Below, in pieces: positions 1-64,000 of a stretch of 64,000 bases of DNA; position 1 is the first letter of the stretch; every line of letters begins with the position of its first letter. The notes below the pieces were generated by a model. That model worked only from the letters and a program-made list of their open reading frames with translations. It was not told the origin of the DNA and made no database searches. This DNA is from Nitrospirillum amazonense. Its GTDB lineage: Bacteria; Pseudomonadota; Alphaproteobacteria; Azospirillales; Azospirillaceae. The stretch is from contig NZ_VITR01000004.1 of assembly GCF_007827955.1 (NCBI RefSeq), forward strand, positions 135,099 to 199,098, given 5' to 3'. The translations under genes were made by a program, and so were the position numbers.

Positions 1-208
1 GAAGGTCTTGGGCAATGGCCTCCTGCCGGCGACCAATCCCCCCGCCATTCCCAACCTTTTCCTGTTCTATTGGGACGTCAATTCTTTGGACAACGCCGGC
101 GCCATCACATTCTCCGTCCGGGTCATTCGCGCCAACCAATAGCCCGATGAGCGGGGAGGGGACGTAGACAGGAGCGCCCCCTCCACCGCGCGCGAGACGG
201 GCCGCCTC

Positions 209-3082
<2,874 letters not shown>

Positions 3083-3088
<6 letters not shown>

Positions 3089-3097
3089 GGTATGTTC
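3083..3097. promoter_or_regulatory. Candidate LexA (SOS) box GTTC-N7-GTTC overlapping the uvrA start codon
   Basis: Sequence gTTGTTCatggtatGTTCtga. Two GTTC tetramers are separated by exactly 7 nt, matching the alphaproteobacterial LexA direct-repeat box. It sits on the start of uvrA, a classic SOS gene. Confidence 0.5.
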
Positions 3098-3406
3098 TGA
3101 ATAGTCGATCGGGGCGGGCGCTGGCAAGGGGGAATACGCCGGTAGGCGCGCTCCGCCCCGCCAGCGGGCGACAGCGCCCTAATATGGGGGTGGCTGTGTC
3201 AAAAGGCGACAGCAGGATGCATCCTCTTTTGTGGCAGGGGGGGATGCGGTCGCGGCTGTCCCTTTGGGGCTGTGGGGTCGATATTTTGGGTATGCCGGGG
3301 GCCTGCACCACCATCGCTGTGGCAATGCGCCGGCGGGACAGTGTAGGCTCTCCCCATCAACGGCGGGGTCTCGAGGGCCCCTTCATGGATTCAGGACGGA
3401 TCGGAC

Positions 3407-3964
3407 ATGGCTGGCAGCGTCAACAAGGTCATTCTCATCGGCAACCTCGGCAAGGAGCCGGAGGTGCGGTCGATGCAGAACGGGGGCAAGGTGTGCAACC
3501 TGCGCATCGCCACCTCTGAAACCTGGAAGGACCGCAACAGCGGGGAGCGTCAGGAACGCACCCAGTGGCACCAGGTGGTGATCTTCAATGAGGCGTTGAT
3601 CGGCGTGGCCGAGCGCTTCCTGAAGAAGGGCTCCAAGGTCTATATCGAGGGCCAACTGGAAACCCGCAAGTGGACGGACCAGTCCGGCCAGGAAAAGTAC
3701 ACGACCGAGGTGGTGCTGCGCCCCTTCCGCGGTGAATTGACCATGCTGGACGGCCGCGAGGGCGGCGGCGGCTACGAGTCGGGCGGCGACTTCGGCGGCG
3801 GCGGCTCCAGCTACGGCGGTGGTTCATCGGGCGGCGGGTATGGCGGCGGTGGCGGCGGCAGCTATGGTGGGGGCGGGTCCTCATCCTCCGGCGGCGGTTC
3901 GCGCGGCGGCTTCGGTGGCGGCGGCAAGCCGGCCGACGATCTGGATGATGAGATTCCGTTCTGA
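3407..3964 (+). CDS. ssb: Single-stranded DNA-binding protein
   Basis: OB-fold N-terminus [42 protein letters not shown], then a Gly-rich tail ending DDLDDEIPF (acidic SSB C-terminal tip). Divergent from uvrA, as in many bacteria. Confidence 0.95.
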
Positions 3965-3996
3965 CGCATCCGTTTCAGCAGACTTAGGAATAAGCC

Positions 3997-4024
3997 AAGG
4001 GCCGCGGTAACGCGGCCCTTTCGC
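3997..4024. terminator. GC-rich hairpin (aagGGCCGCG-gtaa-CGCGGCCctt) between convergent ssb and the 4061-4402 ORF
   Basis: Perfect 8-bp GC stem with a 4-nt loop about 35 nt after the ssb stop, followed by ttcgctg. It could terminate transcripts from both sides. Confidence 0.4.
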
Positions 4025-4060
4025 TGTCAGCGGTTTGATGGGTGCCTCACGCTCACGGCG

Positions 4061-4402
4061 TCACGAGGTGCTGCCCCGTCCCCGGCTGCTGTTGGCCCGC
4101 GTTGCGGTGCCCGCCGTGCTTTCCGACCGGTCGCCCTGCGGGCCGCGCTGGCCACTGCCGCCGGCATCCCAGTCGCCTTTGCCGCCCAGGGCGGTGCGGG
4201 TGCCCCCCTCCTGGGGCGGCGAAGCGTGCTCCGGCCCCGGCGCGCCCGGCTTCTTGGTCGCGGCGTGTCCGGTCATGGCCCATTCGTCCTTGAGGCGCCG
4301 GGTGTCGCTGGCCTCCCCGACGGCGCGCTTCCTCTCCGCCGGGCTGCGGTGATCTGGCTGGGGCGCTGCTTGCCTGGTATGGGTATGGTGGTGTTGTGAC
4401 AT
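4061..4402 (-). CDS. Small hydrophilic, His/Gly/Pro-rich hypothetical protein (113 aa)
   Basis: ATG preceded by a good SD (gatagaGGAaaag-ATG). Third codon positions are strongly G/C-biased like native genes. Low-complexity charged sequence (MSQHHHTHT...GGKGDWDAGGSGQRG...). No recognizable domain. Confidence 0.35.
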   Translation of the reverse strand: MSQHHHTHTRQAAPQPDHRSPAERKRAVGEASDTRRLKDEWAMTGHAATKKPGAPGPEHASPPQEGGTRTALGGKGDWDAGGSGQRGPQGDRSESTAGTATRANSSRGRGSTS

Positions 4403-4502
4403 CTTTTCCTCTATCTTTCAGGGTGGCTCCTCTCCTCTTCGAATGTCCGAAAGGGGCAATGGTTCCCGGACGGCGCAGTAAGAGGGCAAAATAATTTGGT
4501 TT

Positions 4503-5324
4503 TTGTATGGAATGGAGGGCGGTTTGGAAGTGACTGGACTGGATATTATTATGGTAAGTCCTGGGCTTGGCTGGGCCGGTAATGCCAGTGAATATTTTTT
4601 AGAAATATTGGAGAAATTTGGGGATTGTGCCGACTTAATTGCCTTCTCCGGATGGACATTATCTTGTGCTCAGTTCGAAGGTGTGAAAGACAAAATCGCC
4701 GGTCTTTCCAAAAAGAAGGCGCGTGTGGTCTGGGAGGTCGGAGAACGGTCCAAAACTGAAGAAAAGCCGAAATTTGTCGAGTTGTATAGCAATCAAGGTG
4801 GAGATTACATTTGCCATGGGCGGCAGTTTTTTGTTTCTCCAAGGGACCGACAGGGGCGAATTGATTTTATGAACGCCTGTGACGGCCGAGATGGTGAAAA
4901 TAAGCTGGATCGTTGGATAAAAATAAAAGAGAAGGATTTTTTCTGGCTTAATTGTGGGGAGATTTTCTTACTTAGAAGTCCACAGGACGCCGAATTCTCT
5001 TGTCCCCGGGACGACGTCAAGAATTGGTTTGAGGGAATCAAGGAAAAAGCAGCGGGCTTCTTCAATCCCACGCACAGTGAGTTTCAGCGTCGTCATATCA
5101 CGGCGAAGCAGGCCCGCTATCTTTCACAAGAAAACCGCATTTTCCTACGCCCTACCCGACATTATGAAGCAGACCGGAGAGGGGATGATGCTTATCGAAA
5201 GCGTCACCTCATGGTCTATCGGGATTCAAAGGTCGAAAATCCCTCTTTCAGTGAAGATGTGCGTCGAGGAAATGCTGGGGACAGCGCATACATGCTGAGC
5301 AGGTTCAACGTGCCGGTCCCGTGA
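4503..5324 (+). CDS. Hypothetical protein (ORFan) on a low-GC insertion
   Basis: The only long ORF in a ~1-kb stretch whose GC content is visibly far below the surroundings (aatatttttt agaaatattg gagaaatttg...). Lys/Glu/Phe/Trp-rich composition is atypical for this genome. The first ATG is at 4512 (MEGGLEV...); the track start at 4503 is TTG. No domain recognized. Confidence 0.5.
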   Translation: MYGMEGGLEVTGLDIIMVSPGLGWAGNASEYFLEILEKFGDCADLIAFSGWTLSCAQFEGVKDKIAGLSKKKARVVWEVGERSKTEEKPKFVELYSNQGGDYICHGRQFFVSPRDRQGRIDFMNACDGRDGENKLDRWIKIKEKDFFWLNCGEIFLLRSPQDAEFSCPRDDVKNWFEGIKEKAAGFFNPTHSEFQRRHITAKQARYLSQENRIFLRPTRHYEADRRGDDAYRKRHLMVYRDSKVENPSFSEDVRRGNAGDSAYMLSRFNVPVP

Positions 5325-5450
5325 GGTCTGTCTTTCGGCATGGCCATCTCCTAATTCGGAGGATTGCAGGCGACAACCCGACTGATGCTAGGGTGACGGC
5401 CGCGCCTTGGTGATCCTGGGCGTTCCGCGTCGGTATCGAGAGATGGAAGC

Positions 5451-7211
5451 ATGCGCACGCTGACGGTCGCCCTGCACCAGATGAACTACACCACGGGCGA
5501 TTTCCGGGGGAATTTCGAGCGGACCAGGGCCAGCATCCTGGCGGCGGCCGGGGCCGACCTGCATGTCCTGCCGGAATGCGCCGTGGCCAATTATGCCGCC
5601 GGCGACTACCTGCTGGAGGCCGACTATCAGCAGGCCATCGTCCATTGGACGGAGCAATACCGCCTGCTGTCCGGGGAGGTCGGCACCGCCATCGCCGTGG
5701 GTACGCCGCTGCGCGGCAAGGTGCAGGGGCGCAAGATGGGCAATGGCCTGGTGGTGTTCGACCAGGGCCGGGAAGTGCTGAGCCAGTTTAAGACCCATCT
5801 GCCCAATTACGACGTCTTCGACGACGTGCGCTGGTTCGAGGCACGGGATGAACAGGCGGGCCCGGATGCCGAAATCGGCGTACTGCGCTTCGAGGCCGCC
5901 GGCGGCCCCGTCACCCTGGGCTTCTGCATTTGCGAGGACATTTGGTTCGACGATGTCACCCGCGACCTGAAGGCCCTGGGGGCGGAGGTCATCGTCTCGC
6001 TCAACGCCAGCCCCTATGCCATCGCCAAGGGCAATTTCCGCCGTCGCCTGTTCGCCCAGCGCATCGCTGAAACCGGCCTGCCCCTGGTTTATGTCAACCA
6101 GGTGGGCGGCAATGACGAGCTGGTGTGGGAAGGCTGTTCCGCCATCATGGACCCGGCCGGAACCCTGCATGAAATGGAGATCGGCCGCGAGGGCGGGGAG
6201 GTCGTCGCCCTGATCGACCGGGGGGAGGGCTTCCGCCTGGTGGAGCGCAAGGCGCCCGTCCAGCTGACCGACCCGCAGGAGCGCTATCTGGTCGTGGGCC
6301 TGGGCTTGCGCGATTACATCGAGAAGAACGGTTTCCAGGACGTGGTCTTCGGCCTGTCCGGCGGCGCCGATTCCACCCTGGTGGCGGCCCTGGCGGCCGA
6401 CGTGTTCGGCCCGGCCAAGGTCAACGCCGTCATGATGCCGTCGCCCTACACCAGTTCCGGCTCCAACACCCGGGCGGCGGAGTTCGCGGCCGGCGTGGGC
6501 GCGGGCTTCAGCGCCATCAGCCTGCCCATCACCGTGGAGTATGAGGCCGGGCTGGCCAAGTTCCGCAACGCCTTCGGCCGCGACATGGGCAGCCTGGCGG
6601 ATGAAAACCTGCAGGCGCAGATCCGGGGCAACACCCTGTCCGCCATCTCCAACGACCATGGCCGCTGCGCCATCCTGGGCACCAGCAACAAGAGCGAGAT
6701 CCTGATGGGATACGGCACGCTCTACGGTGACATGCGCGGCGCCTTCAACCCGCTGAAGGACCTTTACAAGGCCATTGACGTCTTCCCCATCCTGGAGATG
6801 CGCCTGTCCCAGGCGCGGAACCCCGATCCGGTGTTCGCCCGTATCTGGGAAGGGGCCTTCGGCAAGCCGTTGGAGCCCTATGACGCCCAGGCGCAGGCCG
6901 CCCTGCGCGCCGTCATCGATGTCGAACCCAGCGCCGAGCTGAAGCACAACCAGCGCGACACCGACAGCCTGCCGCCTTATCCCCGGCTGGACGCCGTGCT
7001 GTGGGAGATGGAGGACGCCAAGGAACGCCAGACCGACGCCGAGATCGCGGAAAAGCTGGGCGAGCCGCTGGCGTTCGTGCAGGACATCCGCCGCCGGGTC
7101 CGCCGGGCGGAGTTCAAGCGCTTCCAGTCCCCGCCCGGTCCCAAGGTGCACCGCAAGTCCCCCACCACCAAGGACCGCCGCTTCCCCCTGACGGCGCGCT
7201 TCACCGGGTAG
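5451..7211 (+). CDS. nadE: Glutamine-dependent NAD+ synthetase (N-terminal nitrilase-like glutaminase domain plus C-terminal NAD synthetase domain)
   Basis: N-terminal C-N hydrolase motifs (LHVLPECAV; FKTHLPNYDVFDD; GFCICEDIWF). C-terminal PP-loop SGGADS (VVFGLSGGADSTLVAALA). Confidence 0.9.
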   Translation: MRTLTVALHQMNYTTGDFRGNFERTRASILAAAGADLHVLPECAVANYAAGDYLLEADYQQAIVHWTEQYRLLSGEVGTAIAVGTPLRGKVQGRKMGNGLVVFDQGREVLSQFKTHLPNYDVFDDVRWFEARDEQAGPDAEIGVLRFEAAGGPVTLGFCICEDIWFDDVTRDLKALGAEVIVSLNASPYAIAKGNFRRRLFAQRIAETGLPLVYVNQVGGNDELVWEGCSAIMDPAGTLHEMEIGREGGEVVALIDRGEGFRLVERKAPVQLTDPQERYLVVGLGLRDYIEKNGFQDVVFGLSGGADSTLVAALAADVFGPAKVNAVMMPSPYTSSGSNTRAAEFAAGVGAGFSAISLPITVEYEAGLAKFRNAFGRDMGSLADENLQAQIRGNTLSAISNDHGRCAILGTSNKSEILMGYGTLYGDMRGAFNPLKDLYKAIDVFPILEMRLSQARNPDPVFARIWEGAFGKPLEPYDAQAQAALRAVIDVEPSAELKHNQRDTDSLPPYPRLDAVLWEMEDAKERQTDAEIAEKLGEPLAFVQDIRRRVRRAEFKRFQSPPGPKVHRKSPTTKDRRFPLTARFTG

Positions 7212-7356
7212 GCACCGGCCTGGGCGACCATCATCAGGTGCGCGCCAGCCAGCCGTGCGCCCCTGAGGGTTGCGGTTGCCCCGCCGGCGCGGTAGGCAAG
7301 GGGAAACGCCCAGACGATTGTCCGGGCAACGATAAAGCCGCCAGAGCACGCTCGTC

Positions 7357-8805
7357 ATGACCCAGTTCGAGCCCCCCGTGCCGCCGGAAGTGTCGGCGGC
7401 GGTGACGCCCCTGCCGCCCCTGGACGAGGCGGCGGTCGAAGCGGCGTGCCCTGGCCTGCCGCCACGCGGGCCGGATGAGGCGCTGTTGCCCCGCGTGTTG
7501 GTCCATGCGCGCGACCTGGTGCTGCTGGCCGCGCCCCTGATGCTGACCCGCATCGGGCAGCTCTTCATGCAGACAGTCGACACCGCCATGGTTGGCCGCT
7601 ACAGCGCGGAGGAACTGGCCTATTTCGGCCTGGGCAACACGCCGGTGGGCACTGCCTTCGCCACCGTGGTCGGCTTGATGATGGGGACCATCATCCTGGT
7701 GGCCCAGGCCGTGGGGGCGGGCCGGCCGCACGAGGCGGGGGCCGTCTGGCGCCGCTCTCTACCCTATGCTCTGTTGATCGGCGGCATCGTGGCCATCGCC
7801 TGCCAGTTCGGGGAAGCCTTCTTCCTGCTGACGGGACAGGAGGCGGACATCGCCCACGGCGCGGCGGCGGTCATCGCCATCCTGGGCCTGGGCATGCCGG
7901 CCGCGGTCATGCAGATCACCACCTCCTTCTTCCTGGAGGGCATCAAGCGGCCGTTTCCGGCCATGATTTCCATGATCGTGGCCAACCTGCTGAACTTCGC
8001 CCTGGATTACACCCTGGTCTTCGGTCATTTCGGCCTGCCCGCCCTGGGGGCCATGGGGTCGGCCATCGCCACCACCAGCATCCGTTGGATCACGGCCCTG
8101 GGCCTGATCCTCTATGTCTGGACCATGCGCGACCATGCCCGTTACGGCGTGCGCGGGTCCTTCCTGGAATGGCGGCAGGGACGGGGCCACCGTCATCTGG
8201 GCTACGCCGCCGGTCTCAGCCAGGGGGCGGAGTCGTCCGCCTTCGGTACCATGGGCATCTTCGCCGGCTGGCTGGGGGCTCTGGGCCTGGGGGCCTACGC
8301 CGTTGGACTGAACGTGCTGGCCCTGGTGTTCATGGCGGCCCTGGGGCTGGCGTCGGCCACCGCCGTGCAGGTGGGGCAGGCGCACGGCGCCGGCAACCGG
8401 CGCGAGGCCACGCTGGCCGGGTGGACGGGGCTAGCCATCACCGCCCTGACCTTGGCGGTGGTGGGCGTGGTGCTGGCCCTAGCGCCCGAGATCATCGCCG
8501 GCCTCTATGCCAGCGATCCGGCGCTGATCCGCGTTCTGGTGCCCACCATCGCGCTGATGGCCTGGATCGTGGTGGCGGACGGCGGGCAGACGGTCATGGC
8601 CAGCGCCCTGCGCGGCCAGGGCGACAGCTGGATTCCCACCGCCCTGCATTTCTTCAGCTATTACGGCGTCATGATCCCGACCGCGGCCTATGCCGCCTTC
8701 CATCTGGGGCACGGCATCCTGGGCATCTTCGAGGGTATCCTGGCGGCCAGCATCGTGGCGGTGTCGGTGCTGATGATCCGTTTCCACCTGCTGTCACGAC
8801 GCTGA
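7357..8805 (+). CDS. MATE family efflux transporter
   Basis: MATE N-terminal signature LLAAPLMLTRIGQLFMQTVDTAMVGRYSAEELAYFGLGNTPV. About 12 predicted TM segments. Start uncertain: the N-terminal ~45 aa are Pro-rich. Confidence 0.85.
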   Translation: MTQFEPPVPPEVSAAVTPLPPLDEAAVEAACPGLPPRGPDEALLPRVLVHARDLVLLAAPLMLTRIGQLFMQTVDTAMVGRYSAEELAYFGLGNTPVGTAFATVVGLMMGTIILVAQAVGAGRPHEAGAVWRRSLPYALLIGGIVAIACQFGEAFFLLTGQEADIAHGAAAVIAILGLGMPAAVMQITTSFFLEGIKRPFPAMISMIVANLLNFALDYTLVFGHFGLPALGAMGSAIATTSIRWITALGLILYVWTMRDHARYGVRGSFLEWRQGRGHRHLGYAAGLSQGAESSAFGTMGIFAGWLGALGLGAYAVGLNVLALVFMAALGLASATAVQVGQAHGAGNRREATLAGWTGLAITALTLAVVGVVLALAPEIIAGLYASDPALIRVLVPTIALMAWIVVADGGQTVMASALRGQGDSWIPTALHFFSYYGVMIPTAAYAAFHLGHGILGIFEGILAASIVAVSVLMIRFHLLSRR

Positions 8806-8816
8806 GCCCCCTGGGC

Positions 8817-9227
8817 TTAGGGCGACGGCAGCAGCAGTTCCACCGGGGTGCCGTCCGGATCGCAGATGTAGAGCGACAGGGTGGGGCCGTGGCGGTTATC
8901 GCCCGCCCGTTCCTCGATGATATCCAGGCCGTGGGCCGCCAGATGCCGCCGCACCGCGGCCTCGTCGCAGGCCTCCAGCGCGATGCACAGATGGTCCAGG
9001 TTGCGGCCCGGTCCCGTCGGCGGCTTGGCCCAGGCCCCCTCCGCCACCGTCACGTCGACCAGGAACAGGTCGGACGTTCCCACCCGCAGCCGCAGCAGCG
9101 CATCCTCCGGCCATTCCGCCGTGACCGGACATCCCAGGATGTCACGATAGAAGGTCAGGCTGCGCGCCATGTCGGTCACGGGCAGGGCCAGGTGGTCCAG
9201 GCCGCGAAGGGTGAAGGGGGGTGTCAT
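8817..9227 (-). CDS. VOC/glyoxalase family protein
   Basis: DHLALPVTDMARSLTFYRDILG...HLCIALE...SLYICDPDGTPVELL is the typical glyoxalase/bleomycin-resistance fold. Start set at MTPPF (9227). The track ORF extends to 9278. Confidence 0.75.
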   Translation of the reverse strand: MTPPFTLRGLDHLALPVTDMARSLTFYRDILGCPVTAEWPEDALLRLRVGTSDLFLVDVTVAEGAWAKPPTGPGRNLDHLCIALEACDEAAVRRHLAAHGLDIIEERAGDNRHGPTLSLYICDPDGTPVELLLPSP

Positions 9228-9458
9228 GCGGGCCGCCGGCAGGGGAAGAGGTTGAACTTTACCGCCGGTTTCCAACACCTGAAACCCTCTCCATCAACGC
9301 TGGGGAGCATTGGGGAGCGAGTCGTGGTCGCGCGCGCGAACCATAGAGATACGCGCCGTGCCGGTTTCATTGTTCACATGCGCGATTGGTGCTAGAAAAG
9401 CGGCCGACCCCCATCGCCCCGGGGCGGCCGTCCGGCCGACCCTAAGGCTTGGTTTTTC

Positions 9459-12269
<2,811 letters not shown>

Positions 12270-12372
12270 GTATGGCGGGGGATCGAATCACACCGTTGAT
12301 TTGGTCCCCCGACACTCGGCAAAGCCGGCGGATGGAGCTGACGATGGGCGGATTGGATCAGCGGGGGCGAGG

Positions 12373-12927
12373 ATGAGCGAGCGTCGCATCGGGGTTTATC
12401 CCGGCACCTTCGACCCCATCACCAATGGGCATTTCGACATCATCCAGCGGGCGGCCAAGCTGGTTGATCACCTGATCATCGGGGTGGCGAGCAATGCGGG
12501 CAAGGGGCCATTGTTCTCCACGGCGGAGCGCGTGGCCCTGGTGCAGGACGAATTGGGGCCGCTGGCTGCCAAGGGCATCTCCGTCGAAGTGCGGTCCTTC
12601 GACAGCCTGCTGATGAACTTCGCCGTGGGCTGTCAGGCCCAGGTGATCATCCGCGGCCTGCGCGCCGTCTCGGACTTCGAGTACGAGTTCCAGATGGCCG
12701 GCATGAACGCCCGCCTCAACCCACAGGTTGAGACCGTGTTCCTGATGGCGTCGGACCGTCATCAGTTCATCTCCTCCCGCTTCGTGAAGGAAATTGGGCG
12801 GCTGGGGGGCGACATCGCCCACTTCGTCAGTCCGCGCGTGGCCCATCGCCTGGCCGAGCGTTTCGCCCAGGATGCCCGCCACGGGGTGGGCGGAATCGAG
12901 CCGGCGACCGGCGGCGCGGGCGAATAA
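12373..12927 (+). CDS. coaD: Phosphopantetheine adenylyltransferase
   Basis: MSERRIGVYPGTFDPITNGHFDIIQRAAKLVDHLIIGV carries the T/HxGH nucleotidyltransferase motif. ATG at 12373; the track ORF starts upstream at 12199. Confidence 0.9.
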   Translation: MSERRIGVYPGTFDPITNGHFDIIQRAAKLVDHLIIGVASNAGKGPLFSTAERVALVQDELGPLAAKGISVEVRSFDSLLMNFAVGCQAQVIIRGLRAVSDFEYEFQMAGMNARLNPQVETVFLMASDRHQFISSRFVKEIGRLGGDIAHFVSPRVAHRLAERFAQDARHGVGGIEPATGGAGE

Positions 12928-13103
12928 TCCGGCGTTTATCCAGCGTTTTCCAGGGCAGGGGGCCTATGCGTCCGGAAAAGGCCGGGGCCTCGCCTGTTTC
13001 CATTGACCGCGCCCACCCCCGTCATTATGGTGCGCGCCACACCGGGACGGGCGCACCAGCCCCGTCTTCGTTCGCGGAAAACCACGCTGTTTTCCCTGCG
13101 GTC

Positions 13104-13179
13104 GATCCCGTAGCTCAGCCGGTAGAGCACGTGACTTTTAATCATGGGGTCGTGGGTTCGAATCCCACCGGGATCACCA
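13104..13179 (+). tRNA. tRNA-Lys (anticodon TTT)
   Basis: Cloverleaf read manually. Acceptor gatcccg/cgggatc, D-stem gctc/gagc, anticodon stem cgtga/tcatg with loop cTTTTaa, T-arm gtggg-ttcgaatc-cccac, discriminator a, then CCA encoded. Confidence 0.85.
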
Positions 13180-13400
13180 ATTAAATCAATCCCTTAAATG
13201 GAAATCCCGCCTAATTCGGCGTTGGATGCGCGGCGACATATTGACGCTGCGCGATGTCAGCTGAACGATGTATCGGCCAAACCGATATGGCGTATTGAAT
13301 AATGCGCCTTCCGGCGGACGTTCTTTGCGTCGATTTTCCTCCTCACCAAAATAAAAGACGATCGCCCGCGTGTGGTCGTCAAATGAGGAGGACGTGCTCT

Positions 13401-14297
13401 GTGAAGAACTGGGCGTATGCTGCGGCATTATTGTGCGCTGCTTCGTTTGCAAATATGAACACAGCTCAGGCCACGGAAGGTGGTGGTAACAGTTATCCGC
13501 CCGGCGCCAGCATCTATCTGGCGGGCGCGATGCCACCACCCGGCGAGTATATCCTGTTTCAGCCCAACTACTACACCGCCGGCCAGTTGAATGACGGCAG
13601 TGGTAATAAAATTCCCTTGGACTTCAGCGTCCAATCCGTCTCGCAGACTTTCCGCGGCTTTCTGGTCACGCCCTATCAATTTTTGGGCGCCCAGGTGGCG
13701 ACCCAATTAATCTTGCCCATCGTCGACCTGCATGCCGAGGTGGCGGGGCAAAAGACCAACAAGCTGGGCTTCGGCGACATCGGCTTTTCGCCGGTGCTGC
13801 TGGGCTGGCACCTCGGCCCCAATCTGACCCTGGTCTTTGGGACCGACATCTTCACGCCGGTGGGTCAGTACAACGTCAACTCCTTGGCCAACATCGGGCG
13901 CAACGTCTGGTCCTTCCAGCCGACCTTTGGGTTGGCTTACATCGATCCCCAGGGCTGGCAGGCCCAGATATCGCCCCGCTTCGCGTTCAACACCACCAAT
14001 GATGCCACGCACTACCATTCCGGCGCCGACTTCGACCTGGACTTCGCCGTGGCGCGCAATGTCGGGGGCTGGCGCTTGGGTGTTTCCGGCTACTACTACG
14101 TCCAGTATCAGGACGACACCCAGAACGGACTGACGGTCGATGGCGACGGCCATCGCGGACAAGCCTTCGCCGTCGGGCCGGCCATCAGCCACGACATCGG
14201 TCCGCTGCAGGCGACTTTCACCTGGCAGCATGAGTTCATGGCCGACAACCGCGCCCAGGGCGAGAATCTGTGGATGCAGTTGGGCCTGCGGCTCTGA
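13401..14297 (+). CDS. Putative outer-membrane beta-barrel protein (MetA-pathway/transport-like family); signal peptide predicted
   Basis: GTG start preceded by aaatGAGGAGgac. Signal peptide VKNWAYAAALLCAASFANMNTAQA. Alternating amphipathic beta-strand pattern with Tyr/Gly/Asn-rich sequence. The family assignment is from memory and is tentative. Confidence 0.45.
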   Translation: MKNWAYAAALLCAASFANMNTAQATEGGGNSYPPGASIYLAGAMPPPGEYILFQPNYYTAGQLNDGSGNKIPLDFSVQSVSQTFRGFLVTPYQFLGAQVATQLILPIVDLHAEVAGQKTNKLGFGDIGFSPVLLGWHLGPNLTLVFGTDIFTPVGQYNVNSLANIGRNVWSFQPTFGLAYIDPQGWQAQISPRFAFNTTNDATHYHSGADFDLDFAVARNVGGWRLGVSGYYYVQYQDDTQNGLTVDGDGHRGQAFAVGPAISHDIGPLQATFTWQHEFMADNRAQGENLWMQLGLRL

Positions 14298-14299
14298 TC

Positions 14300-14992
14300 T
14301 CAGAATAGGGTCGTGGCGGCCTGTGGGGCCAGGAGGTCGGCATCGTCGTTGCGCACGTTGCCGACCCTTGGCCCCACGGCCCAGAAGCGGGTCTCATTGG
14401 CGGGGTAGGGGCGCAGCAGGCCCCGCAGGACGGAGGCGTCGGCGTCCGTTTCTCCCAGCCAGGCGGGCCAGTCATCCGGGGCCAGGATCACCGGCATGCG
14501 GTGGTGGATGTGGCCGATGGCATCGTTGGCCGCCGTGGTCAGGATGGTGTAGGTCCGCACCCATTCGCCGCTGGACGGATCCTTCCAGCCTTCCCACAGC
14601 CCGGCGAAGGCCGCCGTGTCATTGTTGGCCGGCGCGATGGCATAGGCTTGCTTGGCGCCATTCTCCGCCCGCCACTCATAGAAAGCGGTGACCGGCACCA
14701 GGCAGCGGCGCCGGGCGAAGGCTTGTCGGAAGGTTGGCTTCTCCGTCACGCTTTCCGACCGCGCGTTGATCATCTTGGCCCCGCCCGCGAGATCCGCCGC
14801 CCACGAGGGCACCAGGCCCCAGCGCAGCAGGTCCAGCCGCCGTTCCCCCGTCTGCGCGTTCCAGCGCACCACCGGCGCCGACTGTGTGGGCGCGATGTTG
14901 AAACGGCCGGGGAAGTTGGGCAGCGCGCCCAGGGTCTGGAACAGCGCCTCCATGGCCTGGGGCGGTGTGACGGCGGCGTAACGACCGCACAT
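14300..14992 (-). CDS. yedK: SOS response-associated peptidase (SRAP/YedK, abasic-site processing protein)
   Basis: Begins MCGRY, with the invariant catalytic Cys2. Conserved ...NARSESV...FYEW... motifs. ATG at 14992; the track extension upstream is ignored. Confidence 0.85.
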   Translation of the reverse strand: MCGRYAAVTPPQAMEALFQTLGALPNFPGRFNIAPTQSAPVVRWNAQTGERRLDLLRWGLVPSWAADLAGGAKMINARSESVTEKPTFRQAFARRRCLVPVTAFYEWRAENGAKQAYAIAPANNDTAAFAGLWEGWKDPSSGEWVRTYTILTTAANDAIGHIHHRMPVILAPDDWPAWLGETDADASVLRGLLRPYPANETRFWAVGPRVGNVRNDDADLLAPQAATTLF

Positions 14993-15096
14993 GGCGGGGA
15001 CAACTCCGGAGCAGGGGCGGGCGCTTGGCGCGGCGGCGCCGTCATGATACCGCTGGGGCACGGCGAATTGCCACGGTTAGTGTCTGGAGTGATGTG

Positions 15097-15561
15097 ATGA
15101 CCCAATCCCTTGTTTCCGCGTCCGCCGCGACGGGCGTGCCCAAGGTCGGCATCGGTGTCCTGATCCAACGCGAGGGACGCATCCTGCTGGGCCGTCGCCG
15201 CAACAGCCATGGCGACGGCAGCTATTCCTGGTGCGGCGGCCATTTGGAGTATGGCGAGACCTTTGAGGAATGCGCTGTGCGCGAGGTGCGTGAGGAATGC
15301 GGCCTCGTCGTGCGTCGCCTGCGTTTCCTCTGCCTGCACAACATCCTGGCCTACGACCGGCACTATGTGGACATCCAATTCATCGCCGAGGAGGTTGATC
15401 CCGGCGAGCCCCGTGTGCTGGAGCCGCACAAGATCGCGGACTGGGGATGGTACGGCCTCGACGCTTTGCCAAGCCCCTTGTTCCGGCCCGTGGAGTTGGC
15501 CTTGGACGCCTGGCGGGCGCACCGCAGTTACACGCCTGTCTCCACGCCATTGGTGCCATAG
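15097..15561 (+). CDS. NUDIX hydrolase
   Basis: Nudix box GGHLEYGETFEECAVREVREECGL (GX5EX7REUXEEXGU). ATG at 15097. Confidence 0.8.
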   Translation: MTQSLVSASAATGVPKVGIGVLIQREGRILLGRRRNSHGDGSYSWCGGHLEYGETFEECAVREVREECGLVVRRLRFLCLHNILAYDRHYVDIQFIAEEVDPGEPRVLEPHKIADWGWYGLDALPSPLFRPVELALDAWRAHRSYTPVSTPLVP

Positions 15562-15816
15562 CGGCATCGACGCGCGCCTTGTGTCGCAAGGTCTATTTCG
15601 AAAGCGCGTCTTTGGCGACACGTCGGGCTGAATATAAAGTTTTTATTACACTTTGTTGGCGGCCGCGGGTCCGGTTGGGTAACCCAGCGGGTAGCCAGCA
15701 TGCGCCGTCTTTTTCCGGGGGGAGGGGGGAACGCTCCCGGCCATCGTCGTGGCCGGCGATCACTGAGGCTGGCCGCTGGCAGCGCCGGTGCGGAGAGCCA
15801 GGAGGAACGACAACAG

Positions 15817-16545
15817 ATGAACAGCTTCGATGGCGCCATCCAGGAATTCCTGACCACCCATGCCTTCACCTCCGACGTGGCGAACCACGCCATCCGCACC
15901 ATCGCCGACTTCTCGTTGTTCAAGGGACTTTTCCCCGTCGCCATCCTCTGGTGGGTGTGGTTTCGAGGGGGCAGGCGCGGGCTGTGGGAGAAGGAAATGG
16001 TCATCGCCACCTTCGTCAGCGGCTTGTCCGCCTTGGCGGTGGGGCGATTGCTGGCCCACTTCCTGCCATTCCGGGAGCGCCCCATCTACGACCCAACGGT
16101 GCCCTTCCACTTCCCCCTGAGCGGCACCAGCGAAAGCATCCTCAGAACCTGGAGTTCGTTCCCCAGTGACCACGCCATGCTGTGGATGGCGGTGTCGACG
16201 GGTATTTTCCTGGTCTGGCGTTGGGTCGGAGCGCTGGCCATGGCCTACACGGCAATCTTCGTGTGTCTGGTACGGGTATATCTGGGGTTGCACTTTCCCA
16301 CGGATGTCATCGGCGGCGCCGTTATTGGCATGCTGATCACCCTTGTCATGACGCGGGACGCCGTCCGCCCGCTTTATACCACCCCTATCCTGCGGGTCAT
16401 GATGCGCTTCCCCGCGCCGTGTTATACGCTTGCATTCCTGTTTTGTTTTGAGTTGGTCACGCAGTTCGATGAGATCCGCATGATCGGCCAGTCCATGCAC
16501 AAGGTGTTGGAGGCCGGGCGCGAGCAGGCATCCCCGTCTTTATAG
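15817..16545 (+). CDS. PAP2-family (phosphatidic acid phosphatase type 2) membrane protein
   Basis: PAP2 motifs SFPSDH...YLGLHFPTDVIGG. ATG at 15817 preceded by GGAGGA. Multiple TM helices. Confidence 0.8.
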   Translation: MNSFDGAIQEFLTTHAFTSDVANHAIRTIADFSLFKGLFPVAILWWVWFRGGRRGLWEKEMVIATFVSGLSALAVGRLLAHFLPFRERPIYDPTVPFHFPLSGTSESILRTWSSFPSDHAMLWMAVSTGIFLVWRWVGALAMAYTAIFVCLVRVYLGLHFPTDVIGGAVIGMLITLVMTRDAVRPLYTTPILRVMMRFPAPCYTLAFLFCFELVTQFDEIRMIGQSMHKVLEAGREQASPSL

Positions 16546-16702
16546 GCTGCCCAGATTGGGACAGCGCCCCGCCGCGATTAGCCCTTGCCCCTCCGTCTTT
16601 GGAGATAGCCCGCCCGCTTCAATTCCATGGCCGTTTCGGAGTCTGTATAAATAACTTTCGTTGTAGGTCTGTGCCCACAATTGTCAGGGACGATCCGGAA
16701 CC

Positions 16703-16978
16703 ATGTCCGATCCTCACGACGATGGCGGGGGTGATCCCCTAGCAACGACGGGACACGCCACGCAGCAGGCTCGCTCGGCCGCCCCCGGCGCTTCCACCCT
16801 TTATACAGCGGCCGACTTGGCGCTGGCTCGGGCCGCTGAGATGCTGCTGGGTCTGCGTGGTACCCGTGCCTATGCCGAGGCATCGCCCGAAGAGCGGCGG
16901 GAGCTGGAATCCTACGTCCTGGATTTGGTGGGCGGACGTTCCACAAGGTTGCTGCAGCTTAAGCTCTTGGCGCCGTGA
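16703..16978 (+). CDS. Small hypothetical protein (91 aa)
   Basis: Open frame with an ATG in a moderately AT-rich intergenic stretch; predicted helical. No SD and a weaker codon bias than neighbours. Could be spurious. Confidence 0.25.
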   Translation: MSDPHDDGGGDPLATTGHATQQARSAAPGASTLYTAADLALARAAEMLLGLRGTRAYAEASPEERRELESYVLDLVGGRSTRLLQLKLLAP

Positions 16979-17181
16979 CGCAGGACTGGACCCATTCTGC
17001 CCGCTTTCAAAACCAAATGCCCCGCGCAGGGGCTGGGCGCCGGTGCCCATACCAGGAGGGTTCCCCACCAGCATTTGCCACCGGATAGGTTTAGCGGCAC
17101 ACTCTGCTCGTGTAGCGTGGCTCATCCGCTCGCTTGAGCGGCGAGCTTGCGGTGTCGGCCCGATGCGAGGGGAGGGGGCTC

Positions 17182-17559
17182 ATGGCCTGGGGCGGAATCA
17201 AGCGTGTCCTGTCCAACCTGATGGGGGCCAGCAATCGGCGCACCTATGATCGCCTGTCCGTTGACAGCCAGGTTCAGTTGAGTTGCGGGGACGTGATCGT
17301 TTCCTGCCGTATTGCGGATGTCTCGGCCGGTGGCGCGTTCCTGACCCCTGGCCCTGACCTGCCTATCGGTACCGAAGGGGTGCTGCGCCTCCCCGGCGCG
17401 CCGGTCGCCGCCGCTGTGCGCATTGTCCGGCGGACCGACAATGGCGTCGGAATCGAATTTCAGCGTGATGGTGTGGGTGCCATTGTTGCCGGATGGGTGC
17501 GCGCCATCAGCGGCACGCATCATTCACAGGCAGACGATACCGCGCGCCCCGGCGCCTGA
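17182..17559 (+). CDS. PilZ domain protein (c-di-GMP binding)
   Basis: RRTYDRLSV...DVSAGGAFL...GVGIEF match the PilZ RxxxR / DxSxxG motifs. ATG at 17182 is preceded by GGAGGGGGctc. The track ORF starts at a TTG at 17134. Confidence 0.7.
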   Translation: MAWGGIKRVLSNLMGASNRRTYDRLSVDSQVQLSCGDVIVSCRIADVSAGGAFLTPGPDLPIGTEGVLRLPGAPVAAAVRIVRRTDNGVGIEFQRDGVGAIVAGWVRAISGTHHSQADDTARPGA

Positions 17560-17578
17560 CTGATCCCGGCAATACCCG

Positions 17579-17604
17579 CTGCGCGGCGTCTCATACGCCG
17601 CAGA
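17579..17604. terminator. Hairpin (ctgcGCGGCGT-ctcat-ACGCCGCag) between convergent PilZ and GGDEF/EAL genes
   Basis: 7-9 bp GC-rich inverted repeat spanning the stop of the minus-strand gene. Candidate bidirectional terminator. Confidence 0.35.
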
Positions 17605-18898
17605 ACAACTCGAACTCCTTGACGGGCAGTGGACGGGCGAACAGATAGCCCTGACCCTCCTCCACCCCCATGGCCCGGAGCAGAGAACGCTCCGCTTCCG
17701 TTTCCACACCCTCAGCCACCACCTTCAGGCCCATGGCCTTGGCCATGGCGACGATGGCCTGCACGATATGGCGGGTGCCGATGTCCTGCTCCATGTCCTG
17801 CACGAACTTCCGGTCCACCTTCAGGCAGTCCAGGGGCAGTTCCCGCAGATAGGAGAGGGAGGAGTAACCGGTGCCGAAATCGTCCAGCGCCAGCGCGACA
17901 CCGCAATCGGCGATCCAGGCCATCTGGCGCAGGGCGCCCTCCAGATCCTCGGGCAATACGGACTCGGTGATCTCCAACTGCAGCAAGTGCGGCGGGATGC
18001 CAGTTTCGCGCAGCAGCACGTCAATCAGGGCCGGCAGGTGGCCCCAACGGAATTGACGCTCCGAGACATTGACCGCGATCTGCAGCGGCTGCCGTCCCGC
18101 CTCGATCCACGATTGTATCTGGCGGCAGGCGGCGCGCAGGGCCCATTCGCCGATGGGCACCATCAGGCCCGTCTCCTCGGCGATGGGAATGAATTCCATG
18201 GGATAGACCAAGCCGCGGGTGGGATGCCGCCAGCGGATCAGCGCCTCCCCCCCGATGGGGGTGCCGTCGGTGATGGACACCTTGGGCTGGTAGTGCAGCA
18301 CGAACGCCTCATCGAGGATGGCCTGGCGCAGCTCCGTCTCGGTGATCAGCTGGTGGCGCAGCCGTTCCCGCATCTGCTCGGTATAGTGCAGGTAATGGGC
18401 GGATCCGGACTTGGCCACCTCTCCCTGGGCGATGGCGGCGTTGCGCAGCAGGGCATGGCCGGTGGTGCCATCGTCGGGCGAAACCGCCACGCCGATCTTG
18501 GCCACCATGTACAGCAACCGTCCCTCGACCAGGATGGGTTCGCCAATACGGGCGGCCAGGGCGGATGCGGTGAACAGCGCCTTGCTGGCGTGGCTGAGGT
18601 TGGGAAGGAACAGGGCGAACTGCGCACGGGCGATGCGGCACACCGCGTCACCACTGCCGCACAGCCCCAGCACCCGCTCCGCCATCACCGCCATGGAGGC
18701 GTCCAGCGCCTGCTGGCCCAGCAGCTTGTACAGCTCCGCCATGCGGGAGATTTCGATGACCAGCACGGCGCAGGGGCCGCTGTGACCGGCCAGGTGATCG
18801 TCGATACGGCGGGTGAAAGCGGAAATATCCTGCAGGGCACCGGCACCGGGAGGTGCAGAGTCGGGTCTGGCGACGACGGTCAGGCAGGCATCGGTCAC
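17591..18898 (-). CDS. Degenerate GGDEF plus EAL domain protein (likely c-di-GMP phosphodiesterase)
   Basis: C-terminal EAL domain with EALIRW, DDFGTGYSSL and EGVETEAE motifs. The N-terminal GGDEF-like domain has the GG(D/E)EF site replaced (RIARAQFALFL), so it is probably inactive as a cyclase. Confidence 0.85.
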   Translation of the reverse strand: MTDACLTVVARPDSAPPGAGALQDISAFTRRIDDHLAGHSGPCAVLVIEISRMAELYKLLGQQALDASMAVMAERVLGLCGSGDAVCRIARAQFALFLPNLSHASKALFTASALAARIGEPILVEGRLLYMVAKIGVAVSPDDGTTGHALLRNAAIAQGEVAKSGSAHYLHYTEQMRERLRHQLITETELRQAILDEAFVLHYQPKVSITDGTPIGGEALIRWRHPTRGLVYPMEFIPIAEETGLMVPIGEWALRAACRQIQSWIEAGRQPLQIAVNVSERQFRWGHLPALIDVLLRETGIPPHLLQLEITESVLPEDLEGALRQMAWIADCGVALALDDFGTGYSSLSYLRELPLDCLKVDRKFVQDMEQDIGTRHIVQAIVAMAKAMGLKVVAEGVETEAERSLLRAMGVEEGQGYLFARPLPVKEFELFCGV

Positions 18899-19127
18899 GA
18901 TAAAGGCTAGGCCGCTTGTTCTCGGTTGAATTTGACCTTAGACCATTTTCTGTCTCGGCCGCATGAGGAAACTGCGCCATCCATGCAATATTCGACAAAT
19001 CCCACGGAATCTGACCGTATCTGTGGCGCGCGCGCACTGAAGCCTGACCTACAGTAGTAGGCTGTTTGTAGGAGTAAGCCTTCTCCTCCTTGGCTTTGCC
19101 CAGCAATGATGATGGGAGACAAGAGTC

Positions 19128-19970
19128 TTGAGTTTCGCCCTGTCCAAGATTTTCTGGACGCTGACGGCGCCCGGCAACCTGTTGCTTTTGTTTTTGTTGG
19201 TCGGACTTTTTGCAACCGGGGGCTTCAGGGCGCGGCGTTCCTTGCGTTGTGCCCGCGCCGCGGCCCTGGGCTTTCTCATCGTCGCCGTGCTGCCCGTGGG
19301 CGCCTGGAGCATGCGCGCGCTGGAACAGCGCTTCCCGGCCCCCGCCGCGCTGCCCGATCATGTCGACGGCATCATCGTTCTGGGCGGGTCGGTGGACCAG
19401 GTGGCCACCGCCGAGACCGGGCAGCCGGAGGTGAATGCCGCCGCCGAGCGCCTGATGGTCATTCCGGAACTGGCGCGGCGCTATCCGGACGCCCGCATCG
19501 TTTTTTCCGGGGGGTCGGGAGAATTGCGCGACCCCGACGAGAAGGAGGCGCCGGTGGCCCGCGCCGCGCTGGAAGAAATGGGTATGGACATCGGGCGCGT
19601 CACGTTCGAGGGGCAGTCGCGCAATACCTGGGAGAACGCGCTGTTCAGTCGCGACCTGATGCGGCCGCAACCGGGGCAGACCTGGCTGCTGGTCACATCG
19701 GCCTTCCACATGCCCCGGTCCATGGGCATTTTCCGCCATGTCGGCTGGCCGGTGATCGCCTATCCGGTGGACATCCGGGCGCCCCGCACCTTGCTGTACC
19801 GGCCGGATTTCGACCTGTTGCGCGGTCTGGAACTGCTGTCGCAATCGGTGCATGAGTATGTCGGGCTGGTGGCCTATCGCCTGCTGGGCCGCACCGACAG
19901 CCTGTTCCCCGGCCCGGACCTTCCTGCCACCGGCGGCCCAGGCCCTGGCGCTGCCACTAAAACGCCCTGA
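19128..19970 (+). CDS. YdcF/ElyC (DUF218) family protein
   Basis: IIVLGGSVD...RIVFSGG...TWENALFSRDLM...LLVTSAFHMPRS is the DUF218 core. N-terminal TM. The track start is TTG. Confidence 0.7.
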   Translation: MSFALSKIFWTLTAPGNLLLLFLLVGLFATGGFRARRSLRCARAAALGFLIVAVLPVGAWSMRALEQRFPAPAALPDHVDGIIVLGGSVDQVATAETGQPEVNAAAERLMVIPELARRYPDARIVFSGGSGELRDPDEKEAPVARAALEEMGMDIGRVTFEGQSRNTWENALFSRDLMRPQPGQTWLLVTSAFHMPRSMGIFRHVGWPVIAYPVDIRAPRTLLYRPDFDLLRGLELLSQSVHEYVGLVAYRLLGRTDSLFPGPDLPATGGPGPGAATKTP

Positions 19971-20042
19971 TTCCGTTCCTAATTCCAATCCTGCCCAATT
20001 CCGTTTCCCTCCGCTGCCCACCCGTCATTCGAGGACCCGCCT

Positions 20043-21149
20043 GTGATCCGCATCGCCGTCCGCCGCCACTCCCTGTCCCGTAGCGCCGGAATGGGGCTGT
20101 TGTCGGCTTTGTTGCTGACCGGGTGTGCCAATGGCCCGCCGGCGGCGGCCAGCGCGCCCATCCCCCCTCAGCCGGCCGCGGTGGCCCAACCCGCGGCACC
20201 GGCGACACCCCCCGCCACCGTCATCACCCCGGAACAACAGGCTGACTTCTCCCGCTGGCTGGAGGGGGTGCGCCAGGAGGCCGAGGCCCAGGGCATCACC
20301 AAGGCGACCCTGGACCTGGCGCTGTCCAATGTGCAGGAACTGCCGCGCGTCATCGACCTGGACCGCAAGCAGCCCGAGGGCACCGTCACCTTCGCGACCT
20401 ACGCCGACCGCGTCCTGACCAAGGACCGCATCCAGCGCGGTCGCGAGATGATGCGGCAGAACGCGGCCCTGCTGGCTCAGGTCAGCGCCCGGTATCATGT
20501 TCAACCGCAATACATCGTGGCGCTGTGGGGTCTTGAAACCAACTACGGTCGCATCACCGGCGGCTTCCGCATCATCGACGCCCTGGCCACCCTGGCCCAC
20601 GACGGCCGCCGCCCGGCTTATTTCCGCAAGGAATTGATCCAGGCCCTGCGCATCGTCCAGGAGGACAAGGTCGATCCCGCCACCATGAAGGGCTCTTGGG
20701 CGGGGGCCATGGGCCAGGTGCAGTTCATGCCCAGCGCCTTCTTCAAGTTCGCGCAGGACTTCGACGGCTGCGGGCGCCGCGACATCTGGACCAAGACCCC
20801 GGACGTCCTGGCCTCCGCCGCCAATTATCTATCCACCGTCGGATGGGACGCGACCACCACCTGGGGCCGGGAAGTGACGTTGCCCGCGAAAGGTCTGGAT
20901 GCGGCCGCCGCCGCCGGCCTGGACAAGAAGCGCACGCTGGCGGAATGGGGGCGGGCGGGGGTGAAAACCGTGGATGGCAAGCCATTGCCCGCCCGCGCGC
21001 TGTCGGCCTCGCTGGTCATCCCGGATGGGCCGACGGGGCGTGCCTTCCTGGTCTATGACAATTACCGCGCCATCATGAACTGGAACCGGTCCACTTATTT
21101 CGCGACCACCGTTGGTTTGCTGGCCGATCAACTTGGCGCGGCGCCTTGA
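20043..21149 (+). CDS. mltB: Lytic murein transglycosylase (MltB family), probable lipoprotein
   Basis: MGQVQFMPSAFFKFAQDFDGCGRRDIW is the MltB/Slt35 signature; LT core ALWGLETNYG. Lipobox LLTGC. Alternative ATG at 20091. Confidence 0.8.
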   Translation: MIRIAVRRHSLSRSAGMGLLSALLLTGCANGPPAAASAPIPPQPAAVAQPAAPATPPATVITPEQQADFSRWLEGVRQEAEAQGITKATLDLALSNVQELPRVIDLDRKQPEGTVTFATYADRVLTKDRIQRGREMMRQNAALLAQVSARYHVQPQYIVALWGLETNYGRITGGFRIIDALATLAHDGRRPAYFRKELIQALRIVQEDKVDPATMKGSWAGAMGQVQFMPSAFFKFAQDFDGCGRRDIWTKTPDVLASAANYLSTVGWDATTTWGREVTLPAKGLDAAAAAGLDKKRTLAEWGRAGVKTVDGKPLPARALSASLVIPDGPTGRAFLVYDNYRAIMNWNRSTYFATTVGLLADQLGAAP

Positions 21150-21192
21150 GATGTTGTAGGGTGCTGCCACAATCCATAGCGGTGTGCGAGTG

Positions 21193-22296
21193 ATGAGCCG
21201 GGCAAATCTGGTGAAGCGGACGGCGACGGCCGCTGCCAACGAATCGACGTGGCGGTTCCCGTGGATGGGGACCGCCCTGGCCGGGCTGTCGCTGGGGGCG
21301 CTGCTGCTGACGGGCTGTGCGCACAAGGCGGAGCAGCAGGGGCCCGCGGTCGTCCAGAAGACTCCGAGCCCCAGTGCCGCCGCCACCGGCCAGCCGACCT
21401 ACAAGGTGGGCAACCCCTATCAGATCGGTGGCATCTGGTATTACCCGCGCGCCGACTATGACTACGACCAGACCGGCATCGCCAGCTGGTATGGACCGGG
21501 GTTCCACCAGGAGCGCACCGCCAACGGCGAAATCTTCGACCAGAACGAACTGACGGCCGCGCACCAGACCCTGCCTATGCCCAGCCTGGTGCGGGTGACG
21601 AACCTGGACAACGGCCGCTCCATCGTCGTCCGCATCAACGATCGTGGTCCCTTCGCCGCCGGCCGCATCATCGACCTGTCCCGCCGTTCAGCCCAGTTGC
21701 TGGGTATGGAACAGCAGGGCACGGCCAAGGTGCGGGTGCAGATCCTGGCGGATGAAAGCCGCGCCATCGCCGCGGCGGCCATGCAGGCCGGCGGCGCCCA
21801 GGTGGCTCTGAACGCGCCGCCCAGCAGCGCCGCCCCGGTGCCCACCACCATGGCGGACGGCAGCCCCGTGCCCAAGGCGGCACCCCGCCCCAGCGTGACG
21901 GTGCAGGGCCAGGCTCTGCCGCCAGCACAGGGGGGGGCGGCACCAGGGCCGAGTCCGGCACCGTCGCGGCCCATCCAGGCCCCCACCACCATTCCCGGCA
22001 CCACGGAGCCCGACGGACGCTTCCTGCCGGCGCCGGTGGTGCAGCAAGTCGCCGTTGGCCCGGGGCCGAAGAAGATTTACGTCCAGGCGGGGTCCTTCAC
22101 CCTGTTCGACAACGCGAACAAGCTGCGTGCCCGGCTGGCCGGCATCGGCCCATCCTTCCTGGCACCCACCATGGTCAACGGCACGCAGTTCTTCCGCGTG
22201 CGTGTCGGCCCGCTGGACACCCCGGAACAGGCGGACAAGGTGCTGGACCAGGTGGTCGCCGCTGGAAACAATGGGGCCCGCGTCATCGTCGAATAA
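21193..22296 (+). CDS. rlpA: Septal ring lytic transglycosylase RlpA (DPBB domain) with C-terminal SPOR domain
   Basis: GIASWYGPGFHQERTANGEIFDQNELTAAHQTLPMPSLVRVTNLDNGRSIVVRINDRGPF is the RlpA double-psi beta-barrel. Lipobox LLTGC. Pro/Ala-rich linker. C-terminal SPOR domain (KIYVQAGSF...FFRVRVGP). Confidence 0.85.
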   Translation: MSRANLVKRTATAAANESTWRFPWMGTALAGLSLGALLLTGCAHKAEQQGPAVVQKTPSPSAAATGQPTYKVGNPYQIGGIWYYPRADYDYDQTGIASWYGPGFHQERTANGEIFDQNELTAAHQTLPMPSLVRVTNLDNGRSIVVRINDRGPFAAGRIIDLSRRSAQLLGMEQQGTAKVRVQILADESRAIAAAAMQAGGAQVALNAPPSSAAPVPTTMADGSPVPKAAPRPSVTVQGQALPPAQGGAAPGPSPAPSRPIQAPTTIPGTTEPDGRFLPAPVVQQVAVGPGPKKIYVQAGSFTLFDNANKLRARLAGIGPSFLAPTMVNGTQFFRVRVGPLDTPEQADKVLDQVVAAGNNGARVIVE

Positions 22297-22298
22297 TC

Positions 22299-22315
22299 GG
22301 GGGCGAACAGCCCCC
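22299..22315. terminator. Hairpin GGGGGC-gaaca-GCCCCC immediately after rlpA stop
   Basis: 6-bp GC stem with a 5-nt loop, 3 nt after the TAA stop. Confidence 0.4.
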
Positions 22316-22528
22316 TAACAATGATGCGCCAAAGGGCTTGCGGATCACCCGCCCGCCGCAGCACCCTGTCGGGCGCCGCGTCCGGGCAGGCAGATGCACG
22401 GGTTGGGACATTTTGGCCATAGGCCGTCTGGAGACTGGCACGGCCGCCGGCCATGGGGCATGAAGCCCCCCTACATGCTTTAGGGCTTGCTTTAGGGCTA
22501 TCGGACACGCAGTCGGGATAGAAGAGAC

Positions 22529-23713
22529 ATGGAACTGAAGGTTTTGGCGATGCGCGGCACCAAGCGGGCCGCCCTGGTGATGGTGCTGCTGAGCGGCCTT
22601 TTTGGGGGCGTGGCCCCCCTGGCGGTGCAGGCGGCCACCATCGATACCGAGGGCCGCCAGGCCATCCTGATGGATGCCGACACCGGTACCGTCCTGTTCG
22701 CCAAGAACGCCGACCAGCACATGCCGACGTCGTCCATGAGCAAGGTCATGACCATGTACATGGTCTTCGACCGGCTGAAGAACGGCAAGCTGTCGCTGGA
22801 GGATACCCTGCCGGTCAGCCGCCGCGCCTGGGAACTGGGGGGCGCCAAGACCGAAGGCTCCACCATGTACCTGCCGCTGGGCGCCAACGTGAAGGTGGAG
22901 GATCTGATCCGCGGCGTGCTGGTGCAGTCCGGCAACGATGCCACCATCGTCCTGGCAGAGGGCCTGGGCGGCACGGAGGAAGCCTTCTGCCGCAACATGA
23001 CCAAGCGCGCCCATGACATGGGCATGAAGGACAGCAACTTCACCAACGCCGCCGGCCTGCCCGACGCCAACCATTATTCTACGGCGCACGACCTGGCCAT
23101 CCTGGCCATCCACACCATCCACGACTTCCCCGAGTATTATCATTATTTCTCGGAGCTGGAGTTCACCTACAACAAGATCAAGCAGGGCAACCGCAACCCG
23201 CTGCTGTACCGCAACATGGGCGTGGACGGCCTGAAGACCGGCCATACCGAGGCCGGCGGCTACGGCTTGATCGCGTCGGCCAAGCGCGGCGATCGTCGCC
23301 TGGTACTGGTGATCAACGGTCTGACCAGCATGCAGAGCCGCGCGGACGAGCCCGCCCGCCTGCTGGAATGGGGCTTCCACGAATTCGACGACTACGCGCT
23401 GTTCAAGGCGGGGGACACGGTCGACACCCTGCCGGTGTCGCTGGGCACCGCCGACACCGTGCCCGTCGTCATTCCGGACGCGCTGAAGATCACCCTGACC
23501 AATGAGCAGCGCCGCGCCATGAAGGTGTCGGTGGTGACGCAGTTGCCGCTGGCCGCCCCGGTGGCCAAGGGCGCCACCGTCGCCACCCTGAAGGTGACGG
23601 CCCCGGACCTGCAGACGGTGGAAATCCCCCTGCAGGCGGCCAACGACGTGCCGCGCCTGGGCCTGTTCGGCCGCATGGGCGCCGGTCTGCACCGCATGAT
23701 CTTCGGCAGCTGA
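22529..23713 (+). CDS. dacC: D-alanyl-D-alanine carboxypeptidase (PBP5/6 type)
   Basis: Signal peptide, active-site SMSK (SSMSKVMTMYMVF), and SGN and KTG motifs (LKTGHTEAGGYG). Confidence 0.9.
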   Translation: MELKVLAMRGTKRAALVMVLLSGLFGGVAPLAVQAATIDTEGRQAILMDADTGTVLFAKNADQHMPTSSMSKVMTMYMVFDRLKNGKLSLEDTLPVSRRAWELGGAKTEGSTMYLPLGANVKVEDLIRGVLVQSGNDATIVLAEGLGGTEEAFCRNMTKRAHDMGMKDSNFTNAAGLPDANHYSTAHDLAILAIHTIHDFPEYYHYFSELEFTYNKIKQGNRNPLLYRNMGVDGLKTGHTEAGGYGLIASAKRGDRRLVLVINGLTSMQSRADEPARLLEWGFHEFDDYALFKAGDTVDTLPVSLGTADTVPVVIPDALKITLTNEQRRAMKVSVVTQLPLAAPVAKGATVATLKVTAPDLQTVEIPLQAANDVPRLGLFGRMGAGLHRMIFGS

Positions 23714-23721
23714 GGACAGAG

Positions 23722-24366
23722 ATGCCGACCGGTCGGTTCATCACGCTGGAAGGCGGGGAAGGGGCGGGGAAGTCCACCCAGATCCGTCTGCTGGCCCATG
23801 CCCTGGCCGACCGGGGCGTGGAGGTGGTGACCACGCGGGAACCGGGCGGCGGCTCCGATGGTGCCGCCGCCATCCGGGGCCTGCTGGTGGCCGGCGACAC
23901 GCCCTGGCAGCGCCTGACCGAGGCGCTGCTGCACAATGCCGCCCGGCATGAGAATGTCGAGGCGCTGGTGCGCCCGGCCCTGGCCCGGGGCGCCTGGGTG
24001 CTGTGCGACCGCTACGTCGACAGCACCGTCGCCTATCAAGGCTACGCCATGGGGGTGGACCGGGGCATTCTGGGCGAGTTGCACCGCCTCTCCACCGGCG
24101 GCCTGATGCCCGATCTGACCCTGGTGCTGGACCTGCCGGTAGAGGCCGGCCTGGCCCGCGCCTGCTCCCGGCCGGGGACCGAGGACCGATACGAGCGTAT
24201 GGGCTTGGCCTTCCATGAACGCCTGCGCCAGGGCTTCCTGGACATCGCTGCCCATGATCCGGCCCGTTGCGCCGTGATCGATGCCACCGGCGACATTCCT
24301 GCCATTCAAGCTCGGCTGCTGGCGGTGGTGGAACGGCGCCTGGGTCCGCTGGGGAGGGCTGCCTGA
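23722..24366 (+). CDS. tmk: Thymidylate kinase
   Basis: P-loop GRFITLEGGEGAGKSTQ, DRY motif, and LID region. Confidence 0.9.
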   Translation: MPTGRFITLEGGEGAGKSTQIRLLAHALADRGVEVVTTREPGGGSDGAAAIRGLLVAGDTPWQRLTEALLHNAARHENVEALVRPALARGAWVLCDRYVDSTVAYQGYAMGVDRGILGELHRLSTGGLMPDLTLVLDLPVEAGLARACSRPGTEDRYERMGLAFHERLRQGFLDIAAHDPARCAVIDATGDIPAIQARLLAVVERRLGPLGRAA

Positions 24367-25484
24367 TGCCGCCTGCGGCGTTCGACCGGGAGAGTGTGCC
24401 GGCCCCCATCGCCACGTACGACCTGATGGGGCATGCGGCGGCGGAGCAGACGCTGCTGAAGGCCGCCACCGGCGGGCGGCTGCATCACGCCTGGCTGATC
24501 GGCGGGCCGCCCGGCATCGGCAAGGCCACGCTGGCCTATCGCTTCGCCCGCTTCCTGCTGTCGGGCGGGGCGGAACCGCAGGATGACGGCCTGTTCGGCG
24601 CGCCGCCGCCGCCCACCAGCCTCTATGTCTCGCCCGAGAACCCCATCGCGCGGCGCGTGGCCGCCGGCGCCCACGGCGACCTGCTGACCATCCAGCGCAC
24701 CTGGGATGAGAAGCGCAAGCGCTTCAAGCGCGACCTGCCGGTGGAGGAGGTGCGGCGCATCGCCCCCTTCCTGCGCCTGACGGCGGCGGAGGGGGGCTGG
24801 CGCATCGTCGTGGTCGACGGCGCCGACCAGATGAATGCCAGCGGCCAGAACGCCATCCTGAAAATCCTGGAGGAGCCGCCGCCCCGGGCCCTGATCCTGC
24901 TGGTGGCGGACAATCCGGGCGCCTTGCTGCCCACCATCCGCTCACGCACCCGCACCCTGATGCTGGAGCCGCTGCCCACCACAACGGTGCGCAGCCTGGT
25001 TAACCGCATCATGCCGGACCTGGAGATGGGGGATGCCGCCGCCCTGACCACCCTGTCGGATGGCAGCATCGGCCGGGGGCTGGATCTGGCCGCCGCCGGC
25101 GGGCTGGATCTCTACCGTGTGCTGCTGGGCGTGCTGGACACCCTGCCGCGCCTGGATCTGGCCGCCGCCCATGCCCTGGCCGACCAGGTGGCCCGGGCCG
25201 GACAGGACACGGTGTGGGAGACGACCACCGACCTGCTGCTGTGGTGGCTGGCCCGCTTCAACCGCGCGTTGGCCCGCGACCAGGCGGCGCCGGAGATCGT
25301 GGAGGGCGAGGCCGCCCTGATGGAACGTCTGGCCTTCGCGGCGCGCCGGGATCGTGCGCTTGATCGCTGGATGGAGGTATGGGACAACGTCAACCGCCTG
25401 TTCGCCAAGGCGGAAGGCGCCAATCTCGATCGCAAGCAGGTGATGTTGAGCGCGCTGCGCACGATCGAGGCGGCGGCGTCCTGA
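24366..25484 (+). CDS. holB: DNA polymerase III subunit delta-prime
   Basis: [25 protein letters not shown] is the AAA+ clamp-loader Walker A region. SRTR motif (TIRSRTRTL). ATG overlaps the tmk stop (ATGA). Confidence 0.8.
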
Positions 25485-25548
25485 GGCGCTGTTATCGTCT
25501 CTCGCCGCCCTAAATAATAAACCGACAGCCGTTAGCCGGAGAGTTGCC

Positions 25549-27101
<1,553 letters not shown>

Positions 27102-27102
<1 letters not shown>

Positions 27103-27947
27103 TGCCCGACGGTGTGTCCCAAAAGGCTTTCCTGATCGACAGCCACTGCCACCTGGACTTCCCCGACTTCGTGGAACAGCGCGATGCGGTGGTGGAGCGG
27201 GCACGGGCGGCGGGGGTCGGCGCCATGCTGACCATCTGCACCCACCTCAGCCGCTTTCCCCAGGTGCACGCGGTGGCGCAGGCCTATCCCGACGTCTGGT
27301 GCACGGTGGGCGTCCACCCCCACCAGGCGCTGGAGGAGCAGGATCTGTGCACGGTTGAAAAGCTGCGCGAGCTGGCGGCCTACCCCAAGGTCGTCGGCCT
27401 GGGCGAGACCGGCCTGGACTATTACTACAACAAGAGCCCGCAGGAGGTTCAGGAGGCCAGCTTCCGCGCCCACCTGATCGTGGCGCGCGAAACCGGCCTG
27501 CCGGTGGTCATCCATACCCGCGACGCGGATGAGGACATGATCCGCATCCTGCGGGAGGAGGGCGGGGCCGAGGGCAAGCTGCGCGGGCTTCTGCATTGCT
27601 TCAGCTCCTCTCCCGAGCTGGGGCGCCAGGCGCTGGAGATGGGGCTGCATATCTCCTTCAGCGGCATCGTCACCTTCAAGAAGTCGGATGAGCTGCGGGA
27701 GTTCGCCCGGGAAGTCCCGCTGGACCGCATGCTGGTGGAGACCGACGCGCCCTTCCTGGCGCCGGTCCCGCTGCGCGGCAAGACCAATGAGCCGTCCTTC
27801 GTGGCCCACACCGCCCGTTTGCTGGCGGAGGTGAAGGGCATGGACCCGGCCGAGTTGGCACGGGCCACCACCACCACCATGCTGACCCTGTTCGACCGCA
27901 TCCCGCCGGCCGAGTGCGGCACCCTCACCACAGGATTCCCGGCGTGA
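27102..27947 (+). CDS. tatD: TatD family hydrolase
   Basis: LIDSHCHLDFPDF metal-binding start. Start ATG overlaps the metG stop. Confidence 0.9.
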
Positions 27948-27955
27948 GGGACGGC

Positions 27956-28723
27956 ATGCGGGTGCGCATCCTGGGCTGCGGCGGGTCCGGCGGCGTGCCC
28001 ATGATCGGCAACGTCTGGGGCGATTGCGACCCGAATGAGCCGCGCAACCGCCGCCGCCGCGCCTCCATCCTGGTGGAGACGGACGACACCACGGTGCTGA
28101 TCGACACCGGGCCGGAGATGCGGGAGCAGTTGCTGGACGCCCGTGTCACCCGCATCGACGCCGTGGTCTACACCCACGCGCACGCCGATCATGCCCATGG
28201 CATCGACGATTTGCGGCAGGTCAACTGGATGAACCACCAGCCACTGCCCATCTATGCCGACGCGGTGAACCTGGGGCAGTTGCAGGAGCGTTTCGACTAT
28301 TGCTTCAAGCCGCAGGACCGGCCGGACTGGTTCCCGCGCCCCTGCCTGGTGCCGCATACCATCACCGGCCCCTTCACCATCGGCGATCTCACCTTCATCC
28401 CGTTCCACCAGGACCATGGGCGGATACCCAGCCTGGGCTTCCGCATCGGCGATTTCGCCTATTCCACGGACGTGGTGCATCTGGATGAGAGGGCCTGGCG
28501 GGTGCTCGAGGGCGTGGACACCTGGATTGTCGACGCCACCCGCATCGAGCCGCACCCGGTGCATGCCCACCTGGATCTGGCGCTCAGTTGGATCGAGCGG
28601 TTGAAGCCCCGGCGCGCCTATCTCACCCACATGAACCACCAGATGGACTATTGCACCCTGATGGCGGCCCTGCCACCCGGGGTGGAACCGGCCTATGACG
28701 GCCTGGTGCTGGAGATGGCGTGA
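27956..28723 (+). CDS. MBL-fold metallo-hydrolase
   Basis: HxHxDH motif (YTHAHADHAHGIDDL), Gly-rich start MRVRILGCGGSGGVP. Occupies the conserved position after tatD. Confidence 0.8.
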   Translation: MRVRILGCGGSGGVPMIGNVWGDCDPNEPRNRRRRASILVETDDTTVLIDTGPEMREQLLDARVTRIDAVVYTHAHADHAHGIDDLRQVNWMNHQPLPIYADAVNLGQLQERFDYCFKPQDRPDWFPRPCLVPHTITGPFTIGDLTFIPFHQDHGRIPSLGFRIGDFAYSTDVVHLDERAWRVLEGVDTWIVDATRIEPHPVHAHLDLALSWIERLKPRRAYLTHMNHQMDYCTLMAALPPGVEPAYDGLVLEMA

Positions 28724-28757
28724 ACCATCCGGCACCAGACCGCCGTCAGGCGCCGTT

Positions 28758-30410
28758 TTAGTATGCGACCTGGGCGCGGAAGCCCACGGCCTGGTAACGC
28801 AGGCCGGTTTGGTTCTGCAGCGTGGCGCCGCTGAGCTTGCTGACATCCACGATCTGGTAGTCCGCCATGAACTTCAGATGGTCGTTCGGATACCAGTTCA
28901 GCCCGACCTGGATGACGTCCTGCTGGCCGCCCGCCACGCCGCCGGTCACCGATTGGGCCAGGAAGCGCTGGACATGGCTGTTCAGGTTGATGTCGCTGTA
29001 GCGGGCCGCCAATTCCAGCGCACCCCAGTCATTGGTCTCGGGATTGAACGGGTGGGCGACCTTGAGCCCGCCGAAACCGCCGCGCGCCGACTGGTACAGG
29101 CGCGGCTCGCCCGTCAGCACCCAGGACGCGTCCACATAGGCGCCTTGGAAGGTGAGGTCGGGCGTCTGGCTGGCGCCGCCCAGGCCAGCCCCGGCCTGAT
29201 GCTGGCGGTTGATTCCGATCTCCACATACTCCGCCTGGACCAGGAAGTTCTGGTAGCGCAGGCCCACTTCCGGGTTCCAGGTGTAGACGCCCGTCGCCGG
29301 CATGGACCCGGTGTTGATCAGCTTGCTGGTGTCCACCCGCAATTCCGGCTGCACCGACAGGGCCAGGTTCTGCGCCAGCCGGTTGCTGTCGTTCTGGTTC
29401 ATGCTGAACACCTTGGACCCGCTGAAGCCCAGGTGGACGTCATAATCCTCGCCATAGACCGGGCGGCCCGCCACACGCATCACGGCACCCGTCTGCTGGC
29501 CATTGGAGGGCTGGGTGGTGGAGATGGCGGTGGTGACCGATCCGGTGCTGCCGATGGATGAGGTCGCGGTGGTGGTGGACTGGCCGCCATAGGCCTGGCC
29601 CGTCAGGAAGCCGGAGACGAAGAAGCGATCCTGGTAATAGCGGGCGCCCACGGCGGCGCGGGCGTCGCCGGCGGCGATATTGCGCTCCACATCCATGATG
29701 GCCGGGCGTTCCATGAACATGAAGTCGTTGGAACTGGGTGCGTCCTGCAGGCTGATGTTGGGTTGCAAATACCCCAGCGCCGCCGTGAAACCCTTGAACG
29801 GCATATAGGCCAGGTTGGCCTCATACAGGTATTGCGTGTTCTGGCGCCCGTCCGGCGATCCGCCGAAGTCCGGCGTGACGGTCGCCGTCACATCGCCATA
29901 GCGGAAGACGAAGGGAATGCGGATACGGCGGGCGTTGACGCCATCGCCCAAATCCACGCCCGAGCGCTTCACGCTGGCGTTGTCTTCGAAATAGGCGGCC
30001 GCGTCGAACTGCGCCTGCAAGCCGATCTGCAGCGTGCCCTTGCCGCCGAACGCGGTGAAGGTGGGGCGGCCACCTGCCATGGTGAAGCTGCCGTTGTCGC
30101 CGCTGCTGGCCTCCAGCTTGGCGATGGTCTTGGCCTGGGTGGCCGCCTGCGCCGCGACCTGTTCCGCCTGGACCTTGGTTTCCGCCTGCGCCTTGGCGTC
30201 GGCGGCCTCGCGCGCCTCCAGTGCGTCCAATCGGGCCTGGATGGCCTGGCTGACCTTCATCTGCGCCTCCAATTGGGCGCGCAGCCGTTGCACCTCTTGC
30301 GTGGCCGTCTCTGCCGCATGAGCTGGCAGGCCGGCCATCAGGCCGCAGGCGGCGGTGAGCAGGAACACGCCGGTTCGCCCGGGCCGGGACGTCCGCGTTT
30401 GCTTCGACAT
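28758..30410 (-). CDS. OprO/OprP-family (phosphate-selective-like) porin with N-terminal coiled-coil
   Basis: Signal peptide (MSKQTRTSRPGRTGVFLLTAACGLMAGLPAHA). About 60 aa of Ala/Gln/Glu coiled-coil. A long beta-barrel ending in aromatic ...FRAQVAY. Composition and length fit Porin_O_P. ATG at 30410. Confidence 0.65.
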   Translation of the reverse strand: MSKQTRTSRPGRTGVFLLTAACGLMAGLPAHAAETATQEVQRLRAQLEAQMKVSQAIQARLDALEAREAADAKAQAETKVQAEQVAAQAATQAKTIAKLEASSGDNGSFTMAGGRPTFTAFGGKGTLQIGLQAQFDAAAYFEDNASVKRSGVDLGDGVNARRIRIPFVFRYGDVTATVTPDFGGSPDGRQNTQYLYEANLAYMPFKGFTAALGYLQPNISLQDAPSSNDFMFMERPAIMDVERNIAAGDARAAVGARYYQDRFFVSGFLTGQAYGGQSTTTATSSIGSTGSVTTAISTTQPSNGQQTGAVMRVAGRPVYGEDYDVHLGFSGSKVFSMNQNDSNRLAQNLALSVQPELRVDTSKLINTGSMPATGVYTWNPEVGLRYQNFLVQAEYVEIGINRQHQAGAGLGGASQTPDLTFQGAYVDASWVLTGEPRLYQSARGGFGGLKVAHPFNPETNDWGALELAARYSDINLNSHVQRFLAQSVTGGVAGGQQDVIQVGLNWYPNDHLKFMADYQIVDVSKLSGATLQNQTGLRYQAVGFRAQVAY

Positions 30411-30563
30411 TTTGAGTAACCCTTCATCTGTATTCGATCGCACCTGATCGGGATGCAGGGTCAATTCTAGGCGCTATATTTATATCTTTATTGCGTCAAC
30501 CTGATAGTATTTCATGATCGGTCGATAACTGAATCTGAATATTGGTGGGTTCAGATGTTGTGG

Positions 30564-30589
30564 ATATCGAAATACTCTGTTTTCGATAT
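30564..30589. promoter_or_regulatory. Perfect 9-bp inverted repeat ATATCGAAA-N8-TTTCGATAT in porin/flotillin divergent intergenic region
   Basis: Seen directly: tggATATCGAAAtactctgtTTTCGATATggg in an AT-rich patch. It has the geometry of a dimeric transcription-factor operator. Confidence 0.3.
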
Positions 30590-31016
30590 GGGTCAAGGTC
30601 AATCAGCCTGGCAGACTCCAATCGTCCGCCTTGTCCACGGCAACCGGTATGCGTGGCGCGCGGTGCTGGGCAAAAATGCCAGCATTGCGAGTGTGCGTTG
30701 TGTCACACCGCCGTCATGGTAAAATCCCTGCCATCGACAAACGGTTCGGGTGCCCAAGAATGCGGCGGTCCGGTTCCTGTTTCCTCAGCCCGCGGCGCCT
30801 CAACGCCGCCCTCGGCTTCCGTGTCTAAGGCTACATAATCCTCCCATGAGCCAGCGCCGCCCCTGACACCGGCGGCACCCTGACGCATCCCCCCATTCCC
30901 ATTCCGCCCTGCGCATGCCCTTGACCCTGGGTGTTCGCTGACGGCGGTGCCGCGCCCGGACCCCGTCACGGATCCGGACCGGGCGCCCGCATCATGATCC
31001 GTCGAACGAGGCTTCC

Positions 31017-32984
31017 ATGCTGGAGTTCCCTTCCTGGGCGCTGCCCACGCTGTATGTCGTGGGCACCGTCCTTGGTGTGCTGGTCCTGGCGTTTACAACG
31101 GGCGCTGTTGTCTACATCCGTAACGACGCCGTGGGCGTGGTCGAGAAACTGTGGGCCCTGGGCGGCTCGGTCGAGGAAGGTTTCCTCGCCCTGGGTGGAG
31201 AGGCCGGCTTTCGGCCCGAGACCCTGCGCGGCGGCTTTCATTTCTTCATGCCGCTACAATACCGCGTGCACCGCGCCAATCTGGTGACCGTCCCCCAGGG
31301 CAGCCTGGCCTATCTCTTTGCCCGTGGTGGCCAGCCCCTACCCAACGCGCAGGCCCTTGCCCGCTGGCCCACCGGGGTGGGGGTGGAAAACGCCCGCGCC
31401 TTCGTCAGCCAAGGCGGCCAGCGCGGCCCCCAGCGCCGCATCCTGCGGGAGGGTGTCTACGCCATCAACACGGCCCAGTTCATCGTGTTCACGGAATCCG
31501 CCACCCATGCCGTCACCCTGGGCGACGCCAGCGATGTGCGGGCGGTGGAGACGATGCGCCAGTTGATCGAGGAGCGTAACGGTTTCCGCCCGCTGATCAT
31601 CCGCGACCATGAGGACGCGGTGGGTGTGGTCACCGTCCACGACGGCCCGGCCCTGGATCATGGCGAAATCATCGCCCCCACCGTGGGTACGCATGCCGCC
31701 GATGGGGCCACCTTCCACAACTCCTTCCAGGATCCGGAAACCTTTCTGGCGGCGGGCGGCCGCCGGGGCCGGCAGGAGCAGGTGCTGGTGGAGGGCACCT
31801 ACTACATCAACCGTCTGTTCGCGACCATCGAGGTGCGACCCAAGACACTGGTGGAAATCGGCAATGTCGGCGTGGTCGTTAGCTTCACCGGCCCGCGGGG
31901 CACTGACGTCTCCGGCTCCGACCACAAGCATGGCGAGCTGGTGGCCCAGGGCCAGCGCGGTGTCTGGCAGACGCCCCTGCATCCCGGCAAGTACGCCATC
32001 AACCCCTATGCCGTGAAGGTCAGCACGGTGCCGACCACCAACTTCGTCCTGCGGTGGATCGAAGGTCGCAGCGAGGCCCATGGCTTCGACGATAACCTGG
32101 CGGAGATCAAGCTGATCACCAAGGACGCGTTCGAGCCGGTGCTGCCCCTGTCCATCGTCGTGCACATCGGCTACGACGACGCCCCCTGGGTGGTGCAACA
32201 GTTCGCGGACATCAAGAAGCTGGTTGAACAGACCCTCGATCCCATGGTCAGCGCCTGGTTCAAGGACGCCGCCCAAAGCCGCACCCTGATCGAGCTGGTG
32301 AACCAGCGCGCCGAGGTGCAGCGGGAAGCCCTGGCGGCCATGAGCGCCCGGTTCGCCAAGTACCGCCTGAACGTGAAGGAGGTGATGATCGGCACGCCGC
32401 GCGCGGCCAAGAACGACACCCACATCGACACCATCTTCGAGCAGCTGCGTGCCCGCCAGGTCGCCCGGGAAAAGGTGGAAACGTATGAAAGCCAGCAGGT
32501 GGCGGCGGCCAAGGAGCTGGAACTGCGCGCCGCCGAGGCGCGGGCGGCGGCCCAGGGCGACCTGACCAAGTCGGCCGTGTCGATCGAGGTGGCGCAGAAC
32601 CACGGTCGTGCCGAGCTGGCCCGCAAGACCCAGGAGGCGGAGGCGACCAAGGTTATGGCCGAGGCGACCGCGATGCGCACCCGCACCGAGGGCCGCGCCG
32701 AGGCCGACCGCGTGGCCGCCATCGGTGACGCCAACGCCCAGGCCGCCAAGGCCCAGGTCGACGCCTTCGGCGGGGCGGAGATGGCCCTGTCCAAGGAGGT
32801 CGCCGCCATGCTGAGCGGGGCCATCACCCAGGCCAAGGTGCCGTTGGTGCCCACCGTGGCCATGGGCGGCGCCGAGGGGGGGCATGGCACCCTGGTGGAT
32901 GCGCTGGTCAGCCTGCTGATGGCCCAGGGCGGGCTGGACACCTTGGTGAAGCAGCGGGGCAAGCAGCCGGAGACGGCGGCCTAA
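31017..32984 (+). CDS. Flotillin-like SPFH/band-7 domain membrane protein (YqiK-like)
   Basis: N-terminal TM helix, SPFH-like core, and a long C-terminal Ala/Glu/Arg/Gln-rich coiled-coil (AEARAAAQGDLTKS...EAEATKVMAEATAMRTRTEGRAEADRVAAIGDANAQAAKAQVD) typical of bacterial flotillins. Confidence 0.6.
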   Translation: MLEFPSWALPTLYVVGTVLGVLVLAFTTGAVVYIRNDAVGVVEKLWALGGSVEEGFLALGGEAGFRPETLRGGFHFFMPLQYRVHRANLVTVPQGSLAYLFARGGQPLPNAQALARWPTGVGVENARAFVSQGGQRGPQRRILREGVYAINTAQFIVFTESATHAVTLGDASDVRAVETMRQLIEERNGFRPLIIRDHEDAVGVVTVHDGPALDHGEIIAPTVGTHAADGATFHNSFQDPETFLAAGGRRGRQEQVLVEGTYYINRLFATIEVRPKTLVEIGNVGVVVSFTGPRGTDVSGSDHKHGELVAQGQRGVWQTPLHPGKYAINPYAVKVSTVPTTNFVLRWIEGRSEAHGFDDNLAEIKLITKDAFEPVLPLSIVVHIGYDDAPWVVQQFADIKKLVEQTLDPMVSAWFKDAAQSRTLIELVNQRAEVQREALAAMSARFAKYRLNVKEVMIGTPRAAKNDTHIDTIFEQLRARQVAREKVETYESQQVAAAKELELRAAEARAAAQGDLTKSAVSIEVAQNHGRAELARKTQEAEATKVMAEATAMRTRTEGRAEADRVAAIGDANAQAAKAQVDAFGGAEMALSKEVAAMLSGAITQAKVPLVPTVAMGGAEGGHGTLVDALVSLLMAQGGLDTLVKQRGKQPETAA

Positions 32985-32995
32985 GCTCTGAAGCT

Positions 32996-33343
32996 TCAGG
33001 AAGGCCGGGTCGGAAACGATCCGGCCTTTCGGCCTGTGGGGCGAAGGTCCGGCGCCTCACCCCACAGGCCCGGCTTCTTGGCGGATGACGGCGCCTTCAC
33101 TCCCAGGGGCCACAGCATGGCGAAGACCAGGAACCATCCCGTCGCCCCGGCCGCCAGCACGCAGAATACCGCGAAGGGCGGCATGTAGCGCAGGAGCGTG
33201 AAGGCCATATACAACACCGCCAACAGGATCAGCCACATCAGGGGCTCGAAATAGAAAATCCACGCCAGGAAAGTCCACTTGGAATAAACCTCCGCCCCGC
33301 AGTTCGGGCAGACGAAGGGCTTGGACTTTGTCATGTTCGCCAT
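32996..33343 (-). CDS. Small membrane protein with N-terminal CxxC zinc-ribbon (116 aa)
   Basis: MANMTKSKPFVCPNCGAEVYSKW followed by two hydrophobic helices. ATG at 33343. The upstream extension in the track ORF is ignored. Confidence 0.4.
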   Translation of the reverse strand: MANMTKSKPFVCPNCGAEVYSKWTFLAWIFYFEPLMWLILLAVLYMAFTLLRYMPPFAVFCVLAAGATGWFLVFAMLWPLGVKAPSSAKKPGLWGEAPDLRPTGRKAGSFPTRPS

Positions 33344-33654
33344 GGGTGGGACCGTATGCTTATGGCATGCGGGACAGGGGCGGGGCGGCATCAGGGGCAT
33401 GGCCAGAACCCGAAAAGCTGCTAGGTATACCGCCATTACCGGCGGCGTCTCCATCAAGCTATGGCGGGAAGACGCCCTGTCCAGGACCACCTATGCAGAG
33501 TGCAGGGTCATCCGCTTGCCAATCCCCGGGGTGCGGCACTTTCCACCCCTGCGAATTGGCCATGCCCGCAAATTGGGCCGGGTGTCGCGGAAATGACTTC
33601 TAACCCGGGTATGGTCCGCCCATCCTTGATGGTCCCGAAAAAGCAGGGTCTTAG

Positions 33655-35022
33655 ATGCGACACTCCCATTCCCTCCGCCGCCGTTTGTCCCTGGCCGCCG
33701 TCTTTGTTTTCGCGGTCCAGCCGGCCGCCTGGGCGTGGAGCAACCACACACTTTGCACCTGGCCGGCGGTGGAGGCCATGCCCCAAGTGGCCGGCCACAG
33801 CGTGCCGGCGGAGTCGCTGACCGGCTTCCTGGCCAAGGAGACGGCGGCCCTGCCGGCGGTGCTGGCGGAGGAGGAGCGCTGGGCCCAGGCCAATGTTCCC
33901 TTCTATGCCTCCCGGCCGGACGCGCTGGCCTTCGCGGTGGCGGCGGATGCGGACGCGGCGGCGCTGAAGCGGGCCTTCGTCCATGCCATCCGCGTGAACG
34001 AGGACGTGCCCTTCGCGCTGTACCTGCAACGCCAGCCCGGCACCAGCGCGACCGTGGGGCGCGAGATGACCTGGCCGGATCTCAGCATTCTGAAGGACCC
34101 GGAGGACGCGGATCTGAGGCAGATGGAGCGGGTGGAGGAGGGGGAGGCGGTGCCGATTGCCGATGTCATCGCCACGGCGTCGAACGAGCCAGACTTCGGC
34201 CTGGACATCGGCCTGTTCCAGGACAACGGCCAGAACCAGGGCAAGCTCTACGCCTTCGGGACGCAGCCCTTCGGCAACCCGTTGCTGGACTATGGTAGTC
34301 AGGCGCCCTTCCACATGGGTTTCTATCATGAGGCCGGCATCCTCTATAAGGCGGCGCCCTACCTGCAGCACACCTATCCGGAGGCGCGGGTCCACCTCTA
34401 CATGACCCTGTCGCGCTTCGCCTTCTCGTCGGGCCACCCCTATTGGGGCTGGCGTTTCGCCGGCTGGGCCATCCATTACGTCCAGGACATGGCGCAGCCC
34501 TATCACGCCCGTGTCCTGCCGGGCGTGAGCGTACCGTCCATGCTGTGGACCAGCGTGCTGGACATGGCGGGCATCCACGGTCCCAAGATAGCCGCCCTGA
34601 ACCGGGTGACCAACCGCCACACCGCGCTGGAGAATTACCAAAAGAACCGCATGACAGCGGCGTATGAGCAGGGTGACAAGGCTGATCCCCTGCTGGCGGC
34701 GCTGCGCGACACCCGTGGCGACGCCAGCTTGGAAAAGGTGCAAGCGGCGGATCTGCTGGGCGCCATCAGCACGCAATCGGTGGCCGTGGCCGACACGCTG
34801 GACGCCCAATTGGAGCGCACCTTTCCGCCCCGCTATGTCTCCGACGCCGCCACCAATCTGGATGGCAAGGCCGCGAACCTCTATATCCTGTCGCGCCAGG
34901 CGCCGGCGGCCGACCAAGCCAAACTGGCGGACCTGGTCGCTGACCGCATGCGCCAGGCGGGCCGGGACACGCGGGCCGTCATCCGCGCCGTGGCGCCGGA
35001 AGCCACGGCTGCCGCGCGCTGA
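33655..35022 (+). CDS. Secreted zinc-dependent phospholipase C / S1-P1 nuclease superfamily protein
   Basis: Signal peptide ending AWA, then mature N-terminal Trp (WSNH). Motif GWAIHYVQDMAQPYHA matches the conserved HYxGDxxQPxHA zinc-ligand block of Bacillus cereus PLC and clostridial alpha-toxin. Confidence 0.55.
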   Translation: MRHSHSLRRRLSLAAVFVFAVQPAAWAWSNHTLCTWPAVEAMPQVAGHSVPAESLTGFLAKETAALPAVLAEEERWAQANVPFYASRPDALAFAVAADADAAALKRAFVHAIRVNEDVPFALYLQRQPGTSATVGREMTWPDLSILKDPEDADLRQMERVEEGEAVPIADVIATASNEPDFGLDIGLFQDNGQNQGKLYAFGTQPFGNPLLDYGSQAPFHMGFYHEAGILYKAAPYLQHTYPEARVHLYMTLSRFAFSSGHPYWGWRFAGWAIHYVQDMAQPYHARVLPGVSVPSMLWTSVLDMAGIHGPKIAALNRVTNRHTALENYQKNRMTAAYEQGDKADPLLAALRDTRGDASLEKVQAADLLGAISTQSVAVADTLDAQLERTFPPRYVSDAATNLDGKAANLYILSRQAPAADQAKLADLVADRMRQAGRDTRAVIRAVAPEATAAAR

Positions 35023-35050
35023 GACGGATCACCCCACGACGTGGCCGCCG

Positions 35051-36475
35051 TCAGCTGCGGCCATAGCTGTCTTCCAGGCGGACGATGTCATCCTCGCCCA
35101 GATAGGGTCCGGACTGGACCTCGATCAGGTTCAGGGGGATCTTGCCCGCGTTCTCCAGCCGGTGGGTGCATCCCAGCGGCAGGTAGATGGATTCATTTTC
35201 CCGGACGAGTTGGGTTTCGCCATCGCGGGTGACCGTGGCGGTACCGTTCACCACGACCCAATGTTCCGATCGGTGGAAATGCTTTTGCAGGGACAGCTTG
35301 TGGCCCGGGTTCACGGTCAGCCGCTTCACCTGGAACCGCTCCCCTTCATGCAGGGTCTGATAAAAGCCCCAGGGGCGATAGACGCGCGGGCGGGTCAGCG
35401 CTTCGCGGCGGTTGTCCTTCTTCAGGGTGGCGACGATGCCTTTCAGCCCATCCAGACGGTCCTTGTTGGCCACCAGCACCGCATCCGGCGTGGTGACCAC
35501 GATGACGTTCTCCATGCCCAGCACGGTGGTCAGGACGCCATCGGTACGCACGTAGCTGCCTTGGGTATCGTGCAGCACCACGTCGCCGTGCAGGCAATTG
35601 CCCCTGTCGTCCACGGGCAGAACCTCCATCAGCGACTTCCAGGAGCCGACGTCGCTCCACCCGATGCTGCACGGCACGACCGCGGCACGGCGGGTCCGGG
35701 CGAACAGGGCGTCGTCGATGGAGATGGACGGCGCCTTGGCGAAACTGTCCGGGTCCAGGCGCTGGAAATCCAGATCCTTCGCCCGCTTGTCCACGGCTTG
35801 GCGCACCGCGTCGATCAGCGCGGGCTCAAACTCGCCCAACTCTTCGATCAGGCGGTCGGCGCGAAAGAGGAACATGCCGCTGTTCCAGAGGTGCTGGCCG
35901 CCCGCCAGATAACCTTCTGCGACGGCCCGGTCGGGCTTTTCCACGAACTCCGCCACCGTGAAGGCGCCTTGCGCGCCATCCAGCGCGTCGCCCTTGCGGA
36001 TATAGCCGTAGCCGGTTTCAGCCCGCGTCGCCTCGATGCCGAACGTGACGAAAGCGCCATCGAGCGCGGCGGGGATCGCCTTTCGCAGGGCGTCCCGCCA
36101 TGCCGCCTCATCCACGATCCAATGGTCGGCCGGCAGCACAAGCAACAGCCGCTCAGGCTTGGTCGTGGCCGCCACCAGGGCCGCGGCGGCGATGGCTGGC
36201 GCCGTGTTGCGGGCCACCGGCTCCAGGAACAGGCTGTCCAGCCCGATCCCCAGGTGGCGGGCCTGCTCCGCCACCACAAAGCGGTGCTCGTGGCTGGCGA
36301 TGACTATCGCCGGGTCCAGGCCCGCCTCATGACAGCGGCGCAAGGTCCGCTGCAACAGCGACACCTCATCAACCAGGGGCAGGAATTGCTTGGGATAGAG
36401 CTCCCGGGACAGGGGCCAAAGCCGCGTGCCGGAACCGCCGGACAGAATCAGCGGAAGTATCTGCGCCTGGTCCAT
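35051..36475 (-). CDS. manC: Mannose-1-phosphate guanylyltransferase / mannose-6-phosphate isomerase (type II PMI-GMP)
   Basis: N-terminal ILSGGSGTRLWPLSRELYPKQF nucleotidyltransferase motif. C-terminal cupin (QKHFHRSEHWVVVNGTA). ATG at 36475. Confidence 0.9.
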   Translation of the reverse strand: MDQAQILPLILSGGSGTRLWPLSRELYPKQFLPLVDEVSLLQRTLRRCHEAGLDPAIVIASHEHRFVVAEQARHLGIGLDSLFLEPVARNTAPAIAAAALVAATTKPERLLLVLPADHWIVDEAAWRDALRKAIPAALDGAFVTFGIEATRAETGYGYIRKGDALDGAQGAFTVAEFVEKPDRAVAEGYLAGGQHLWNSGMFLFRADRLIEELGEFEPALIDAVRQAVDKRAKDLDFQRLDPDSFAKAPSISIDDALFARTRRAAVVPCSIGWSDVGSWKSLMEVLPVDDRGNCLHGDVVLHDTQGSYVRTDGVLTTVLGMENVIVVTTPDAVLVANKDRLDGLKGIVATLKKDNRREALTRPRVYRPWGFYQTLHEGERFQVKRLTVNPGHKLSLQKHFHRSEHWVVVNGTATVTRDGETQLVRENESIYLPLGCTHRLENAGKIPLNLIEVQSGPYLGEDDIVRLEDSYGRS

Positions 36476-36746
36476 GACACCCCTCGAAACAGAGTCACCG
36501 TCGCATGCCACATTCGGCCCGCTGGAGGAAGCGAACCGATGATTCAATCGGGGCTTCCCCTTTGCCAACGGCAAAAACGCACATACTCAACCAGCCGCAC
36601 CTGAACTGGGCCTGGAACCGGCGTCCGTCGTTCCAGTTCCTGAACAATCATTTCCGGATTACGGACCTCCTCGCCAACCCTGCCGGGCGGTATTGCTTAA
36701 CCCAAGGGCGGCCCACAGGCGCCAGCCCGGGATCACGGAGAAGACC

Positions 36747-37748
36747 ATGGGTTTGCTGGTTGACGGAGAATGGCGCGACGTCTGGTACGAAACGAAATCG
36801 ACCGGCGGCCGCTTCGTGCGCAAGGACAGCGCGTTCCGCCATTGGGTCACCGCTGACGGCGCCCCTGGACCGGGCGGCGAGGGCGGCTTCGCGGCGGAGC
36901 CCGGCCGCTATCATCTTTATGTCAGCCTCGCCTGCCCTTGGGCGCACCGGACCCTGATCCTGCGCGCGCTGAAGGGGCTGGAGGATGCCATCAGCGTCTC
37001 CGTCGTCCATTGGCGCATGTTGGAACGGGGATGGACCTTTGAGGAGGGCCCGGGCACCGTCCCGGATGCGGTGAACGGCGCTGATGCGCTGTACCAAGTC
37101 TACCAGGCCGCCGACGCACACTACAGCGGGCGGGTCACAGTTCCGGTGTTATGGGACAAACAGCGCCGGACCATCGTGAACAACGAATCCTCCGAAATCC
37201 TGCGCATGTTCAACAGCGCCTTCGACACCGTGGGCGCCCAGCCGGGCGACTATTACCCCGCTGCGCTGCGGCCGGAGATCGACGCGCTGAACGCGCGCAT
37301 CTACGACACCGTCAACAACGGCGTCTACAAGGCGGGCTTCGCCACCAGCCAGGCGGCCTACGAGGAGGCCATCACGCCGCTGTTCGACACGCTGGACTGG
37401 CTGGACGACCGCCTGTCCAGCCGCCGTTTCCTGACCGGCGACCACGTGACGGAGGCGGACATCCGCCTGTTCACCACCCTGGTGCGGTTCGATCCGGTCT
37501 ATGTCGGCCATTTCAAATGCAACATCCGCCGCATCGCCGACTACCCGAACCTGTCGGCCTATCTGCGGGATCTCTACCAACTGCCGGGCGTGTCCGGGAC
37601 CGTGAACTTCCAGCACATCAAGGGCCACTATTACGAAAGCCACCGCACCATCAATCCCACCGGGATCGTCCCCGCGGGCCCGGTGCAGGACCTCACCGCC
37701 CCCCATGGGCGGGAGCGTCTGTCGGGGGCGAACCCGCTGCCGGTGTGA
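36747..37748 (+). CDS. yqjG: Xi-class glutathione transferase (glutathionyl-hydroquinone reductase, YqjG/ECM4-like)
   Basis: CPWAHRTLI active-site motif, GRVTVPVLWD, and a long N-terminal extension typical of Xi-class GSTs. Confidence 0.85.
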   Translation: MGLLVDGEWRDVWYETKSTGGRFVRKDSAFRHWVTADGAPGPGGEGGFAAEPGRYHLYVSLACPWAHRTLILRALKGLEDAISVSVVHWRMLERGWTFEEGPGTVPDAVNGADALYQVYQAADAHYSGRVTVPVLWDKQRRTIVNNESSEILRMFNSAFDTVGAQPGDYYPAALRPEIDALNARIYDTVNNGVYKAGFATSQAAYEEAITPLFDTLDWLDDRLSSRRFLTGDHVTEADIRLFTTLVRFDPVYVGHFKCNIRRIADYPNLSAYLRDLYQLPGVSGTVNFQHIKGHYYESHRTINPTGIVPAGPVQDLTAPHGRERLSGANPLPV

Positions 37749-37848
37749 TCCCGATCCCGAAAAGCAAGCCCCTGGGAACGAACCGGTGCCCAGCAAGCAT
37801 GGGCGTCGACAGTGGGGCGGCGGGCACCGCAGGATGGCATCCGCCCGG

Positions 37849-38547
37849 ATGATCCGAAGAAAGCCCTGCATGCCCGCCGTTCCCCCCAGCGTACCCCACG
37901 CCGACCGCCGCTTCGCCGCCTTCCTGTTCGACATGGACGGCACCTTGGTGGACAGCATCGCCGCCGCCAATCGCGCCTGGTCCCGCTGGGCGGCGCGTCA
38001 TGGTCTGGACCCGGCACCGGTGCTGGCCACCATGCACGGCGTGCGGGCGGTGGAAACCATCCGGCGCTGGAGTCCCCCCGGCACGGATGTGGAGGCGGAG
38101 GCGGCACTGCTGACGCTGGCGGAGATCGAGGATGTGGAGGGGACGGTCGCCATACCCGGCGCGCCCGCTTTCCTGGCAACCCTGCCACCGACGCGCTGGG
38201 CCATCGTCACCTCGGCCCCGCGCGACCTGGCCCTGGCGCGGCTGGGGGCGGCCGGCCTGGCGCCGCCGCCGGTGATCATCACCGCCGACGACGTCAGCCG
38301 GGGCAAACCCGCCCCCGATCCCTTCCTGCTGGCCGCGCGGCGGTTGGAGGTCGCACCGCAGGATTGCCTGGTGTGGGAGGATGCGCCGGCCGGCATCGCG
38401 GCGGGGGAGGCGGCCGGCGCCGCCGTGGCCGTCATTACCGCCACCCATCACGCCCCGCTGGACACCCCCCATCCCACGGTGCCGACCTACGAGCATCTGG
38501 CCGCCGTGGTGGAGGCTGGGCGCCTGCGCGTCACCGCGCGGACCTGA
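37849..38547 (+). CDS. HAD-IA family hydrolase (phosphatase)
   Basis: Motif I FLFDMDGTLVDS. SRGKPAPDP (motif III Lys). WEDAPAGIAAG (motif IV). Start uncertain: ATGs at 37834, 37849 and 37870. Confidence 0.7.
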   Translation: MIRRKPCMPAVPPSVPHADRRFAAFLFDMDGTLVDSIAAANRAWSRWAARHGLDPAPVLATMHGVRAVETIRRWSPPGTDVEAEAALLTLAEIEDVEGTVAIPGAPAFLATLPPTRWAIVTSAPRDLALARLGAAGLAPPPVIITADDVSRGKPAPDPFLLAARRLEVAPQDCLVWEDAPAGIAAGEAAGAAVAVITATHHAPLDTPHPTVPTYEHLAAVVEAGRLRVTART

Positions 38548-39411
38548 TCAGGCCCAAAGGCCAGGTCCCTTTTCCACGATCAGGTCGGCCAGGGCCGCCG
38601 GTGCCCCTTGCAGCCGGCGGCTGCGGCCCAGCACGACGAACTCCACCTCCGCCAACAGGGGCAGGGCGCCGCTGGTCCCCATGTCCACCAGGTCGGAACC
38701 GGGCGCCCGCATCAAAAGCGGCGATTGCGCCATGACCCCCAGGCCAGCCTGGGCGCCGGCGCGCAAGCCCGCCAGCGTCTCGCTGGAGCAGGCGACGAAC
38801 CAGGACCGCCGCGCGCCGTTCAACGCCTCCATCGCCAATGTGCTGGTGATGGAGGCGTTGGGGTAAAGCACCAGGGGCACCGCTTCCTCGCCGCCCAGCG
38901 CGAACTCCCGGTGGGCCAGCCAGGCCAGACGTTCCCGGTGGATCAGCGTGCCGCGATCATCCCCCGGTTGGCGCTTGGCGAACACCAGGTCAAGGCGGCC
39001 GGCATCCAGCTTCTGATACAGCAGGCTGGTCAGCCCCACCGTCAGCTCGACGCTTAGATTAGGATTGGCACGGCCGACGTCGCGCAACAGGTCGGCCAGG
39101 CGCGTCAGGGTCAGGTCGTCCGATACGCCCAGCCGCACCCGGCCGCGCGGCGCGCTATCGGCGAAATAATCCGCCGCCTGGCGGCTGAGTCCCACGATGT
39201 CGCGCGCCAGTTCGGCCAGGACCGTGCCGTCCGCCGTCAGTTCCACGGTGTGGGTGTCACGCTCGAACAGTTGGCGGCCGCAGGCGGCCTCCAGCCGGCG
39301 GATATGCTGGCTGACGGTGGACTGGCTGATACCCAGCGCGGTCCCCGCCGCCGTGAAGTGCCGCGTGTCCGCGACGGCCAGGAAGGTGCGTAACTGGTTG
39401 ATGTCGAACAC
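38548..39411 (-). CDS. LysR family transcriptional regulator
   Basis: N-terminal wHTH MFDINQLRTFLAVADTRHFTAAGTALGISQSTVSQHIRRLE. Divergent from the bicupin gene. Confidence 0.85.
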   Translation of the reverse strand: MFDINQLRTFLAVADTRHFTAAGTALGISQSTVSQHIRRLEAACGRQLFERDTHTVELTADGTVLAELARDIVGLSRQAADYFADSAPRGRVRLGVSDDLTLTRLADLLRDVGRANPNLSVELTVGLTSLLYQKLDAGRLDLVFAKRQPGDDRGTLIHRERLAWLAHREFALGGEEAVPLVLYPNASITSTLAMEALNGARRSWFVACSSETLAGLRAGAQAGLGVMAQSPLLMRAPGSDLVDMGTSGALPLLAEVEFVVLGRSRRLQGAPAALADLIVEKGPGLWA

Positions 39412-39428
39412 CGATCATTCCGCTCAGT

Positions 39429-39441
39429 AATAACTGTTATT
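39429..39441. promoter_or_regulatory. Palindrome AATAAC-T-GTTATT about 20 nt upstream of the LysR start (candidate LysR T-N11-A operator)
   Basis: Perfect 6-6 inverted repeat seen in the sequence cagtAATAACTGTTATTtctg, in the divergent promoter region shared with the bicupin gene. Confidence 0.35.
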
Positions 39442-39620
39442 TCTGCACATCGTCCGCAGACCTATCCATATTGGGCGTGTCGGCAGCAAGTCATTGGAAT
39501 TGATGACCGCTGGCCCGGCGACAAATCGTCCCAGAAGAACATGGCGGCCCTTAACCCGCCCGCGCCCCTGCTCTGGGTTCGGCGGAAGGGCACTGCCCTG
39601 CCTTGCCCGAGGTATCCCTC

Positions 39621-40877
39621 ATGACAGATTTCACCAGGCGCAACATCATCGCGGCCGGCGCCGTCGCCGCCGCAGCAGCGGCGGCAAATTCCGCCGGCGC
39701 CGCCACCTTCGGCAACCCCGACCGCCCGGCCCAGGGCCGCGTCAACCTCAGCAACCCCATCGCCGGTCAGGAACCGGGGCCGCAAAATCCGGCCCTGGCC
39801 AACCAGTTCCCCTCTTTCCAGGACCCGCCCGCCACCGATGTGGCCGGCATGGACCTGTTCTGGGCCTCCTTCAACAACGCGCACAAGCGCATCCAGGATG
39901 GCGGTTGGGCGCGCGAGGTGACGCAAGCCGACTTCGCCATTTCCGAGGCGGTGTCGGGCGTGAACATGCGTCTGGGGCCGGGGGGCGTGCGTGAGCTGCA
40001 CTGGCACCAGCAGGCCGAATGGGCGGTGATGACCGATGGCAAGTGCCGCATCACCGTCATTGACGCCGACGGCCGGCCGGCCGTGCGCGACGTGAAGGAG
40101 GGGGACCTGTGGTACTTCCCGCCGGGCCTGCCGCACTCCCTGCAAGGGATCGGGACCAGCGGCGGCGAGTTCACCCTGGTGTTCGACAACGGCCGCGCGT
40201 CGGAGTTCAACACCCTGCTGCTGACGGAATGGATGGCCCACACCCCGCCCGAGGTCCTGGCCGATAATTTCGGTCTGCCGCAGAGCGCCTTCAAGAACAT
40301 CCCCGTTGATGACCTCTGGATCTACCAGGCCAAGGACCCGATCCCGCCGCTGGAAGAGGTGCAGAAGGCCGTGCGTTCGCCGGATGGTGAGCCGGAGTTC
40401 GAGTTCACCTTCTCCATGGGTTCCATGAAGCCCACCCGCGTCACCAAGGGCGGCTCGGTCAAGGTGGTGGACACCCGCAACTTCCCCGTCAGCAAGACCA
40501 TCGCCGCCGCGCTGGTCACCATCAAGCCGGGCGGGCTGCGCGAGCTGCATTGGCACCCCAACGCCGACGAGTGGCAGTATTACCTGAAGGGGCAGGGCCG
40601 CATGACGGTGTTCAACACCGGCCCGCGCGCCCAGACGGCCGACTTCCGCCCCGGTGACCTGGGCTACGTCAAGAAAAGCTTTGGCCATTACGTCCAGAAC
40701 ACCGGCACCGAAGACCTTGTGTTCCTGGAGATCTTCAAGGCCGACCGCTTCCAGGAGGTGTCGCTGGCGCAATGGCTGGCCTGCACGCCGCCGGAACTGG
40801 TGGCCCAGCATACCAACATGGACCCCAACCTGATCCGGCAGTTCAACAAGGCCCGTTGGGACATCCTGCCGGCCTAA
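39621..40877 (+). CDS. Bicupin oxalate decarboxylase/oxidase family protein with Tat signal
   Basis: Twin-arginine signal (MTDFTRRNIIAAGAVAAAAAAANSAGA). Two cupin domains with RELHWHxxAEW / RELHWHPNADEW Mn-binding motifs. Confidence 0.8.
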   Translation: MTDFTRRNIIAAGAVAAAAAAANSAGAATFGNPDRPAQGRVNLSNPIAGQEPGPQNPALANQFPSFQDPPATDVAGMDLFWASFNNAHKRIQDGGWAREVTQADFAISEAVSGVNMRLGPGGVRELHWHQQAEWAVMTDGKCRITVIDADGRPAVRDVKEGDLWYFPPGLPHSLQGIGTSGGEFTLVFDNGRASEFNTLLLTEWMAHTPPEVLADNFGLPQSAFKNIPVDDLWIYQAKDPIPPLEEVQKAVRSPDGEPEFEFTFSMGSMKPTRVTKGGSVKVVDTRNFPVSKTIAAALVTIKPGGLRELHWHPNADEWQYYLKGQGRMTVFNTGPRAQTADFRPGDLGYVKKSFGHYVQNTGTEDLVFLEIFKADRFQEVSLAQWLACTPPELVAQHTNMDPNLIRQFNKARWDILPA

Positions 40878-40937
40878 GGCTCACCCGCATCTTCCACATT
40901 CTTCGCCATCCCCCGCGCGCCTTTTTGCGGGCGGGGG

Positions 40938-41441
40938 ATGGCGACCTTGGGGAATCCGACCATGCAGAACGTTCTGCCGGCCTGGCGCCAATTCCTGATC
41001 TTCCAGTCTCCGCACCAGCTGCTGTCCTACACGGCGGGTACCGGGGCGAGCATCGCCGCCGGGCTTTTCCTGTTCGTGGGCCTGCCCCGGCTGCTGGGGC
41101 AACAGACCATTCCGCCTGACATCCTGGCGGGGACGCTGGCCTTCTGCCTCGCCGTGTCGCTGCGGGTGCCGTACGAGGTGCAGCCCCTCCGCTGGCGCGT
41201 CACCGTCGCCTTCCCCGACCTGATGGCGGACCGCATCGCCCGCATCCTGGCCGGGATCGACTACCTGCCGGACGACCGGTCGCAGGGGAGGACCCTCTAC
41301 CGCTTGGCCTTGCCCCGGTCGCTGGCCTGGCTGCGGTGGCGGGAGTGCGCGGTCGAGGTGCGCGTCCAGGGTGGTGACATCACGATCACCGGTGCCCGCA
41401 TCGCCGTACGCCATGTGCAACGGGCGTTGCGACAGGCGTGA
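40938..41441 (+). CDS. Hypothetical membrane protein, paralog A of a tandem pair
   Basis: Shares conserved blocks with the next gene (WRQFLIFQS..QLLSY; DILAG; GRTLYRL; AVEVRVQGGDITITGARIAV). 1-2 hydrophobic helices, then a soluble C-terminal domain. Confidence 0.5.
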   Translation: MATLGNPTMQNVLPAWRQFLIFQSPHQLLSYTAGTGASIAAGLFLFVGLPRLLGQQTIPPDILAGTLAFCLAVSLRVPYEVQPLRWRVTVAFPDLMADRIARILAGIDYLPDDRSQGRTLYRLALPRSLAWLRWRECAVEVRVQGGDITITGARIAVRHVQRALRQA

Positions 41442-41586
41442 GGGCCGGCGGGCGGCTGCCGCTCAAGCAAGCGCCATTTCGCCGCATGGGGTTGAGACGT
41501 TTGAGTGCTTGTCTCCGCGCCGTCCCCACGCCACAGTTGTGGAAAGTTCAGGGACGCGATCGCACAGGACGGATCGTCTGGCCATT

Positions 41587-42105
41587 ATGGAAGCCCCGAC
41601 CACCATACACTGTCTCATGCCGCCGTGGCGGCGGGTCCTGCTCTTCCAGTCATTCCGCCAATTCCTGAGCTATGTCGCCTGCGTGTCCGCCTCCACCCTG
41701 GCCGGCATGCTGATCCTCAACGGTCTGACGCAGCTTCGCGGCCATGATCCTCTGCCCGTGGATATCATCGCCTGGACAGTTATAGGCTCGCTCATCGGCT
41801 CCTTGCGACTGGCGTACCGGGTCATGCCCTGCCAATGGCGGCTAGCCGCCGCACGTCCCGGCATCATTTTCAACAGGGCTCCCGACATCCTGGCAGGCAT
41901 CCGGTATCAGGCCACCGAACACACCGCTGGCCGCACCCTCTATCGTCTGTCGGTACCCTGGTATATGAGATGGCCGGATTCTGGGGAAAATGCGGTGGAA
42001 CTGCGCGTCGAGGGCCCCGATGTCGTCATCACCGGGGCCCGTGTCGCCGTAGCCCGTCTGCGGAACGCCTTGGGTTATGATGACCTGGTGTTATCGCCCC
42101 CCTGA
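41587..42105 (+). CDS. Hypothetical membrane protein, paralog B of a tandem pair
   Basis: WRRVLLFQS..QFLSY; DILAG; GRTLYRL; AVELRVEGPDVVITGARVAV are collinear with paralog A. ATG at 41587 (the track ORF begins at 41371). Confidence 0.5.
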   Translation: MEAPTTIHCLMPPWRRVLLFQSFRQFLSYVACVSASTLAGMLILNGLTQLRGHDPLPVDIIAWTVIGSLIGSLRLAYRVMPCQWRLAAARPGIIFNRAPDILAGIRYQATEHTAGRTLYRLSVPWYMRWPDSGENAVELRVEGPDVVITGARVAVARLRNALGYDDLVLSPP

Positions 42106-42137
42106 ACGCCAGGAGCGTTTGGGGGCGTCCAAGGTCA

Positions 42138-42458
42138 TCACGGGCGCGACGCTATCGGCTTGGCACCTACGGCCCAGCGTTCCGGGAAATCATCGGCCCG
42201 CAGTTTGGGTAGGAAGGCCCGGGTGTCATAGTCGACCAGCCGATGGACATGGAAGGAATCCCGGCTGAGGAGGTCGGCCACTTCTTCCTGATCCCGGCAG
42301 TGGAGCAGGACGACGCCCCCGCTGCCGTCTTCCAGTGGTCCCGCGGCGATGAGGTGGCCGGCATGGCCCAAGGCGACCAGCCAGTCGCGGTGGGTGTCGA
42401 GGTGCGGGTTGATGTCCTCGACGGGGCGGCGATAGGTCAGGGTGACCGCGTAAATCAT
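42138..42458 (-). CDS. YciI-like (Dabb-fold) protein
   Basis: MIYAVTLTYRRPVEDINPHLDTHRDWL...AGPLEDGSGGVVLL pattern of the YciI family. ATG at 42458. Confidence 0.55.
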   Translation of the reverse strand: MIYAVTLTYRRPVEDINPHLDTHRDWLVALGHAGHLIAAGPLEDGSGGVVLLHCRDQEEVADLLSRDSFHVHRLVDYDTRAFLPKLRADDFPERWAVGAKPIASRP

Positions 42459-42486
42459 GATGTTTCCTCGCGATGGAACGGGAAGG

Positions 42487-43104
42487 TCAGGCGGCGGCGA
42501 CGATATTGGCGATGCCGGCACGCGCCGCGCTCATGGCCCGGGTGCGGGCCTCCGGTCCCCGGCTCATCCCCTCGGCTCGCAGGATTTCAACGTCGTGGAT
42601 GCCCATGAAGCCGAAAACCGCCTTCAGGTAACTTTCCTGGAAGTCCAGGGCGGCAAGAGGGGTGTTCTCATAGAACCCGCCCCGGGTGGAAACGACGATG
42701 ACACGCCGCCCGCCGCCCAGGCCGATGGGCCCCGTGGCTGTGTATTTGAAGGTGCGCGCGGGTTGAACGACGCGGTCGATCCAGGCCTTCAACTGTGTCG
42801 GGATCGAGAAATTATACATCGGCGCGCCAATGACGATGATGTCGCTGGTCAGCAGTTCCTGCACAAGGTCGGCGGAACGCTTGTGTTCCGCCAGCGTGGC
42901 GGTATCGAAGGTGGCAAGGCCGATCTCGCGGAAGCCAGCGGCGATGGGGGCATCCAGATGCGGGATCGCGTGCCGGACAAGATCGCGGCGAACCACGTCG
43001 GCGCCGGGATGCCGGTCCCGCAGCGCCGTGACCAGGGCCGCCGACAGGTCGCGGGATCCCGACGTGTCGTTCATGAAGCTGGAATCGATGTGCAGGATGC
43101 GCAT
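42487..43104 (-). CDS. azoR: FMN-dependent NADH-azoreductase
   Basis: MRILHIDSS...; IVIGAPMYNFSIPTQLKAWIDRV is the flavodoxin-like AzoR/AcpD signature. Confidence 0.85.
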   Translation of the reverse strand: MRILHIDSSFMNDTSGSRDLSAALVTALRDRHPGADVVRRDLVRHAIPHLDAPIAAGFREIGLATFDTATLAEHKRSADLVQELLTSDIIVIGAPMYNFSIPTQLKAWIDRVVQPARTFKYTATGPIGLGGGRRVIVVSTRGGFYENTPLAALDFQESYLKAVFGFMGIHDVEILRAEGMSRGPEARTRAMSAARAGIANIVAAA

Positions 43105-43184
43105 GGTGCTCTCCAGTGGATTGGGCATGCGCTGAAAATAGCGTCCTCCTCACCGTTCCATTAGCCGCTTATGTCAGGATATAT

Positions 43185-43202
43185 TGTCCTATAGATAGGA
43201 CA
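43185..43202. promoter_or_regulatory. Palindrome TGTCCTAT-ag-ATAGGACA in azoR/LysR divergent region (candidate LysR operator)
   Basis: Perfect 8-bp inverted repeat about 24 nt upstream of the LysR GTG start and about 80 nt upstream of azoR. Confidence 0.4.
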
Positions 43203-43225
43203 GTTTCCGGGTATGGGAGGCGGTT

Positions 43226-44164
43226 GTGGAGGACCTGAACGATCTGGCCTTTTTCGCCGCCGTGGCGTCACACGGCAGCTTTTCCGCCGCGGCACTGGCC
43301 CTGGGCGTTCCGAAGTCGAAGGTCAGCCGGCGGGTGGCTGAGCTGGAGGCGCGGCTGGGGGTGAGGTTGCTGCAGCGATCGACACGCGCGGTGCAAATGA
43401 CGGCCGTGGGGCTAGCCTTTCATACGCATTGCCTTGCGATGACCCAGGCGGCACGGGCGGCGCTGGAACTGGCGGAGCAGGCCAATGAACAGCCCTCCGG
43501 GCGCCTGCGGATAAGCAGCCCCATCGGGGTGGCGCATTTGTTCCTGGCGCCGGTGCTGGCCAAGTTCATGCGGATGCATCCCGCGGTCCAGGTGGAACTG
43601 GACCTGACCAACCGCCGGGTCGATGTCATCGGCGAAGGCGTCGACATCGCCCTGCGCATCCGGTCCAGCCTTGAGGATTCCCATCTCGTGATGCGTCGCC
43701 TGGGCTCCAGCCCCCAGCTGCTGGTGGCAAGTCCGTCCTTCATTCAACGGAACGGCCCCTTCGACGCCCCGGCGGCCCTGAGCGGCGTCACCGGTCTAGG
43801 CCCCGCCGGCGTGAGGGGGGAGCGCAACTTCTGGCACCTCAAGGCGCCCAACGGGATGGGGGTGGAGGTGGAATATGTGCCTGCCCTTATCACCGACGAC
43901 GTCCAGATATTGGAACAAGCCACGACGGCGGGTTTGGGCGTGGCCCAGCTGCCTGCCCATCTTTGCGGGCCCGCGCTGGCCGACGGGCGCTTGGCGGTGC
44001 TCCTGCCGGACCACCGAATGGCGCCTCATGAGCTTCATGCCGTCTTTCCGTCCCGCCGGGGCATGGTGCCGGCGGTGCGGGCCTTCCTCGATTTCCTGGC
44101 TGAGGAGATGCCGGCGATGATGGAGGGGGCCGTCTTTGATGATGGGGCGCGTGCGCCAAACTAA
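43226..44164 (+). CDS. LysR family transcriptional regulator
   Basis: wHTH LNDLAFFAAVASHGSFSAAALALGVPKSKVSRRVAELE. GTG start. Confidence 0.85.
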   Translation: MEDLNDLAFFAAVASHGSFSAAALALGVPKSKVSRRVAELEARLGVRLLQRSTRAVQMTAVGLAFHTHCLAMTQAARAALELAEQANEQPSGRLRISSPIGVAHLFLAPVLAKFMRMHPAVQVELDLTNRRVDVIGEGVDIALRIRSSLEDSHLVMRRLGSSPQLLVASPSFIQRNGPFDAPAALSGVTGLGPAGVRGERNFWHLKAPNGMGVEVEYVPALITDDVQILEQATTAGLGVAQLPAHLCGPALADGRLAVLLPDHRMAPHELHAVFPSRRGMVPAVRAFLDFLAEEMPAMMEGAVFDDGARAPN

Positions 44165-44952
44165 CCCGCCTGTGCGGCCCTTTCCACCAGCCGCACCACG
44201 TCGTCGGCATGCGAAATCAGCGACATATGGCTGGAGGTGACAGTCACCACCGACGCCTTCATGCGCTGGGCCATCCACGACTGCAGTTCAGGCGCCAGGG
44301 CGCGATCATCCTGGGACAGCAGATACCAGGACGGTTTATCACGCCAAGCCGCCCCTGATAATTTTTCCGCGAAGCAGCGCCCTGCCACGGGCTGCTGCGT
44401 GGCGGCCAGCAACTGCGCCCTTTCAGGATGCACGTCAGCCGCCAGCGCGTCATGATAGGCGCCGGGATCGAACCAAAGCAGACCGTCCGCGTCCGGCTTC
44501 GCCCCCTGCATCCCTGGGGAGGGAGGGCCATGGCGTTGCAGGTCCATCACCGCCTCGCCCTGATCGGGCGCCAGCGCTGAAACATAAACCAAGGCGGCGA
44601 CATTCGGGTCGGTGCCCGCCTCGGTAATGACCGCGCCCCCCCAGCTGTGTCCAACCAGGACGACCGGGCCATCCTGCCGCTTCAACACACGGCGGGTGGC
44701 GGCGACGTCGTCGGCCAGGGAGGTGAGGGGGTTTTGGACCGCCGTGACCGTATAGCCCAGGGCTTGAAGGCGGACGATGACCTCCGCCCAACTCGATCCA
44801 TCGGCGAAGGCGCCATGAACCAGGACGACGTTTTTAATCTTTGCCATGGATGCGATCCCTGAATGGGCGGGGCTTCGCCCCGCGGCGGTAAGACCCGCGG
44901 CCGCCGCGGTGGCGGCAAGGATCGTGCGGCGACTGAAGCCCATCCGCATCAT
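44161..44952 (-). CDS. Alpha/beta hydrolase with Tat-type signal
   Basis: RRTILAATAAAAG signal. HGAFADGSSW; nucleophile elbow GHSWGG. Confidence 0.75.
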   Translation of the reverse strand: MMRMGFSRRTILAATAAAAGLTAAGRSPAHSGIASMAKIKNVVLVHGAFADGSSWAEVIVRLQALGYTVTAVQNPLTSLADDVAATRRVLKRQDGPVVLVGHSWGGAVITEAGTDPNVAALVYVSALAPDQGEAVMDLQRHGPPSPGMQGAKPDADGLLWFDPGAYHDALAADVHPERAQLLAATQQPVAGRCFAEKLSGAAWRDKPSWYLLSQDDRALAPELQSWMAQRMKASVVTVTSSHMSLISHADDVVRLVERAAQAG

Positions 44953-45593
44953 TGGGCGCGGATGTCGGCGATCAGGGCTTCGACAAGGCCGAACAGGGCG
45001 TCCGCCTTCAGACGTCGCCGGGTGGAGCCTTCGCCGACAAGCAGGGCGGGAACCCCCTCAAGGTTGAAGGCGTGCATGTCGGCGCGACTGGCGGCGATAC
45101 GCTGGTGATAGGCCGACACCAGCGCCTCATCGGGCGCCGTCAGGCGTCGTGCCGCCTCATGCAGCCCGAGGTCCGCCAGAATGTTGGCCAAGATCGGCAG
45201 GTCGGTATTGTCCCGGCCATCGACATAGCGCGCCTGTTGCATCGCCTTGAGCGCGTCAAATTCCTGGTCCGGCCGCGTGAGATGCACGGCGGTCAAGGCC
45301 AAGGTCGCCGGGGCGGAGTCCAGCAGGGCACGACGGTCACCCAATACCTTGGTCCGATAGCGGTCGCTGAACGGCAACCCGGTCAGGCGGGCGATGCGCT
45401 GGTCGTTGGCCCAGGCATAGGTGGCGAACCCGTCGTCCAGCGGGCGGGCACCCTCGCCCGCGAACAGGCCGGTGGGGGCCAGCACCAGCGCGATATCGGG
45501 CCGCGCGCGTATCTGGTCCAACGCCGCCGAGGCGCCGTAGCACCAGCCGCACAAGGGATCGAACAAATAGGTAAGGGGGATTCGAGGGGGCAA
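44949..45593 (-). CDS. DsbA-like thioredoxin-fold protein
   Basis: FDPLCGWCYG active-site CxxC in a DSBA-like context. Overlaps the downstream hydrolase by 4 nt. Confidence 0.7.
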   Translation of the reverse strand: MPPRIPLTYLFDPLCGWCYGASAALDQIRARPDIALVLAPTGLFAGEGARPLDDGFATYAWANDQRIARLTGLPFSDRYRTKVLGDRRALLDSAPATLALTAVHLTRPDQEFDALKAMQQARYVDGRDNTDLPILANILADLGLHEAARRLTAPDEALVSAYHQRIAASRADMHAFNLEGVPALLVGEGSTRRRLKADALFGLVEALIADIRAQ

Positions 45594-45694
45594 TCTAAGT
45601 CTCCTTCCGTCCAGGATAGGAGGATTGATTGAAACGGAAAGTCGAGATAATGATACAGAGTGTATGTCACTAGCTTACAATATGGGTTCAGTTC

Positions 45695-46591
45695 ATGCCG
45701 GAAGCGGTCAACCTCAACCGCCTGGCCTACTTCGCGGCGGTGGTCGACACTGGGTCCTTCACCCGGGCGGCGGAGCGGCTGGGTGTGACGAAAACGGTGG
45801 TCAGCCAGCAGGTCGCCCGACTAGAGGCCGAGGTCGGGACCAGCCTGCTGATCCGCACGACGCGGCGGGTGGAGCCGACAGAGGCGGGCCGCACCCTGCA
45901 TGCCCGCTGCGTCATGATCCTGCGGGAGGCCGACATCGCGTTCAGCGAACTGGCGCAGTCGAACAGCATCCCCAGCGGCACGCTCCGCGTCACGGCGCCC
46001 AACGATTACGGGTGCAACGTCGTTGCCCCGCTGGTGGGCCGCTTCACCGCCCGTTATCCAACCTGCGCCGTAGACTTGATCATCGCCGATGCGAAACTGG
46101 ACCTTGTCCAGGAACAGATCGACCTGTCGATCCGGGTGGGGTGGCTGGATGGTTCCAGCCTGCAGGCCCGGCGCATCGGGGCGTTCCGCCAAGTCCTGGT
46201 GGCCGCGCCGGCCTTGGCCGACAAGGTCACCGCGACGGATCCGGACGCGCTGCCCTCCTGGCCATTCATCGCCAACACCGCGCTTCGCGATCCGTTGCTG
46301 TGGCATTTTTCACGCAACGACCTGGAGCGGCGTGCCGTCCCCATGAGGGCCGCGGTGAGCATGAACGTCACGCCCGCCGTTCTGGCAGCGACCCGGGCCG
46401 GCGGGGGCATGTCCATATTGCCCGACTACCTAGTCGCCGATGATCTCAAGGCTGGCAGCCTGGTGCGGCTTCTGCCGGAGTGGGACTTGCCCGCCGGCGG
46501 CATTTACGCCGTCTATCCCCCGGCACGCTACAGGCCGGCCAAGGTGACCGCCTTTGTCGCCATGCTGATTGACGCCGTGAAGGCCACCTGA
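45695..46591 (+). CDS. LysR family transcriptional regulator
   Basis: wHTH LNRLAYFAAVVDTGSFTRAAERLGVTKTVVSQQVARLE. Divergent from the DsbA-like/hydrolase pair. Confidence 0.85.
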   Translation: MPEAVNLNRLAYFAAVVDTGSFTRAAERLGVTKTVVSQQVARLEAEVGTSLLIRTTRRVEPTEAGRTLHARCVMILREADIAFSELAQSNSIPSGTLRVTAPNDYGCNVVAPLVGRFTARYPTCAVDLIIADAKLDLVQEQIDLSIRVGWLDGSSLQARRIGAFRQVLVAAPALADKVTATDPDALPSWPFIANTALRDPLLWHFSRNDLERRAVPMRAAVSMNVTPAVLAATRAGGGMSILPDYLVADDLKAGSLVRLLPEWDLPAGGIYAVYPPARYRPAKVTAFVAMLIDAVKAT

Positions 46592-46671
46592 CACCTATGC
46601 CGAGGGCAGGGCGCCGCCCCCGATGACGGGGGCGGCGTGACCGGATGCCAGCCGGTCAGAACTCGGCGCGA

Positions 46672-49290
46672 TTAAAACTTGGCGCGGACGCCGGCGGTAT
46701 AGCGCCGGCCGTAGTAGTAGATTTCCCGCGCCTGGGTGGGGGTGTTGCCATAGTTGTACAGGGCGGCACCCAACAGGTTGGTACCCTCCAGGGTCAGCGT
46801 GATGTTGTCCGTCACGGCATAGCTGAGGCTGGCGTCCAGCGTGCCGTAGGCGTCGACATTGGTGTCGGAGCTGACCTCGTTGCCGAACCCGCTCATGTAC
46901 GCGCTGCGCCAGGAATAGCTGAGGCGGGCGCCGAAGGGGCCGTAGTCGTAGAAGCCCACGAGGTTGTAGCTGTTGTTGGACAGGCCGGGCAGCTGGTCCC
47001 GGACGGTGCGGGTCCCGGTGACGAACAGGGTTGTCACGTCGGCGTGGGTGAAGTTCGCCTGCAGCCCCAGGCCATCAAAGGGGGCGGGCAGGAAGGTCAT
47101 GACCTGCTGATAGGCCAGTTCGAAGCCCCGGACCTCCGCGTTGCCACCATTGGCCAGGGTGGTGATGCGGATGTCACCCCGGCCGGGGATGTTGATCTCG
47201 GTGTTCTTGGCGGTGATGTAGCTGTCCAGCTGCTTGTAGAACACGCCGCCGGTCAGCGACGCGTCCTTGCGGAAGTACCATTCCAGCGTGGCGTCGTACT
47301 GGGTCGCCATGTACGGGGACAGGTTGGGGTTGCCGCCGCTGCCGGTCGGCGCGTCGTTGGAGATGCTGAGGCGGGGCGCGATGTCGCCCAGGTTCGGCCG
47401 GGTCAGCACCCGCGCCACGCTGAAGCGCGAGACCAGATCGTCGGTCAGGTCGGCCTTAAGGTTCATGCTGGGCAGCAGGTCGGTGTAGTTCTTCTCATAG
47501 CGCACTGGCGTCGCGGTGACGCCGTTGGTGGCGTAGCCGCTGGAAACCTGCTTGGTGTCCACCACGCGCAGGCCGGCGTTGCCGGTCAGCGGAATGCCCG
47601 CCAGGAACGTCTTCATGTTCAGCCGGCCATAGCCCGCCAGGGTCTCTTCCGTGACCTTGAAGCCGTTGGCCAGGTCGGCGGCCGTCAGCGGCGCGTTCAG
47701 TAGCGAATTGTCGAAGTAGTTGGCGAAGAAGGCGCGGCCGTTGGGCACCAGCCAGGTGCGCGGGAAGTTGCCGCTGAAGCCGCTCATGAAGTCGGAATAG
47801 GGGAAGGATTCGAACAAGGAGGAGGGGAAGGCCCCGCCGGCGACACCCTTGACCCCCGCCTCGCTCACCAGGTCGCGGCGAAAATAGTCACGCTCCCGCT
47901 CCCGGTATTCCCCACCCAGCACGAGGCTGGACAGGGGGCCCACGTTCAGGTCGCGGGTGACGTCCAGGCGGCCACCCCAATCGTAATCCTTGCTGTCCTC
48001 ATCCCGGTATTCCAGGCGGCGGCCGACAAAGCTGGACGGGCTGTTGAGGTTGACCGGGGTGACCAGGTCATAGGCGGCCTCGTACCCCCGGGTGAAATCC
48101 ATGGTCAGCGGCAGGTAGACCTGCAAACGGCTGCGGTGGATGGGGTCATCGGTGACGCTGTGCGCGGAGGAGTAGGAGAAATCGCCGTCCACCGTCCAGG
48201 GACCGTCGGTCCATTTCTGGTTCAGGCCGGCGACGAACAGGTCGTGCCGCTGGCCGGACGTCTCGCGGGACGCCATGGTGAAGACGTTATTGAAGGTACC
48301 GCGCACCATGGTGCCGTCAGCGACGGTGAAGGTGCCCGCCGCCGGCTTCACCGCGCTGTCGCCCGGATAGAAGTCGATGCCATATTCGTCGTAATTGTCC
48401 TTGAGACGGGAGAACAGCACGTCGACATTGGTTTCCCAATGGTCATTGGGCTGCCACTGCAAGGCGCCATCGACCGTGTAGCGGCGGCGATCCTCCTGCT
48501 CGATGGTCGGGCGGATGCGGGTGGGGGTCCAGGTGTCGCCGCCGAAGTAGGGGTCCCAGGCCTTGGTGATCTGCCAGCCCGTGCTGTACTCGCGATCCTG
48601 CCGCACCGACCGCTCCATATAGGAGGCGGCCAGCAGCACGCCCAGGTCCCGGTTGGCGTTCACCCACGAGGCGATGCCGGACACGGACGGGTCGATGCGG
48701 TCGCGCAGGTCGGAATAGCTGCCCTGGGCGTTGACGCTGGCGGTGGTGCCCAGGTCGAAGGGGTGGAAGGTCAGGACGTTGATGTTGCCGCCGATGGCGC
48801 CCTCGTTCATGTCGGCGGTGGGCGACTTCTGCACGTCGATGCGGGACACCAGTTCGGACGGCAGGACGTCATAGCGGAACTGGCGGCCGTTCACGCCGCC
48901 GTTCTCCACGTTTTCGTTCACCGCGATGCTGCGGCCATTCAGCTGCGTGGTCTGGAAGTTGGAGGCGAAGCCCCGGACGGCGATGTCCAAGCCCTCGCTG
49001 CGGCTGCGGGTCATGGTGATGCCGGTGACCAGCTGCAGCGCCTCCGCCACGTTCTGGTTGGGGAACTTGCCGATGTCCTCGGCCGACACCGAGTCCACCA
49101 CCTGGTCCGCCTCGCGCTTGACCTCGCTGGCCGTCTGCAGGCTATGGCCATAGCCGGTGACGACCACCTCCTGAATCTGATCCACCGCTGCCGGCGTCTC
49201 ATCCGCGCGGGCGATGAAGGGAACAAGGCAGAAAATCAGCGGCACGGCGGTGCGGCGCAGCAGAACGCTCCGGGACATCGTCAAATTCAT
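46672..49290 (-). CDS. TonB-dependent outer-membrane receptor
   Basis: Signal peptide, then TonB box (ETPAAVDQIQEVVVTG), plug domain, and a 22-strand barrel ending in aromatic ...GVRAKF. Confidence 0.9.
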   Translation of the reverse strand: MNLTMSRSVLLRRTAVPLIFCLVPFIARADETPAAVDQIQEVVVTGYGHSLQTASEVKREADQVVDSVSAEDIGKFPNQNVAEALQLVTGITMTRSRSEGLDIAVRGFASNFQTTQLNGRSIAVNENVENGGVNGRQFRYDVLPSELVSRIDVQKSPTADMNEGAIGGNINVLTFHPFDLGTTASVNAQGSYSDLRDRIDPSVSGIASWVNANRDLGVLLAASYMERSVRQDREYSTGWQITKAWDPYFGGDTWTPTRIRPTIEQEDRRRYTVDGALQWQPNDHWETNVDVLFSRLKDNYDEYGIDFYPGDSAVKPAAGTFTVADGTMVRGTFNNVFTMASRETSGQRHDLFVAGLNQKWTDGPWTVDGDFSYSSAHSVTDDPIHRSRLQVYLPLTMDFTRGYEAAYDLVTPVNLNSPSSFVGRRLEYRDEDSKDYDWGGRLDVTRDLNVGPLSSLVLGGEYRERERDYFRRDLVSEAGVKGVAGGAFPSSLFESFPYSDFMSGFSGNFPRTWLVPNGRAFFANYFDNSLLNAPLTAADLANGFKVTEETLAGYGRLNMKTFLAGIPLTGNAGLRVVDTKQVSSGYATNGVTATPVRYEKNYTDLLPSMNLKADLTDDLVSRFSVARVLTRPNLGDIAPRLSISNDAPTGSGGNPNLSPYMATQYDATLEWYFRKDASLTGGVFYKQLDSYITAKNTEINIPGRGDIRITTLANGGNAEVRGFELAYQQVMTFLPAPFDGLGLQANFTHADVTTLFVTGTRTVRDQLPGLSNNSYNLVGFYDYGPFGARLSYSWRSAYMSGFGNEVSSDTNVDAYGTLDASLSYAVTDNITLTLEGTNLLGAALYNYGNTPTQAREIYYYGRRYTAGVRAKF

Positions 49291-49395
49291 CCTGTCAGGA
49301 GGGGTAGGCGATGCGCGGGACGTATAAGCGGCGGGCGATAAATTATTTTTTAAAAATGATTAAATAATTGCGACCGTTGCAGAATTATAGTGCGT

Positions 49396-49511
49396 CCAGT
49401 GGAACGGGCGACACCATGCAACCGTCCGCGCGACGCTTGCGCAAGCGGGGCCGCAGCTCCGGCCAGTAGCATTGGAATGTCGCACTTCGGGATTGACCCA
49501 CCCCGCCTACA
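49396..49511 (-). ncRNA. Possible cobalamin-riboswitch-like leader upstream of the TonB-dependent receptor (weak)
   Basis: Read on the minus strand: ...TAGGCGGGGTGGGTCAATCCCG...CCGGAGCTGCGGCCCCGCTTGCGCAAGCG...GTCGCCCGTTCCACTGG. This resembles the GGTG..AATCC / CCGGAGCTGCCCCCGC..AAGCG / GCCACTG (B12-box) blocks of cobalamin riboswitches. Spacing is atypical and the B12 box has one mismatch. Confidence 0.25.
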
Positions 49512-49543
49512 AACCATAGACCGATAATCTATCTTATGGAAAA

Positions 49544-50056
49544 TTATCGGACAGTGCTCTCGGCCGGTACCGGGCTCAGCGCCTTGGCTTGCCGCATTAC
49601 GACCAAAGTTTTGAAATTCCTCACATTCTCATCATCCAACAGGATGCGCCGCGTCAGTTCATCGTATCCTTCCATATCGCGGGCGACGATGCGCAAGGCG
49701 AAGTCATGGTCGCCCGTGACGTACCAGGCCTCCACCACCTCCGGTACGGTGGCGATCTTGCGCATGAACTGATCGATGGCGTGGCCGCCGCCGGCATCGC
49801 TGGCGCGGCCGCTATCCCGCTCCAAGGTCACCAGCACCACCATGGTCAGGGGCCAGCCCAAGGTGCGCGGGCGGACGATGGCGATCTCGCGCTCAATGGC
49901 GCCAACCTCGCGCAGGCGGCGAATACGGCGATAGCAGGCGGGCCCCGACAGCCCAACCCGTTCCGCCAGAACCGGCATGGGCACGCGGCTGTCGGCCTGC
50001 AACTGCTCCAACAGTTTATGGTCGATGGCGTCCAGGTCGTGGTCTGGCATGGGCAT
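49544..50056 (-). CDS. Lrp/AsnC family transcriptional regulator
   Basis: HTH (LDAIDHKLLEQLQADSRVPMPVLAERVGLSGPACYRRIRRLRE) plus a RAM domain. Confidence 0.8.
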   Translation of the reverse strand: MPMPDHDLDAIDHKLLEQLQADSRVPMPVLAERVGLSGPACYRRIRRLREVGAIEREIAIVRPRTLGWPLTMVVLVTLERDSGRASDAGGGHAIDQFMRKIATVPEVVEAWYVTGDHDFALRIVARDMEGYDELTRRILLDDENVRNFKTLVVMRQAKALSPVPAESTVR

Positions 50057-50198
50057 CCGCTTGCTGGGGCGCCGAAGAAGGCATTGAGCGATAAATATTA
50101 TCGCCATACGCCAATAAATGACACGTTTGGGCGCTGCCGACCGCTAAACTATGGCGCAAAATTGTCCTCGCGTCGCCCCTCGTCCGTCGGTTTCCCCC

Positions 50199-51107
50199 AT
50201 GTCCCACGATGCCGTCCTGCCCCCGCCCACGGGATTGAGCCGCCTGTCCTCCTTCCTGCCCATGGCCGCCTTGTTCGCCGCCATGGTGTCGGTCACCACC
50301 GGCGCCTCCATCGCCAAGACGTTGTTCCCGGTGACCGGCGCGCAGGGCACCACGGCGCTGCGCTTGACCACGGCCGCCATCATGCTGACGCTGCTGCTGC
50401 GGCCCTGGCGGCTGCGCCTGACGCGGGCCGACTGGGGGCCGCTGCTGGCCTATGGCGGCGCCATGGCCTTTATGAATTCCCTGTTCTACCAGTCCTTGCA
50501 AACCATCCCGGTCGGGGTGGCCATCGCGCTGGAGTTCACGGGACCGCTGGGCCTGGCGATGCTCTCATCCCGCCGCAGAGCCGACTTCCTGTGGATCGGG
50601 CTTGCCATCCTGGGCCTGATGCTACTGTTGCCGATGGAGCGGGCGACAGCCGAACTGGACCCGGGCGGTATTGCCTACGCGCTGGGCGCGGGCCTGTTCT
50701 GGGCGCTCTATATCGTGACCGGCAAGAAGGTCGGGACCGCCCATGGCACCCAGGTGACGGCCATCGGCACCCTGGTCGCGGCTTCGCTGGTGTTGCCGGT
50801 TGGCCTGGTCAAGACCGGCGCCGCCACCCTGTTCCAGCCCGCCATCCTGGGCAGCGCCGTCATGGTCGGGGCGCTGTCCAGCGCCCTGCCCTACACGCTG
50901 GAGATGTTCGCCATGCGGCGCCTGCCGGCGCCCACCTTCGGTACGCTGACCAGCGCTGAACCGGCGGTGGGCGCGCTGATGGCCATGCTGCTGCTGGGGG
51001 AGGCGCTGTCGCCCGCCCATTGGGCGGCCATCGCCATCATCATGGCGGCCTCCATCGGCGCGACGCTCACCGCCCGCCGCTCCGCGCCCCCCTTGCTACC
51101 GGAATGA
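50199..51107 (+). CDS. EamA/DMT family transporter
   Basis: Ten hydrophobic helices in two EamA repeats (…FYQSLQTIPVGVAIALEFTGP…; …YTLEMFAMRRLPAPTFGTLTSAEP…). Confidence 0.8.
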   Translation: MSHDAVLPPPTGLSRLSSFLPMAALFAAMVSVTTGASIAKTLFPVTGAQGTTALRLTTAAIMLTLLLRPWRLRLTRADWGPLLAYGGAMAFMNSLFYQSLQTIPVGVAIALEFTGPLGLAMLSSRRRADFLWIGLAILGLMLLLPMERATAELDPGGIAYALGAGLFWALYIVTGKKVGTAHGTQVTAIGTLVAASLVLPVGLVKTGAATLFQPAILGSAVMVGALSSALPYTLEMFAMRRLPAPTFGTLTSAEPAVGALMAMLLLGEALSPAHWAAIAIIMAASIGATLTARRSAPPLLPE

Positions 51108-51123
51108 GGTTCGCGGCCGCGCG

Positions 51124-51954
51124 TCACGTGCCGGGTTTACGGCAATAGTCGCCCAGCGTATAGGCCGCGCGGATCTCATAGGCGCGGCTGGGCTTCAGGA
51201 TAAACTCGCTGGCGCCATACCGCACGGCGCCATCCGGCGCGCCGGCCTGGGGATGCCAGTCATAGGTATAGCCCAGGCGGGTCCAGGGGGCGCCGCCCTC
51301 CACATAGTTCACGCGCATGTTGCGGGCGAACCAGTCCCAGTAGCCTTGCTTTTCCAGGCAGGTGGCGTCCCCCGCCGCACACTCGGGCCGGGCCACGGTG
51401 GATGAGGAATCGAGGGTGCAGTGGGCGGCCGTGACGTCCATGTCGGGACAGGGACGCGCCAAGTCCTCCGGCGCCACCCACATCTCCACCACCTCCGAAT
51501 AGTCCCGGGTGGGATCCAGGCCCAGATACTGCTTCACCCGGTCCGCCTTGGCGGTGGCATCACCGGCGACGCCCGCGCAAAAGTCGTGCAACTGCGGCAC
51601 GGCCGTGACCCACATGGTCCCCCAGCTCGCAGGCGACGTACCGCCCGTCTTGCCGGCGTAATATTTCTCATAGGCCGCCGTCGCCATGGTCGACGCCACC
51701 AGCACCTGGCGGCCATGGGGGCCGTCACGCCACGTCAGCCGGGTATTGTCGGGGACCAGGCGCACCAGATCGGGTCCGATCAGGTCGGGCCGGGCAACCG
51801 CCGCCGCGTTCAGGGAGCGGGCGAACAACTGCGTCGGTGTGGTGTTGGCCCCGGACTGCGAAACAGCAGGGCCCTGCCCGGTCGCGGCGCAGCCCGCCAG
51901 CATCATCAAGGCCGTCGCCCAAACCACCCCGTTCCCGCGCATCTCGTCCCCCAT
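51124..51954 (-). CDS. Cys-rich lipoprotein of unknown function
   Basis: Lipobox MMLAGC. Eight cysteines in the mature part. Same strand as the Che cluster and ~100 nt downstream of it. No recognized domain. Confidence 0.45.
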   Translation of the reverse strand: MGDEMRGNGVVWATALMMLAGCAATGQGPAVSQSGANTTPTQLFARSLNAAAVARPDLIGPDLVRLVPDNTRLTWRDGPHGRQVLVASTMATAAYEKYYAGKTGGTSPASWGTMWVTAVPQLHDFCAGVAGDATAKADRVKQYLGLDPTRDYSEVVEMWVAPEDLARPCPDMDVTAAHCTLDSSSTVARPECAAGDATCLEKQGYWDWFARNMRVNYVEGGAPWTRLGYTYDWHPQAGAPDGAVRYGASEFILKPSRAYEIRAAYTLGDYCRKPGT

Positions 51955-52049
51955 ACCCGCGTTATCCGTCAAAGGTATGGCGGAAAGAGGCCGAGTTTGC
52001 AACCTGCGCGCAACATTAAATCAGTTTATGCGCGCTATAATGGGAGGGC

Positions 52050-54866
52050 TCAGAAAGTACGCTGCCGCACCTCCAGGATGCCGCGGATCTTGGCCGCCAG
52101 CTCGTCCATGGCGAACGGCTTCATCACCATGTCCATGCCCTCATCCAGGAAATCGCCGCGTACGGCGGCATTGGCGGCATAGCCGGTAACGAACAACACC
52201 GGCAGATCCGGCCGCCGCCGCCGCGCGATCTCCGCCAGCTGCCGTCCGTTCAGGCCGGGCAGGCCCACATCGGTGATCAGCAGGTCGATCTGGCTGGACG
52301 ATTCGATGACGCTCAAGGCGCCGCGTCCATCGGCGGCGTGAAGCGCCGTGTAGCCCAGCTCCTGCAACACATCCAGGACCAGCAGGCGGACGGACTCGTC
52401 GTCCTCCACCACCAGCACGATCTCCCCCGCCCCTTCCGGCGTCTCCCCCATGCCGGCCATGCCGGCCTCATGGGCGTCGTCCCCGCCATCACAGGGCAGG
52501 TACAGGGTGATGGCCGTGCCGCGCCACATCTCACTGTCGATGCGCACGTGGCCGCCCGTCTGCTTGACGAAGCCGTAGATCATGGAGAGCCCCAGGCCGG
52601 TTCCCTGGCCGATGGGCTTGGTGGTGAAGAAGGGATCGAAGGCCTTGGCGACCACATCCGGGGGCATGCCCATGCCGGTGTCGCTGACCCGGATCATGAT
52701 GTAGTCCCCTGCCGTCAGCCCGTCATGGCGGGCGGCGTAGGCCCGGTCCAGCGTGGCCCTCCCCGTCTCTATGGTCAGGATGCCGCCGTCCGGCATGGCA
52801 TCGCGGGCGTTGATGGCCAGGTTCAGGATGGCGCTTTCCAACTGGTTCGCGTCACTGCGCGCCGCCACCAGGTTTTCCGCCATGCCGACGCGCAGCTCAA
52901 TCTGTTCGCCCAAGGTGCGGCGCAGCAGATCCTCCATGGATCGCACCAGGCCATTGACGTCGATGGGCTTCGGGTCCAGCGATTGCTGGCGGGAGAACGC
53001 CAGCAGGCGATGGGTCAAGGCCGCCGCCCGCTGGGCGGAGGCCATGGACGCGTCCATGAACCGGTCCAGGTCGCTCAGCCGCCCTTGGGAAATGCGGCGG
53101 CGCACGATATCCAGGCCGCCGATGACCCCCATCAGCATGTTGTTGAAGTCGTGGGCCAAGCCGCCTGTCAGTTGGCCCACGGCCTCCATCTTCTGGGCCT
53201 GGCGCAGCTGTTCCTCGGTCTGGCGCAAGGTGTCGGCGCGCTGCTTGTCCTCGGTGATGTCGCGACCATAGGCGTAAACCAGGTCGCCCTCCTTCGAGGT
53301 GTTCCAGGAAACCCACCGTAAGCTGCCGTCCTTGTGCAGCAGGCGGTTCTCGAAATTGGTCAGGTTCTGGTCATGGATGGCGCCGCTCAGCGCGTCCTCC
53401 GTGACGGCAAGATCCTCGGGATGAACGAAGCCCTGCACCTGCCGGCCCTTCACCTCATCCACGTCGTATCCCAGGATGGCCGTCCAGGAGGGGCTGGCCG
53501 ACCGGCAGACGCCATCGGCGCCGATGATCACCAGCAGGTCGCGGGAGTTGTTCCAGACGCGGTCGCGTTCCCGCGTCCGCTCCTCCACCCGCGCCTCCAG
53601 CGTCTCCGCGAACTGGCGCAGCTTCTCCTCCGCATCCTTGGACGCGGTGATGTCGTAAATGACGCCGATGAATCGGCTACCTGGGCCTTGGCGGCCATCG
53701 CGATCCCGCTGGCCATCGCGCCGGTGCTCACCCCGCTGGGCCAGCCAACGGACCTCCCCGGTATCGGGGCGCCGGACGCGGAATTCACGATACGGCGGCG
53801 CCGTCTCCCCGCTGTCCATGCTGGTGATCAGCGGGGCATCGTCGGGATGGACCACGGCGTTGACGGTGCGCACCGGCAACGCCGTGGTGGGGTGCAGGCC
53901 CAGCAAAAGACAGAACTGTTCCGATACCGAAACGGTGCCGAAGCCGCTGATGTACTCGAACGTTCCCACACCGCCGGCGGTTTGCGCGACGCGCAACTGC
54001 TCTTCGACCCGCTTCTGCTCGGTGACATCAGCCAGCACGCCGCGGAACCGGCAAGCCGTCCCATCGGCCAGACGGTCGGCGCTGCCGCGGGCGGAAACCC
54101 AGTGGACCGCGCCATCGCGGCCCACCACGCGATAATCCTTGGCGAAAACGTCGGCGCCATGCATCACCCCGGCCACGGCGATGCGGATGCGCATGCGGTC
54201 ATCGGTGTGGATGGAATCGAAAAAGGCGTCGGTGGGCAGCCCGTTGCCGGCCTCCACCGGATCCAAACCGTACAACTCGGCGAAACGGGCATCCGCATAC
54301 AATCGCCCGCTGGCCACGTCCCATTCCCAGGCCCCGGCTGTGCCCCCGACCACCTGGGCCAGGCGCGCCCGTTCCTTGGCGTCGGCCAGGGCCTGCCGGC
54401 TGGCCGTAAGTTCCGCCTCCACCTCCAGCCGGGCCAGTTCCAGGGTCTGGTCGGAATGGGTCCAAAGGACGTAAGGCGCGATACCCTGCGCGTCCAGCAC
54501 TGGAGTCAGACGTACGCGATCCCAGAACACGCTGCCGTCCCGGCGCACCACCCTCAGGTCCGCGGTCAAGGCCCGGCAGGCGGCCAAGGCCTGTTCGATG
54601 CCCGACAGGACGGCGGGATCGGCATCGGCGGCGGCAAGGAAACCGAAGGGGCGGCCGGCCAGATCACCGGCCGCATGGCCGGTCAGACGCTCGAACGCCG
54701 GGTTGGCGAAAACCAGGGGCTCGCCCGGACGGCGATGGTCGGTGATGGTCAGGGCCATGCCGGATTGCACCAGCGTGTCCAGCAGCGGGCCGCATAAGGC
54801 GCGCAGTTCCGTTGGCACGCTGCCCTCACGCTCCATCATGACCAATGCCTCCGCTCGGCCACTCAT
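52050..54866 (-). CDS. Multi-PAS hybrid sensor histidine kinase/response regulator (CheS-like output kinase)
   Basis: Four or more PAS/PAC repeats, HisKA (LAHDFNNMLMGVIGGLDI), HATPase_c (GTGLGLSMIYGF) and a C-terminal REC (LVVEDDESVRLLVLDVLQELGY...DVGLPGLNGRQLA). Confidence 0.85.
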   Translation of the reverse strand: MSGRAEALVMMEREGSVPTELRALCGPLLDTLVQSGMALTITDHRRPGEPLVFANPAFERLTGHAAGDLAGRPFGFLAAADADPAVLSGIEQALAACRALTADLRVVRRDGSVFWDRVRLTPVLDAQGIAPYVLWTHSDQTLELARLEVEAELTASRQALADAKERARLAQVVGGTAGAWEWDVASGRLYADARFAELYGLDPVEAGNGLPTDAFFDSIHTDDRMRIRIAVAGVMHGADVFAKDYRVVGRDGAVHWVSARGSADRLADGTACRFRGVLADVTEQKRVEEQLRVAQTAGGVGTFEYISGFGTVSVSEQFCLLLGLHPTTALPVRTVNAVVHPDDAPLITSMDSGETAPPYREFRVRRPDTGEVRWLAQRGEHRRDGQRDRDGRQGPGSRFIGVIYDITASKDAEEKLRQFAETLEARVEERTRERDRVWNNSRDLLVIIGADGVCRSASPSWTAILGYDVDEVKGRQVQGFVHPEDLAVTEDALSGAIHDQNLTNFENRLLHKDGSLRWVSWNTSKEGDLVYAYGRDITEDKQRADTLRQTEEQLRQAQKMEAVGQLTGGLAHDFNNMLMGVIGGLDIVRRRISQGRLSDLDRFMDASMASAQRAAALTHRLLAFSRQQSLDPKPIDVNGLVRSMEDLLRRTLGEQIELRVGMAENLVAARSDANQLESAILNLAINARDAMPDGGILTIETGRATLDRAYAARHDGLTAGDYIMIRVSDTGMGMPPDVVAKAFDPFFTTKPIGQGTGLGLSMIYGFVKQTGGHVRIDSEMWRGTAITLYLPCDGGDDAHEAGMAGMGETPEGAGEIVLVVEDDESVRLLVLDVLQELGYTALHAADGRGALSVIESSSQIDLLITDVGLPGLNGRQLAEIARRRRPDLPVLFVTGYAANAAVRGDFLDEGMDMVMKPFAMDELAAKIRGILEVRQRTF

Positions 54867-54902
54867 GCATGCCCCCCTGCCTTAAAGCCGTGGGCGAAAA
54901 CC

Positions 54903-55550
54903 TCAGCCGGCATTGCCATCCGTTCCCACCACCCGCGTGATGAATTCACTAATCAATTCTTTCAGGGACTGCAGCGATGGCAGGTCCATCAGCATGGCAA
55001 TGTAGCCGCGAATGTCACGGCCGCTGATGGCGAAATTTATGTACAGGAACAGGACAACGCCATTGTCGTCCGGCCTGTCGGACAGTTCGAACAGAATCTG
55101 ACCATCGCCGCGCAAGACCTGGGGCAGCGACATGGCCAGGGGCCGTTGCAGCATGTTGGCCATGGTGGCCAGGCAGCCGTTGAGAACGACGTTACCCGTT
55201 TCGGCCAGCGCCTCCTCCTCGATGTCCAACATCTCGGTCCCCGACAGCTCGTCATGGGTGACGGCGCGGACCAGTTCCAGGCTGTTGGTCTCGGGGAAAA
55301 TCAGCAGCGCGCGGCCGCTGAACGCCCCCGCGAAGTCCTGACGCACGGCGATCAACGGGTCGCTTTCCCGCTCCCGGATCAGGGTGGCCGCCACCCGGCG
55401 CCCCACCACTTCCACCGACGGCACCGATAGGATGACCGGACTGCCCACCATCTTGCGCAAGGCGACTGCCGCGCGGCTGACCCCGATATTGACCAGTTCG
55501 GTCAGCGCGTCATTTTCCAACTCATCCAGGGCTTGGGGATTATGGGTCAT
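54903..55550 (-). CDS. CheC/CheX-family chemotaxis phosphatase-like protein
   Basis: Two copies of the CheC D/ExxxExxN motif (DALTELVN...; EALAETGN...). Start overlaps the stop of the upstream REC gene. Confidence 0.65.
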   Translation of the reverse strand: MTHNPQALDELENDALTELVNIGVSRAAVALRKMVGSPVILSVPSVEVVGRRVAATLIRERESDPLIAVRQDFAGAFSGRALLIFPETNSLELVRAVTHDELSGTEMLDIEEEALAETGNVVLNGCLATMANMLQRPLAMSLPQVLRGDGQILFELSDRPDDNGVVLFLYINFAISGRDIRGYIAMLMDLPSLQSLKELISEFITRVVGTDGNAG

Positions 55551-55939
55551 CCATGCACCGCGCGCAGCTTCAGCGCTGCGCCGGCAACGAAATCGCGAAT
55601 GCCGTCCTCGGTGATGGGTTTGCTGACGAAGGTGGCGTTGGCCGCGCGGGCACGGGCCACCACTTCATCCTGAACATTGGCGGTGGCCAACGCGATCGGC
55701 ATGTCTGGATAACGGTGCCGCAGCTGTTCAGCCAATTCCAGACCGTTACGGCCCGGCATGTTGAAGTCCAGGACGGCCAGATCCACCCGCCTGTCCTGTA
55801 GGGTGGCCAAGGCCTCGTCGGCATTGCCCGCCTCTACCTTGGTCCATGTGGGTTGCAGCGCCGCCAAAGCCTTACCGACAACGATGCGCGCTAGTTTGCT
55901 GTCATCGACGATTAAGACCGTAGTACCCATGTCAACCAT
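55547..55939 (-). CDS. Single-domain response regulator (CheY-like)
   Basis: VLIVDDS...DLAVLDFNMPGRNGLELAEQL...SKP receiver-domain signature (Asp pocket, phospho-Asp, T/S and K). Confidence 0.8.
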   Translation of the reverse strand: MVDMGTTVLIVDDSKLARIVVGKALAALQPTWTKVEAGNADEALATLQDRRVDLAVLDFNMPGRNGLELAEQLRHRYPDMPIALATANVQDEVVARARAANATFVSKPITEDGIRDFVAGAALKLRAVHG

Positions 55940-56055
55940 CCTGCCAAACTCATCCAATCCGCCATTTTATGCCCCCCGGCAGATATCGGTCTTTTCGTTG
56001 GACGCCGGTGGTTCAGTATGTATATCGCGGCCTCAATAATCTTGTCTGCGAAAGA

Positions 56056-56298
56056 CTATGGCGGTGCAGCCAAACAGGGTATGACCCAGTCGCGGAGAAA
56101 TACATCCTCGGCCATACCCCGTACAGTTGGCCGCAAAGCGAGAAAAACTTGCACCACGGCACCATGCAGATGGCGGCTGGCGCTGACGTCGATTTGGGAC
56201 TCGGGCGCCTCCTGCAGCCGGGAGAGCAAAATTTCCGCGTCCTCCGCGCCGCAGTTCCCCGCCAAGCGTATGAGGGGGCCGTCCACGATGATCGTCAT
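56056..56298 (-). CDS. Small hypothetical protein (80 aa) translationally coupled to cheA
   Basis: ATGA overlap with the cheA stop. Sequence MTIIVDGPLIRLAGNCGAEDAEILLSRLQE... is vaguely STAS/anti-sigma-antagonist-like. It could also be a spurious read-on frame. Confidence 0.3.
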   Translation of the reverse strand: MTIIVDGPLIRLAGNCGAEDAEILLSRLQEAPESQIDVSASRHLHGAVVQVFLALRPTVRGMAEDVFLRDWVIPCLAAPP

Positions 56299-58313
56299 GG
56301 CCGTCCCCCACCCAGCCTGTCCCCGTCACGGTGCAAGGCGGCGATCAGGCCCGGCAGGTCCAACACCATCAGCAGCCCGCCGTCCCCCAGGAGGGTGGTG
56401 CCCAACAACCCCGGCATGGCGGCCAACAACCCGGCCATGGGACGCAGCACCACGTCATGCCGCCCCAGGAAGGTACCAACCTCCACCGCCAGCAACGCAC
56501 CATCCACCCGCACGATGACCGCCCGCACGGCCTCCCCTTCCCTGACATCGTCGGCCGGCTGGTCGAGCAGATCGGACAGCGCCAGGAGGGGAACCGCCGT
56601 GTCGCGCAGAACGAAGGCGCGCCCCGCACGGATGGGCAGGACGCGGTCGCGGGTGACGCGCACGGTCTCGATCACGCCGTCCAAGGGCAGGCCGTAGCGA
56701 TCATCGCCTACGGAAACGACCAGCACCTTGGTCAGCACCAAATTCATGGGCAGGGTCAGCCGCACCGTCGTTCCCGCGCCTACTGTGCTCCGCAGTCCCA
56801 CGCCGCCGCCTAGGCGGCCCACAGCGGCGCGGACGGCGTCCATTCCCACCCCGCGCCCCGACAGGACGGTCACCGCCTCCGCTGTGGAAAAGCCTGGGCG
56901 GAACACCAGGTCCAGCACCTGGTCATCGGGCAGTTCGGCCAGCGTGGCCGCTGGCACCACGCCCCGGGCCGCCGCGGTCCGCCGGATACGGTCCGGATCC
57001 ATGCCACGCCCGTCGTCCGTGACCTCGATGACCATGCGGTCGCCTTCCCGCCCCACGGTCAGGCCAATGCGGGCCCGTTCGGGCTTACCCGCCGCGACCC
57101 GCTCCGCCGCCGGCTCGACGCCGTGGTCGACGGCATTGCGCAGCAGATGGGTCAGCGGTTCGAACAACCCCTCCACGATCCCCTTGTCGGCCTGCACCTC
57201 CTGGCCATCCACAACCAGGTCGGCCTCCTTGCCGATGGCGGCGGCCATCTCACGCACCATGCGGGGGAAACGGCGCAAAAGGGGCAGGACGGGCACGAGG
57301 CGGATGTCCGTGACAGTGCGATGCAGCCGGCCGATCAGCCGGTCAAGCATCGCCTGGCGATCGCCCATGATCCGGGCCGCCACGTCCGGGGCCAGGCCAT
57401 CCGCCATACGGGCCGCCAGGTCCGCCAAGGCGTTCTTGGCGACCACCAACTCGTCCACCAACGCCACCAGGGTGTCGACGCGGCTGGCGTCCACGCGCAG
57501 CCCGCGTGGGCCTTCCAATCCTGTCGGGGACGGGCCGATGGACGGTCCTGGGGAGGGGGGCGACCAACTCAGCACCTGGATCTGGTCGGGCATGAAGCGG
57601 AAGGGGACCTTGACCGCCTCCACAGGGGCGGCGGACAGCAGCTCAACCACCAAATCGCAGGCATAGGGATCGTAGGCGTCCGACGCCGGTGGGGCATCGG
57701 GCCGGCGGAAAACCCGAAAGGCCAGCAGATCGGGCACCGCGCGGGCCAGGGCGATGGGATCCTCTCCGCGGAAATAACACCCCGCATCCGGCGTGTAGCG
57801 CAACGCCGTCACGACAGAATGGCGCGCCGCATCCGACGCCTGTTCCCGAAAGAGGCTCTCGACCCAATGAGTGTCCGAGAGGGCGGCCTCGACCCGGCCG
57901 TTGTCGGCCCCGGCAACTGGCGTCCCCGGGACCAGGAAGCCGCGTAAGCGCTGCGACAGGGCACGCGCCACGTCGCCCGCGTCGTCGGGAAGCGCCCCCC
58001 CTGTCACCCTCAGGGCGTCCAGCCAGCGTTCCGTCTGGCCGGTGGCGGCAATCAGGACATCCGTGGCCGCCCGGGATAAGGTCAGGCGGCCGTCCCGCCG
58101 CGCGCCCAGCAGGTCCTCGGCGACATGCAGCACCTCGGCCATCGCCGGCAGGTCGAACAGGCCCACCGACCCCTTCAGGGTATGGATGGCGCGGAAGGCC
58201 TGGTCGACCAGGGCGGCATCTTCTGGCCGCGCCTCCAGCGCCAGCAGGGCCTCACCCGCCTGCTGCACCTGTTCCGGCCCCTCGATGAGGAATTGCTCCA
58301 GCAGTTCATCCAT
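56295..58313 (-). CDS. cheA: Chemotaxis histidine kinase CheA
   Basis: Hpt (HTLKGSVGLFDL), dimerization/HATPase_c (G1/G2 boxes GRGVGMD), and a C-terminal CheW-like domain. Overlaps cheR by 8 nt. Confidence 0.9.
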   Translation of the reverse strand: MDELLEQFLIEGPEQVQQAGEALLALEARPEDAALVDQAFRAIHTLKGSVGLFDLPAMAEVLHVAEDLLGARRDGRLTLSRAATDVLIAATGQTERWLDALRVTGGALPDDAGDVARALSQRLRGFLVPGTPVAGADNGRVEAALSDTHWVESLFREQASDAARHSVVTALRYTPDAGCYFRGEDPIALARAVPDLLAFRVFRRPDAPPASDAYDPYACDLVVELLSAAPVEAVKVPFRFMPDQIQVLSWSPPSPGPSIGPSPTGLEGPRGLRVDASRVDTLVALVDELVVAKNALADLAARMADGLAPDVAARIMGDRQAMLDRLIGRLHRTVTDIRLVPVLPLLRRFPRMVREMAAAIGKEADLVVDGQEVQADKGIVEGLFEPLTHLLRNAVDHGVEPAAERVAAGKPERARIGLTVGREGDRMVIEVTDDGRGMDPDRIRRTAAARGVVPAATLAELPDDQVLDLVFRPGFSTAEAVTVLSGRGVGMDAVRAAVGRLGGGVGLRSTVGAGTTVRLTLPMNLVLTKVLVVSVGDDRYGLPLDGVIETVRVTRDRVLPIRAGRAFVLRDTAVPLLALSDLLDQPADDVREGEAVRAVIVRVDGALLAVEVGTFLGRHDVVLRPMAGLLAAMPGLLGTTLLGDGGLLMVLDLPGLIAALHRDGDRLGGGRP

Positions 58314-59214
58314 GGGCGGCGGTTCCCTGCGCGCGGTTCGGTTGCACGCCTTCCCGGGGCCGCTGATAGACCACCGCGTCCTCGAAGCGGCAGACGGCGA
58401 AGCGGTCGCTCAACCGCGCCAGGGATTCCGAATGCCCCAAGCAGAGGTAACCGCCCGGCAGCAGCCGGTCATAAAGGTTGTCCACCGCCAGGCGGCGGGA
58501 CAGATCGTCGAAATAAATCAGCAGGTTGCGGCAAAAAATGACGTCGAAGCGGCCTTGCGCCGTCAATGTCGCCCCATCCACCAGGTTGGCGCTGGTGAAG
58601 GTCACGGATTCCCGCAGATCCTGGATGATCTGAAAACGCTCCGCCCCGCTCCCCTCGACCGGCAGGAAATAATCCTGGCGCAGCTCCACCGGCAGACGCG
58701 CCAGCGATTTGGCGGCATAGCGGCCCGCCCTCGCCTCCGCCAGGGCGCGGGTGTCGATGTCCGACGCCACGATCTCCACATGATAGGCGTCGACCATGGC
58801 CCAGTTCTCCAGCAACCAGATGGCGATGGAATAGGGCTCCTCCCCCGTGGCGCAGGGCATGGACCAGAGACGCAGCCGGTCACCCGGCCCCCGCCGGGAT
58901 ACGATGTCCGGCAGCATGTCGCGGCTGAGGCACTTCAACTGATGGTCTTCGCGGTAGAAATAGGTCTCGTTGACGGTGAAGCTGTTGATCAGGTGTTCCA
59001 ATTCCACCGGATCGGCGCGCAGCCGGGTGAAATAATCCTCGAAGGTCGCGGCCCCCATCTCGGCCATGCGCTGCGCCACCCGCCGATCGATGTAGTACCG
59101 CTTGCTTTCCCCGAACTGCATACCGGTGCGCAGGTACAGGAACTCGCAGAAGCGGGCGAGATCCGGCGCGCTCAGCGGCGGCGTTTCTCCATCGTCGGCG
59201 CGGCGGACGGTCAT
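58306..59214 (-). CDS. cheR: Chemotaxis protein methyltransferase CheR
   Basis: All-helical N-domain, then SAM-binding domain (LRLWSMPCATGEEPYSIAIWL). Confidence 0.9.
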   Translation of the reverse strand: MTVRRADDGETPPLSAPDLARFCEFLYLRTGMQFGESKRYYIDRRVAQRMAEMGAATFEDYFTRLRADPVELEHLINSFTVNETYFYREDHQLKCLSRDMLPDIVSRRGPGDRLRLWSMPCATGEEPYSIAIWLLENWAMVDAYHVEIVASDIDTRALAEARAGRYAAKSLARLPVELRQDYFLPVEGSGAERFQIIQDLRESVTFTSANLVDGATLTAQGRFDVIFCRNLLIYFDDLSRRLAVDNLYDRLLPGGYLCLGHSESLARLSDRFAVCRFEDAVVYQRPREGVQPNRAQGTAAHG

Positions 59215-60326
59215 GGTCCCACCAGGTCGCGCAGATGGAACGCGATCTTGTCCAGCGGCGCCACGACATCGGCGCCGCCCGCCTTGACCAGTTCCCCCGG
59301 CATGCCCCAGACCACGGCCGTCTCCTCGGCCTCGGCGATGGTGCGTCCCCGCCGCGCGCGCAGCCGGGTCATCGCCGCCGCGCCGTCATAGCCCATGCCG
59401 GTCATGAGCACGCCAACCAGCCGGCGCGCGTCGACATGATCCAGGGCGCTGTCGACCAGCCGGTCGACGCTGGGATGCCAGCGGTATTCCTCCTTGGATG
59501 GGGTGGGCATCACCACCAGGCCCGAGGAGCGCCGGCTCAGGATCACGTCGGCGTCGCCCTTGCCGATGTAGACATGGCCAGGAGCCAGAGGGACAGGCCG
59601 CGTCACCTCCCGCACCGTGAGCGGGCATAGCCGGTCCAGTCGGCGGGCCAGCGCGCCGGTGAAGGTGGCCGGCATGTGCTGCGCCACCACCACCGGCCAC
59701 GGGAAATCGGCCGGCAGCCCGTCCAGCAAAGCATCCAGGGCGGGCGGCCCACCGGTGGAACAGCCGACCAGGACCAAGCCCGGCGGATCCCCCGGCTTGC
59801 CGGCTGGACGCGGGTCGTCCAGCGGATCGGCCTCCTCCAGCACGGGAGGGCGCCTGGCAGCCTCGACAGCCGGGGTATCCCACCCCTGCGCTTGGCGGCG
59901 CAGGCGTTCCACCAGGCGGTGGGACCGGCGCAACCGCGCGCGCGCCGCCCCCCGCACCTTGTCCAGCAGTTCCGGCCCCAACCGGTCCATCTTCAGCGAA
60001 ATCGCGCCATCGGGCTTCTGGATGAAGTCCACCGCCCCCAGCGTCATGGCCTCCAGTGTCACCTCCGCGCCGGCTTCGGTGAGGGATGAAACCATCACCA
60101 CCGGCCGGGGCCGCTCCACCATGATCTGGTCCAGGCAGGAGAGGCCGTCCATCTGCGGCATGTGAACGTCCAGAGTGATGACCTCCGGGTCGAAGTCGCG
60201 CAGCCGCGCCAAAGCCTCCAGGCCGTCGCGGGCGGTGGCGACCTCGAAGTCGCCCGCGGCGGCGAACAGGTCGCCCAACAGCCGGCGCATCAGGGCGCTG
60301 TCATCGACGATCAGGACGCGGGTCAC
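59211..60326 (-). CDS. cheB: Chemotaxis response regulator protein-glutamate methylesterase CheB
   Basis: REC (VLIVDDSALMRRLL...ITLDVHMPQMDG), then methylesterase domain (catalytic Ser/His/Asp context: GMGYDGA, VVAQHMPATFT). GTG start overlaps the cheW stop. Confidence 0.9.
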   Translation of the reverse strand: MTRVLIVDDSALMRRLLGDLFAAAGDFEVATARDGLEALARLRDFDPEVITLDVHMPQMDGLSCLDQIMVERPRPVVMVSSLTEAGAEVTLEAMTLGAVDFIQKPDGAISLKMDRLGPELLDKVRGAARARLRRSHRLVERLRRQAQGWDTPAVEAARRPPVLEEADPLDDPRPAGKPGDPPGLVLVGCSTGGPPALDALLDGLPADFPWPVVVAQHMPATFTGALARRLDRLCPLTVREVTRPVPLAPGHVYIGKGDADVILSRRSSGLVVMPTPSKEEYRWHPSVDRLVDSALDHVDARRLVGVLMTGMGYDGAAAMTRLRARRGRTIAEAEETAVVWGMPGELVKAGGADVVAPLDKIAFHLRDLVGP

Positions 60327-61858
60327 GGCGGCGCCGATCCGGGGTCGCCAACGCCCCCCTGCGGCGCCCTGCCCAGTGCCGCCAACAGGTCACGCTCCGT
60401 CCGGCTGAGCAAGGCCCGCGGCTCGATCAGCAGGATCATGCGGTCAGCGCCGTCGGGGGTGCGCAGGGTGGCGACGCGGGTGAAGAGTGTCTCCCCCCCG
60501 TCCGCCGCGCGGGCCAGATCCGGCGTTTCACGCGTCTGATCGGCGGACAGGGTCAGTATCTCCGACACGCCATCGACGGCGAAGCCCGCCAGCGTGCCGT
60601 CGATGCGCGTGACCATCACCCGGCGCCGCGACCCGGCAGCCCCGGCCACACCGAAGCGGCGGCGCTGGTCGATGATGGGCAGGACCTGACCGCGAAGGGT
60701 CATGGCCCCCTCAATGAAAGGGGGCGCCTTGGGAACGCGGGTCAGGGTGTCGGGCAGGCGCACAACTTCCGCCACCGCGTCGACGGGCAAGCCATATTCC
60801 TCGCCCCCTACGTGGAAGACGACGACGCGGTCAGCCGCCGCATCGGGGTTGACTGCGTCCATGACGGAACTCCCTTCCTCGCCATCCTCGGCGGCCCCCT
60901 GTGCCAGAAGATGGGCCACCGTCTCATGCCGGAACAGCCGTGCGGCGGACAGGATGGAAACCAGGCCGCGACCGTCGGGCAGGCGGCAGAGGGACTGGAT
61001 CTGCGCCTCGCCCCGGCCACGGTTCAAGACGGCCGGCACGGCGGCGACGCTGTCGGCGGGGACCCGCAAGATGGTGGTCAGGCGGTCCACCAGCAAGCCC
61101 AAGTGGCCCCCAGGACCATGGGCCACGACCACACGGGCGCCACGGCCTTCATCCGCACCACCTTCCAGGCCAAGAAGGACGCGGGCGCTGACGATGGGCA
61201 GAAGGCGCCCGCGATGCGAAACGGTCCCGACCATCGCCGCGTCACTGCCGGGCAGGTAGGCCAGATGGTCCGGCACGGTGATGGCCTCCGCCACCTCCGC
61301 CAGCGGCAGGGCGTAGCTCTGCCCCGCCAGGGCGAAGGCCAAGAAGGCCCGTTCATCGACGGCGGCGCGGTCCTGGTGCCCAACGGATCGCGCGCCGCTA
61401 TTGCCCCGGCGCGTCCGCGCGGCCAAACCGGCAAAGGCCCGCCGCAGCAGCTCTTTCAGGTCGATCAGGCGCGCAGCGCCGTCCCCGTCGGTATACAGGG
61501 CGCCATCAGGGCCGGGGCCGGCGGTATCCAGGTCGGCCAGCGTGCCAACCTCATCGACCGCCAAGGCCACAGGTTCACCAGCGTCGAACAGCAGGATACG
61601 GCCGCCCTCGGGGGCCGCCCCCTCATCCCCCTCCAGCAGGCGGGCCAGGGAAATCACCGGCACAACGGCTCCGCGCACGGTCGCTATCCCCATCAGGCAG
61701 GCGGGGGCATGCGGCACGCGGGTGATGGGCGGCGGGCGCAGCACCTCCGTCACCGCACCGGCGGGGGCCGCCAGCCGGGTGGCGCCCACGCGAAAGGTGA
61801 GAACCCGCGGCGGTCCCCCTGCCTGAGTGGCCCTCCCCCGGGAGGATGGTGTGCTCAT
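60323..61858 (-). CDS. cheW: Scaffold protein with three tandem CheW domains
   Basis: Three repeats of the CheW pattern ([14 protein letters not shown]...[16 protein letters not shown]; [17 protein letters not shown]...MVGTVSHRG; [18 protein letters not shown]...IEGAMTLRG). Confidence 0.8.
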
Positions 61859-63831
61859 CCCCCGACCTTCTGGAGTTCGCCCTTCTGGAGTTCATCTGCC
61901 AGCGACGCGATCTCCTCAATGGCGGCGGCCAGATCCTCGGCCCCGCGCGACTGCTGCCGCGCGGCGGTGGCGGCCTGCATCGCAGCCCCGCCGGCCAGTT
62001 CCGCCGCGGCTGCGATCTGTTGCACTCCACTCAGCACCTGGCCCACCGTCGCGCCGATGGCGTCGGCGCCCTGGGCGATCTCGGTGCCCAGCGCGTGAAG
62101 CTCCTGGGCGGAACCGGCGATTCCCCCCAGCCGCACATCGATATCCTTGTTCTTATGCACCTCCGCCTCCGCCACGGCGGCGATGTGCTCCAGATCGCGC
62201 CGCACTGTGGCGACCTGAAGCTGAAACTGGCGGATCAGATCCTTGGCGCGGTCGGCGTTCTCCCCGGAGTCGCGAGCCAGGGCGCGGATGTCGGTGGAGA
62301 CGACGGCGAAGCCCGCCCCCTGGTCGCCCACGCGCGCTGCCTCGACCGAGCCGCTGACGGCCAGCATCGTGGTCTGCACGGCCACGATGGCGATGCCGTC
62401 GACGATCTTTTCCATACGCCGGCCGGACTCTTCCAGCGTGTCCACCAGATCCACCACGGCGCGGGTCTCCGCCAGCGCGGCCCCGACCCCGGCGGTGAGT
62501 TTGCCAACACCCACCCGCCCTTCGGCCAGCAAGACCTGCGACCGCGCCATGCGCTCCACCACCTGGGTGGCGTTGGCGCTGGTGGCCTGGGCCGCCTGGT
62601 GAATCTGCCCCATGGCACTGCTGGATTGCTGGGTGGACGCCGCCTGGATCTGGGCGCCGCGGCTGATCTGGTTGATGGTGATCAGGATTTCACCGGCGGC
62701 GCCGGATAACTGTTGCACCGCCGCCGACAACTGTTCCGCCGCGGCCCCAACCTCCTCCGCCAGGCTGGCGCGCTGGCGGGCGTCGCCCAGGCCGTCCGAA
62801 AGGGCGGCCAGGGCCTCCGCCGCCTCCCGGCTCTGGTCCAGCGCCTGGCTTTGCTGCGCCACAGAGCGTTGGGCCTCGGCCGCCGCGGCCGACTGCTCCT
62901 CCGCCGCGCTGGAGACGCTTTCGGCCCCCTTCTGCGCCTCACGCGCGGCGGTATCCGCCTCCACCGCCGCCAGCAGGATGGCTTGGGCGCCCGAGACCAG
63001 CGCCGCCAGTCCGGCGCGGATATCCTCCAGCAAGATGGAAACAGCCCGGCCTTCCGCCGCTTCGGCCGTGGCCGTCGCGGCGGCGGCGCGGATGCGGGCG
63101 GCGATGGCGCGCACCTCCTCGGTGATGCCGTCGGCCAGGGACTGCACGTCGCGGGACCGTTTCTCCGATGTTTCAGACAGGGCCCGCACCTCGTCCGCCA
63201 CAACAGCGAATCCCCGGCCCAGGTCCCCCGCCCGCGCCGCCTCGATGGCGGCGTTCAGGGCCAGCAAACCGGTCTGGTCGGCGATGTCGGCCACCGTGCG
63301 GGTGATCTCGCCAATATGGGCGGCGTGCAACTCCAGGCCCACGACGATATCAACCGACTTGAGCTGGCGAGCGGCGTTTGCGGTGACCGCACTCACCGAC
63401 GCCTCGATCAGGGCGGCCGCCTCCGTCAGCTGGGTCTGCAAGGCCACGGTGCGCACCTGCGCCCGCTCCGCCCGCTCCCGCGCCTGCTGGAAAGAGGTCG
63501 CCATGCCGGCCACGGCGGCCAAGGATTCATGGCTGGCGGAGGCCGCCTCCTCCGCCGCGCTGGCGATCTGTTCCAGCGACCGGCCCAGTTCCTCCGCCGC
63601 GGCGGCCGCTTCCGCCACGCCGCTGGCCAGTTCCGCCGTGGCGGCGGCGATGCGTTCCGACGCCGTCTGGCGGGTTGTCGGCGGCGCGGCGCGGCGCGGG
63701 CGCTTGGCCGGCGCGTTGGGCTGGGCCGTGGCCGCCTTGGAAGGCCCCGCCGGTGCCGCGGCCGCTTCTGCGGCCAATGCGCGGGAGCGCCCCTTGGCGC
63801 CGGCCAGCCGGGAGGTTTTTACCAATGCCAT
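61855..63831 (-). CDS. Soluble methyl-accepting chemotaxis protein with two signalling (MA) hairpin tips
   Basis: No TM or sensor domain. Two copies of the invariant MCP tip: [35 protein letters not shown] and [35 protein letters not shown]. Ala/Gln/Glu-rich heptad arms. ATG at 63831 (the track start at 63843 is TTG). Confidence 0.85.
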
Positions 63832-64000
63832 GTGTGCCCCCAAATCGGCCCCTGACCAGCGGCCCCCTGTGCCGCCAAGACCCTTGCGGCGCCGGATCTG
63901 GTTTTACAGGCGCCGCGCTTGCCTCGGCAATCGACGTAATGCCATAGGCTATACGGCAGGCGGGTCGGCGCGGACAGAGGAATAGAGGGGCCGAAAAATG

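Follow-up and report, generated by a model that had tools for sequence, protein, structure and literature searches.

Members of the nitrilase superfamily (PF00795), among them Nit1/Nit2, the aliphatic amidases, the glutaminase domain of NadE, Lnt, vanin and Nta1, share with the protein described here a fold and a nucleophilic cysteine. Nitrilase domains are also required parts of the DRT1/UG1 and UG5 (DRT11) defence systems (PMC9226505, PMC13436386), where the domain is either fused C-terminally to a reverse transcriptase or encoded as its partner, and where its canonical catalytic residues are reportedly retained (PMC13436386). Mutation of the nitrilase cysteine abolishes immunity in these systems (PMC13436386, PMC9226505). 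Here we describe nitL, the name that we give to a low-GC gene in a 64-kb stretch of DNA from Nitrospirillum pindoramense, which was analyzed as a whole and is called the window below. In our reading, to which we assign a probability of about 0.55, nitL is an acquired accessory gene encoding a standalone nitrilase-fold thiol enzyme of ~260 aa, which may, with less assurance, act in genetic conflict.

The gene lies between two core genes, ssb on the left (3407..3964, plus strand; Pfam SSB, E = 3e-35) and nadE on the right (5451..7211, plus strand; Pfam NAD_synthase and CN_hydrolase), the latter encoding a glutamine-dependent NAD synthetase. A preliminary description had placed it there correctly, overlooking a minus-strand ORF, orf113 (4061..4402), between ssb and nitL. 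When calculated over 300 nt at a time, the GC content was 0.45–0.50 across positions 4351–5250, compared to 0.62–0.77 in the flanks and a mean of 0.665 for the window, confirming the sharp drop over one intact ORF that had been reported. This patch is the sole strong low-GC island within the 64 kb, the other 600-nt stretch with a GC content below 0.56 being just a tRNA-Lys and spacer at ~13.1 kb. The GC and GC3 values of nitL were both 0.48, while those of the neighboring genes were 0.66–0.74 and 0.84–0.91, respectively. With five core proteins from the window as the reference, the NitL protein was enriched 2–3.3-fold in C, W, F, and K and 1.4-fold in N, so that the foreign composition noted earlier holds for K, F, W, and N, and not for E (1.09-fold).

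The coding sequence runs on the plus strand from a GTG codon at 4530 to position 5324 (264 aa), and the database protein, 100% identical, has the same start; an alternative TTG start at 4503 would give a longer frame of 273 aa (4503–5324, plus strand). A putative Shine-Dalgarno-like GGAGGG (4513..4518, plus strand), read from the sequence, lies 11 nt 5ʹ of the GTG, and its first five bases, GGAGG, are also kept in the second carrier of the gene, Nitrospirillum sp. BR 11163. Between the two carriers, the dN/dS of nitL was 0.39 (CI 0.27–0.61) and 0 of 2000 bootstraps reached 1, showing that nitL is a real gene under purifying selection. The idea of a non-coding AT-rich spacer or a decaying pseudogene could draw on the silence of the family libraries and on the sigma-70 promoter scan 5ʹ of nitL, which gave no convincing candidate, but it is effectively refuted by the intact ORF in two species with the above dN/dS, by the 12 residues that are invariant over 38 homologues of different phyla, and by the confident fold prediction.

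The distribution of nitL within the genus was followed by tblastn and an eight-species alignment of the orf113–nadE spacer. The gene is absent from the uvrA-ssb-orf113-nadE junction in six of the eight Nitrospirillum species, with empty junctions in BR 11828, BR 11164, N. amazonense (two strains), N. viridazoti, and N. iridis, and the only carriers are N. pindoramense and BR 11163. In these two, a lineage-specific segment of ~870 bp (4468..5339) stands where the six empty sites have ~45–60 nt of unrelated spacer. It ends at the nadE leader (5340..5450, plus strand), which is conserved genus-wide in the alignments and forms the right ancestral anchor outside the insertion. In core genes, N. pindoramense is nearest to BR 11828, the closest relative sampled, with dS values of 0.167 for uvrA and 0.222 for matE, compared to 0.251 and 0.429, respectively, against the other carrier. 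As nitL is missing from the orthologous junction in six species, including this closest relative, it is a horizontally acquired single accessory gene, which agrees with the foreign single-gene insertion proposed in the preliminary description and shows that the gene does not sit at the ssb–nadE junction across the genus. The acquisition was, however, not recent, as had been supposed, since the dS of nitL between the two carriers (0.31) is similar to that of core genes; GC3 is ~0.48 in both copies. SIR2-STAND-TPR genes are located within the adjacent gap of the same interval in BR 11163 and N. iridis, and ssb-orf113-nadE is a variable, defence-prone interval of the Nitrospirillum chromosome.

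The neighboring orf113 is a small high-GC ORF divergent from nitL. It was detected by tblastn in all eight species, including the six without nitL, and is therefore flank sequence outside the insertion. In the orf113 gene tree the two nitL carriers fall together, and the dS matrix gave 0.229 between them and 0.96–1.25 against the amazonense-type alleles. No match to orf113 was found in Pfam, NCBIfam, PADLOC, or PHROGs. A toxin–antitoxin pair, with nitL as the toxin and orf113 as the antitoxin, might be suspected from the adjacency of this small divergent ORF and from the same incongruent phylogeny in the two carriers. We consider such a pair very improbable, as orf113 is divergent and not co-transcribed, has the native high GC content, has no homologue beside nitL relatives elsewhere, and was ruled out as a partner by its occurrence without nitL in six species. 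A search for a neighbor family common to the nitL loci also returned none except a DUF7255-like protein in 3 of 27 groups.

The ends of the segment were also inspected. An inverted repeat with arms TGTCCGAAAG at 4444 and CTTTCGGCA at 5332 had been thought to bracket the gene. Its complementarity is perfect over just 7 nt, 12 equal or better inverted pairs exist within the same 1.2 kb, and both arms have aligned counterparts in species whose site is empty, indicating that the repeat arose by chance in ancestral sequence and does not mark element termini. No direct repeat or target-site duplication was found flanking the nitL segment, and terminal inverted or direct repeats were ruled out as element ends. 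The junction has no tRNA, none of the ORFs lying between uvrA and gyrA encodes a recombinase, and no recognized defence gene adjoins nitL in the window. An Rfam search of positions 3900–5600 gave one sub-threshold chance match (Zeta-pan, E = 0.24) and none in the nadE leader.

Far from being the ORFan of the preliminary description, nitL has ~40 relatives among 5.8 billion proteins. The family is very small and unannotated, crosses phyla, and is patchily distributed through bacteria and archaea. Most members are solo, and in 21 of 24 host contexts the family gene has a higher AT content than the sequence on either side. Searches of Pfam, NCBIfam, PADLOC, and PHROGs gave no match for nitL: at E <= 1, Pfam, PF00795 included, returned nothing for nitL or seven true homologues, and PADLOC was silent for nitL at E <= 1 and for P0007, P0008, and P0011 at E <= 0.01. 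A profile search of PDB sequences yielded only noise. As no relatives were found among IMG/VR contigs or in BFVD, a phage origin of nitL was ruled out.

Structure prediction was more informative than these sequence-profile libraries. The AF2 model of the protein (pLDDT 83, pTM 0.87) has the alpha-beta-beta-alpha four-layer sandwich of the nitrilase superfamily, and Foldseek matched it to this superfamily with E ~1e-8, with NadE structures among the top matches. Sequence identity to nitrilase-superfamily proteins is 7–15%. The model thus confidently points to a very divergent nitrilase-fold (CN-hydrolase) member, where the preliminary description had recognized no domain. As NadE itself carries a canonical CN-hydrolase as its N-terminal domain, we also considered that nitL might be a degenerate tandem duplicate of the adjacent nadE glutaminase domain; the common fold and the NadE structures among the best matches would suit this highly improbable origin, which was rejected based on the fold search, the junction survey, and hhalign.

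Residue conservation was assessed by column counts over 38 family members from different phyla, among which 12 residues are invariant. The Cys142-Gly143-Glu144 motif of the nucleophile elbow (codons 4953..4961, plus strand) is invariant in 38/38; in hhalign profile–profile alignments, both global and local, C142 pairs with the catalytic Cys of the NadE glutaminase, and in the model it lies between strand 135–139 and helix 144–147. In contrast to the canonical superfamily, the position of the catalytic Glu, the general base that follows strand beta-2, is occupied by Gly41 (Gly in 38/38), with ‘FSGWT’ aligned to ‘LPECA’ in both modes; Gly41 and Thr43 of the Gly41-Trp42-Thr43 stretch (4650..4658, plus strand) are invariant. 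The position of the canonical Lys, which follows strand beta-5, aligns with residue 98 of Arg98-Gln99 (4821..4826, plus strand), where K occurs in 18/38 and R in 6/38, the alignment register being uncertain by about one residue, and Gln99 is invariant in column counts. Glu69 (4734..4736, plus strand), which is invariant and falls in model strand beta-3, could be the residue that substitutes in acid/base catalysis, and His182, invariant together with Asn179 in the ‘NPxHT’ loop (Asn179-Pro-Thr-His182-Ser183, 5064..5078, plus strand), is a candidate general base. Altogether, the new invariant polar set consists of Thr43, Glu69, Gln99, Arg128, Glu144, Asn179, and His182.

The same substitutions would also suit a catalytically dead nitrilase-fold module that binds, senses, or regulates as a subunit, for instance alongside adjacent nucleases: Gly replaces the catalytic Glu in 38/38, the Lys position is variable, and coupling or fusion to the DUF7255-like protein, or direct contact with nuclease genes, is seen in some members. 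We judge such a module quite unlikely, because the nucleophile Cys and the C-G-E elbow are invariant, the seven further invariant polar residues fall in active-site loops by fold homology, as is typical of an active centre, and the majority of members are solo.

The genomic contexts of the relatives were counted over 27 dereplicated groups, in which many contigs are short; the association with defence is qualitative. In ~13 of the 27 groups, a defence or mobility marker was located no more than 3.5 kb from the nitL relative, while about half of the contexts have housekeeping or unannotated neighbors only. One context combines a type I restriction–modification (R-M) system with Abi_2 and AbiEi, and another an integrase, an MTase, a type I R-M system, and a DUF7255-like gene; one relative follows a PD-T4-3 homologue after a gap of 1 nt, with an IS200 also present. 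Type II REase, resolvase, and relaxase genes also stand beside relatives, and RhuM, ComM, and Bro-N are among the neighbors. Reverse transcriptase was absent among the annotated neighbors in both the window and the dereplicated family loci. These contexts are compatible with a plausible defence or conflict role for nitL.

BLASTP clustering together with a DUF7255 HMM ruled out a universal partner gene for the family: no conserved partner was found beyond the DUF7255-like protein, with which the relatives are paired by translational coupling or fused in 3 of the 27 groups, and the Nitrospirillum copies have no partner gene. The Pfam scores of the DUF7255-like protein are below gathering, and no match to PDB sequences was obtained. 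The motif ‘D-F...(I/V)-E-(F/Y)-D-E-x-Q-H’, read by eye, offers a lead that this protein could be a PD-(D/E)xK nuclease. Other apparent nuclease links were discarded: the ScoMcrA_N entry for P0011 in a precomputed table was not reproduced with Pfam, and the HNH-like or PD-(D/E)xK-like look of the genes upstream in L080 and L081 had no support at useful E-values.

An accessory metabolic amidase or acyl-transferase, niche-adaptive and travelling on mobile DNA with no conflict role, would fit the fact that the characterized fold relatives are all small-molecule or lipid amidases and transferases, as well as the half of the contexts that are housekeeping or unannotated and the lack of any defence-model match for nitL. 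We regard this explanation as unlikely, given that the canonical Glu is lost in all members and the Lys is not conserved, that no recurrent metabolic neighborhood, transporter, or regulator was seen near the relatives, and that these are repeatedly found next to mobility genes, nucleases, and R-M or Abi genes and include the DUF7255-like fusion.

Under the preferred reading of an acquired thiol enzyme, a thio-acyl intermediate would arise when Cys142 attacks a bond of the amide or ester type, and His182 and/or Glu69/Glu144 would take over the acid–base work performed by Glu and Lys in classical nitrilases. We further speculate that the enzyme may act in anti-phage or anti-plasmid defence, or as an accessory to such systems, because its relatives recur in restriction/Abi islands, on mobile elements, and directly 3ʹ of nuclease genes, and because they are translationally coupled or fused with the DUF7255-like protein in 3 of 27 groups. 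A more specific version, which we put forward only tentatively and hold to be doubtful as it stands, is that the family could form a new nitrilase branch with a Cys-His(-Glu) centre, acting as a solo or nuclease-coupled anti-phage or anti-plasmid effector on a nucleotide-, nucleic-acid-, or protein-linked amide and not on a metabolite.

If nitL is active, the nitrilase fold works without its supposedly obligatory catalytic Glu, and the chemistry of the superfamily is widened. If it is defensive, a compact standalone nitrilase-fold effector is added to an immune repertoire in which, to our knowledge, nitrilase domains have so far been known just as reverse transcriptase partners. The small family, the 12 invariant residues, the confident model, and the natural strain pairs with and without the gene make these hypotheses directly testable. 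The findings also single out the region between ssb and nadE as a variable hotspot in the genus Nitrospirillum, which fixes nitrogen and lives in association with plants.

Among known systems, PD-T4-3 (GIY-YIG) resembles nitL in being a short, solo gene, richer in AT than its host, with a patchy species distribution in variable hotspots by R-M and Abi genes; it differs in fold, and approximately half of the nitL-family contexts are without a recognized defence gene. DRT1/UG1, UG5 (DRT11), and UG29 share with the nitL family a nitrilase-fold module in defence islands, whereas nitL is standalone, with no reverse transcriptase in the contexts examined, no PADLOC match, and a rewired active site. 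Compared to the nitrilase superfamily at large, from which it is separated by 7–15% identity and the lack of a PF00795 profile match, the nitL family has an invariant Gly in place of the catalytic Glu and a variable Lys position, its invariant Thr43, Glu69, Gln99, Asn179, and His182 are new, and it occurs in mobile or defence-type surroundings, not metabolic ones.

GC content over positions ~4350-5250 was 0.45-0.50 in 300-nt windows, compared with 0.62-0.77 in the surrounding sequence; no other strong low-GC island occurred in the 64 kb of the window (mean GC 0.665). The sharp drop over a single ORF reported in the preliminary description was borne out: the patch coincided with a plus-strand ORF at 4503-5324, which has the reported 273 aa when counted from TTG 4503 and 264 aa from the database start, GTG 4530, with GGAGGG 11 nt upstream. 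The product of this gene, named nitL, shows 100% identity with a hypothetical Nitrospirillum pindoramense protein, and the window is from this species. Its GC3 was 0.48, compared with 0.84-0.91 in uvrA, ssb, orf113, and matE. Cys, Trp, Phe, and Lys were raised 2-3-fold and Asn 1.4-fold over their levels in core proteins, so the foreign composition claimed for K, E, F, W, and N held except for Glu, which was not enriched. The placement between ssb and nadE was right for both flanks, but a small high-GC ORF, orf113 (4061-4402, minus strand, 113 codons), intervenes on the ssb side. The only other, milder GC dip (~13.1 kb) was accounted for by tRNA-Lys (UUU; 13104-13179) and spacer.

To examine the junction, orthologous regions from eight Nitrospirillum species were located via a NadE anchor and the flanking genes were mapped. 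Six of the eight had the order uvrA-ssb-orf113-nadE with only ~240-390 bp from orf113 to nadE, and no trace of nitL was found at the junction in BR 11828, BR 11164, N. amazonense BR 11880 and BR 12005, N. viridazoti, or N. iridis. The gene was present only in the window and in Nitrospirillum sp. BR 11163, with 77% amino-acid identity between the copies. Multiple alignment revealed conserved anchors on either side (left, '...GTTCC' up to 4466; right, 'ATGGCCATCT...' starting at 5340), between which ~870 bp in the two carriers stands in place of a spacer of ~45-60 nt. This comparison supports the proposal of an acquired single-gene cassette, to which we assign a probability of about 0.9, with element ends that are not recognisable. 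Neither a target-site duplication nor a recombinase gene or tRNA was present at the junction. The inverted repeat said to bracket the gene does exist, at 4444 and 5332, but it was rejected as element termini because its perfect core is only 7 nt, the same 1.2 kb holds twelve inverted pairs equal or better, and both arms align with sequence in genomes without nitL.

The acquisition had been called recent. However, nitL dS between the carriers was 0.31, within the range of flanking core genes (0.23-0.44), indicating that it was not, and GC3 is still ~0.48 in both copies. The dN/dS of the pair was 0.39 (bootstrap 95% CI 0.27-0.61), with none of 2000 replicates reaching 1, which argues for purifying, somewhat relaxed, selection. 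The two carriers do not appear to be mutual closest relatives. The dS from N. pindoramense to BR 11828, without nitL, was 0.167 for uvrA, 0.222 for matE, and 0.234 for nadE, versus 0.251 and 0.429 for uvrA and matE of BR 11163, in which nadE is split and was left out; matE also places BR 11163 with the amazonense/viridazoti clade (dS 0.21-0.25). For orf113, the dS from N. pindoramense was 0.614 to BR 11828, 0.229 to BR 11163, and 0.96-1.25 to amazonense-type alleles. The simplest reading, with the species tree taken from only three flanking genes, is that members of the genus probably swapped an orf113-nitL block through homologous recombination; alternatively, the block is old and was then lost at least twice.

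Several features around the locus deserve mention. The orf113 product is Gly/Pro/Arg-rich without a family match; the gene (~74% GC) is kept in all eight species as two very divergent allele types (dS ~1.0-1.25 between them), whose distribution conflicts with uvrA, matE, and nadE. A Zeta-pan sRNA hit at 4400-4425 (minus strand), overlapping the orf113 start region, was taken as chance (Rfam; 22.9 bits versus a gathering threshold of 56.7, E = 0.24). Downstream of nitL in BR 11163, nadE is called as two overlapping genes (8929-9447, 172 aa, and 9351-10667, 438 aa, of locus L001) and is split at ~8400 by tblastn, the cause being a frameshift (pseudogene) or an error in the assembly. The nadE leader (5340-5450, ~110 nt) is ~95% identical between the carriers, has a core conserved genus-wide ('TTCGG-GGATTGC-G-CGAC...ATG-TAGG') and no Rfam match, and may serve nadE as a promoter or regulatory element. 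The nadE-MatE gap is another indel near the locus: ~145 bp in the window (7211-7357), ~170 bp in BR 11828, ~1.9-2.5 kb of extra DNA in five other species, and a ShlB/POTRA (two-partner secretion) gene in BR 11163 (L001 10809-12521).

The ssb-orf113 gap is likewise variable among Nitrospirillum. Minus-strand genes for SIR2-STAND(NB-ARC)-TPR proteins (1093-1112 aa across both copies; PADLOC ThsA-type SIR2 and TPR matches) occupy it in BR 11163 (L001 4107-7445) and N. iridis (L020 3947-7228), and N. amazonense BR 11880 has ~1.7 kb of unannotated DNA without a recognisable domain (L017 ~5680-7410). Because such genes lie beside the nitL site, the ssb-nadE interval of this genus behaves like a hotspot of the defence type. 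In the window this gap holds nothing, and nitL is the sole cargo of the N. pindoramense interval; neither a DUF7255-like gene nor a second nitL copy was found in the 64 kb.

The nitL protein had no family match in Pfam, NCBIfam, PADLOC, or PHROGs, and full-text literature searches gave nothing on DUF7255 or a family fitting its description. It is not, however, the ORFan initially supposed in a strict sense: exhaustive phmmer over 1.84 billion representatives gave 10 matches (one a eukaryotic repeat artefact), a profile run against 5.8 billion proteins gave 33, and a metagenome scan added 29 loci. Dereplication at 90% identity left 27 groups, with members mostly from low-GC bacteria and archaea, one archaeal assignment being based on a nearby TBP gene; no relatives were found in IMG/VR or BFVD. 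An alignment of 38 sequences had 12 invariant columns (F39, G41, T43, E69, Q99, F101, R128, C142, G143, E144, N179, and H182), and S10, D35, T183, L198, and S199 were >90% conserved.

Although no domain had been recognised at first, a nitrilase fold can now be assigned firmly, and we consider it nearly certain. The catalytic triad of this superfamily is Glu-Lys-Cys (Pace and Brenner 2001). When the family profile was aligned with 30 NadE glutaminase domains by hhalign, global and local residue pairings were identical, at a probability of only 32-38% and with a register that may be ~1 residue off. Gly41 fell at the catalytic Glu position (D-L-I-A-F-S-G41-W-T against D-L-H-V-L-P-E-C-A in NadE), residue 98 at the catalytic Lys position (H-G-R98-Q99-F against Q-F-K-T-H), and Cys142 at the nucleophile (W-L-N-C142-G-E against F-C-I-C-E-D). 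Position 98 is K in 18 and R in 6 of the 38 members, with other residues in the rest, and is followed by the invariant Q99. These pairings agree with the strand and helix order of the structural model (strand 36-39 before G41; strand 94-98 before Q99; strand 135-139, C142, and helix 144-147 in that order). The alignments suggest that the family retains the nucleophile Cys without the general base Glu. Glu69, Glu144, Asn179, His182, Thr43, and Arg128 would lie at strand ends and in the loops making up the pocket of canonical members, and a rebuilt thiol centre would combine Cys142 with His182 and/or Glu69/Glu144. We give even odds to an active thiol enzyme of this kind, the main alternative being a non-catalytic module. 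Unannotated and catalytically unusual, the family offers a clean, testable case.

The neighbourhoods of relatives were often those of defence or mobility genes. At L007/L008, HsdM, PDDEXK_3, HsdS, Abi_2, and split HsdR genes are followed 26 nt downstream by the family gene and then AbiEi_2. At L069, a PD-T4-3 homologue (GIY-YIG, PADLOC E = 5e-45) ends 1 nt before it and an IS200-like gene lies 5 nt after, and at L066 a Sau3AI/MutH-type type II restriction enzyme (PADLOC E = 7e-104) is upstream. At L062/L063, integrase, radical-SAM, and N6_N4 methyltransferase genes precede a DUF7255-like gene that shares a 4-nt overlap with the family gene, and type I HsdR and HsdS come next; the same overlapping pair occurs in an archaeon (L009-L012). 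P0011, a 555-aa protein at L005, joins an N-terminal region, a DUF7255-like region, and the family domain, and a separate 190-aa protein at L009 is 41% identical to its residues 150-276 (E = 2e-31), providing a fusion-versus-neighbour link, yet a DUF7255-like partner occurs in only 3 of the 27 groups. The P0011 gene is flanked by two genes of the HGD-D (2-hydroxyglutaryl-CoA dehydratase) type, after which comes a BcrAD/BadFG activator gene (L005 6551-11259), and looks as if it had been dropped singly into an operon. Elsewhere the family gene is downstream of DUF4365-TPR and 8xMP membrane protein genes (L013), directly downstream of a serine resolvase (L002), or beside relaxase and NikA-SSB genes (L014), and other groups have RhuM, ComM, Bro-N, FtsK-gamma, or UDG-like neighbours. 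At L081 (3679-4933) and L087 (3376-4630), a UDG-superfamily protein of 312-314 aa is encoded ~190 nt downstream, together with a 109-aa ORF that overlaps it; the two may form a further partner module directed at DNA. In the other groups the neighbours are housekeeping or unannotated genes (Lgt and MutS, TonB receptor, sialidase, EF-Tu-like GTPase, carbonic anhydrase). A defence or mobility marker lay within 3.5 kb in ~13 of 27 groups, a raw count with no background rate behind it, so that the association is only suggestive. In 21 of 24 contexts the family gene had a higher AT content than its flanks, a pattern expected of cargo that moves laterally. From these contexts a defence or conflict role for nitL is plausible, at slightly less than an even chance.

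It is established that the defence reverse transcriptases DRT1/UG1, UG5 (DRT11), and UG29 have nitrilase domains among their components; canonical catalytic residues are reported for the domain, and mutating it abolishes immunity (PMC9226505, PMC13436386). The fold and the island lifestyle are common to nitL and these domains. However, nitL is standalone with no reverse transcriptase nearby, whereas the DRT domains are parts of reverse transcriptase systems, and, unlike them, it has neither a PADLOC model match nor the canonical Glu. The most fitting description of nitL is a new branch of the nitrilase superfamily, so far unannotated, in which the active site is rewired.

Follow-up and report, generated by a model that had tools for sequence, protein, structure and literature searches.

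Chemosensory systems of class F9 are recognized by two signature proteins, a receptor with tandem signaling domains (MCP_signal:MCP_signal, DosM), soluble and in most cases lacking a sensor domain, and an adaptor with three CheW domains (CheW:CheW:CheW, CheW3) (Mo et al., 2022, S1 Table). They occur in ~2% of bacterial species, and 97% of the species with F9 are flagellated. Cryo-tomography of the Vibrio cholerae F9 system revealed a flat, two-layered cytoplasmic array, a structure known for V. cholerae only. These arrays appear only under starvation or low oxygen, and deletion of the F9 cheA (cheA1) gave no detectable phenotype. Similarly, che2 of Azospirillum brasilense is dispensable for chemotaxis. 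A phenotype is known for only one F9 system, Che2 of Rhodospirillum centenum, which controls flagellum biosynthesis, not taxis; mutants are hyper- or non-flagellated and still tactic. The R. centenum system is known by phenotype only.

The ACF class has other hallmarks, namely a WRW...ABO gene order, CheA:REC, CheR:TPR and 40H receptors (Mo et al., 2022, S1 Table). Both classes have been reported from Nitrospirillum. In N. amazonense CBAmC, an F9 cluster with the gene order [DosMW3BRA.YX] has been catalogued (Mo et al., 2022, PLoS Genet, S6 Table), and this genome has a separate ACF system, as well as F5 and F8.

Organization of the cluster

The window analyzed here is a 64,000-nucleotide stretch of Nitrospirillum DNA. 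It encodes nine co-directional chemosensory genes, all on the minus strand, at 52050-63843 (Table 1). All nine had been recognized, with their domains, in the first-pass annotation, and searches of each predicted protein against Pfam and NCBIfam confirmed every assignment. The overlapping starts and stops and the short gaps that it described were reproduced from the ORF coordinates. Overlaps of 4 nt occur at the MCP/CheW3, CheW3/CheB, CheB/CheR, CheA/80-aa ORF and REC/CheC junctions, and the CheR/CheA overlap is 8 nt. The 80-aa ORF is separated from the REC gene by 98-125 nt, and cheC from the kinase gene by 36-63 nt. Catalytic residues are kept in the sequences of CheA, CheB, CheR, CheY, CheC and the hybrid kinase. 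As previously noted, genes for CheZ, CheD and flagellar proteins are absent from the cluster and its immediate flanks. The downstream neighbors encode a TonB-dependent receptor, an AsnC regulator and an EamA transporter; MsrB and MgtC are encoded upstream.

Table 1. Features of the nine-gene cluster and its immediate surroundings (window coordinates).
Feature	Position	Strand	Basis or remark
DosM-type MCP	61855-63843 as ORF; likely 61855..63831	-	Pfam MCPsignal x2
CheW3, 511 aa	60323..61858	-	Pfam CheW x3
CheB	59211..60326	-	N-terminal REC + methylesterase
CheR, 302 aa	58306..59214	-	Pfam CheR_N + CheR
CheA, 672 aa	56295..58313	-	Pfam Hpt, H-kinase_dim, HATPase_c, CheW
Predicted STAS-fold 80-aa ORF	56056..56298	-	start overlaps cheA stop by 4 nt
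Intergenic spacer before CheY gene	55931..56055	-	alignment across genomes
CheY-like single-domain REC, 127 aa	55547..55930 (55957 if TTG start)	-	Pfam Response_reg
CheC/CheX-family phosphatase, 215 aa	54903..55550	-	Pfam CheX; two active-site motifs
PAS-rich hybrid kinase HisKA-HATPase-REC	52050..54866	-	Pfam + NCBIfam
Lipoprotein-like ORF downstream of kinase	51124-51942	-	~107-nt gap

Synteny was assessed by tblastn across 80 genomes. The gene order is seen again in ~65 other genomes, so the arrangement is not due to chance, and the nine genes travel together in at least five alphaproteobacterial orders. The lipoprotein-like gene, earlier suggested to be co-transcribed with the system, is linked to the cluster within the genus Nitrospirillum only. 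Outside the genus, its membership of the system is not supported.

A double-headed receptor and a triple CheW place the cluster in class F9

The DosM-type receptor comprises 658 aa from the ATG at 63831, the same start as annotated on an identical public contig. An Ala/Pro/Lys-rich N-terminal tail precedes tandem MCP signaling modules (residues 53-345 and 353-645), with hairpin tips (EAAR-G) at residues 197 and 497. The halves separately pass the Pfam MCPsignal model (84.3 and 76.6 bits; gathering score 34.6), and align with each other over 292 residues without a gap. The best PDB match of one half is the soluble MCP TM1143 of Thermotoga maritima (2ch7; 282 versus 282 residues). The spacing of 300 residues between the tips corresponds to 42.9 heptads per module. 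The receptor may thus be of the 44H class, since its length agrees with that of 2ch7, a long soluble MCP of 44H type. No transmembrane segment was found in DosM (uncharged stretches are all <15 residues), nor was a sensor domain. We conclude that the predicted receptor is soluble and double-headed.

The three CheW recorded in the first pass are present as domains, but they form one polypeptide of 511 aa, encoded by a single gene. Each third separately exceeds the Pfam CheW gathering score of 23.5 (79.7, 78.8 and 104.2 bits). CheW3 is 93% identical to a CheW of Nitrospirillum sp. BR 11752 and 66% identical (E 7.7e-175) to the protein P0003, whose cluster includes WP_088873302.1; the latter is an F9 CheW3 in S6 Table of Mo et al. 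(2022). Two features had escaped the first reading: the pair of signaling domains in an MCP without a transmembrane segment, and the single-polypeptide nature of the triple CheW.

Both F9 signature proteins are therefore present, each passing its Pfam thresholds independently. The gene order in the window is identical to the CBAmC string, a published variant of the F9 order M-W-B...R-(Y)-A, and tblastn places the locus in synteny with the CBAmC F9 locus. It is very probable, judged from sequence, that these genes make up a complete F9 system (alphaproteobacterial subtype DosM-CheW3-CheB-CheR-CheA-STAS-CheY-CheC) with a conserved PAS hybrid kinase gene at its downstream end. The class and gene order are already described, and the cluster is a further example.

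In contrast, no ACF hallmark was identified. The order is M-W3-B-R-A-STAS-Y-C-HK rather than W-R-W...A-B-O, and the receptor modules are ~43 heptads long and duplicated, rather than 40H. Pfam searches found no C-terminal REC on the 672-aa CheA, and neither a TPR nor any further domain besides CheR_N and CheR in CheR. Given these absences, the F9 signatures and the listing of the CBAmC cluster as F9 in a genome with a separate ACF system, the ACF-type architecture and Che3-type relationship originally proposed do not hold.

Kinase, adaptation enzymes and a predicted STAS-fold protein

The Hpt (P1) domain of CheA carries His44 within an HTLKGS motif, followed by P3 (272-336), P4 (385-523) and P5 (530-659). 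This CheA is only 37-40% identical to the CheA of gammaproteobacterial DosM/CheW3 clusters. CheB matches Pfam CheB_methylest (1.2e-53) and Response_reg (7.7e-22), as well as the NCBIfam CheB subfamily PRK00742 (348.9 bits; cut-off 293).

The 80-aa ORF after cheA is predicted to be a minimal STAS-fold protein, and is the '.' of the published gene-order string. This assignment combines a predicted structure with sub-threshold sequence matches. The predicted fold is strand-strand-helix-strand-helix-strand-helix, as in STAS, and the Pfam STAS_2 model scores 18.6 bits, below its gathering score of 29.2. STAS_2 matches were obtained for 23 of 34 orthologues, every one sub-threshold. His45, at the turn that joins strand 3 to helix 2, is invariant in the family. 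A small STAS-like gene follows cheA in both F9 subtypes, including gammaproteobacterial loci with the V. cholerae layout; the STAS identity predicted for it is new here.

CheY and a two-site CheC-type phosphatase

The spacer upstream of the CheY gene (55931..56055) is AT-richer than its surroundings. In an alignment of five Nitrospirillum genomes and three other genera, it is well conserved in Nitrospirillum only. We identified no Rfam match and no consensus promoter or terminator in this spacer. It may contain an internal promoter or regulatory site.

CheY (Pfam Response_reg, 1.2e-21) has D9, D10, D54, T83 and K104, with F101 at the aromatic switch position. Its catalytic residues are at least 95% conserved among 70 orthologues. 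Few genes of the cluster are better conserved than this one (55-95% identity to orthologues).

The phosphatase passes the Pfam CheX model (37.6 bits; gathering score 27) and falls below that of CheC (19.2 bits; 22). NCBIfam CheC_Thtogales matches over 7-196 of its 201 positions (1.1e-12), with 48 bits versus an equivalog cut-off of 250. The protein has two CheC-type motifs, D14-x3-E18-x2-N21-x22-P44 and E113-x3-E117-x2-N120-x22-P143, and conservation of both is at least 95% among 69 orthologues. A profile of the orthologues matches T. maritima CheC (1xkr; 5e-15) with both motifs aligned. CheX has one motif. Thus, the "CheX" of the cluster is predicted to be a two-site CheC-type CheY-P phosphatase, an identity for the F9 "X" that is new here.

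A conserved PAS hybrid kinase with a degenerate LOV-like domain

The ninth gene encodes a hybrid kinase of 938 aa from the ATG at 54866, or 929 aa from 54839. A degenerate LOV-like PAS domain (~27-135) is followed by three more PAS domains, HisKA (with the H-box AHDFNN), HATPase and a C-terminal REC. Pfam matches include PAS_3, PAS_9, PAS_4, HisKA, HATPase_c and Response_reg. The HisKA-HATPase-REC core matches NCBIfam PRK13557 (1.9e-140), and the first PAS matches BluLightHisKinLov (1.6e-20, residues 35-147).

The LOV motif GxNCRFLQ is lost in this kinase, where the sequence reads GRPFGFLAAA. Replacement of NCRFLQ, and with it the flavin-adduct Cys, by PFGFLA occurs in all Nitrospirillum copies, and the conserved LOV residues LN, FWN and Q further downstream are replaced too. 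Thus, the kinase in the window is probably not a photoreceptor. The motif NC[RK]F[LM]Q is retained in 16 of 52 kinase orthologues, and others retain NCRxLQ. GRNCRFLQ is found in orthologues from Microvirga, Aureimonas, Hyphomicrobium, Caulobacteraceae and Roseomonas.

Of 67 related genomes that could be assessed, 65, spanning at least five alphaproteobacterial orders, have the kinase in the cluster; two Roseomonas genomes lack it. The kinase could nevertheless be an independent two-component sensor located beside, or simply co-regulated with, a che operon of eight genes (DosM to CheC). The Roseomonas loci fit this reading, as do the 36-63-nt gap ahead of the kinase in Nitrospirillum and the published F9 strings, which end at X; having its own REC, the kinase could act through an unlinked Hpt and response regulator. 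We consider such independence unlikely, given that the kinase gene adjoins cheC, directly downstream, in 63 other loci, which span at least five orders. Among 52 loci with a placeable ATG, the distance from the cheC stop to the kinase start is -23 to +51 nt in all but one (L051, +205 nt), and in many the two overlap (-4, -8, -11 or -17 nt). Linkage also survives rearrangement of the kinase in one locus (L040), and another (L049) encodes an in-frame CheC-kinase fusion, although this sole fusion comes from a metagenome-assembled genome and may be an assembly error. Conservation of a neighborhood at such phylogenetic depth is unusual among unrelated genes. We conclude from its linkage that the hybrid kinase belongs to the alphaproteobacterial cluster as a conserved component, a finding that is new here.

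A two-kinase model and its possible function

We lean towards the view that the BRA.YX form of F9 is a nine-gene, two-kinase machine. In it, an ancestrally LOV-type PAS hybrid kinase would be an integral partner of the DosM/CheW3/CheA array, sharing CheY, the CheC-type phosphatase and the CheS-like STAS protein. As extrapolated from V. cholerae F9, DosM would be a rod with a signaling tip at each end and, with CheW3 and CheA, would assemble in the cytoplasm into a flat array of two layers. Because DosM lacks a sensor domain, input would come from other soluble receptors encoded elsewhere. CheR and CheB would adapt the array, and CheA would phosphorylate CheB and the 127-aa CheY, with CheY-P being reset by the CheC-type phosphatase. 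By analogy with CheS of Sinorhizobium meliloti, which binds CheA and alters which CheY CheA serves, the STAS protein may be a CheA-bound accessory that tunes receiver choice.

The PAS hybrid kinase would be a second kinase, sensing a cytoplasmic signal and, by analogy, wired into the same phosphoryl pool. It might phosphorylate CheY, or exchange phosphate with CheA-P1 via its own REC, as CheA3 and CheS3 do in Che3 of R. centenum. The signal could be redox or energy state, or blue light via LOV in many relatives; with LOV degenerate here, its decay in Nitrospirillum would imply that input has been rewired to the remaining PAS domains. By analogy, the output probably concerns a choice of lifestyle or flagellation rather than moment-to-moment motor switching.

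An ordinary flagellar pathway, with CheA producing CheY-P for the motor switch, CheC terminating the signal and the array sensing cytoplasmic cues as in energy taxis, appears very unlikely. F9 was named for its co-occurrence with flagella, which 97% of F9 species have, and no member of the CheA, W, Y, B and R set is missing from the cluster, which also encodes a CheY-P phosphatase and whose CheY has all catalytic residues and the aromatic switch residue. However, F9 is dispensable for chemotaxis in the three species examined (V. cholerae, R. centenum and A. brasilense), and in V. cholerae its arrays are restricted to starvation or low oxygen. F5 and F8 systems are present in N. amazonense as well, and tight linkage to a hybrid kinase is not characteristic of motor-control pathways. 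There is almost no case for an ACF-class pathway akin to R. centenum Che3, Pseudomonas aeruginosa Wsp or the developmental Che of Myxococcus xanthus, with the kinase as terminal output, because the lack of nearby flagellar genes, the second PAS kinase resembling CheS3 and the non-taxis phenotypes of F9 relatives are outweighed by the absence of CheA:REC, CheR:TPR, WRW...ABO and 40H receptors, the presence of DosM and CheW3, the F9 listing of the orthologous CBAmC cluster beside a separate ACF system, and a CheC-type phosphatase that is not among the listed ACF components.

While the ACF class is abandoned, the original idea of a non-standard pathway with a second kinase may hold, given the non-taxis roles of F9 relatives and the conserved kinase. 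The pathway probably has a role other than motor steering. If the two-kinase model is correct, a sensor-less F9 array would gain both a phosphate route and a defined input, be it light, redox or energy state, each a first for an F9 system. Candidate inputs are blue light in Microvirga and Caulobacteraceae and redox or energy state in Nitrospirillum, together with a candidate phosphorelay. The STAS-like gene after cheA, the two-site CheC and the PAS hybrid kinase that travels with the cluster are testable handles on F9. Nitrospirillum is a cultivable plant-associated diazotroph, so tests of the role of F9 are practical. Correct filing as F9 also keeps the cluster out of ACF and developmental counts.

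Comparison with known systems

The closest described system is that of N. amazonense (viridazoti) CBAmC, from the same genus, with the same gene order and syntenic through the kinase and lipoprotein-like gene. It belongs to a different species, with 63-89% identity per protein. Its published entry is a catalogue string in which the '.' is not identified, the phosphatase is called X and the kinase is left out.

Cluster I of V. cholerae (F9; DosM VC1403, CheW3 VC1402, CheA VC1397) likewise encodes a soluble double-signaling receptor, a triple CheW, CheA, CheB, CheR and CheY. Unlike the window, its order is DosM-W3-B-x-R-Y-A (x is a HEAT-repeat protein in a Stutzerimonas stutzeri example of this layout), and it is without a CheC-type phosphatase or adjacent PAS hybrid kinase. 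From the 300-residue tip spacing, the rod here may be somewhat longer than that of the Vibrio array, which measures 35 nm.

CheC of T. maritima and Bacillus subtilis shares its length, pseudo-twofold layout and two ExxN active sites with the phosphatase described here. However, no CheD partner is encoded at this cluster, and motif 2 opens with Glu rather than Asp or Ser. CheS of S. meliloti and Agrobacterium is likewise a small, STAS-only protein of an alphaproteobacterial che operon, and the likeness is one of predicted fold, size and location. CheS belongs to another che system, and the 80-aa family differs in its invariant His45 and shortened STAS core. The hybrid kinase matches LOV-HK-REC kinases (PRK13557/BluLightHisKinLov type) in its core and first PAS, but has three extra PAS domains.

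R. centenum Che2 (F9; Berleman & Bauer, 2005), from the related Rhodospirillales/Azospirillaceae, likewise combines small ORFs with a soluble MCP2 and a tripartite CheW. It is of the subtype [DosMW3B.RYA], and neither CheC nor a hybrid kinase is listed for it; CheA2 is fused to a REC, whereas CheA in the window has none. R. centenum Che3 (ACF) similarly combines a second PAS-type sensor kinase carrying a receiver with a single-domain CheY. In Che3, CheA3 is reported to phosphorylate the CheS3 receiver REC1, and only CheS3-P to phosphorylate CheY3; the kinase in the window has a single, C-terminal REC. Che3 also differs in its CheA3-REC, two separate CheWs and lack of DosM, CheW3 and CheC, and the two are not orthologous. 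Mechanistically, Che3 offers the closest template for the two-kinase arrangement found here.

Gene content and genomic surroundings

The first-pass annotation described nine consecutive minus-strand genes at 52050-63843. All of these ORFs are present, and their domain calls were upheld by Pfam and NCBIfam. The reported overlaps of start and stop codons were also confirmed from the coordinates (4 nt at five junctions and 8 nt at CheR/CheA), as were the short gaps ahead of the REC gene (98-125 nt) and the kinase gene (36-63 nt). As had been noted, flagellar genes are absent among the window ORFs examined; nor did tblastn find further che genes in the 64-kb window. An Rfam search of the cluster matched no RNA family. 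A scan of the intergenic gaps for consensus promoters and terminators gave nothing above background, so operon boundaries cannot be set from sequence. The spacer at 55931-56055, between the 80-aa ORF and cheY, is AT-richer than its flanks and strongly conserved across Nitrospirillum species, not outside the genus. It lacks an Rfam or consensus promoter match and may serve as an internal promoter or operator.

Features of the chemosensory cluster and its surroundings (positions within the window)
Feature	Position	Strand	Details	Source
MCP gene (DosM)	ATG start at 63831	-		gene call on public 17-kb contig
CheW protein (CheW3)		-	511 aa, three CheW domains	Pfam, NCBIfam
CheB		-	REC + methylesterase	Pfam, NCBIfam
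CheR		-		Pfam, NCBIfam
CheA		-	Hpt, dimerisation, HATPase, CheW-like	Pfam, NCBIfam
80-aa ORF (orf80)	56056-56298	-	between CheA and single-domain REC	
Single-domain REC (CheY)	start at 55930	-		gene call on public 17-kb contig
CheC/CheX-family protein		-	215 aa	Pfam, NCBIfam
Hybrid kinase		-	PAS-rich, HisKA-HATPase-REC	Pfam, NCBIfam
LOV-like first PAS	54460-54790	-	kinase residues ~27-135	
Lipoprotein-like ORF	51124-51942	-	lipobox LAGC, eight Cys	
Context genes UvrA, GyrA, SPFH/Band-7, TonB-dependent receptor, AsnC-type regulator, EamA transporter	209-3127, 9459-12269, 31017-32984, 46672-51107			

The window is chromosomal DNA of a Nitrospirillum (family Azospirillaceae), with UvrA and GyrA present. 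An identical CheW protein is encoded on a public 17-kb contig that adds a view upstream of the cluster, where there are a divergent 140-aa gene, MsrB and MgtC. On the downstream side are the lipoprotein-like ORF, an EamA transporter, an AsnC regulator and a TonB-dependent receptor. The nearest homologue of the CheW protein is from Nitrospirillum sp. BR 11752 (93% identity), followed by those of other Nitrospirillum species (63-68%). Elsewhere in the window, GC content falls to 0.59 at 4001-6000 (about 0.66 otherwise), and within 4001-7600 a 733-aa minus-strand ORF (5388-7589) with no Pfam match overlaps a 586-aa plus-strand ORF.

The lipoprotein-like ORF has no match in Pfam or NCBIfam. We rejected it as a tenth cluster member because its family is large and uncharacterised (1062 representative clusters at E<=1e-3) and because, in tblastn synteny, it adjoins the kinase in Nitrospirillum only. 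It may be co-transcribed with the cluster in that genus, and lies outside the conserved system.

Assignment to class F9

The MCP lacks any hydrophobic segment and carries two complete signalling hairpins in one protein. Residues 53-345 and 353-645 align without gaps, with EAAR-G tips exactly 300 residues apart, and each half by itself exceeds the Pfam MCPsignal gathering score. The T. maritima receptor 2ch7, which is long and soluble, aligns with one half, the match covering 282 residues in both proteins. The CheW gathering score is exceeded by every third of the CheW protein taken alone. These architectures, MCP_signal:MCP_signal (DosM) and CheW:CheW:CheW (CheW3), are described in the literature as unique to class F9 and serve there as its signatures (including Mo et al., 2022).

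The first-pass annotation had considered the cluster to be of ACF type, a class whose hallmarks are the gene order WRW...ABO, CheA:REC, CheR:TPR and 40H receptors (summary table of Mo et al., 2022). None of these was found in the cluster, where CheA is without REC and CheR without TPR by Pfam. With domain architecture against it and both F9 signatures present, ACF membership is rejected. A separate ACF system exists elsewhere in the genus Nitrospirillum. For Nitrospirillum amazonense CBAmC, classes ACF, F5, F8 and F9 are listed, the last with the order [DosMW3BRA.YX] (Mo et al., 2022, S6 table), to which the gene order of the window cluster is exactly equal. The CheW3 of CBAmC (WP_088873302.1) falls in the 90% cluster of P0003, and P0003 shares 66% identity with the CheW3 of the window; the corresponding genomes are syntenic throughout. 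Thus, signature domains, gene order, the CBAmC listing and synteny together place the cluster in a known, already catalogued class, F9, with an orthologue already listed in a sister species.

Distribution across genomes

A CheW3 profile scan of one genome per species identified 80 loci, which were then searched by tblastn with ten window proteins. The complete order DosM-CheW3-CheB-CheR-CheA-orf80-REC-CheC-kinase was found in many genomes, including those of Nitrospirillum, Geminicoccus, Aureimonas, Caulobacteraceae, Phenylobacterium and Microvirga, as well as Hyphomicrobium, Beijerinckia, Sphingomonas, Roseomonas and relatives. Among the cluster genes, conservation is highest for REC (55-95% identity) and the CheC-like protein (58-94%). 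One metagenome-assembled genome (MFD00731.bin.1.279) has the entire cluster three times in near-identical form, on three contigs (L015, L016 and L017), probably reflecting assembly redundancy rather than true triplication.

The Vibrio-type order DosM-W3-B-x-R-Y-A occurs in three gammaproteobacterial loci (Halomonas, Vreelandella and Stutzerimonas). In S. stutzeri (L079, 7991-20329), DosM, CheW3, CheB, a HEAT-repeat protein (the x), CheR, CheY and CheA are followed by an orf80-like STAS protein, a second CheY, a soluble MCP and a bacteriophytochrome PAS2-GAF-PHY photosensory module. The bacteriophytochrome is a second, independent link between an F9 cluster and a photoreceptor. A PAS-GGDEF-EAL protein is encoded upstream of this layout.

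CheC-type phosphatase and STAS-like protein

The 215-aa protein has two phosphatase motifs, D14-x3-E18-x2-N21-x22-P44 and E113-x3-E117-x2-N120-x22-P143, both CheC-type and at least 95% conserved among 69 orthologues. Both align with those of T. maritima CheC 1xkr (E 5e-15). By its motifs, then, the protein catalogued as "X" is classed as a CheC-type phosphatase. CheD was not found in the cluster.

In 72 loci, among them two of the three from gammaproteobacteria, a homologue of orf80 (75-98 aa) occurs 3' of cheA. Taken singly, 23 of 34 homologues give weak, sub-threshold STAS_2 matches. A single-sequence word-indexed search recovered only two relatives; searching with the synteny-built alignment recovered 263, mostly unnamed, with a few named "STAS domain-containing" or "anti-anti-sigma factor". 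The family profile had no significant match among PDB sequences, and fold comparison alone was successful. The AlphaFold2 model, built with 72 sequences, has a pLDDT of 92.6 and a strand-strand-helix-strand-helix-strand-helix arrangement, from which orf80 is predicted to be a STAS-fold protein. In the synteny-derived alignment, His45 (56164-56166) is the sole invariant side chain besides Met1. It is in the turn before helix 2, and we infer from secondary-structure register, rather than residue-level superposition, that it corresponds to the phospho-serine position of SpoIIAA and RsbV.

The linked hybrid kinase

Published F9 gene-order strings end before the kinase gene (Mo et al., 2022). A PAS-HisKA-HATPase-REC ORF lies directly 3' of cheC in 63 other loci; it is missing from two Roseomonas loci, and a further locus does not extend far enough to be judged. 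Where an ATG could be placed, the distance between the cheC stop and the kinase start is -23 to +51 nt in 51 of 52 loci (the outlier, L051, is at +205), and the codons overlap in many. In L040 the kinase is between cheY and cheC. In L049, from a metagenome-assembled genome, CheC and kinase form a single in-frame 1124-aa ORF (16069-19443), which is either a genuine fusion or an artefact of assembly. The orthologues come in three length classes, about 660, 775 and 920-960 aa, with PAS counts that vary between the classes. Conservation extends to the H-box, the ATP-binding boxes and the receiver.

In the long-class kinases, the first PAS resembles a LOV domain (NCBIfam BluLightHisKinLov, 1.6e-20). 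Outside Nitrospirillum, most orthologues of this class (compared in L012, L020-L056, L066, L067 and L077) keep GRNCRFLQ or a close variant together with LNxRKDG, FWN and Q.DVT, and the canonical GRNCRFLQ form is found in Microvirga, Aureimonas, Hyphomicrobium, Caulobacteraceae and Roseomonas relatives. At those positions all seven Nitrospirillum kinases, including that of the window, have PFGFLAAA, LRVxRxDG, FWD and WTHxDQT. A canonical LOV photoreceptor is therefore rejected for the window kinase, as the flavin-adduct Cys and nearby positions are replaced. Given retention of the motif in relatives and its loss across Nitrospirillum, the ancestral partner kinase was probably a blue-light sensor, and the Nitrospirillum kinase is probably blind and reliant on its other PAS domains. 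In the literature available to us, we found no relevant account tying LOV kinases to che clusters.

Proposed function and comparison with known systems

Going by general Che biochemistry, CheA would here generate CheB-P and CheY-P, adaptation of the array would come from CheR and CheB, and CheC would reset the system by dephosphorylating CheY-P. Domain content, catalytic residues, the STAS fold of the orf80 model and deep synteny are established in this analysis. Cryo-tomography of V. cholerae F9 revealed that DosM bridges two opposed CheA/CheW3 base plates, scaffolding a flat cytoplasmic array that is seen under starvation or low oxygen, and that DosM depends on other soluble receptors for input. 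DosM and CheA/CheW3 may form such an array here, with other soluble receptors supplying its input.

The additions made here to a catalogued class are modest: the small ORF is identified as STAS, the phosphatase as CheC-type, and a kinase is shown to be conserved at depth, with a LOV domain that many relatives carry and that has decayed in Nitrospirillum. They open a testable route to F9 input and output.

CheS of S. meliloti, a STAS-only protein of an alphaproteobacterial che operon, binds CheA and alters which CheY it serves. As orf80 is likewise a predicted STAS-fold protein of an alphaproteobacterial che cluster, CheS provides a precedent, and orf80 could act on CheA in the same manner. The hybrid kinase and CheA might share a phosphoryl pool, as CheS3 does with CheA3 in R. 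centenum Che3. The output is probably other than motor switching, because R. centenum F9 mutants keep taxis with altered flagellation, deletion of the V. cholerae F9 cheA has no detectable phenotype, and A. brasilense does not need che2 for chemotaxis. Although the ACF class proposed in the first-pass annotation falls, a non-standard function and a role for the kinase were reasonable to expect.

Follow-up and report, generated by a model that had tools for sequence, protein, structure and literature searches.

Organization of the locus

The window analyzed here, a stretch of 64,000 nucleotides from Nitrospirillum amazonense, carries toward its end a series of reverse-strand chemosensory genes that begins with a receptor gene and is followed by the gene for a PAS hybrid kinase. 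From the receptor downstream, the genes are:

61855..63831 (-): dosM-type receptor gene, 658 aa plus stop; open reading frame with two MCPsignal stretches
60323..61858 (-): cheW3, triple-CheW scaffold, 511 aa; three CheW stretches, E 7.4e-76 (Pfam)
59211..60326 (-): cheB, REC plus methylesterase (Pfam); 50.7% identity to the Thiocystis F9 CheB versus 37.8% to a non-F9 CheB
58306..59214 (-): cheR, methyltransferase (Pfam); 49.3% identity to the Thiocystis F9 copy versus 34.9% to a non-F9 copy
56295..58313 (-): cheA, with Hpt, dimerization, HATPase and CheW-like domains; kinase core 42.5% identical to the Thiocystis F9 CheA versus 32% to a non-F9 CheA
56056..56298 (-): small 80-aa protein, the "." of the published gene-order string; weak STAS_2 match that misses the Pfam cut-off (E 0.0021)
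55547..55957 (-): cheY-like single-domain response regulator; Response_reg E 1.2e-21; the TTG start is mechanical and the true start uncertain
54903..55550 (-): cheX/cheC-type phosphatase; CheX E 2.3e-9
52050..54866 (-): four-PAS hybrid histidine kinase with C-terminal receiver; Pfam PAS_3 (four stretches), HisKA, HATPase_c and Response_reg

The start of cheW3 overlaps the stop of dosM by 4 nt, and the cheW3 product has its CheW repeats at about residues 18-136, 173-319 and 341-495. The gene for the PAS hybrid kinase lies 36 nt downstream of cheX. A promoter and terminator scan of 51-64 kb stayed at background (1 promoter-like site versus 1.1 expected) and found nothing upstream of dosM in the 169 nt to the window end. 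A six-frame scan of the whole window revealed no MCP tip besides the two of the receptor.

The open reading frame that encloses the receptor gene spans 61855..63843 (-). Its TTG start at 63843 was dropped for the ATG at 63831, which yields 658 residues beginning MALVKT and gives the protein the N-terminal MALVK common to its homologs; the coordinates 61855-63831 in the preliminary description of this DNA are therefore correct. The receptor sequence matches WP_145730840.1 of Nitrospirillum pindoramense at 100% identity and another Nitrospirillum homolog at 80%. The accession WP_088873301.1, tabulated for N. amazonense CBAmC, is absent from the cluster members of P0001-P0004.

The receptor contains two complete signaling domains

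Pfam places MCPsignal in two stretches of the receptor (E 2.5e-42), and when scanned singly each half exceeds the 34.6-bit gathering score, the first with 84.5 bits and the second with 76.8 bits. When residues 1-340 are compared with residues 341-658 by BLASTP, 227 aa align at 30% identity (E 2e-13), an internal repeat far beyond chance. The preliminary description had proposed two homologous MCP tips per chain and expected two MCPsignal hits rather than one from Pfam, and both points hold; the distance between the tips, put there at about 320 residues, is exactly 300 by motif positions. The features of the chain are:

63664..63831 (-): N-terminal residues 1-56, the MALVK motif followed by an Ala/Pro/basic low-confidence linker, probably disordered (pLDDT <50 at residues 1-19 and 25-52)
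62791..63663 (-): first signaling hairpin, residues 57-347, of TM1143 length (Pfam 84.5 bits; 2CH7 alignment; AlphaFold2 helix)
63208..63243 (-): tip 1 motif [12 protein letters not shown], residues 197-208, a canonical MCP hairpin tip (motif match)
62782..62790 (-): hinge L348-G349-D350 joining the hairpins, non-helical in the AlphaFold2 model
61861..62781 (-): second signaling hairpin, residues 351-657, of about TM1143 length (Pfam 76.8 bits; phmmer to 3JA6/2CH7; AlphaFold2 helix)
62308..62343 (-): tip 2 motif [12 protein letters not shown], residues 497-508, with the family tip-2 signature MLAV.G...DIR (motif match)

Each half aligns end to end with the cytoplasmic domain of Thermotoga maritima TM1143 (2CH7, 3JA6), in agreement with the suggested tandem duplication of the whole signaling domain. 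By phmmer, residues 58-340 match residues 18-300 of the 2CH7 chain, and positions 10-294 of the second half match residues 16-293 of the chain (3JA6/2CH7), whereas TM1143, which resembles each half in length and fold over these alignments of 283 and about 280 residues, has one signaling domain and not two. Foldseek superposes one half on 2CH7_B with an rmsd of 2.0 Å and a TM-score of 0.90. The AlphaFold2 model (pLDDT 90.9) has helices at residues 57-347 and 351-657 with a three-residue break, as anticipated for two hairpins in one chain. The proposed check of heptad class gave a consistent answer for both halves, which run full-length against TM1143, a membrane receptor of class 44H. By this alignment and superposition, both signaling domains would fit 44H, the class published for V. 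cholerae VC1403 and also associated with F9 (PMC9321776).

Pfam finds no domain besides MCPsignal in the receptor (E<=0.01), in accordance with its description as a soluble receptor devoid of a ligand-binding domain. The highest 19-residue Kyte-Doolittle mean, 1.69, belongs to a helix rich in Ala and Leu that has E, D and R among its residues. In the model the chain is made up of the helical hairpins and the low-confidence N terminus. Neither a sensor domain nor a convincing membrane segment was thus found in the receptor.

The architecture is strongly constrained across the family. Tip spacing is exactly 300 residues in 348/380 two-tip homologs, and nearly all two-tip homologs have 154-159 residues between tip 2 and the C terminus. 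In the 348 homologs with the 300-residue spacing, four consecutive positions of the hinge region are G/P/N/S/D/T at 76-95%. At eight positions, [EQ][EQ] pairs recur in 80-96% of 347 homologs; in the window protein such Glu/Gln pairs are kept in methylation-site context in both halves, which suggests that the CheR and CheB of the operon probably modify the receptor.

Two further observations concern the sequence of the chain itself. The difference between tip 1 and tip 2 is conserved across the two-tip family. Relative to the canonical MCP tip, tip 2 of the window protein has QTT for QTN, VSGS for LNAA, ARVG for ARAG, GAGF for GRGF and STDIR for ADEVR. The tip-2 signature is 82-100% conserved in 380 homologs, and Q486, T487, M489, L490, G494, E497-R500, G502, G505, G507, F508, D514, I515 and R516 are invariant in 43 homologs; from the tip-2 consensus of the family the window protein deviates twice, having Val501 for Ala and Ala506 for Lys/Arg. 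The N-terminal MALVK motif is conserved as well, with M[AS][LIVM][LIVM][KR] at residue 1 in 262/381 two-tip homologs, followed by an extension of about 44 aa.

The operon very probably belongs to the F9 chemosensory class

A two-tip receptor and a triple CheW are described as architectures unique to F9, the former under the name DosM (Mo et al. 2022, PMC9321776), and the same survey cites MCPsignal:MCPsignal and CheW:CheW:CheW as signatures of this class from Wuichet and Zhulin (2010). The window cluster has both signatures together with cheA, cheB, cheR and cheY. Its order M-W3-B-R-A-small-Y-X is the catalogued [DosMW3BRA.YX], under which N. amazonense CBAmC is tabulated as F9 (PMC9321776 S6 Table) and which is also given for Methylobacterium terrae, Novosphingobium, Sphingobium and others (PMC9321776). 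The absence of a sensory domain and a transmembrane region is shared with 98% of DosM homologs (PMC9321776).

As the bridge to the DosM family we used, in place of VC1403, the Thiocystis violascens protein WP_014776894.1, which is named DosM in the S6 Table of PMC9321776. The window receptor is 45% identical to it over residues 1-649 (E 1e-107). CheA, CheB, CheR and CheW3 are each closer in pairwise identity to the F9 copy of this one species than to its neighboring non-F9 copy, and for CheW3 the identity to the Thiocystis F9 protein is 36.5% over 515 aa. When low-alanine representatives were used for a profile search, the best 120 matches contained no Vibrio entry, nor is there one among the matches listed for the Thiorhodococcus homolog.

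The search for homologs that had been recommended to establish the spread of the architecture recovered at least 380 two-tip homologs from many phyla, and synteny beginning with dosM-cheW3-cheB was seen in Acidobacteriota, Bradyrhizobium, Microvirga, Caulobacter, Aureimonas, Methylobacterium and Thiocystis. A tip-peptide pattern scan of genome contigs returned mostly ordinary receptors, only loci L001-L003 being of DosM type. The Bradyrhizobium diazoefficiens chemotaxis paper does not mention DosM.

We conclude that the receptor is very probably a DosM ortholog, encoded at the head of a complete F9 operon, dosM-cheW3-cheB-cheR-cheA-small protein-cheY-cheX, with a role as scaffold of a sandwich array that would follow by analogy with V. 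cholerae. A double-tipped receptor next to a triple CheW is thus an already known architecture in its usual gene cluster. Having been called unusual in the preliminary description, the receptor deserves the term for its frequency, at about 2% of surveyed species (PMC9321776), but not for newness, the architecture having been named and catalogued, in 2022 across 2,781 genomes.

A predicted two-layer scaffold and its alternatives

[quoted passage not shown] 2016 PNAS, as given in PMC7534058). The window receptor is a chain in which a short conserved N-terminal peptide and a probably disordered linker of ~50 residues precede two antiparallel coiled-coil hairpins, joined by the three-residue non-helical hinge and each ending in a conserved kinase-control tip. 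By analogy with the V. cholerae cryo-tomography, two such chains would pair into a rod that exposes a tip at either end, and each tip would insert into a separate CheA/triple-CheW baseplate. The homodimer would in this way staple two hexagonal layers of receptors, facing each other, into a flat sandwich array that is purely cytoplasmic. The DosM-type receptor would then act mainly as scaffold rather than sensor, and signal input would have to come from other proteins. The atypical array geometry that had been suspected from the adjacent triple CheW would correspond to this published double-layered arrangement.

The dimensions allow this reading with one proviso. Two TM1143-sized hairpins placed end to end would measure, by arithmetic, ~44 nm versus the published array height of 35 nm, and the two values agree only with the tips buried in the baseplates. 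The lack of a second receptor in the BRA.YX subtype, as opposed to the V. cholerae array that needs one, counts against the proposed explanation, and so do the two deviations of tip 2 from the family consensus. An alternative is that the hinge folds hairpin 2 onto hairpin 1, so that a single chain imitates a receptor homodimer with its tips side by side, one making trimer contacts and the other binding CheA/CheW; such a molecule would have a length of ~22 nm and fail to bridge two baseplates. The conserved non-helical hinge, with 3-4 Gly/polar residues between the hairpins, would permit this folding, which would also account naturally for the conserved tip-1/tip-2 differences. The pTM of 0.70 for the 658-residue monomer likewise suggests confident and defined mutual packing of the halves, possibly as a fold-back in the monomer model, although monomer predictions of obligate coiled-coil dimers often fold back artefactually. 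Long Foldseek alignments, with rmsd values of 48-121 Å, do not separate the extended from the folded-back geometry. With the V. cholerae ortholog reported as an extended rod, as its two-layer array needs (PMC7534058), we consider the folded-back chain improbable.

A decayed second domain, serving only as a coiled-coil spacer and no longer binding CheA/CheW, could be read from the several departures of tip 2 from the canonical MCP tip and from the slightly lower Pfam score of the second half (76.8 versus 84.5 bits). The tip is nevertheless under strong purifying selection across the family, with its signature and many invariant positions retained in the homologs as described above, and methylation-type sites are kept in the second half, which leaves this reading very improbable. 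Fusion of two neighboring receptor genes by an assembly or frameshift error is effectively refuted, since a separate NCBI record holds the same protein without a difference, 380 two-tip homologs come from many phyla and 348 of them share the exact spacing of 300 residues, and GC3 is 0.86 along a single frame of the gene. A sensor-less homodimeric rod, with its two tips in two opposed CheA/CheW3 baseplates, is the most likely arrangement on the analogy with V. cholerae.

A possible distinct F9 subtype

The four-PAS hybrid kinase with receiver follows the DosM-W3-B-R-A-small-Y-X cluster in all six of the loci examined. Among the five related loci, three have orthologs by BLAST in the same position (L003, L081, L082), and L084 and L085 have multi-PAS hybrid kinases of matching architecture there; the kinase is probably an extra member of the BRA.YX subtype. 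Homologs of the small protein occupy the same position in L081, L082, L083 and L001, and the copy in L086 also has a weak STAS_2 match. In the papers on DosM and F9 consulted here, we found no mention of the tip difference, the conservation of MALVK or a PAS kinase after the cluster.

It is conceivable, if rather unlikely, that the alphaproteobacterial cluster of this order is a functionally distinct version of F9, in which the PAS kinase, perhaps with the small STAS-like protein, provides array input or output. If true, a sandwich array built from DosM only would be linked to a two-component phosphorelay and not to the flagellar motor. The conserved tip difference could in addition point to a lack of equivalence between the two baseplates or between the two faces of each trimer, and MALVK on its flexible linker of ~44 residues could hold CheR or CheB near the rod's midpoint as a tether. 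E. coli receptors carry a C-terminal pentapeptide that offers an analog for such a tether.

As stated, the double-tip finding has very little significance, for it is a rediscovery from raw sequence of an architecture that was recognized with F9 in 2010, imaged in V. cholerae in 2016 and surveyed in 2022 with Nitrospirillum included. Nitrospirillum fixes nitrogen in association with plants. With no companion receptor and a conserved PAS hybrid kinase, its F9 subtype may be a convenient system for questions of F9 sensing and output.

Comparison with known systems

One of the closest known systems is the cluster of N. amazonense CBAmC, which shares the genus, gene-order string and signature proteins with the window; the window represents a different strain or species, as the N. 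pindoramense record indicates, and the published CBAmC string ends at X, without the PAS kinase. The V. cholerae system (VC1403 + VC1402) resembles that of the window in having two MCP signaling domains in a soluble chain without a sensor domain, VC1403 being of class 44H, and in the placement of dosM directly upstream of the triple CheW, then cheB, cheR and cheA. The Vibrio order DosM-W3-B-.-R-Y-A-.-Y-M, however, includes a HEAT-like gene (as in Thiocystis), an additional CheY ahead of CheA and a short MCP as companion, whereas the window has DosM-W3-B-R-A-.-Y-X and then the PAS hybrid kinase, with no companion MCP.

The T. violascens cluster is of the B.RYA.YM subtype. Its receptor aligns with that of the window over the whole chain and likewise has its tips 300 residues apart, its CheW3, CheB, CheR and CheA are orthologous, and the small protein after cheA is kept, but it differs in having a HEAT protein, a CheA of 902 aa and a companion MCP of 422 aa. 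Among closely related organisms, the Che2 system of Rhodospirillum centenum (MCP2 and a tripartite CheW2) is assigned to F9 as [DosMW3B.RYA] (PMC9321776). It differs from the window in its B.RYA order and in a CheA fused to a receiver, as described in the genome paper. Che2 controls flagellum biosynthesis rather than taxis, and deletion of mcp2 gives hyperflagellated cells that are still chemotactic.

A Soluble Chain with Two Complete Signalling Domains

The open reading frame of the receptor gene, dosM, contains an ATG at 63831 that yields a protein of 658 residues and is a sensible start because the resulting N terminus, MALVKT, is common to homologues.

61855–63843, minus strand: dosM open reading frame (scan of the window)
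63664–63831, minus strand: N-terminal MALVK[KT] motif and the linker after it
63208–63243, minus strand: tip 1 motif, 12 residues, at residue 197
62308–62343, minus strand: tip 2 motif, 12 residues, at residue 497

Pfam finds two separate MCPsignal stretches in the protein (E 2.5e-42), as the preliminary description had expected, and when the halves are scanned singly residues 1–347 score 84.5 bits and residues 348–658 score 76.8 bits, both well above the gathering score of 34.6 bits, which bears out the presence of two signalling-domain tips in one chain. The proposed homology of the two copies is confirmed by BLASTP of one half against the other (30% identity over 227 residues, E 2e-13), and the tips are exactly 300 residues apart rather than the approximately 320 first described. 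Pfam matches no family other than MCPsignal in the protein, and the most hydrophobic 19-residue stretch (mean 1.69) is an Ala/Leu-rich helix with Glu, Asp, and Arg and is not a membrane span, in line with the description of a soluble receptor without a ligand-binding domain.

AlphaFold2, supplied with 43 homologues, gave a confident model (mean pLDDT 90.9, pTM 0.70; low confidence at residues 1–52) of the anticipated two-hairpin chain, its helices at 57–347 and 351–657 parted by a break of three residues (L348-G349-D350). One half superposes on the cytoplasmic domain of TM1143 (2CH7_B), a Thermotoga receptor with a single signalling domain, with a TM-score of 0.90 and an rmsd of 2.0 Å over 297 columns; by sequence, residues 58–340 align with residues 18–300 of 2CH7, and the second half aligns with the same chain over ~280 residues. 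Each half thus forms an entire receptor hairpin of TM1143 size, and the suggested duplication of the whole signalling domain stands. We take TM1143 to be of class 44H; Vibrio cholerae VC1403 is listed as 44H, and this class is associated with F9.

Both halves carry Glu/Gln pairs in Ala/Ser/Thr/Gly context (starting at 94, 311, 312, 359, 366, 373, 401, and 626), kept in 80–96% of 347 homologues. This context is typical of methylation sites, and the pairs are, as judged from sequence, putative methylation-type sites. The hinge is a run of four Gly/polar positions conserved among homologues. MALVK[KT] stands at residue 1 in 262 of the 381 two-tip homologues, is followed by a variable, low-confidence linker of ~44 residues, and may, speculatively, be a tethering motif; a 14-residue C-terminal motif is likewise conserved.

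Relatives of the Receptor and Divergence of the Tips

WP_145730840.1 of Nitrospirillum pindoramense has the same sequence throughout (100% identity), and further proteins from Nitrospirillum and the Azospirillaceae match at 73–80%. An exhaustive HMMER search over 1.84 billion cluster representatives returned 323 at E ≤ 1e-30, and many matches are 630–660 aa long with full query coverage and identity down to 28%. Two tips are present in 380 of the 474 retrieved proteins; 348 of these space them by exactly 300 residues, and nearly all have 154–159 residues from tip 2 to the C terminus.

Rare DosM variants of ~746 aa (P0218, P0226, P0245, and P0254) have tips 402–403 residues apart and may be part of the small sensor-bearing minority of DosM homologues; P0218, the one scanned, has a CZB (chemoreceptor zinc-binding) domain between its signalling domains. 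A 1051-aa protein (P0139) joins DosM to part of CheA, perhaps through an erroneous gene call.

Each tip has its own conserved signature across the 380 homologues, 29 letters long for tip 1 and QT.MLAV.G..EAARAG..G.GF.VV..DIR for tip 2. At offsets −8, −5, −3, +17, and +18 from EAAR the residues are L, L, A, E, and V in tip 1 and M, V, G, D, and I in tip 2, each 91–100% conserved, and V/I swaps between the tips occur at two more offsets (82–97%). It follows that the duplication is an old one and that, at the level of sequence, neither end can replace the other. Tip 2 of the window protein is atypical at Val501, usually Ala in the family, and at Ala506, usually Lys or Arg.

The Gene Cluster and Its Subtypes

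The cluster runs dosM, cheW3, cheB, cheR, cheA, a gene for an 80-aa protein, cheY, and cheX/cheC, all on the minus strand.

54903–63831, minus strand: che cluster, most neighbours overlapping by 4–8 nt
60323–61858, minus strand: cheW3, three CheW domains, the adjoining triple-CheW gene of the preliminary description
56056–56298, minus strand: small protein, 80 aa, weak STAS_2 similarity below the Pfam threshold
52050–54866, minus strand: hybrid kinase, 938 aa, with four PAS, HisKA, HATPase, and receiver, 36 nt beyond cheX/cheC

The overlaps of 4–8 nt (dosM/cheW3, cheW3/cheB, cheB/cheR, cheR/cheA, cheA/small ORF, and cheY/cheX) suggest translational coupling; the sole gap, of ~98 nt, separates the small ORF from cheY. 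Elsewhere the window carries ordinary housekeeping genes of the chromosome, among them uvrA, ssb, gyrA, metG, tmk, and holB. Its only tRNA, tRNA-Lys (anticodon ttt; 13104–13179, plus strand), is followed by lower G+C (55–60% versus ~67%, at 13000–14000 and 16000–16750), with genes for an SRAP peptidase (14300–15061) and a GGDEF-EAL protein (17591–18898) nearby, and a small island could lie there.

The neighbourhood beginning dosM-cheW3-cheB is also found in two Acidobacteriota, Bradyrhizobium, Microvirga, Caulobacter, Aureimonas, Methylobacterium, Azospirillaceae MAGs, and Thiocystis. The window's subtype, W3-B-R-A-small-Y-X (W3, triple CheW; single letters, che genes), is followed directly downstream of cheX by a multi-PAS hybrid histidine kinase of ~900–940 aa with a C-terminal receiver in all six of the loci examined (the window, L003, L081, L082, L084, and L085). 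The kinases of L003, L081, and L082 (Bradyrhizobium, Microvirga, and Caulobacter) are 48–56% identical to the window's by BLAST, and those of Aureimonas and Azospirillaceae (L084 and L085) share its position and domain architecture. No second receptor gene was present in the window-subtype loci examined. The published gene-order strings for this subtype end at X (PMC9321776).

The other subtype is W3-B-HEAT-R-Y-A-small-(ParA-like)-Y-short MCP. A small protein of 80–90 aa, conserved across phyla, immediately follows cheA in both F9 subtypes and in Acidobacteria; it is the unannotated "." of the gene-order strings and the "hypothetical" VC1396 of V. cholerae. A ParA/MipZ-like ATPase gene lies inside alphaproteobacterial clusters of the B.RYA subtype and is absent from the window's. 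It recalls Rhodobacter, where a partitioning ATPase positions cytoplasmic chemoreceptor clusters.

Small-protein gene: L081 17357–17614; L082 17109–17357; L083 19627–19899; L001 ~19211–19390; L086 19065–19310
ParA/MipZ-like ATPase gene: L086 19322–20083; L087 19710–20534

The tip signatures, terminal motifs, hinge, two subtypes, small protein, and CZB variants were not found in the accessible F9 literature, and these observations are modest leads on F9 input and output.

Proposed Array Architecture and Membership of the F9 Class

The window protein has no sensor domain and consists of two hairpins in one chain, with its two tips, hinge, and methylation-type sites all conserved, and its gene belongs to a complete F9 operon. 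The V. cholerae F9 array seen by cryo-tomography is purely cytoplasmic, double-layered, and 35 nm high, with two baseplates of CheA and triple CheW; its DosM has the form of an extended rod bearing a signalling domain at either end, is found in alternate trimers of dimers, and is indispensable to the array (reviewed in PMC7534058). By analogy with this orthologue, the window protein would form a homodimeric rod whose ends would plug into two opposed CheA/CheW3 baseplates, and would hold a cytoplasmic sandwich array together. In the main alternative, the chain could fold back into a single-chain pseudo-dimer, an arrangement contradicted by the V. cholerae tomography (PMC7534058). For the extended rod, each hairpin would measure ~22 nm (arms of ~150 residues, 0.15 nm per residue) and the whole ~44 nm end to end, which can be squared with the published height of 35 nm only with the tips sunk into the baseplates.

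S6 Table (PMC9321776) names WP_014776894.1 (P0388) of Thiocystis violascens as DosM. The window protein matches it over residues 1–649 (45% identity, E 1e-107), and CheA, CheB, CheR, and CheW3 are each nearer the Thiocystis F9 copies than those of the neighbouring non-F9 cluster (CheA, 42.5 versus 32%; CheB, 50.7 versus 37.8%; CheR, 49.3 versus 34.9%), CheW3 matching its F9 counterpart at 36.5% over 515 aa. The Che2 cluster of R. centenum, listed as F9 in S6 Table (PMC9321776), has a tripartite CheW, and deletion of mcp2 gives hyperflagellated, still chemotactic cells (genome paper).

The preliminary observation is confirmed and its interpretation supported. DosM with tandem signalling domains and triple CheW are architectures unique to F9 (Mo et al. 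2022, PMC9321776), full F9 clusters occur in 64 of 2,781 species, and a sensor domain is lacking in 98% of DosM homologues (PMC9321776). S6 Table gives Nitrospirillum amazonense CBAmC as [DosMW3BRA.YX] (PMC9321776), and the gene order in the window is exactly this string; the two-tip architecture is already known, has been named and catalogued, and is on record for this genus.
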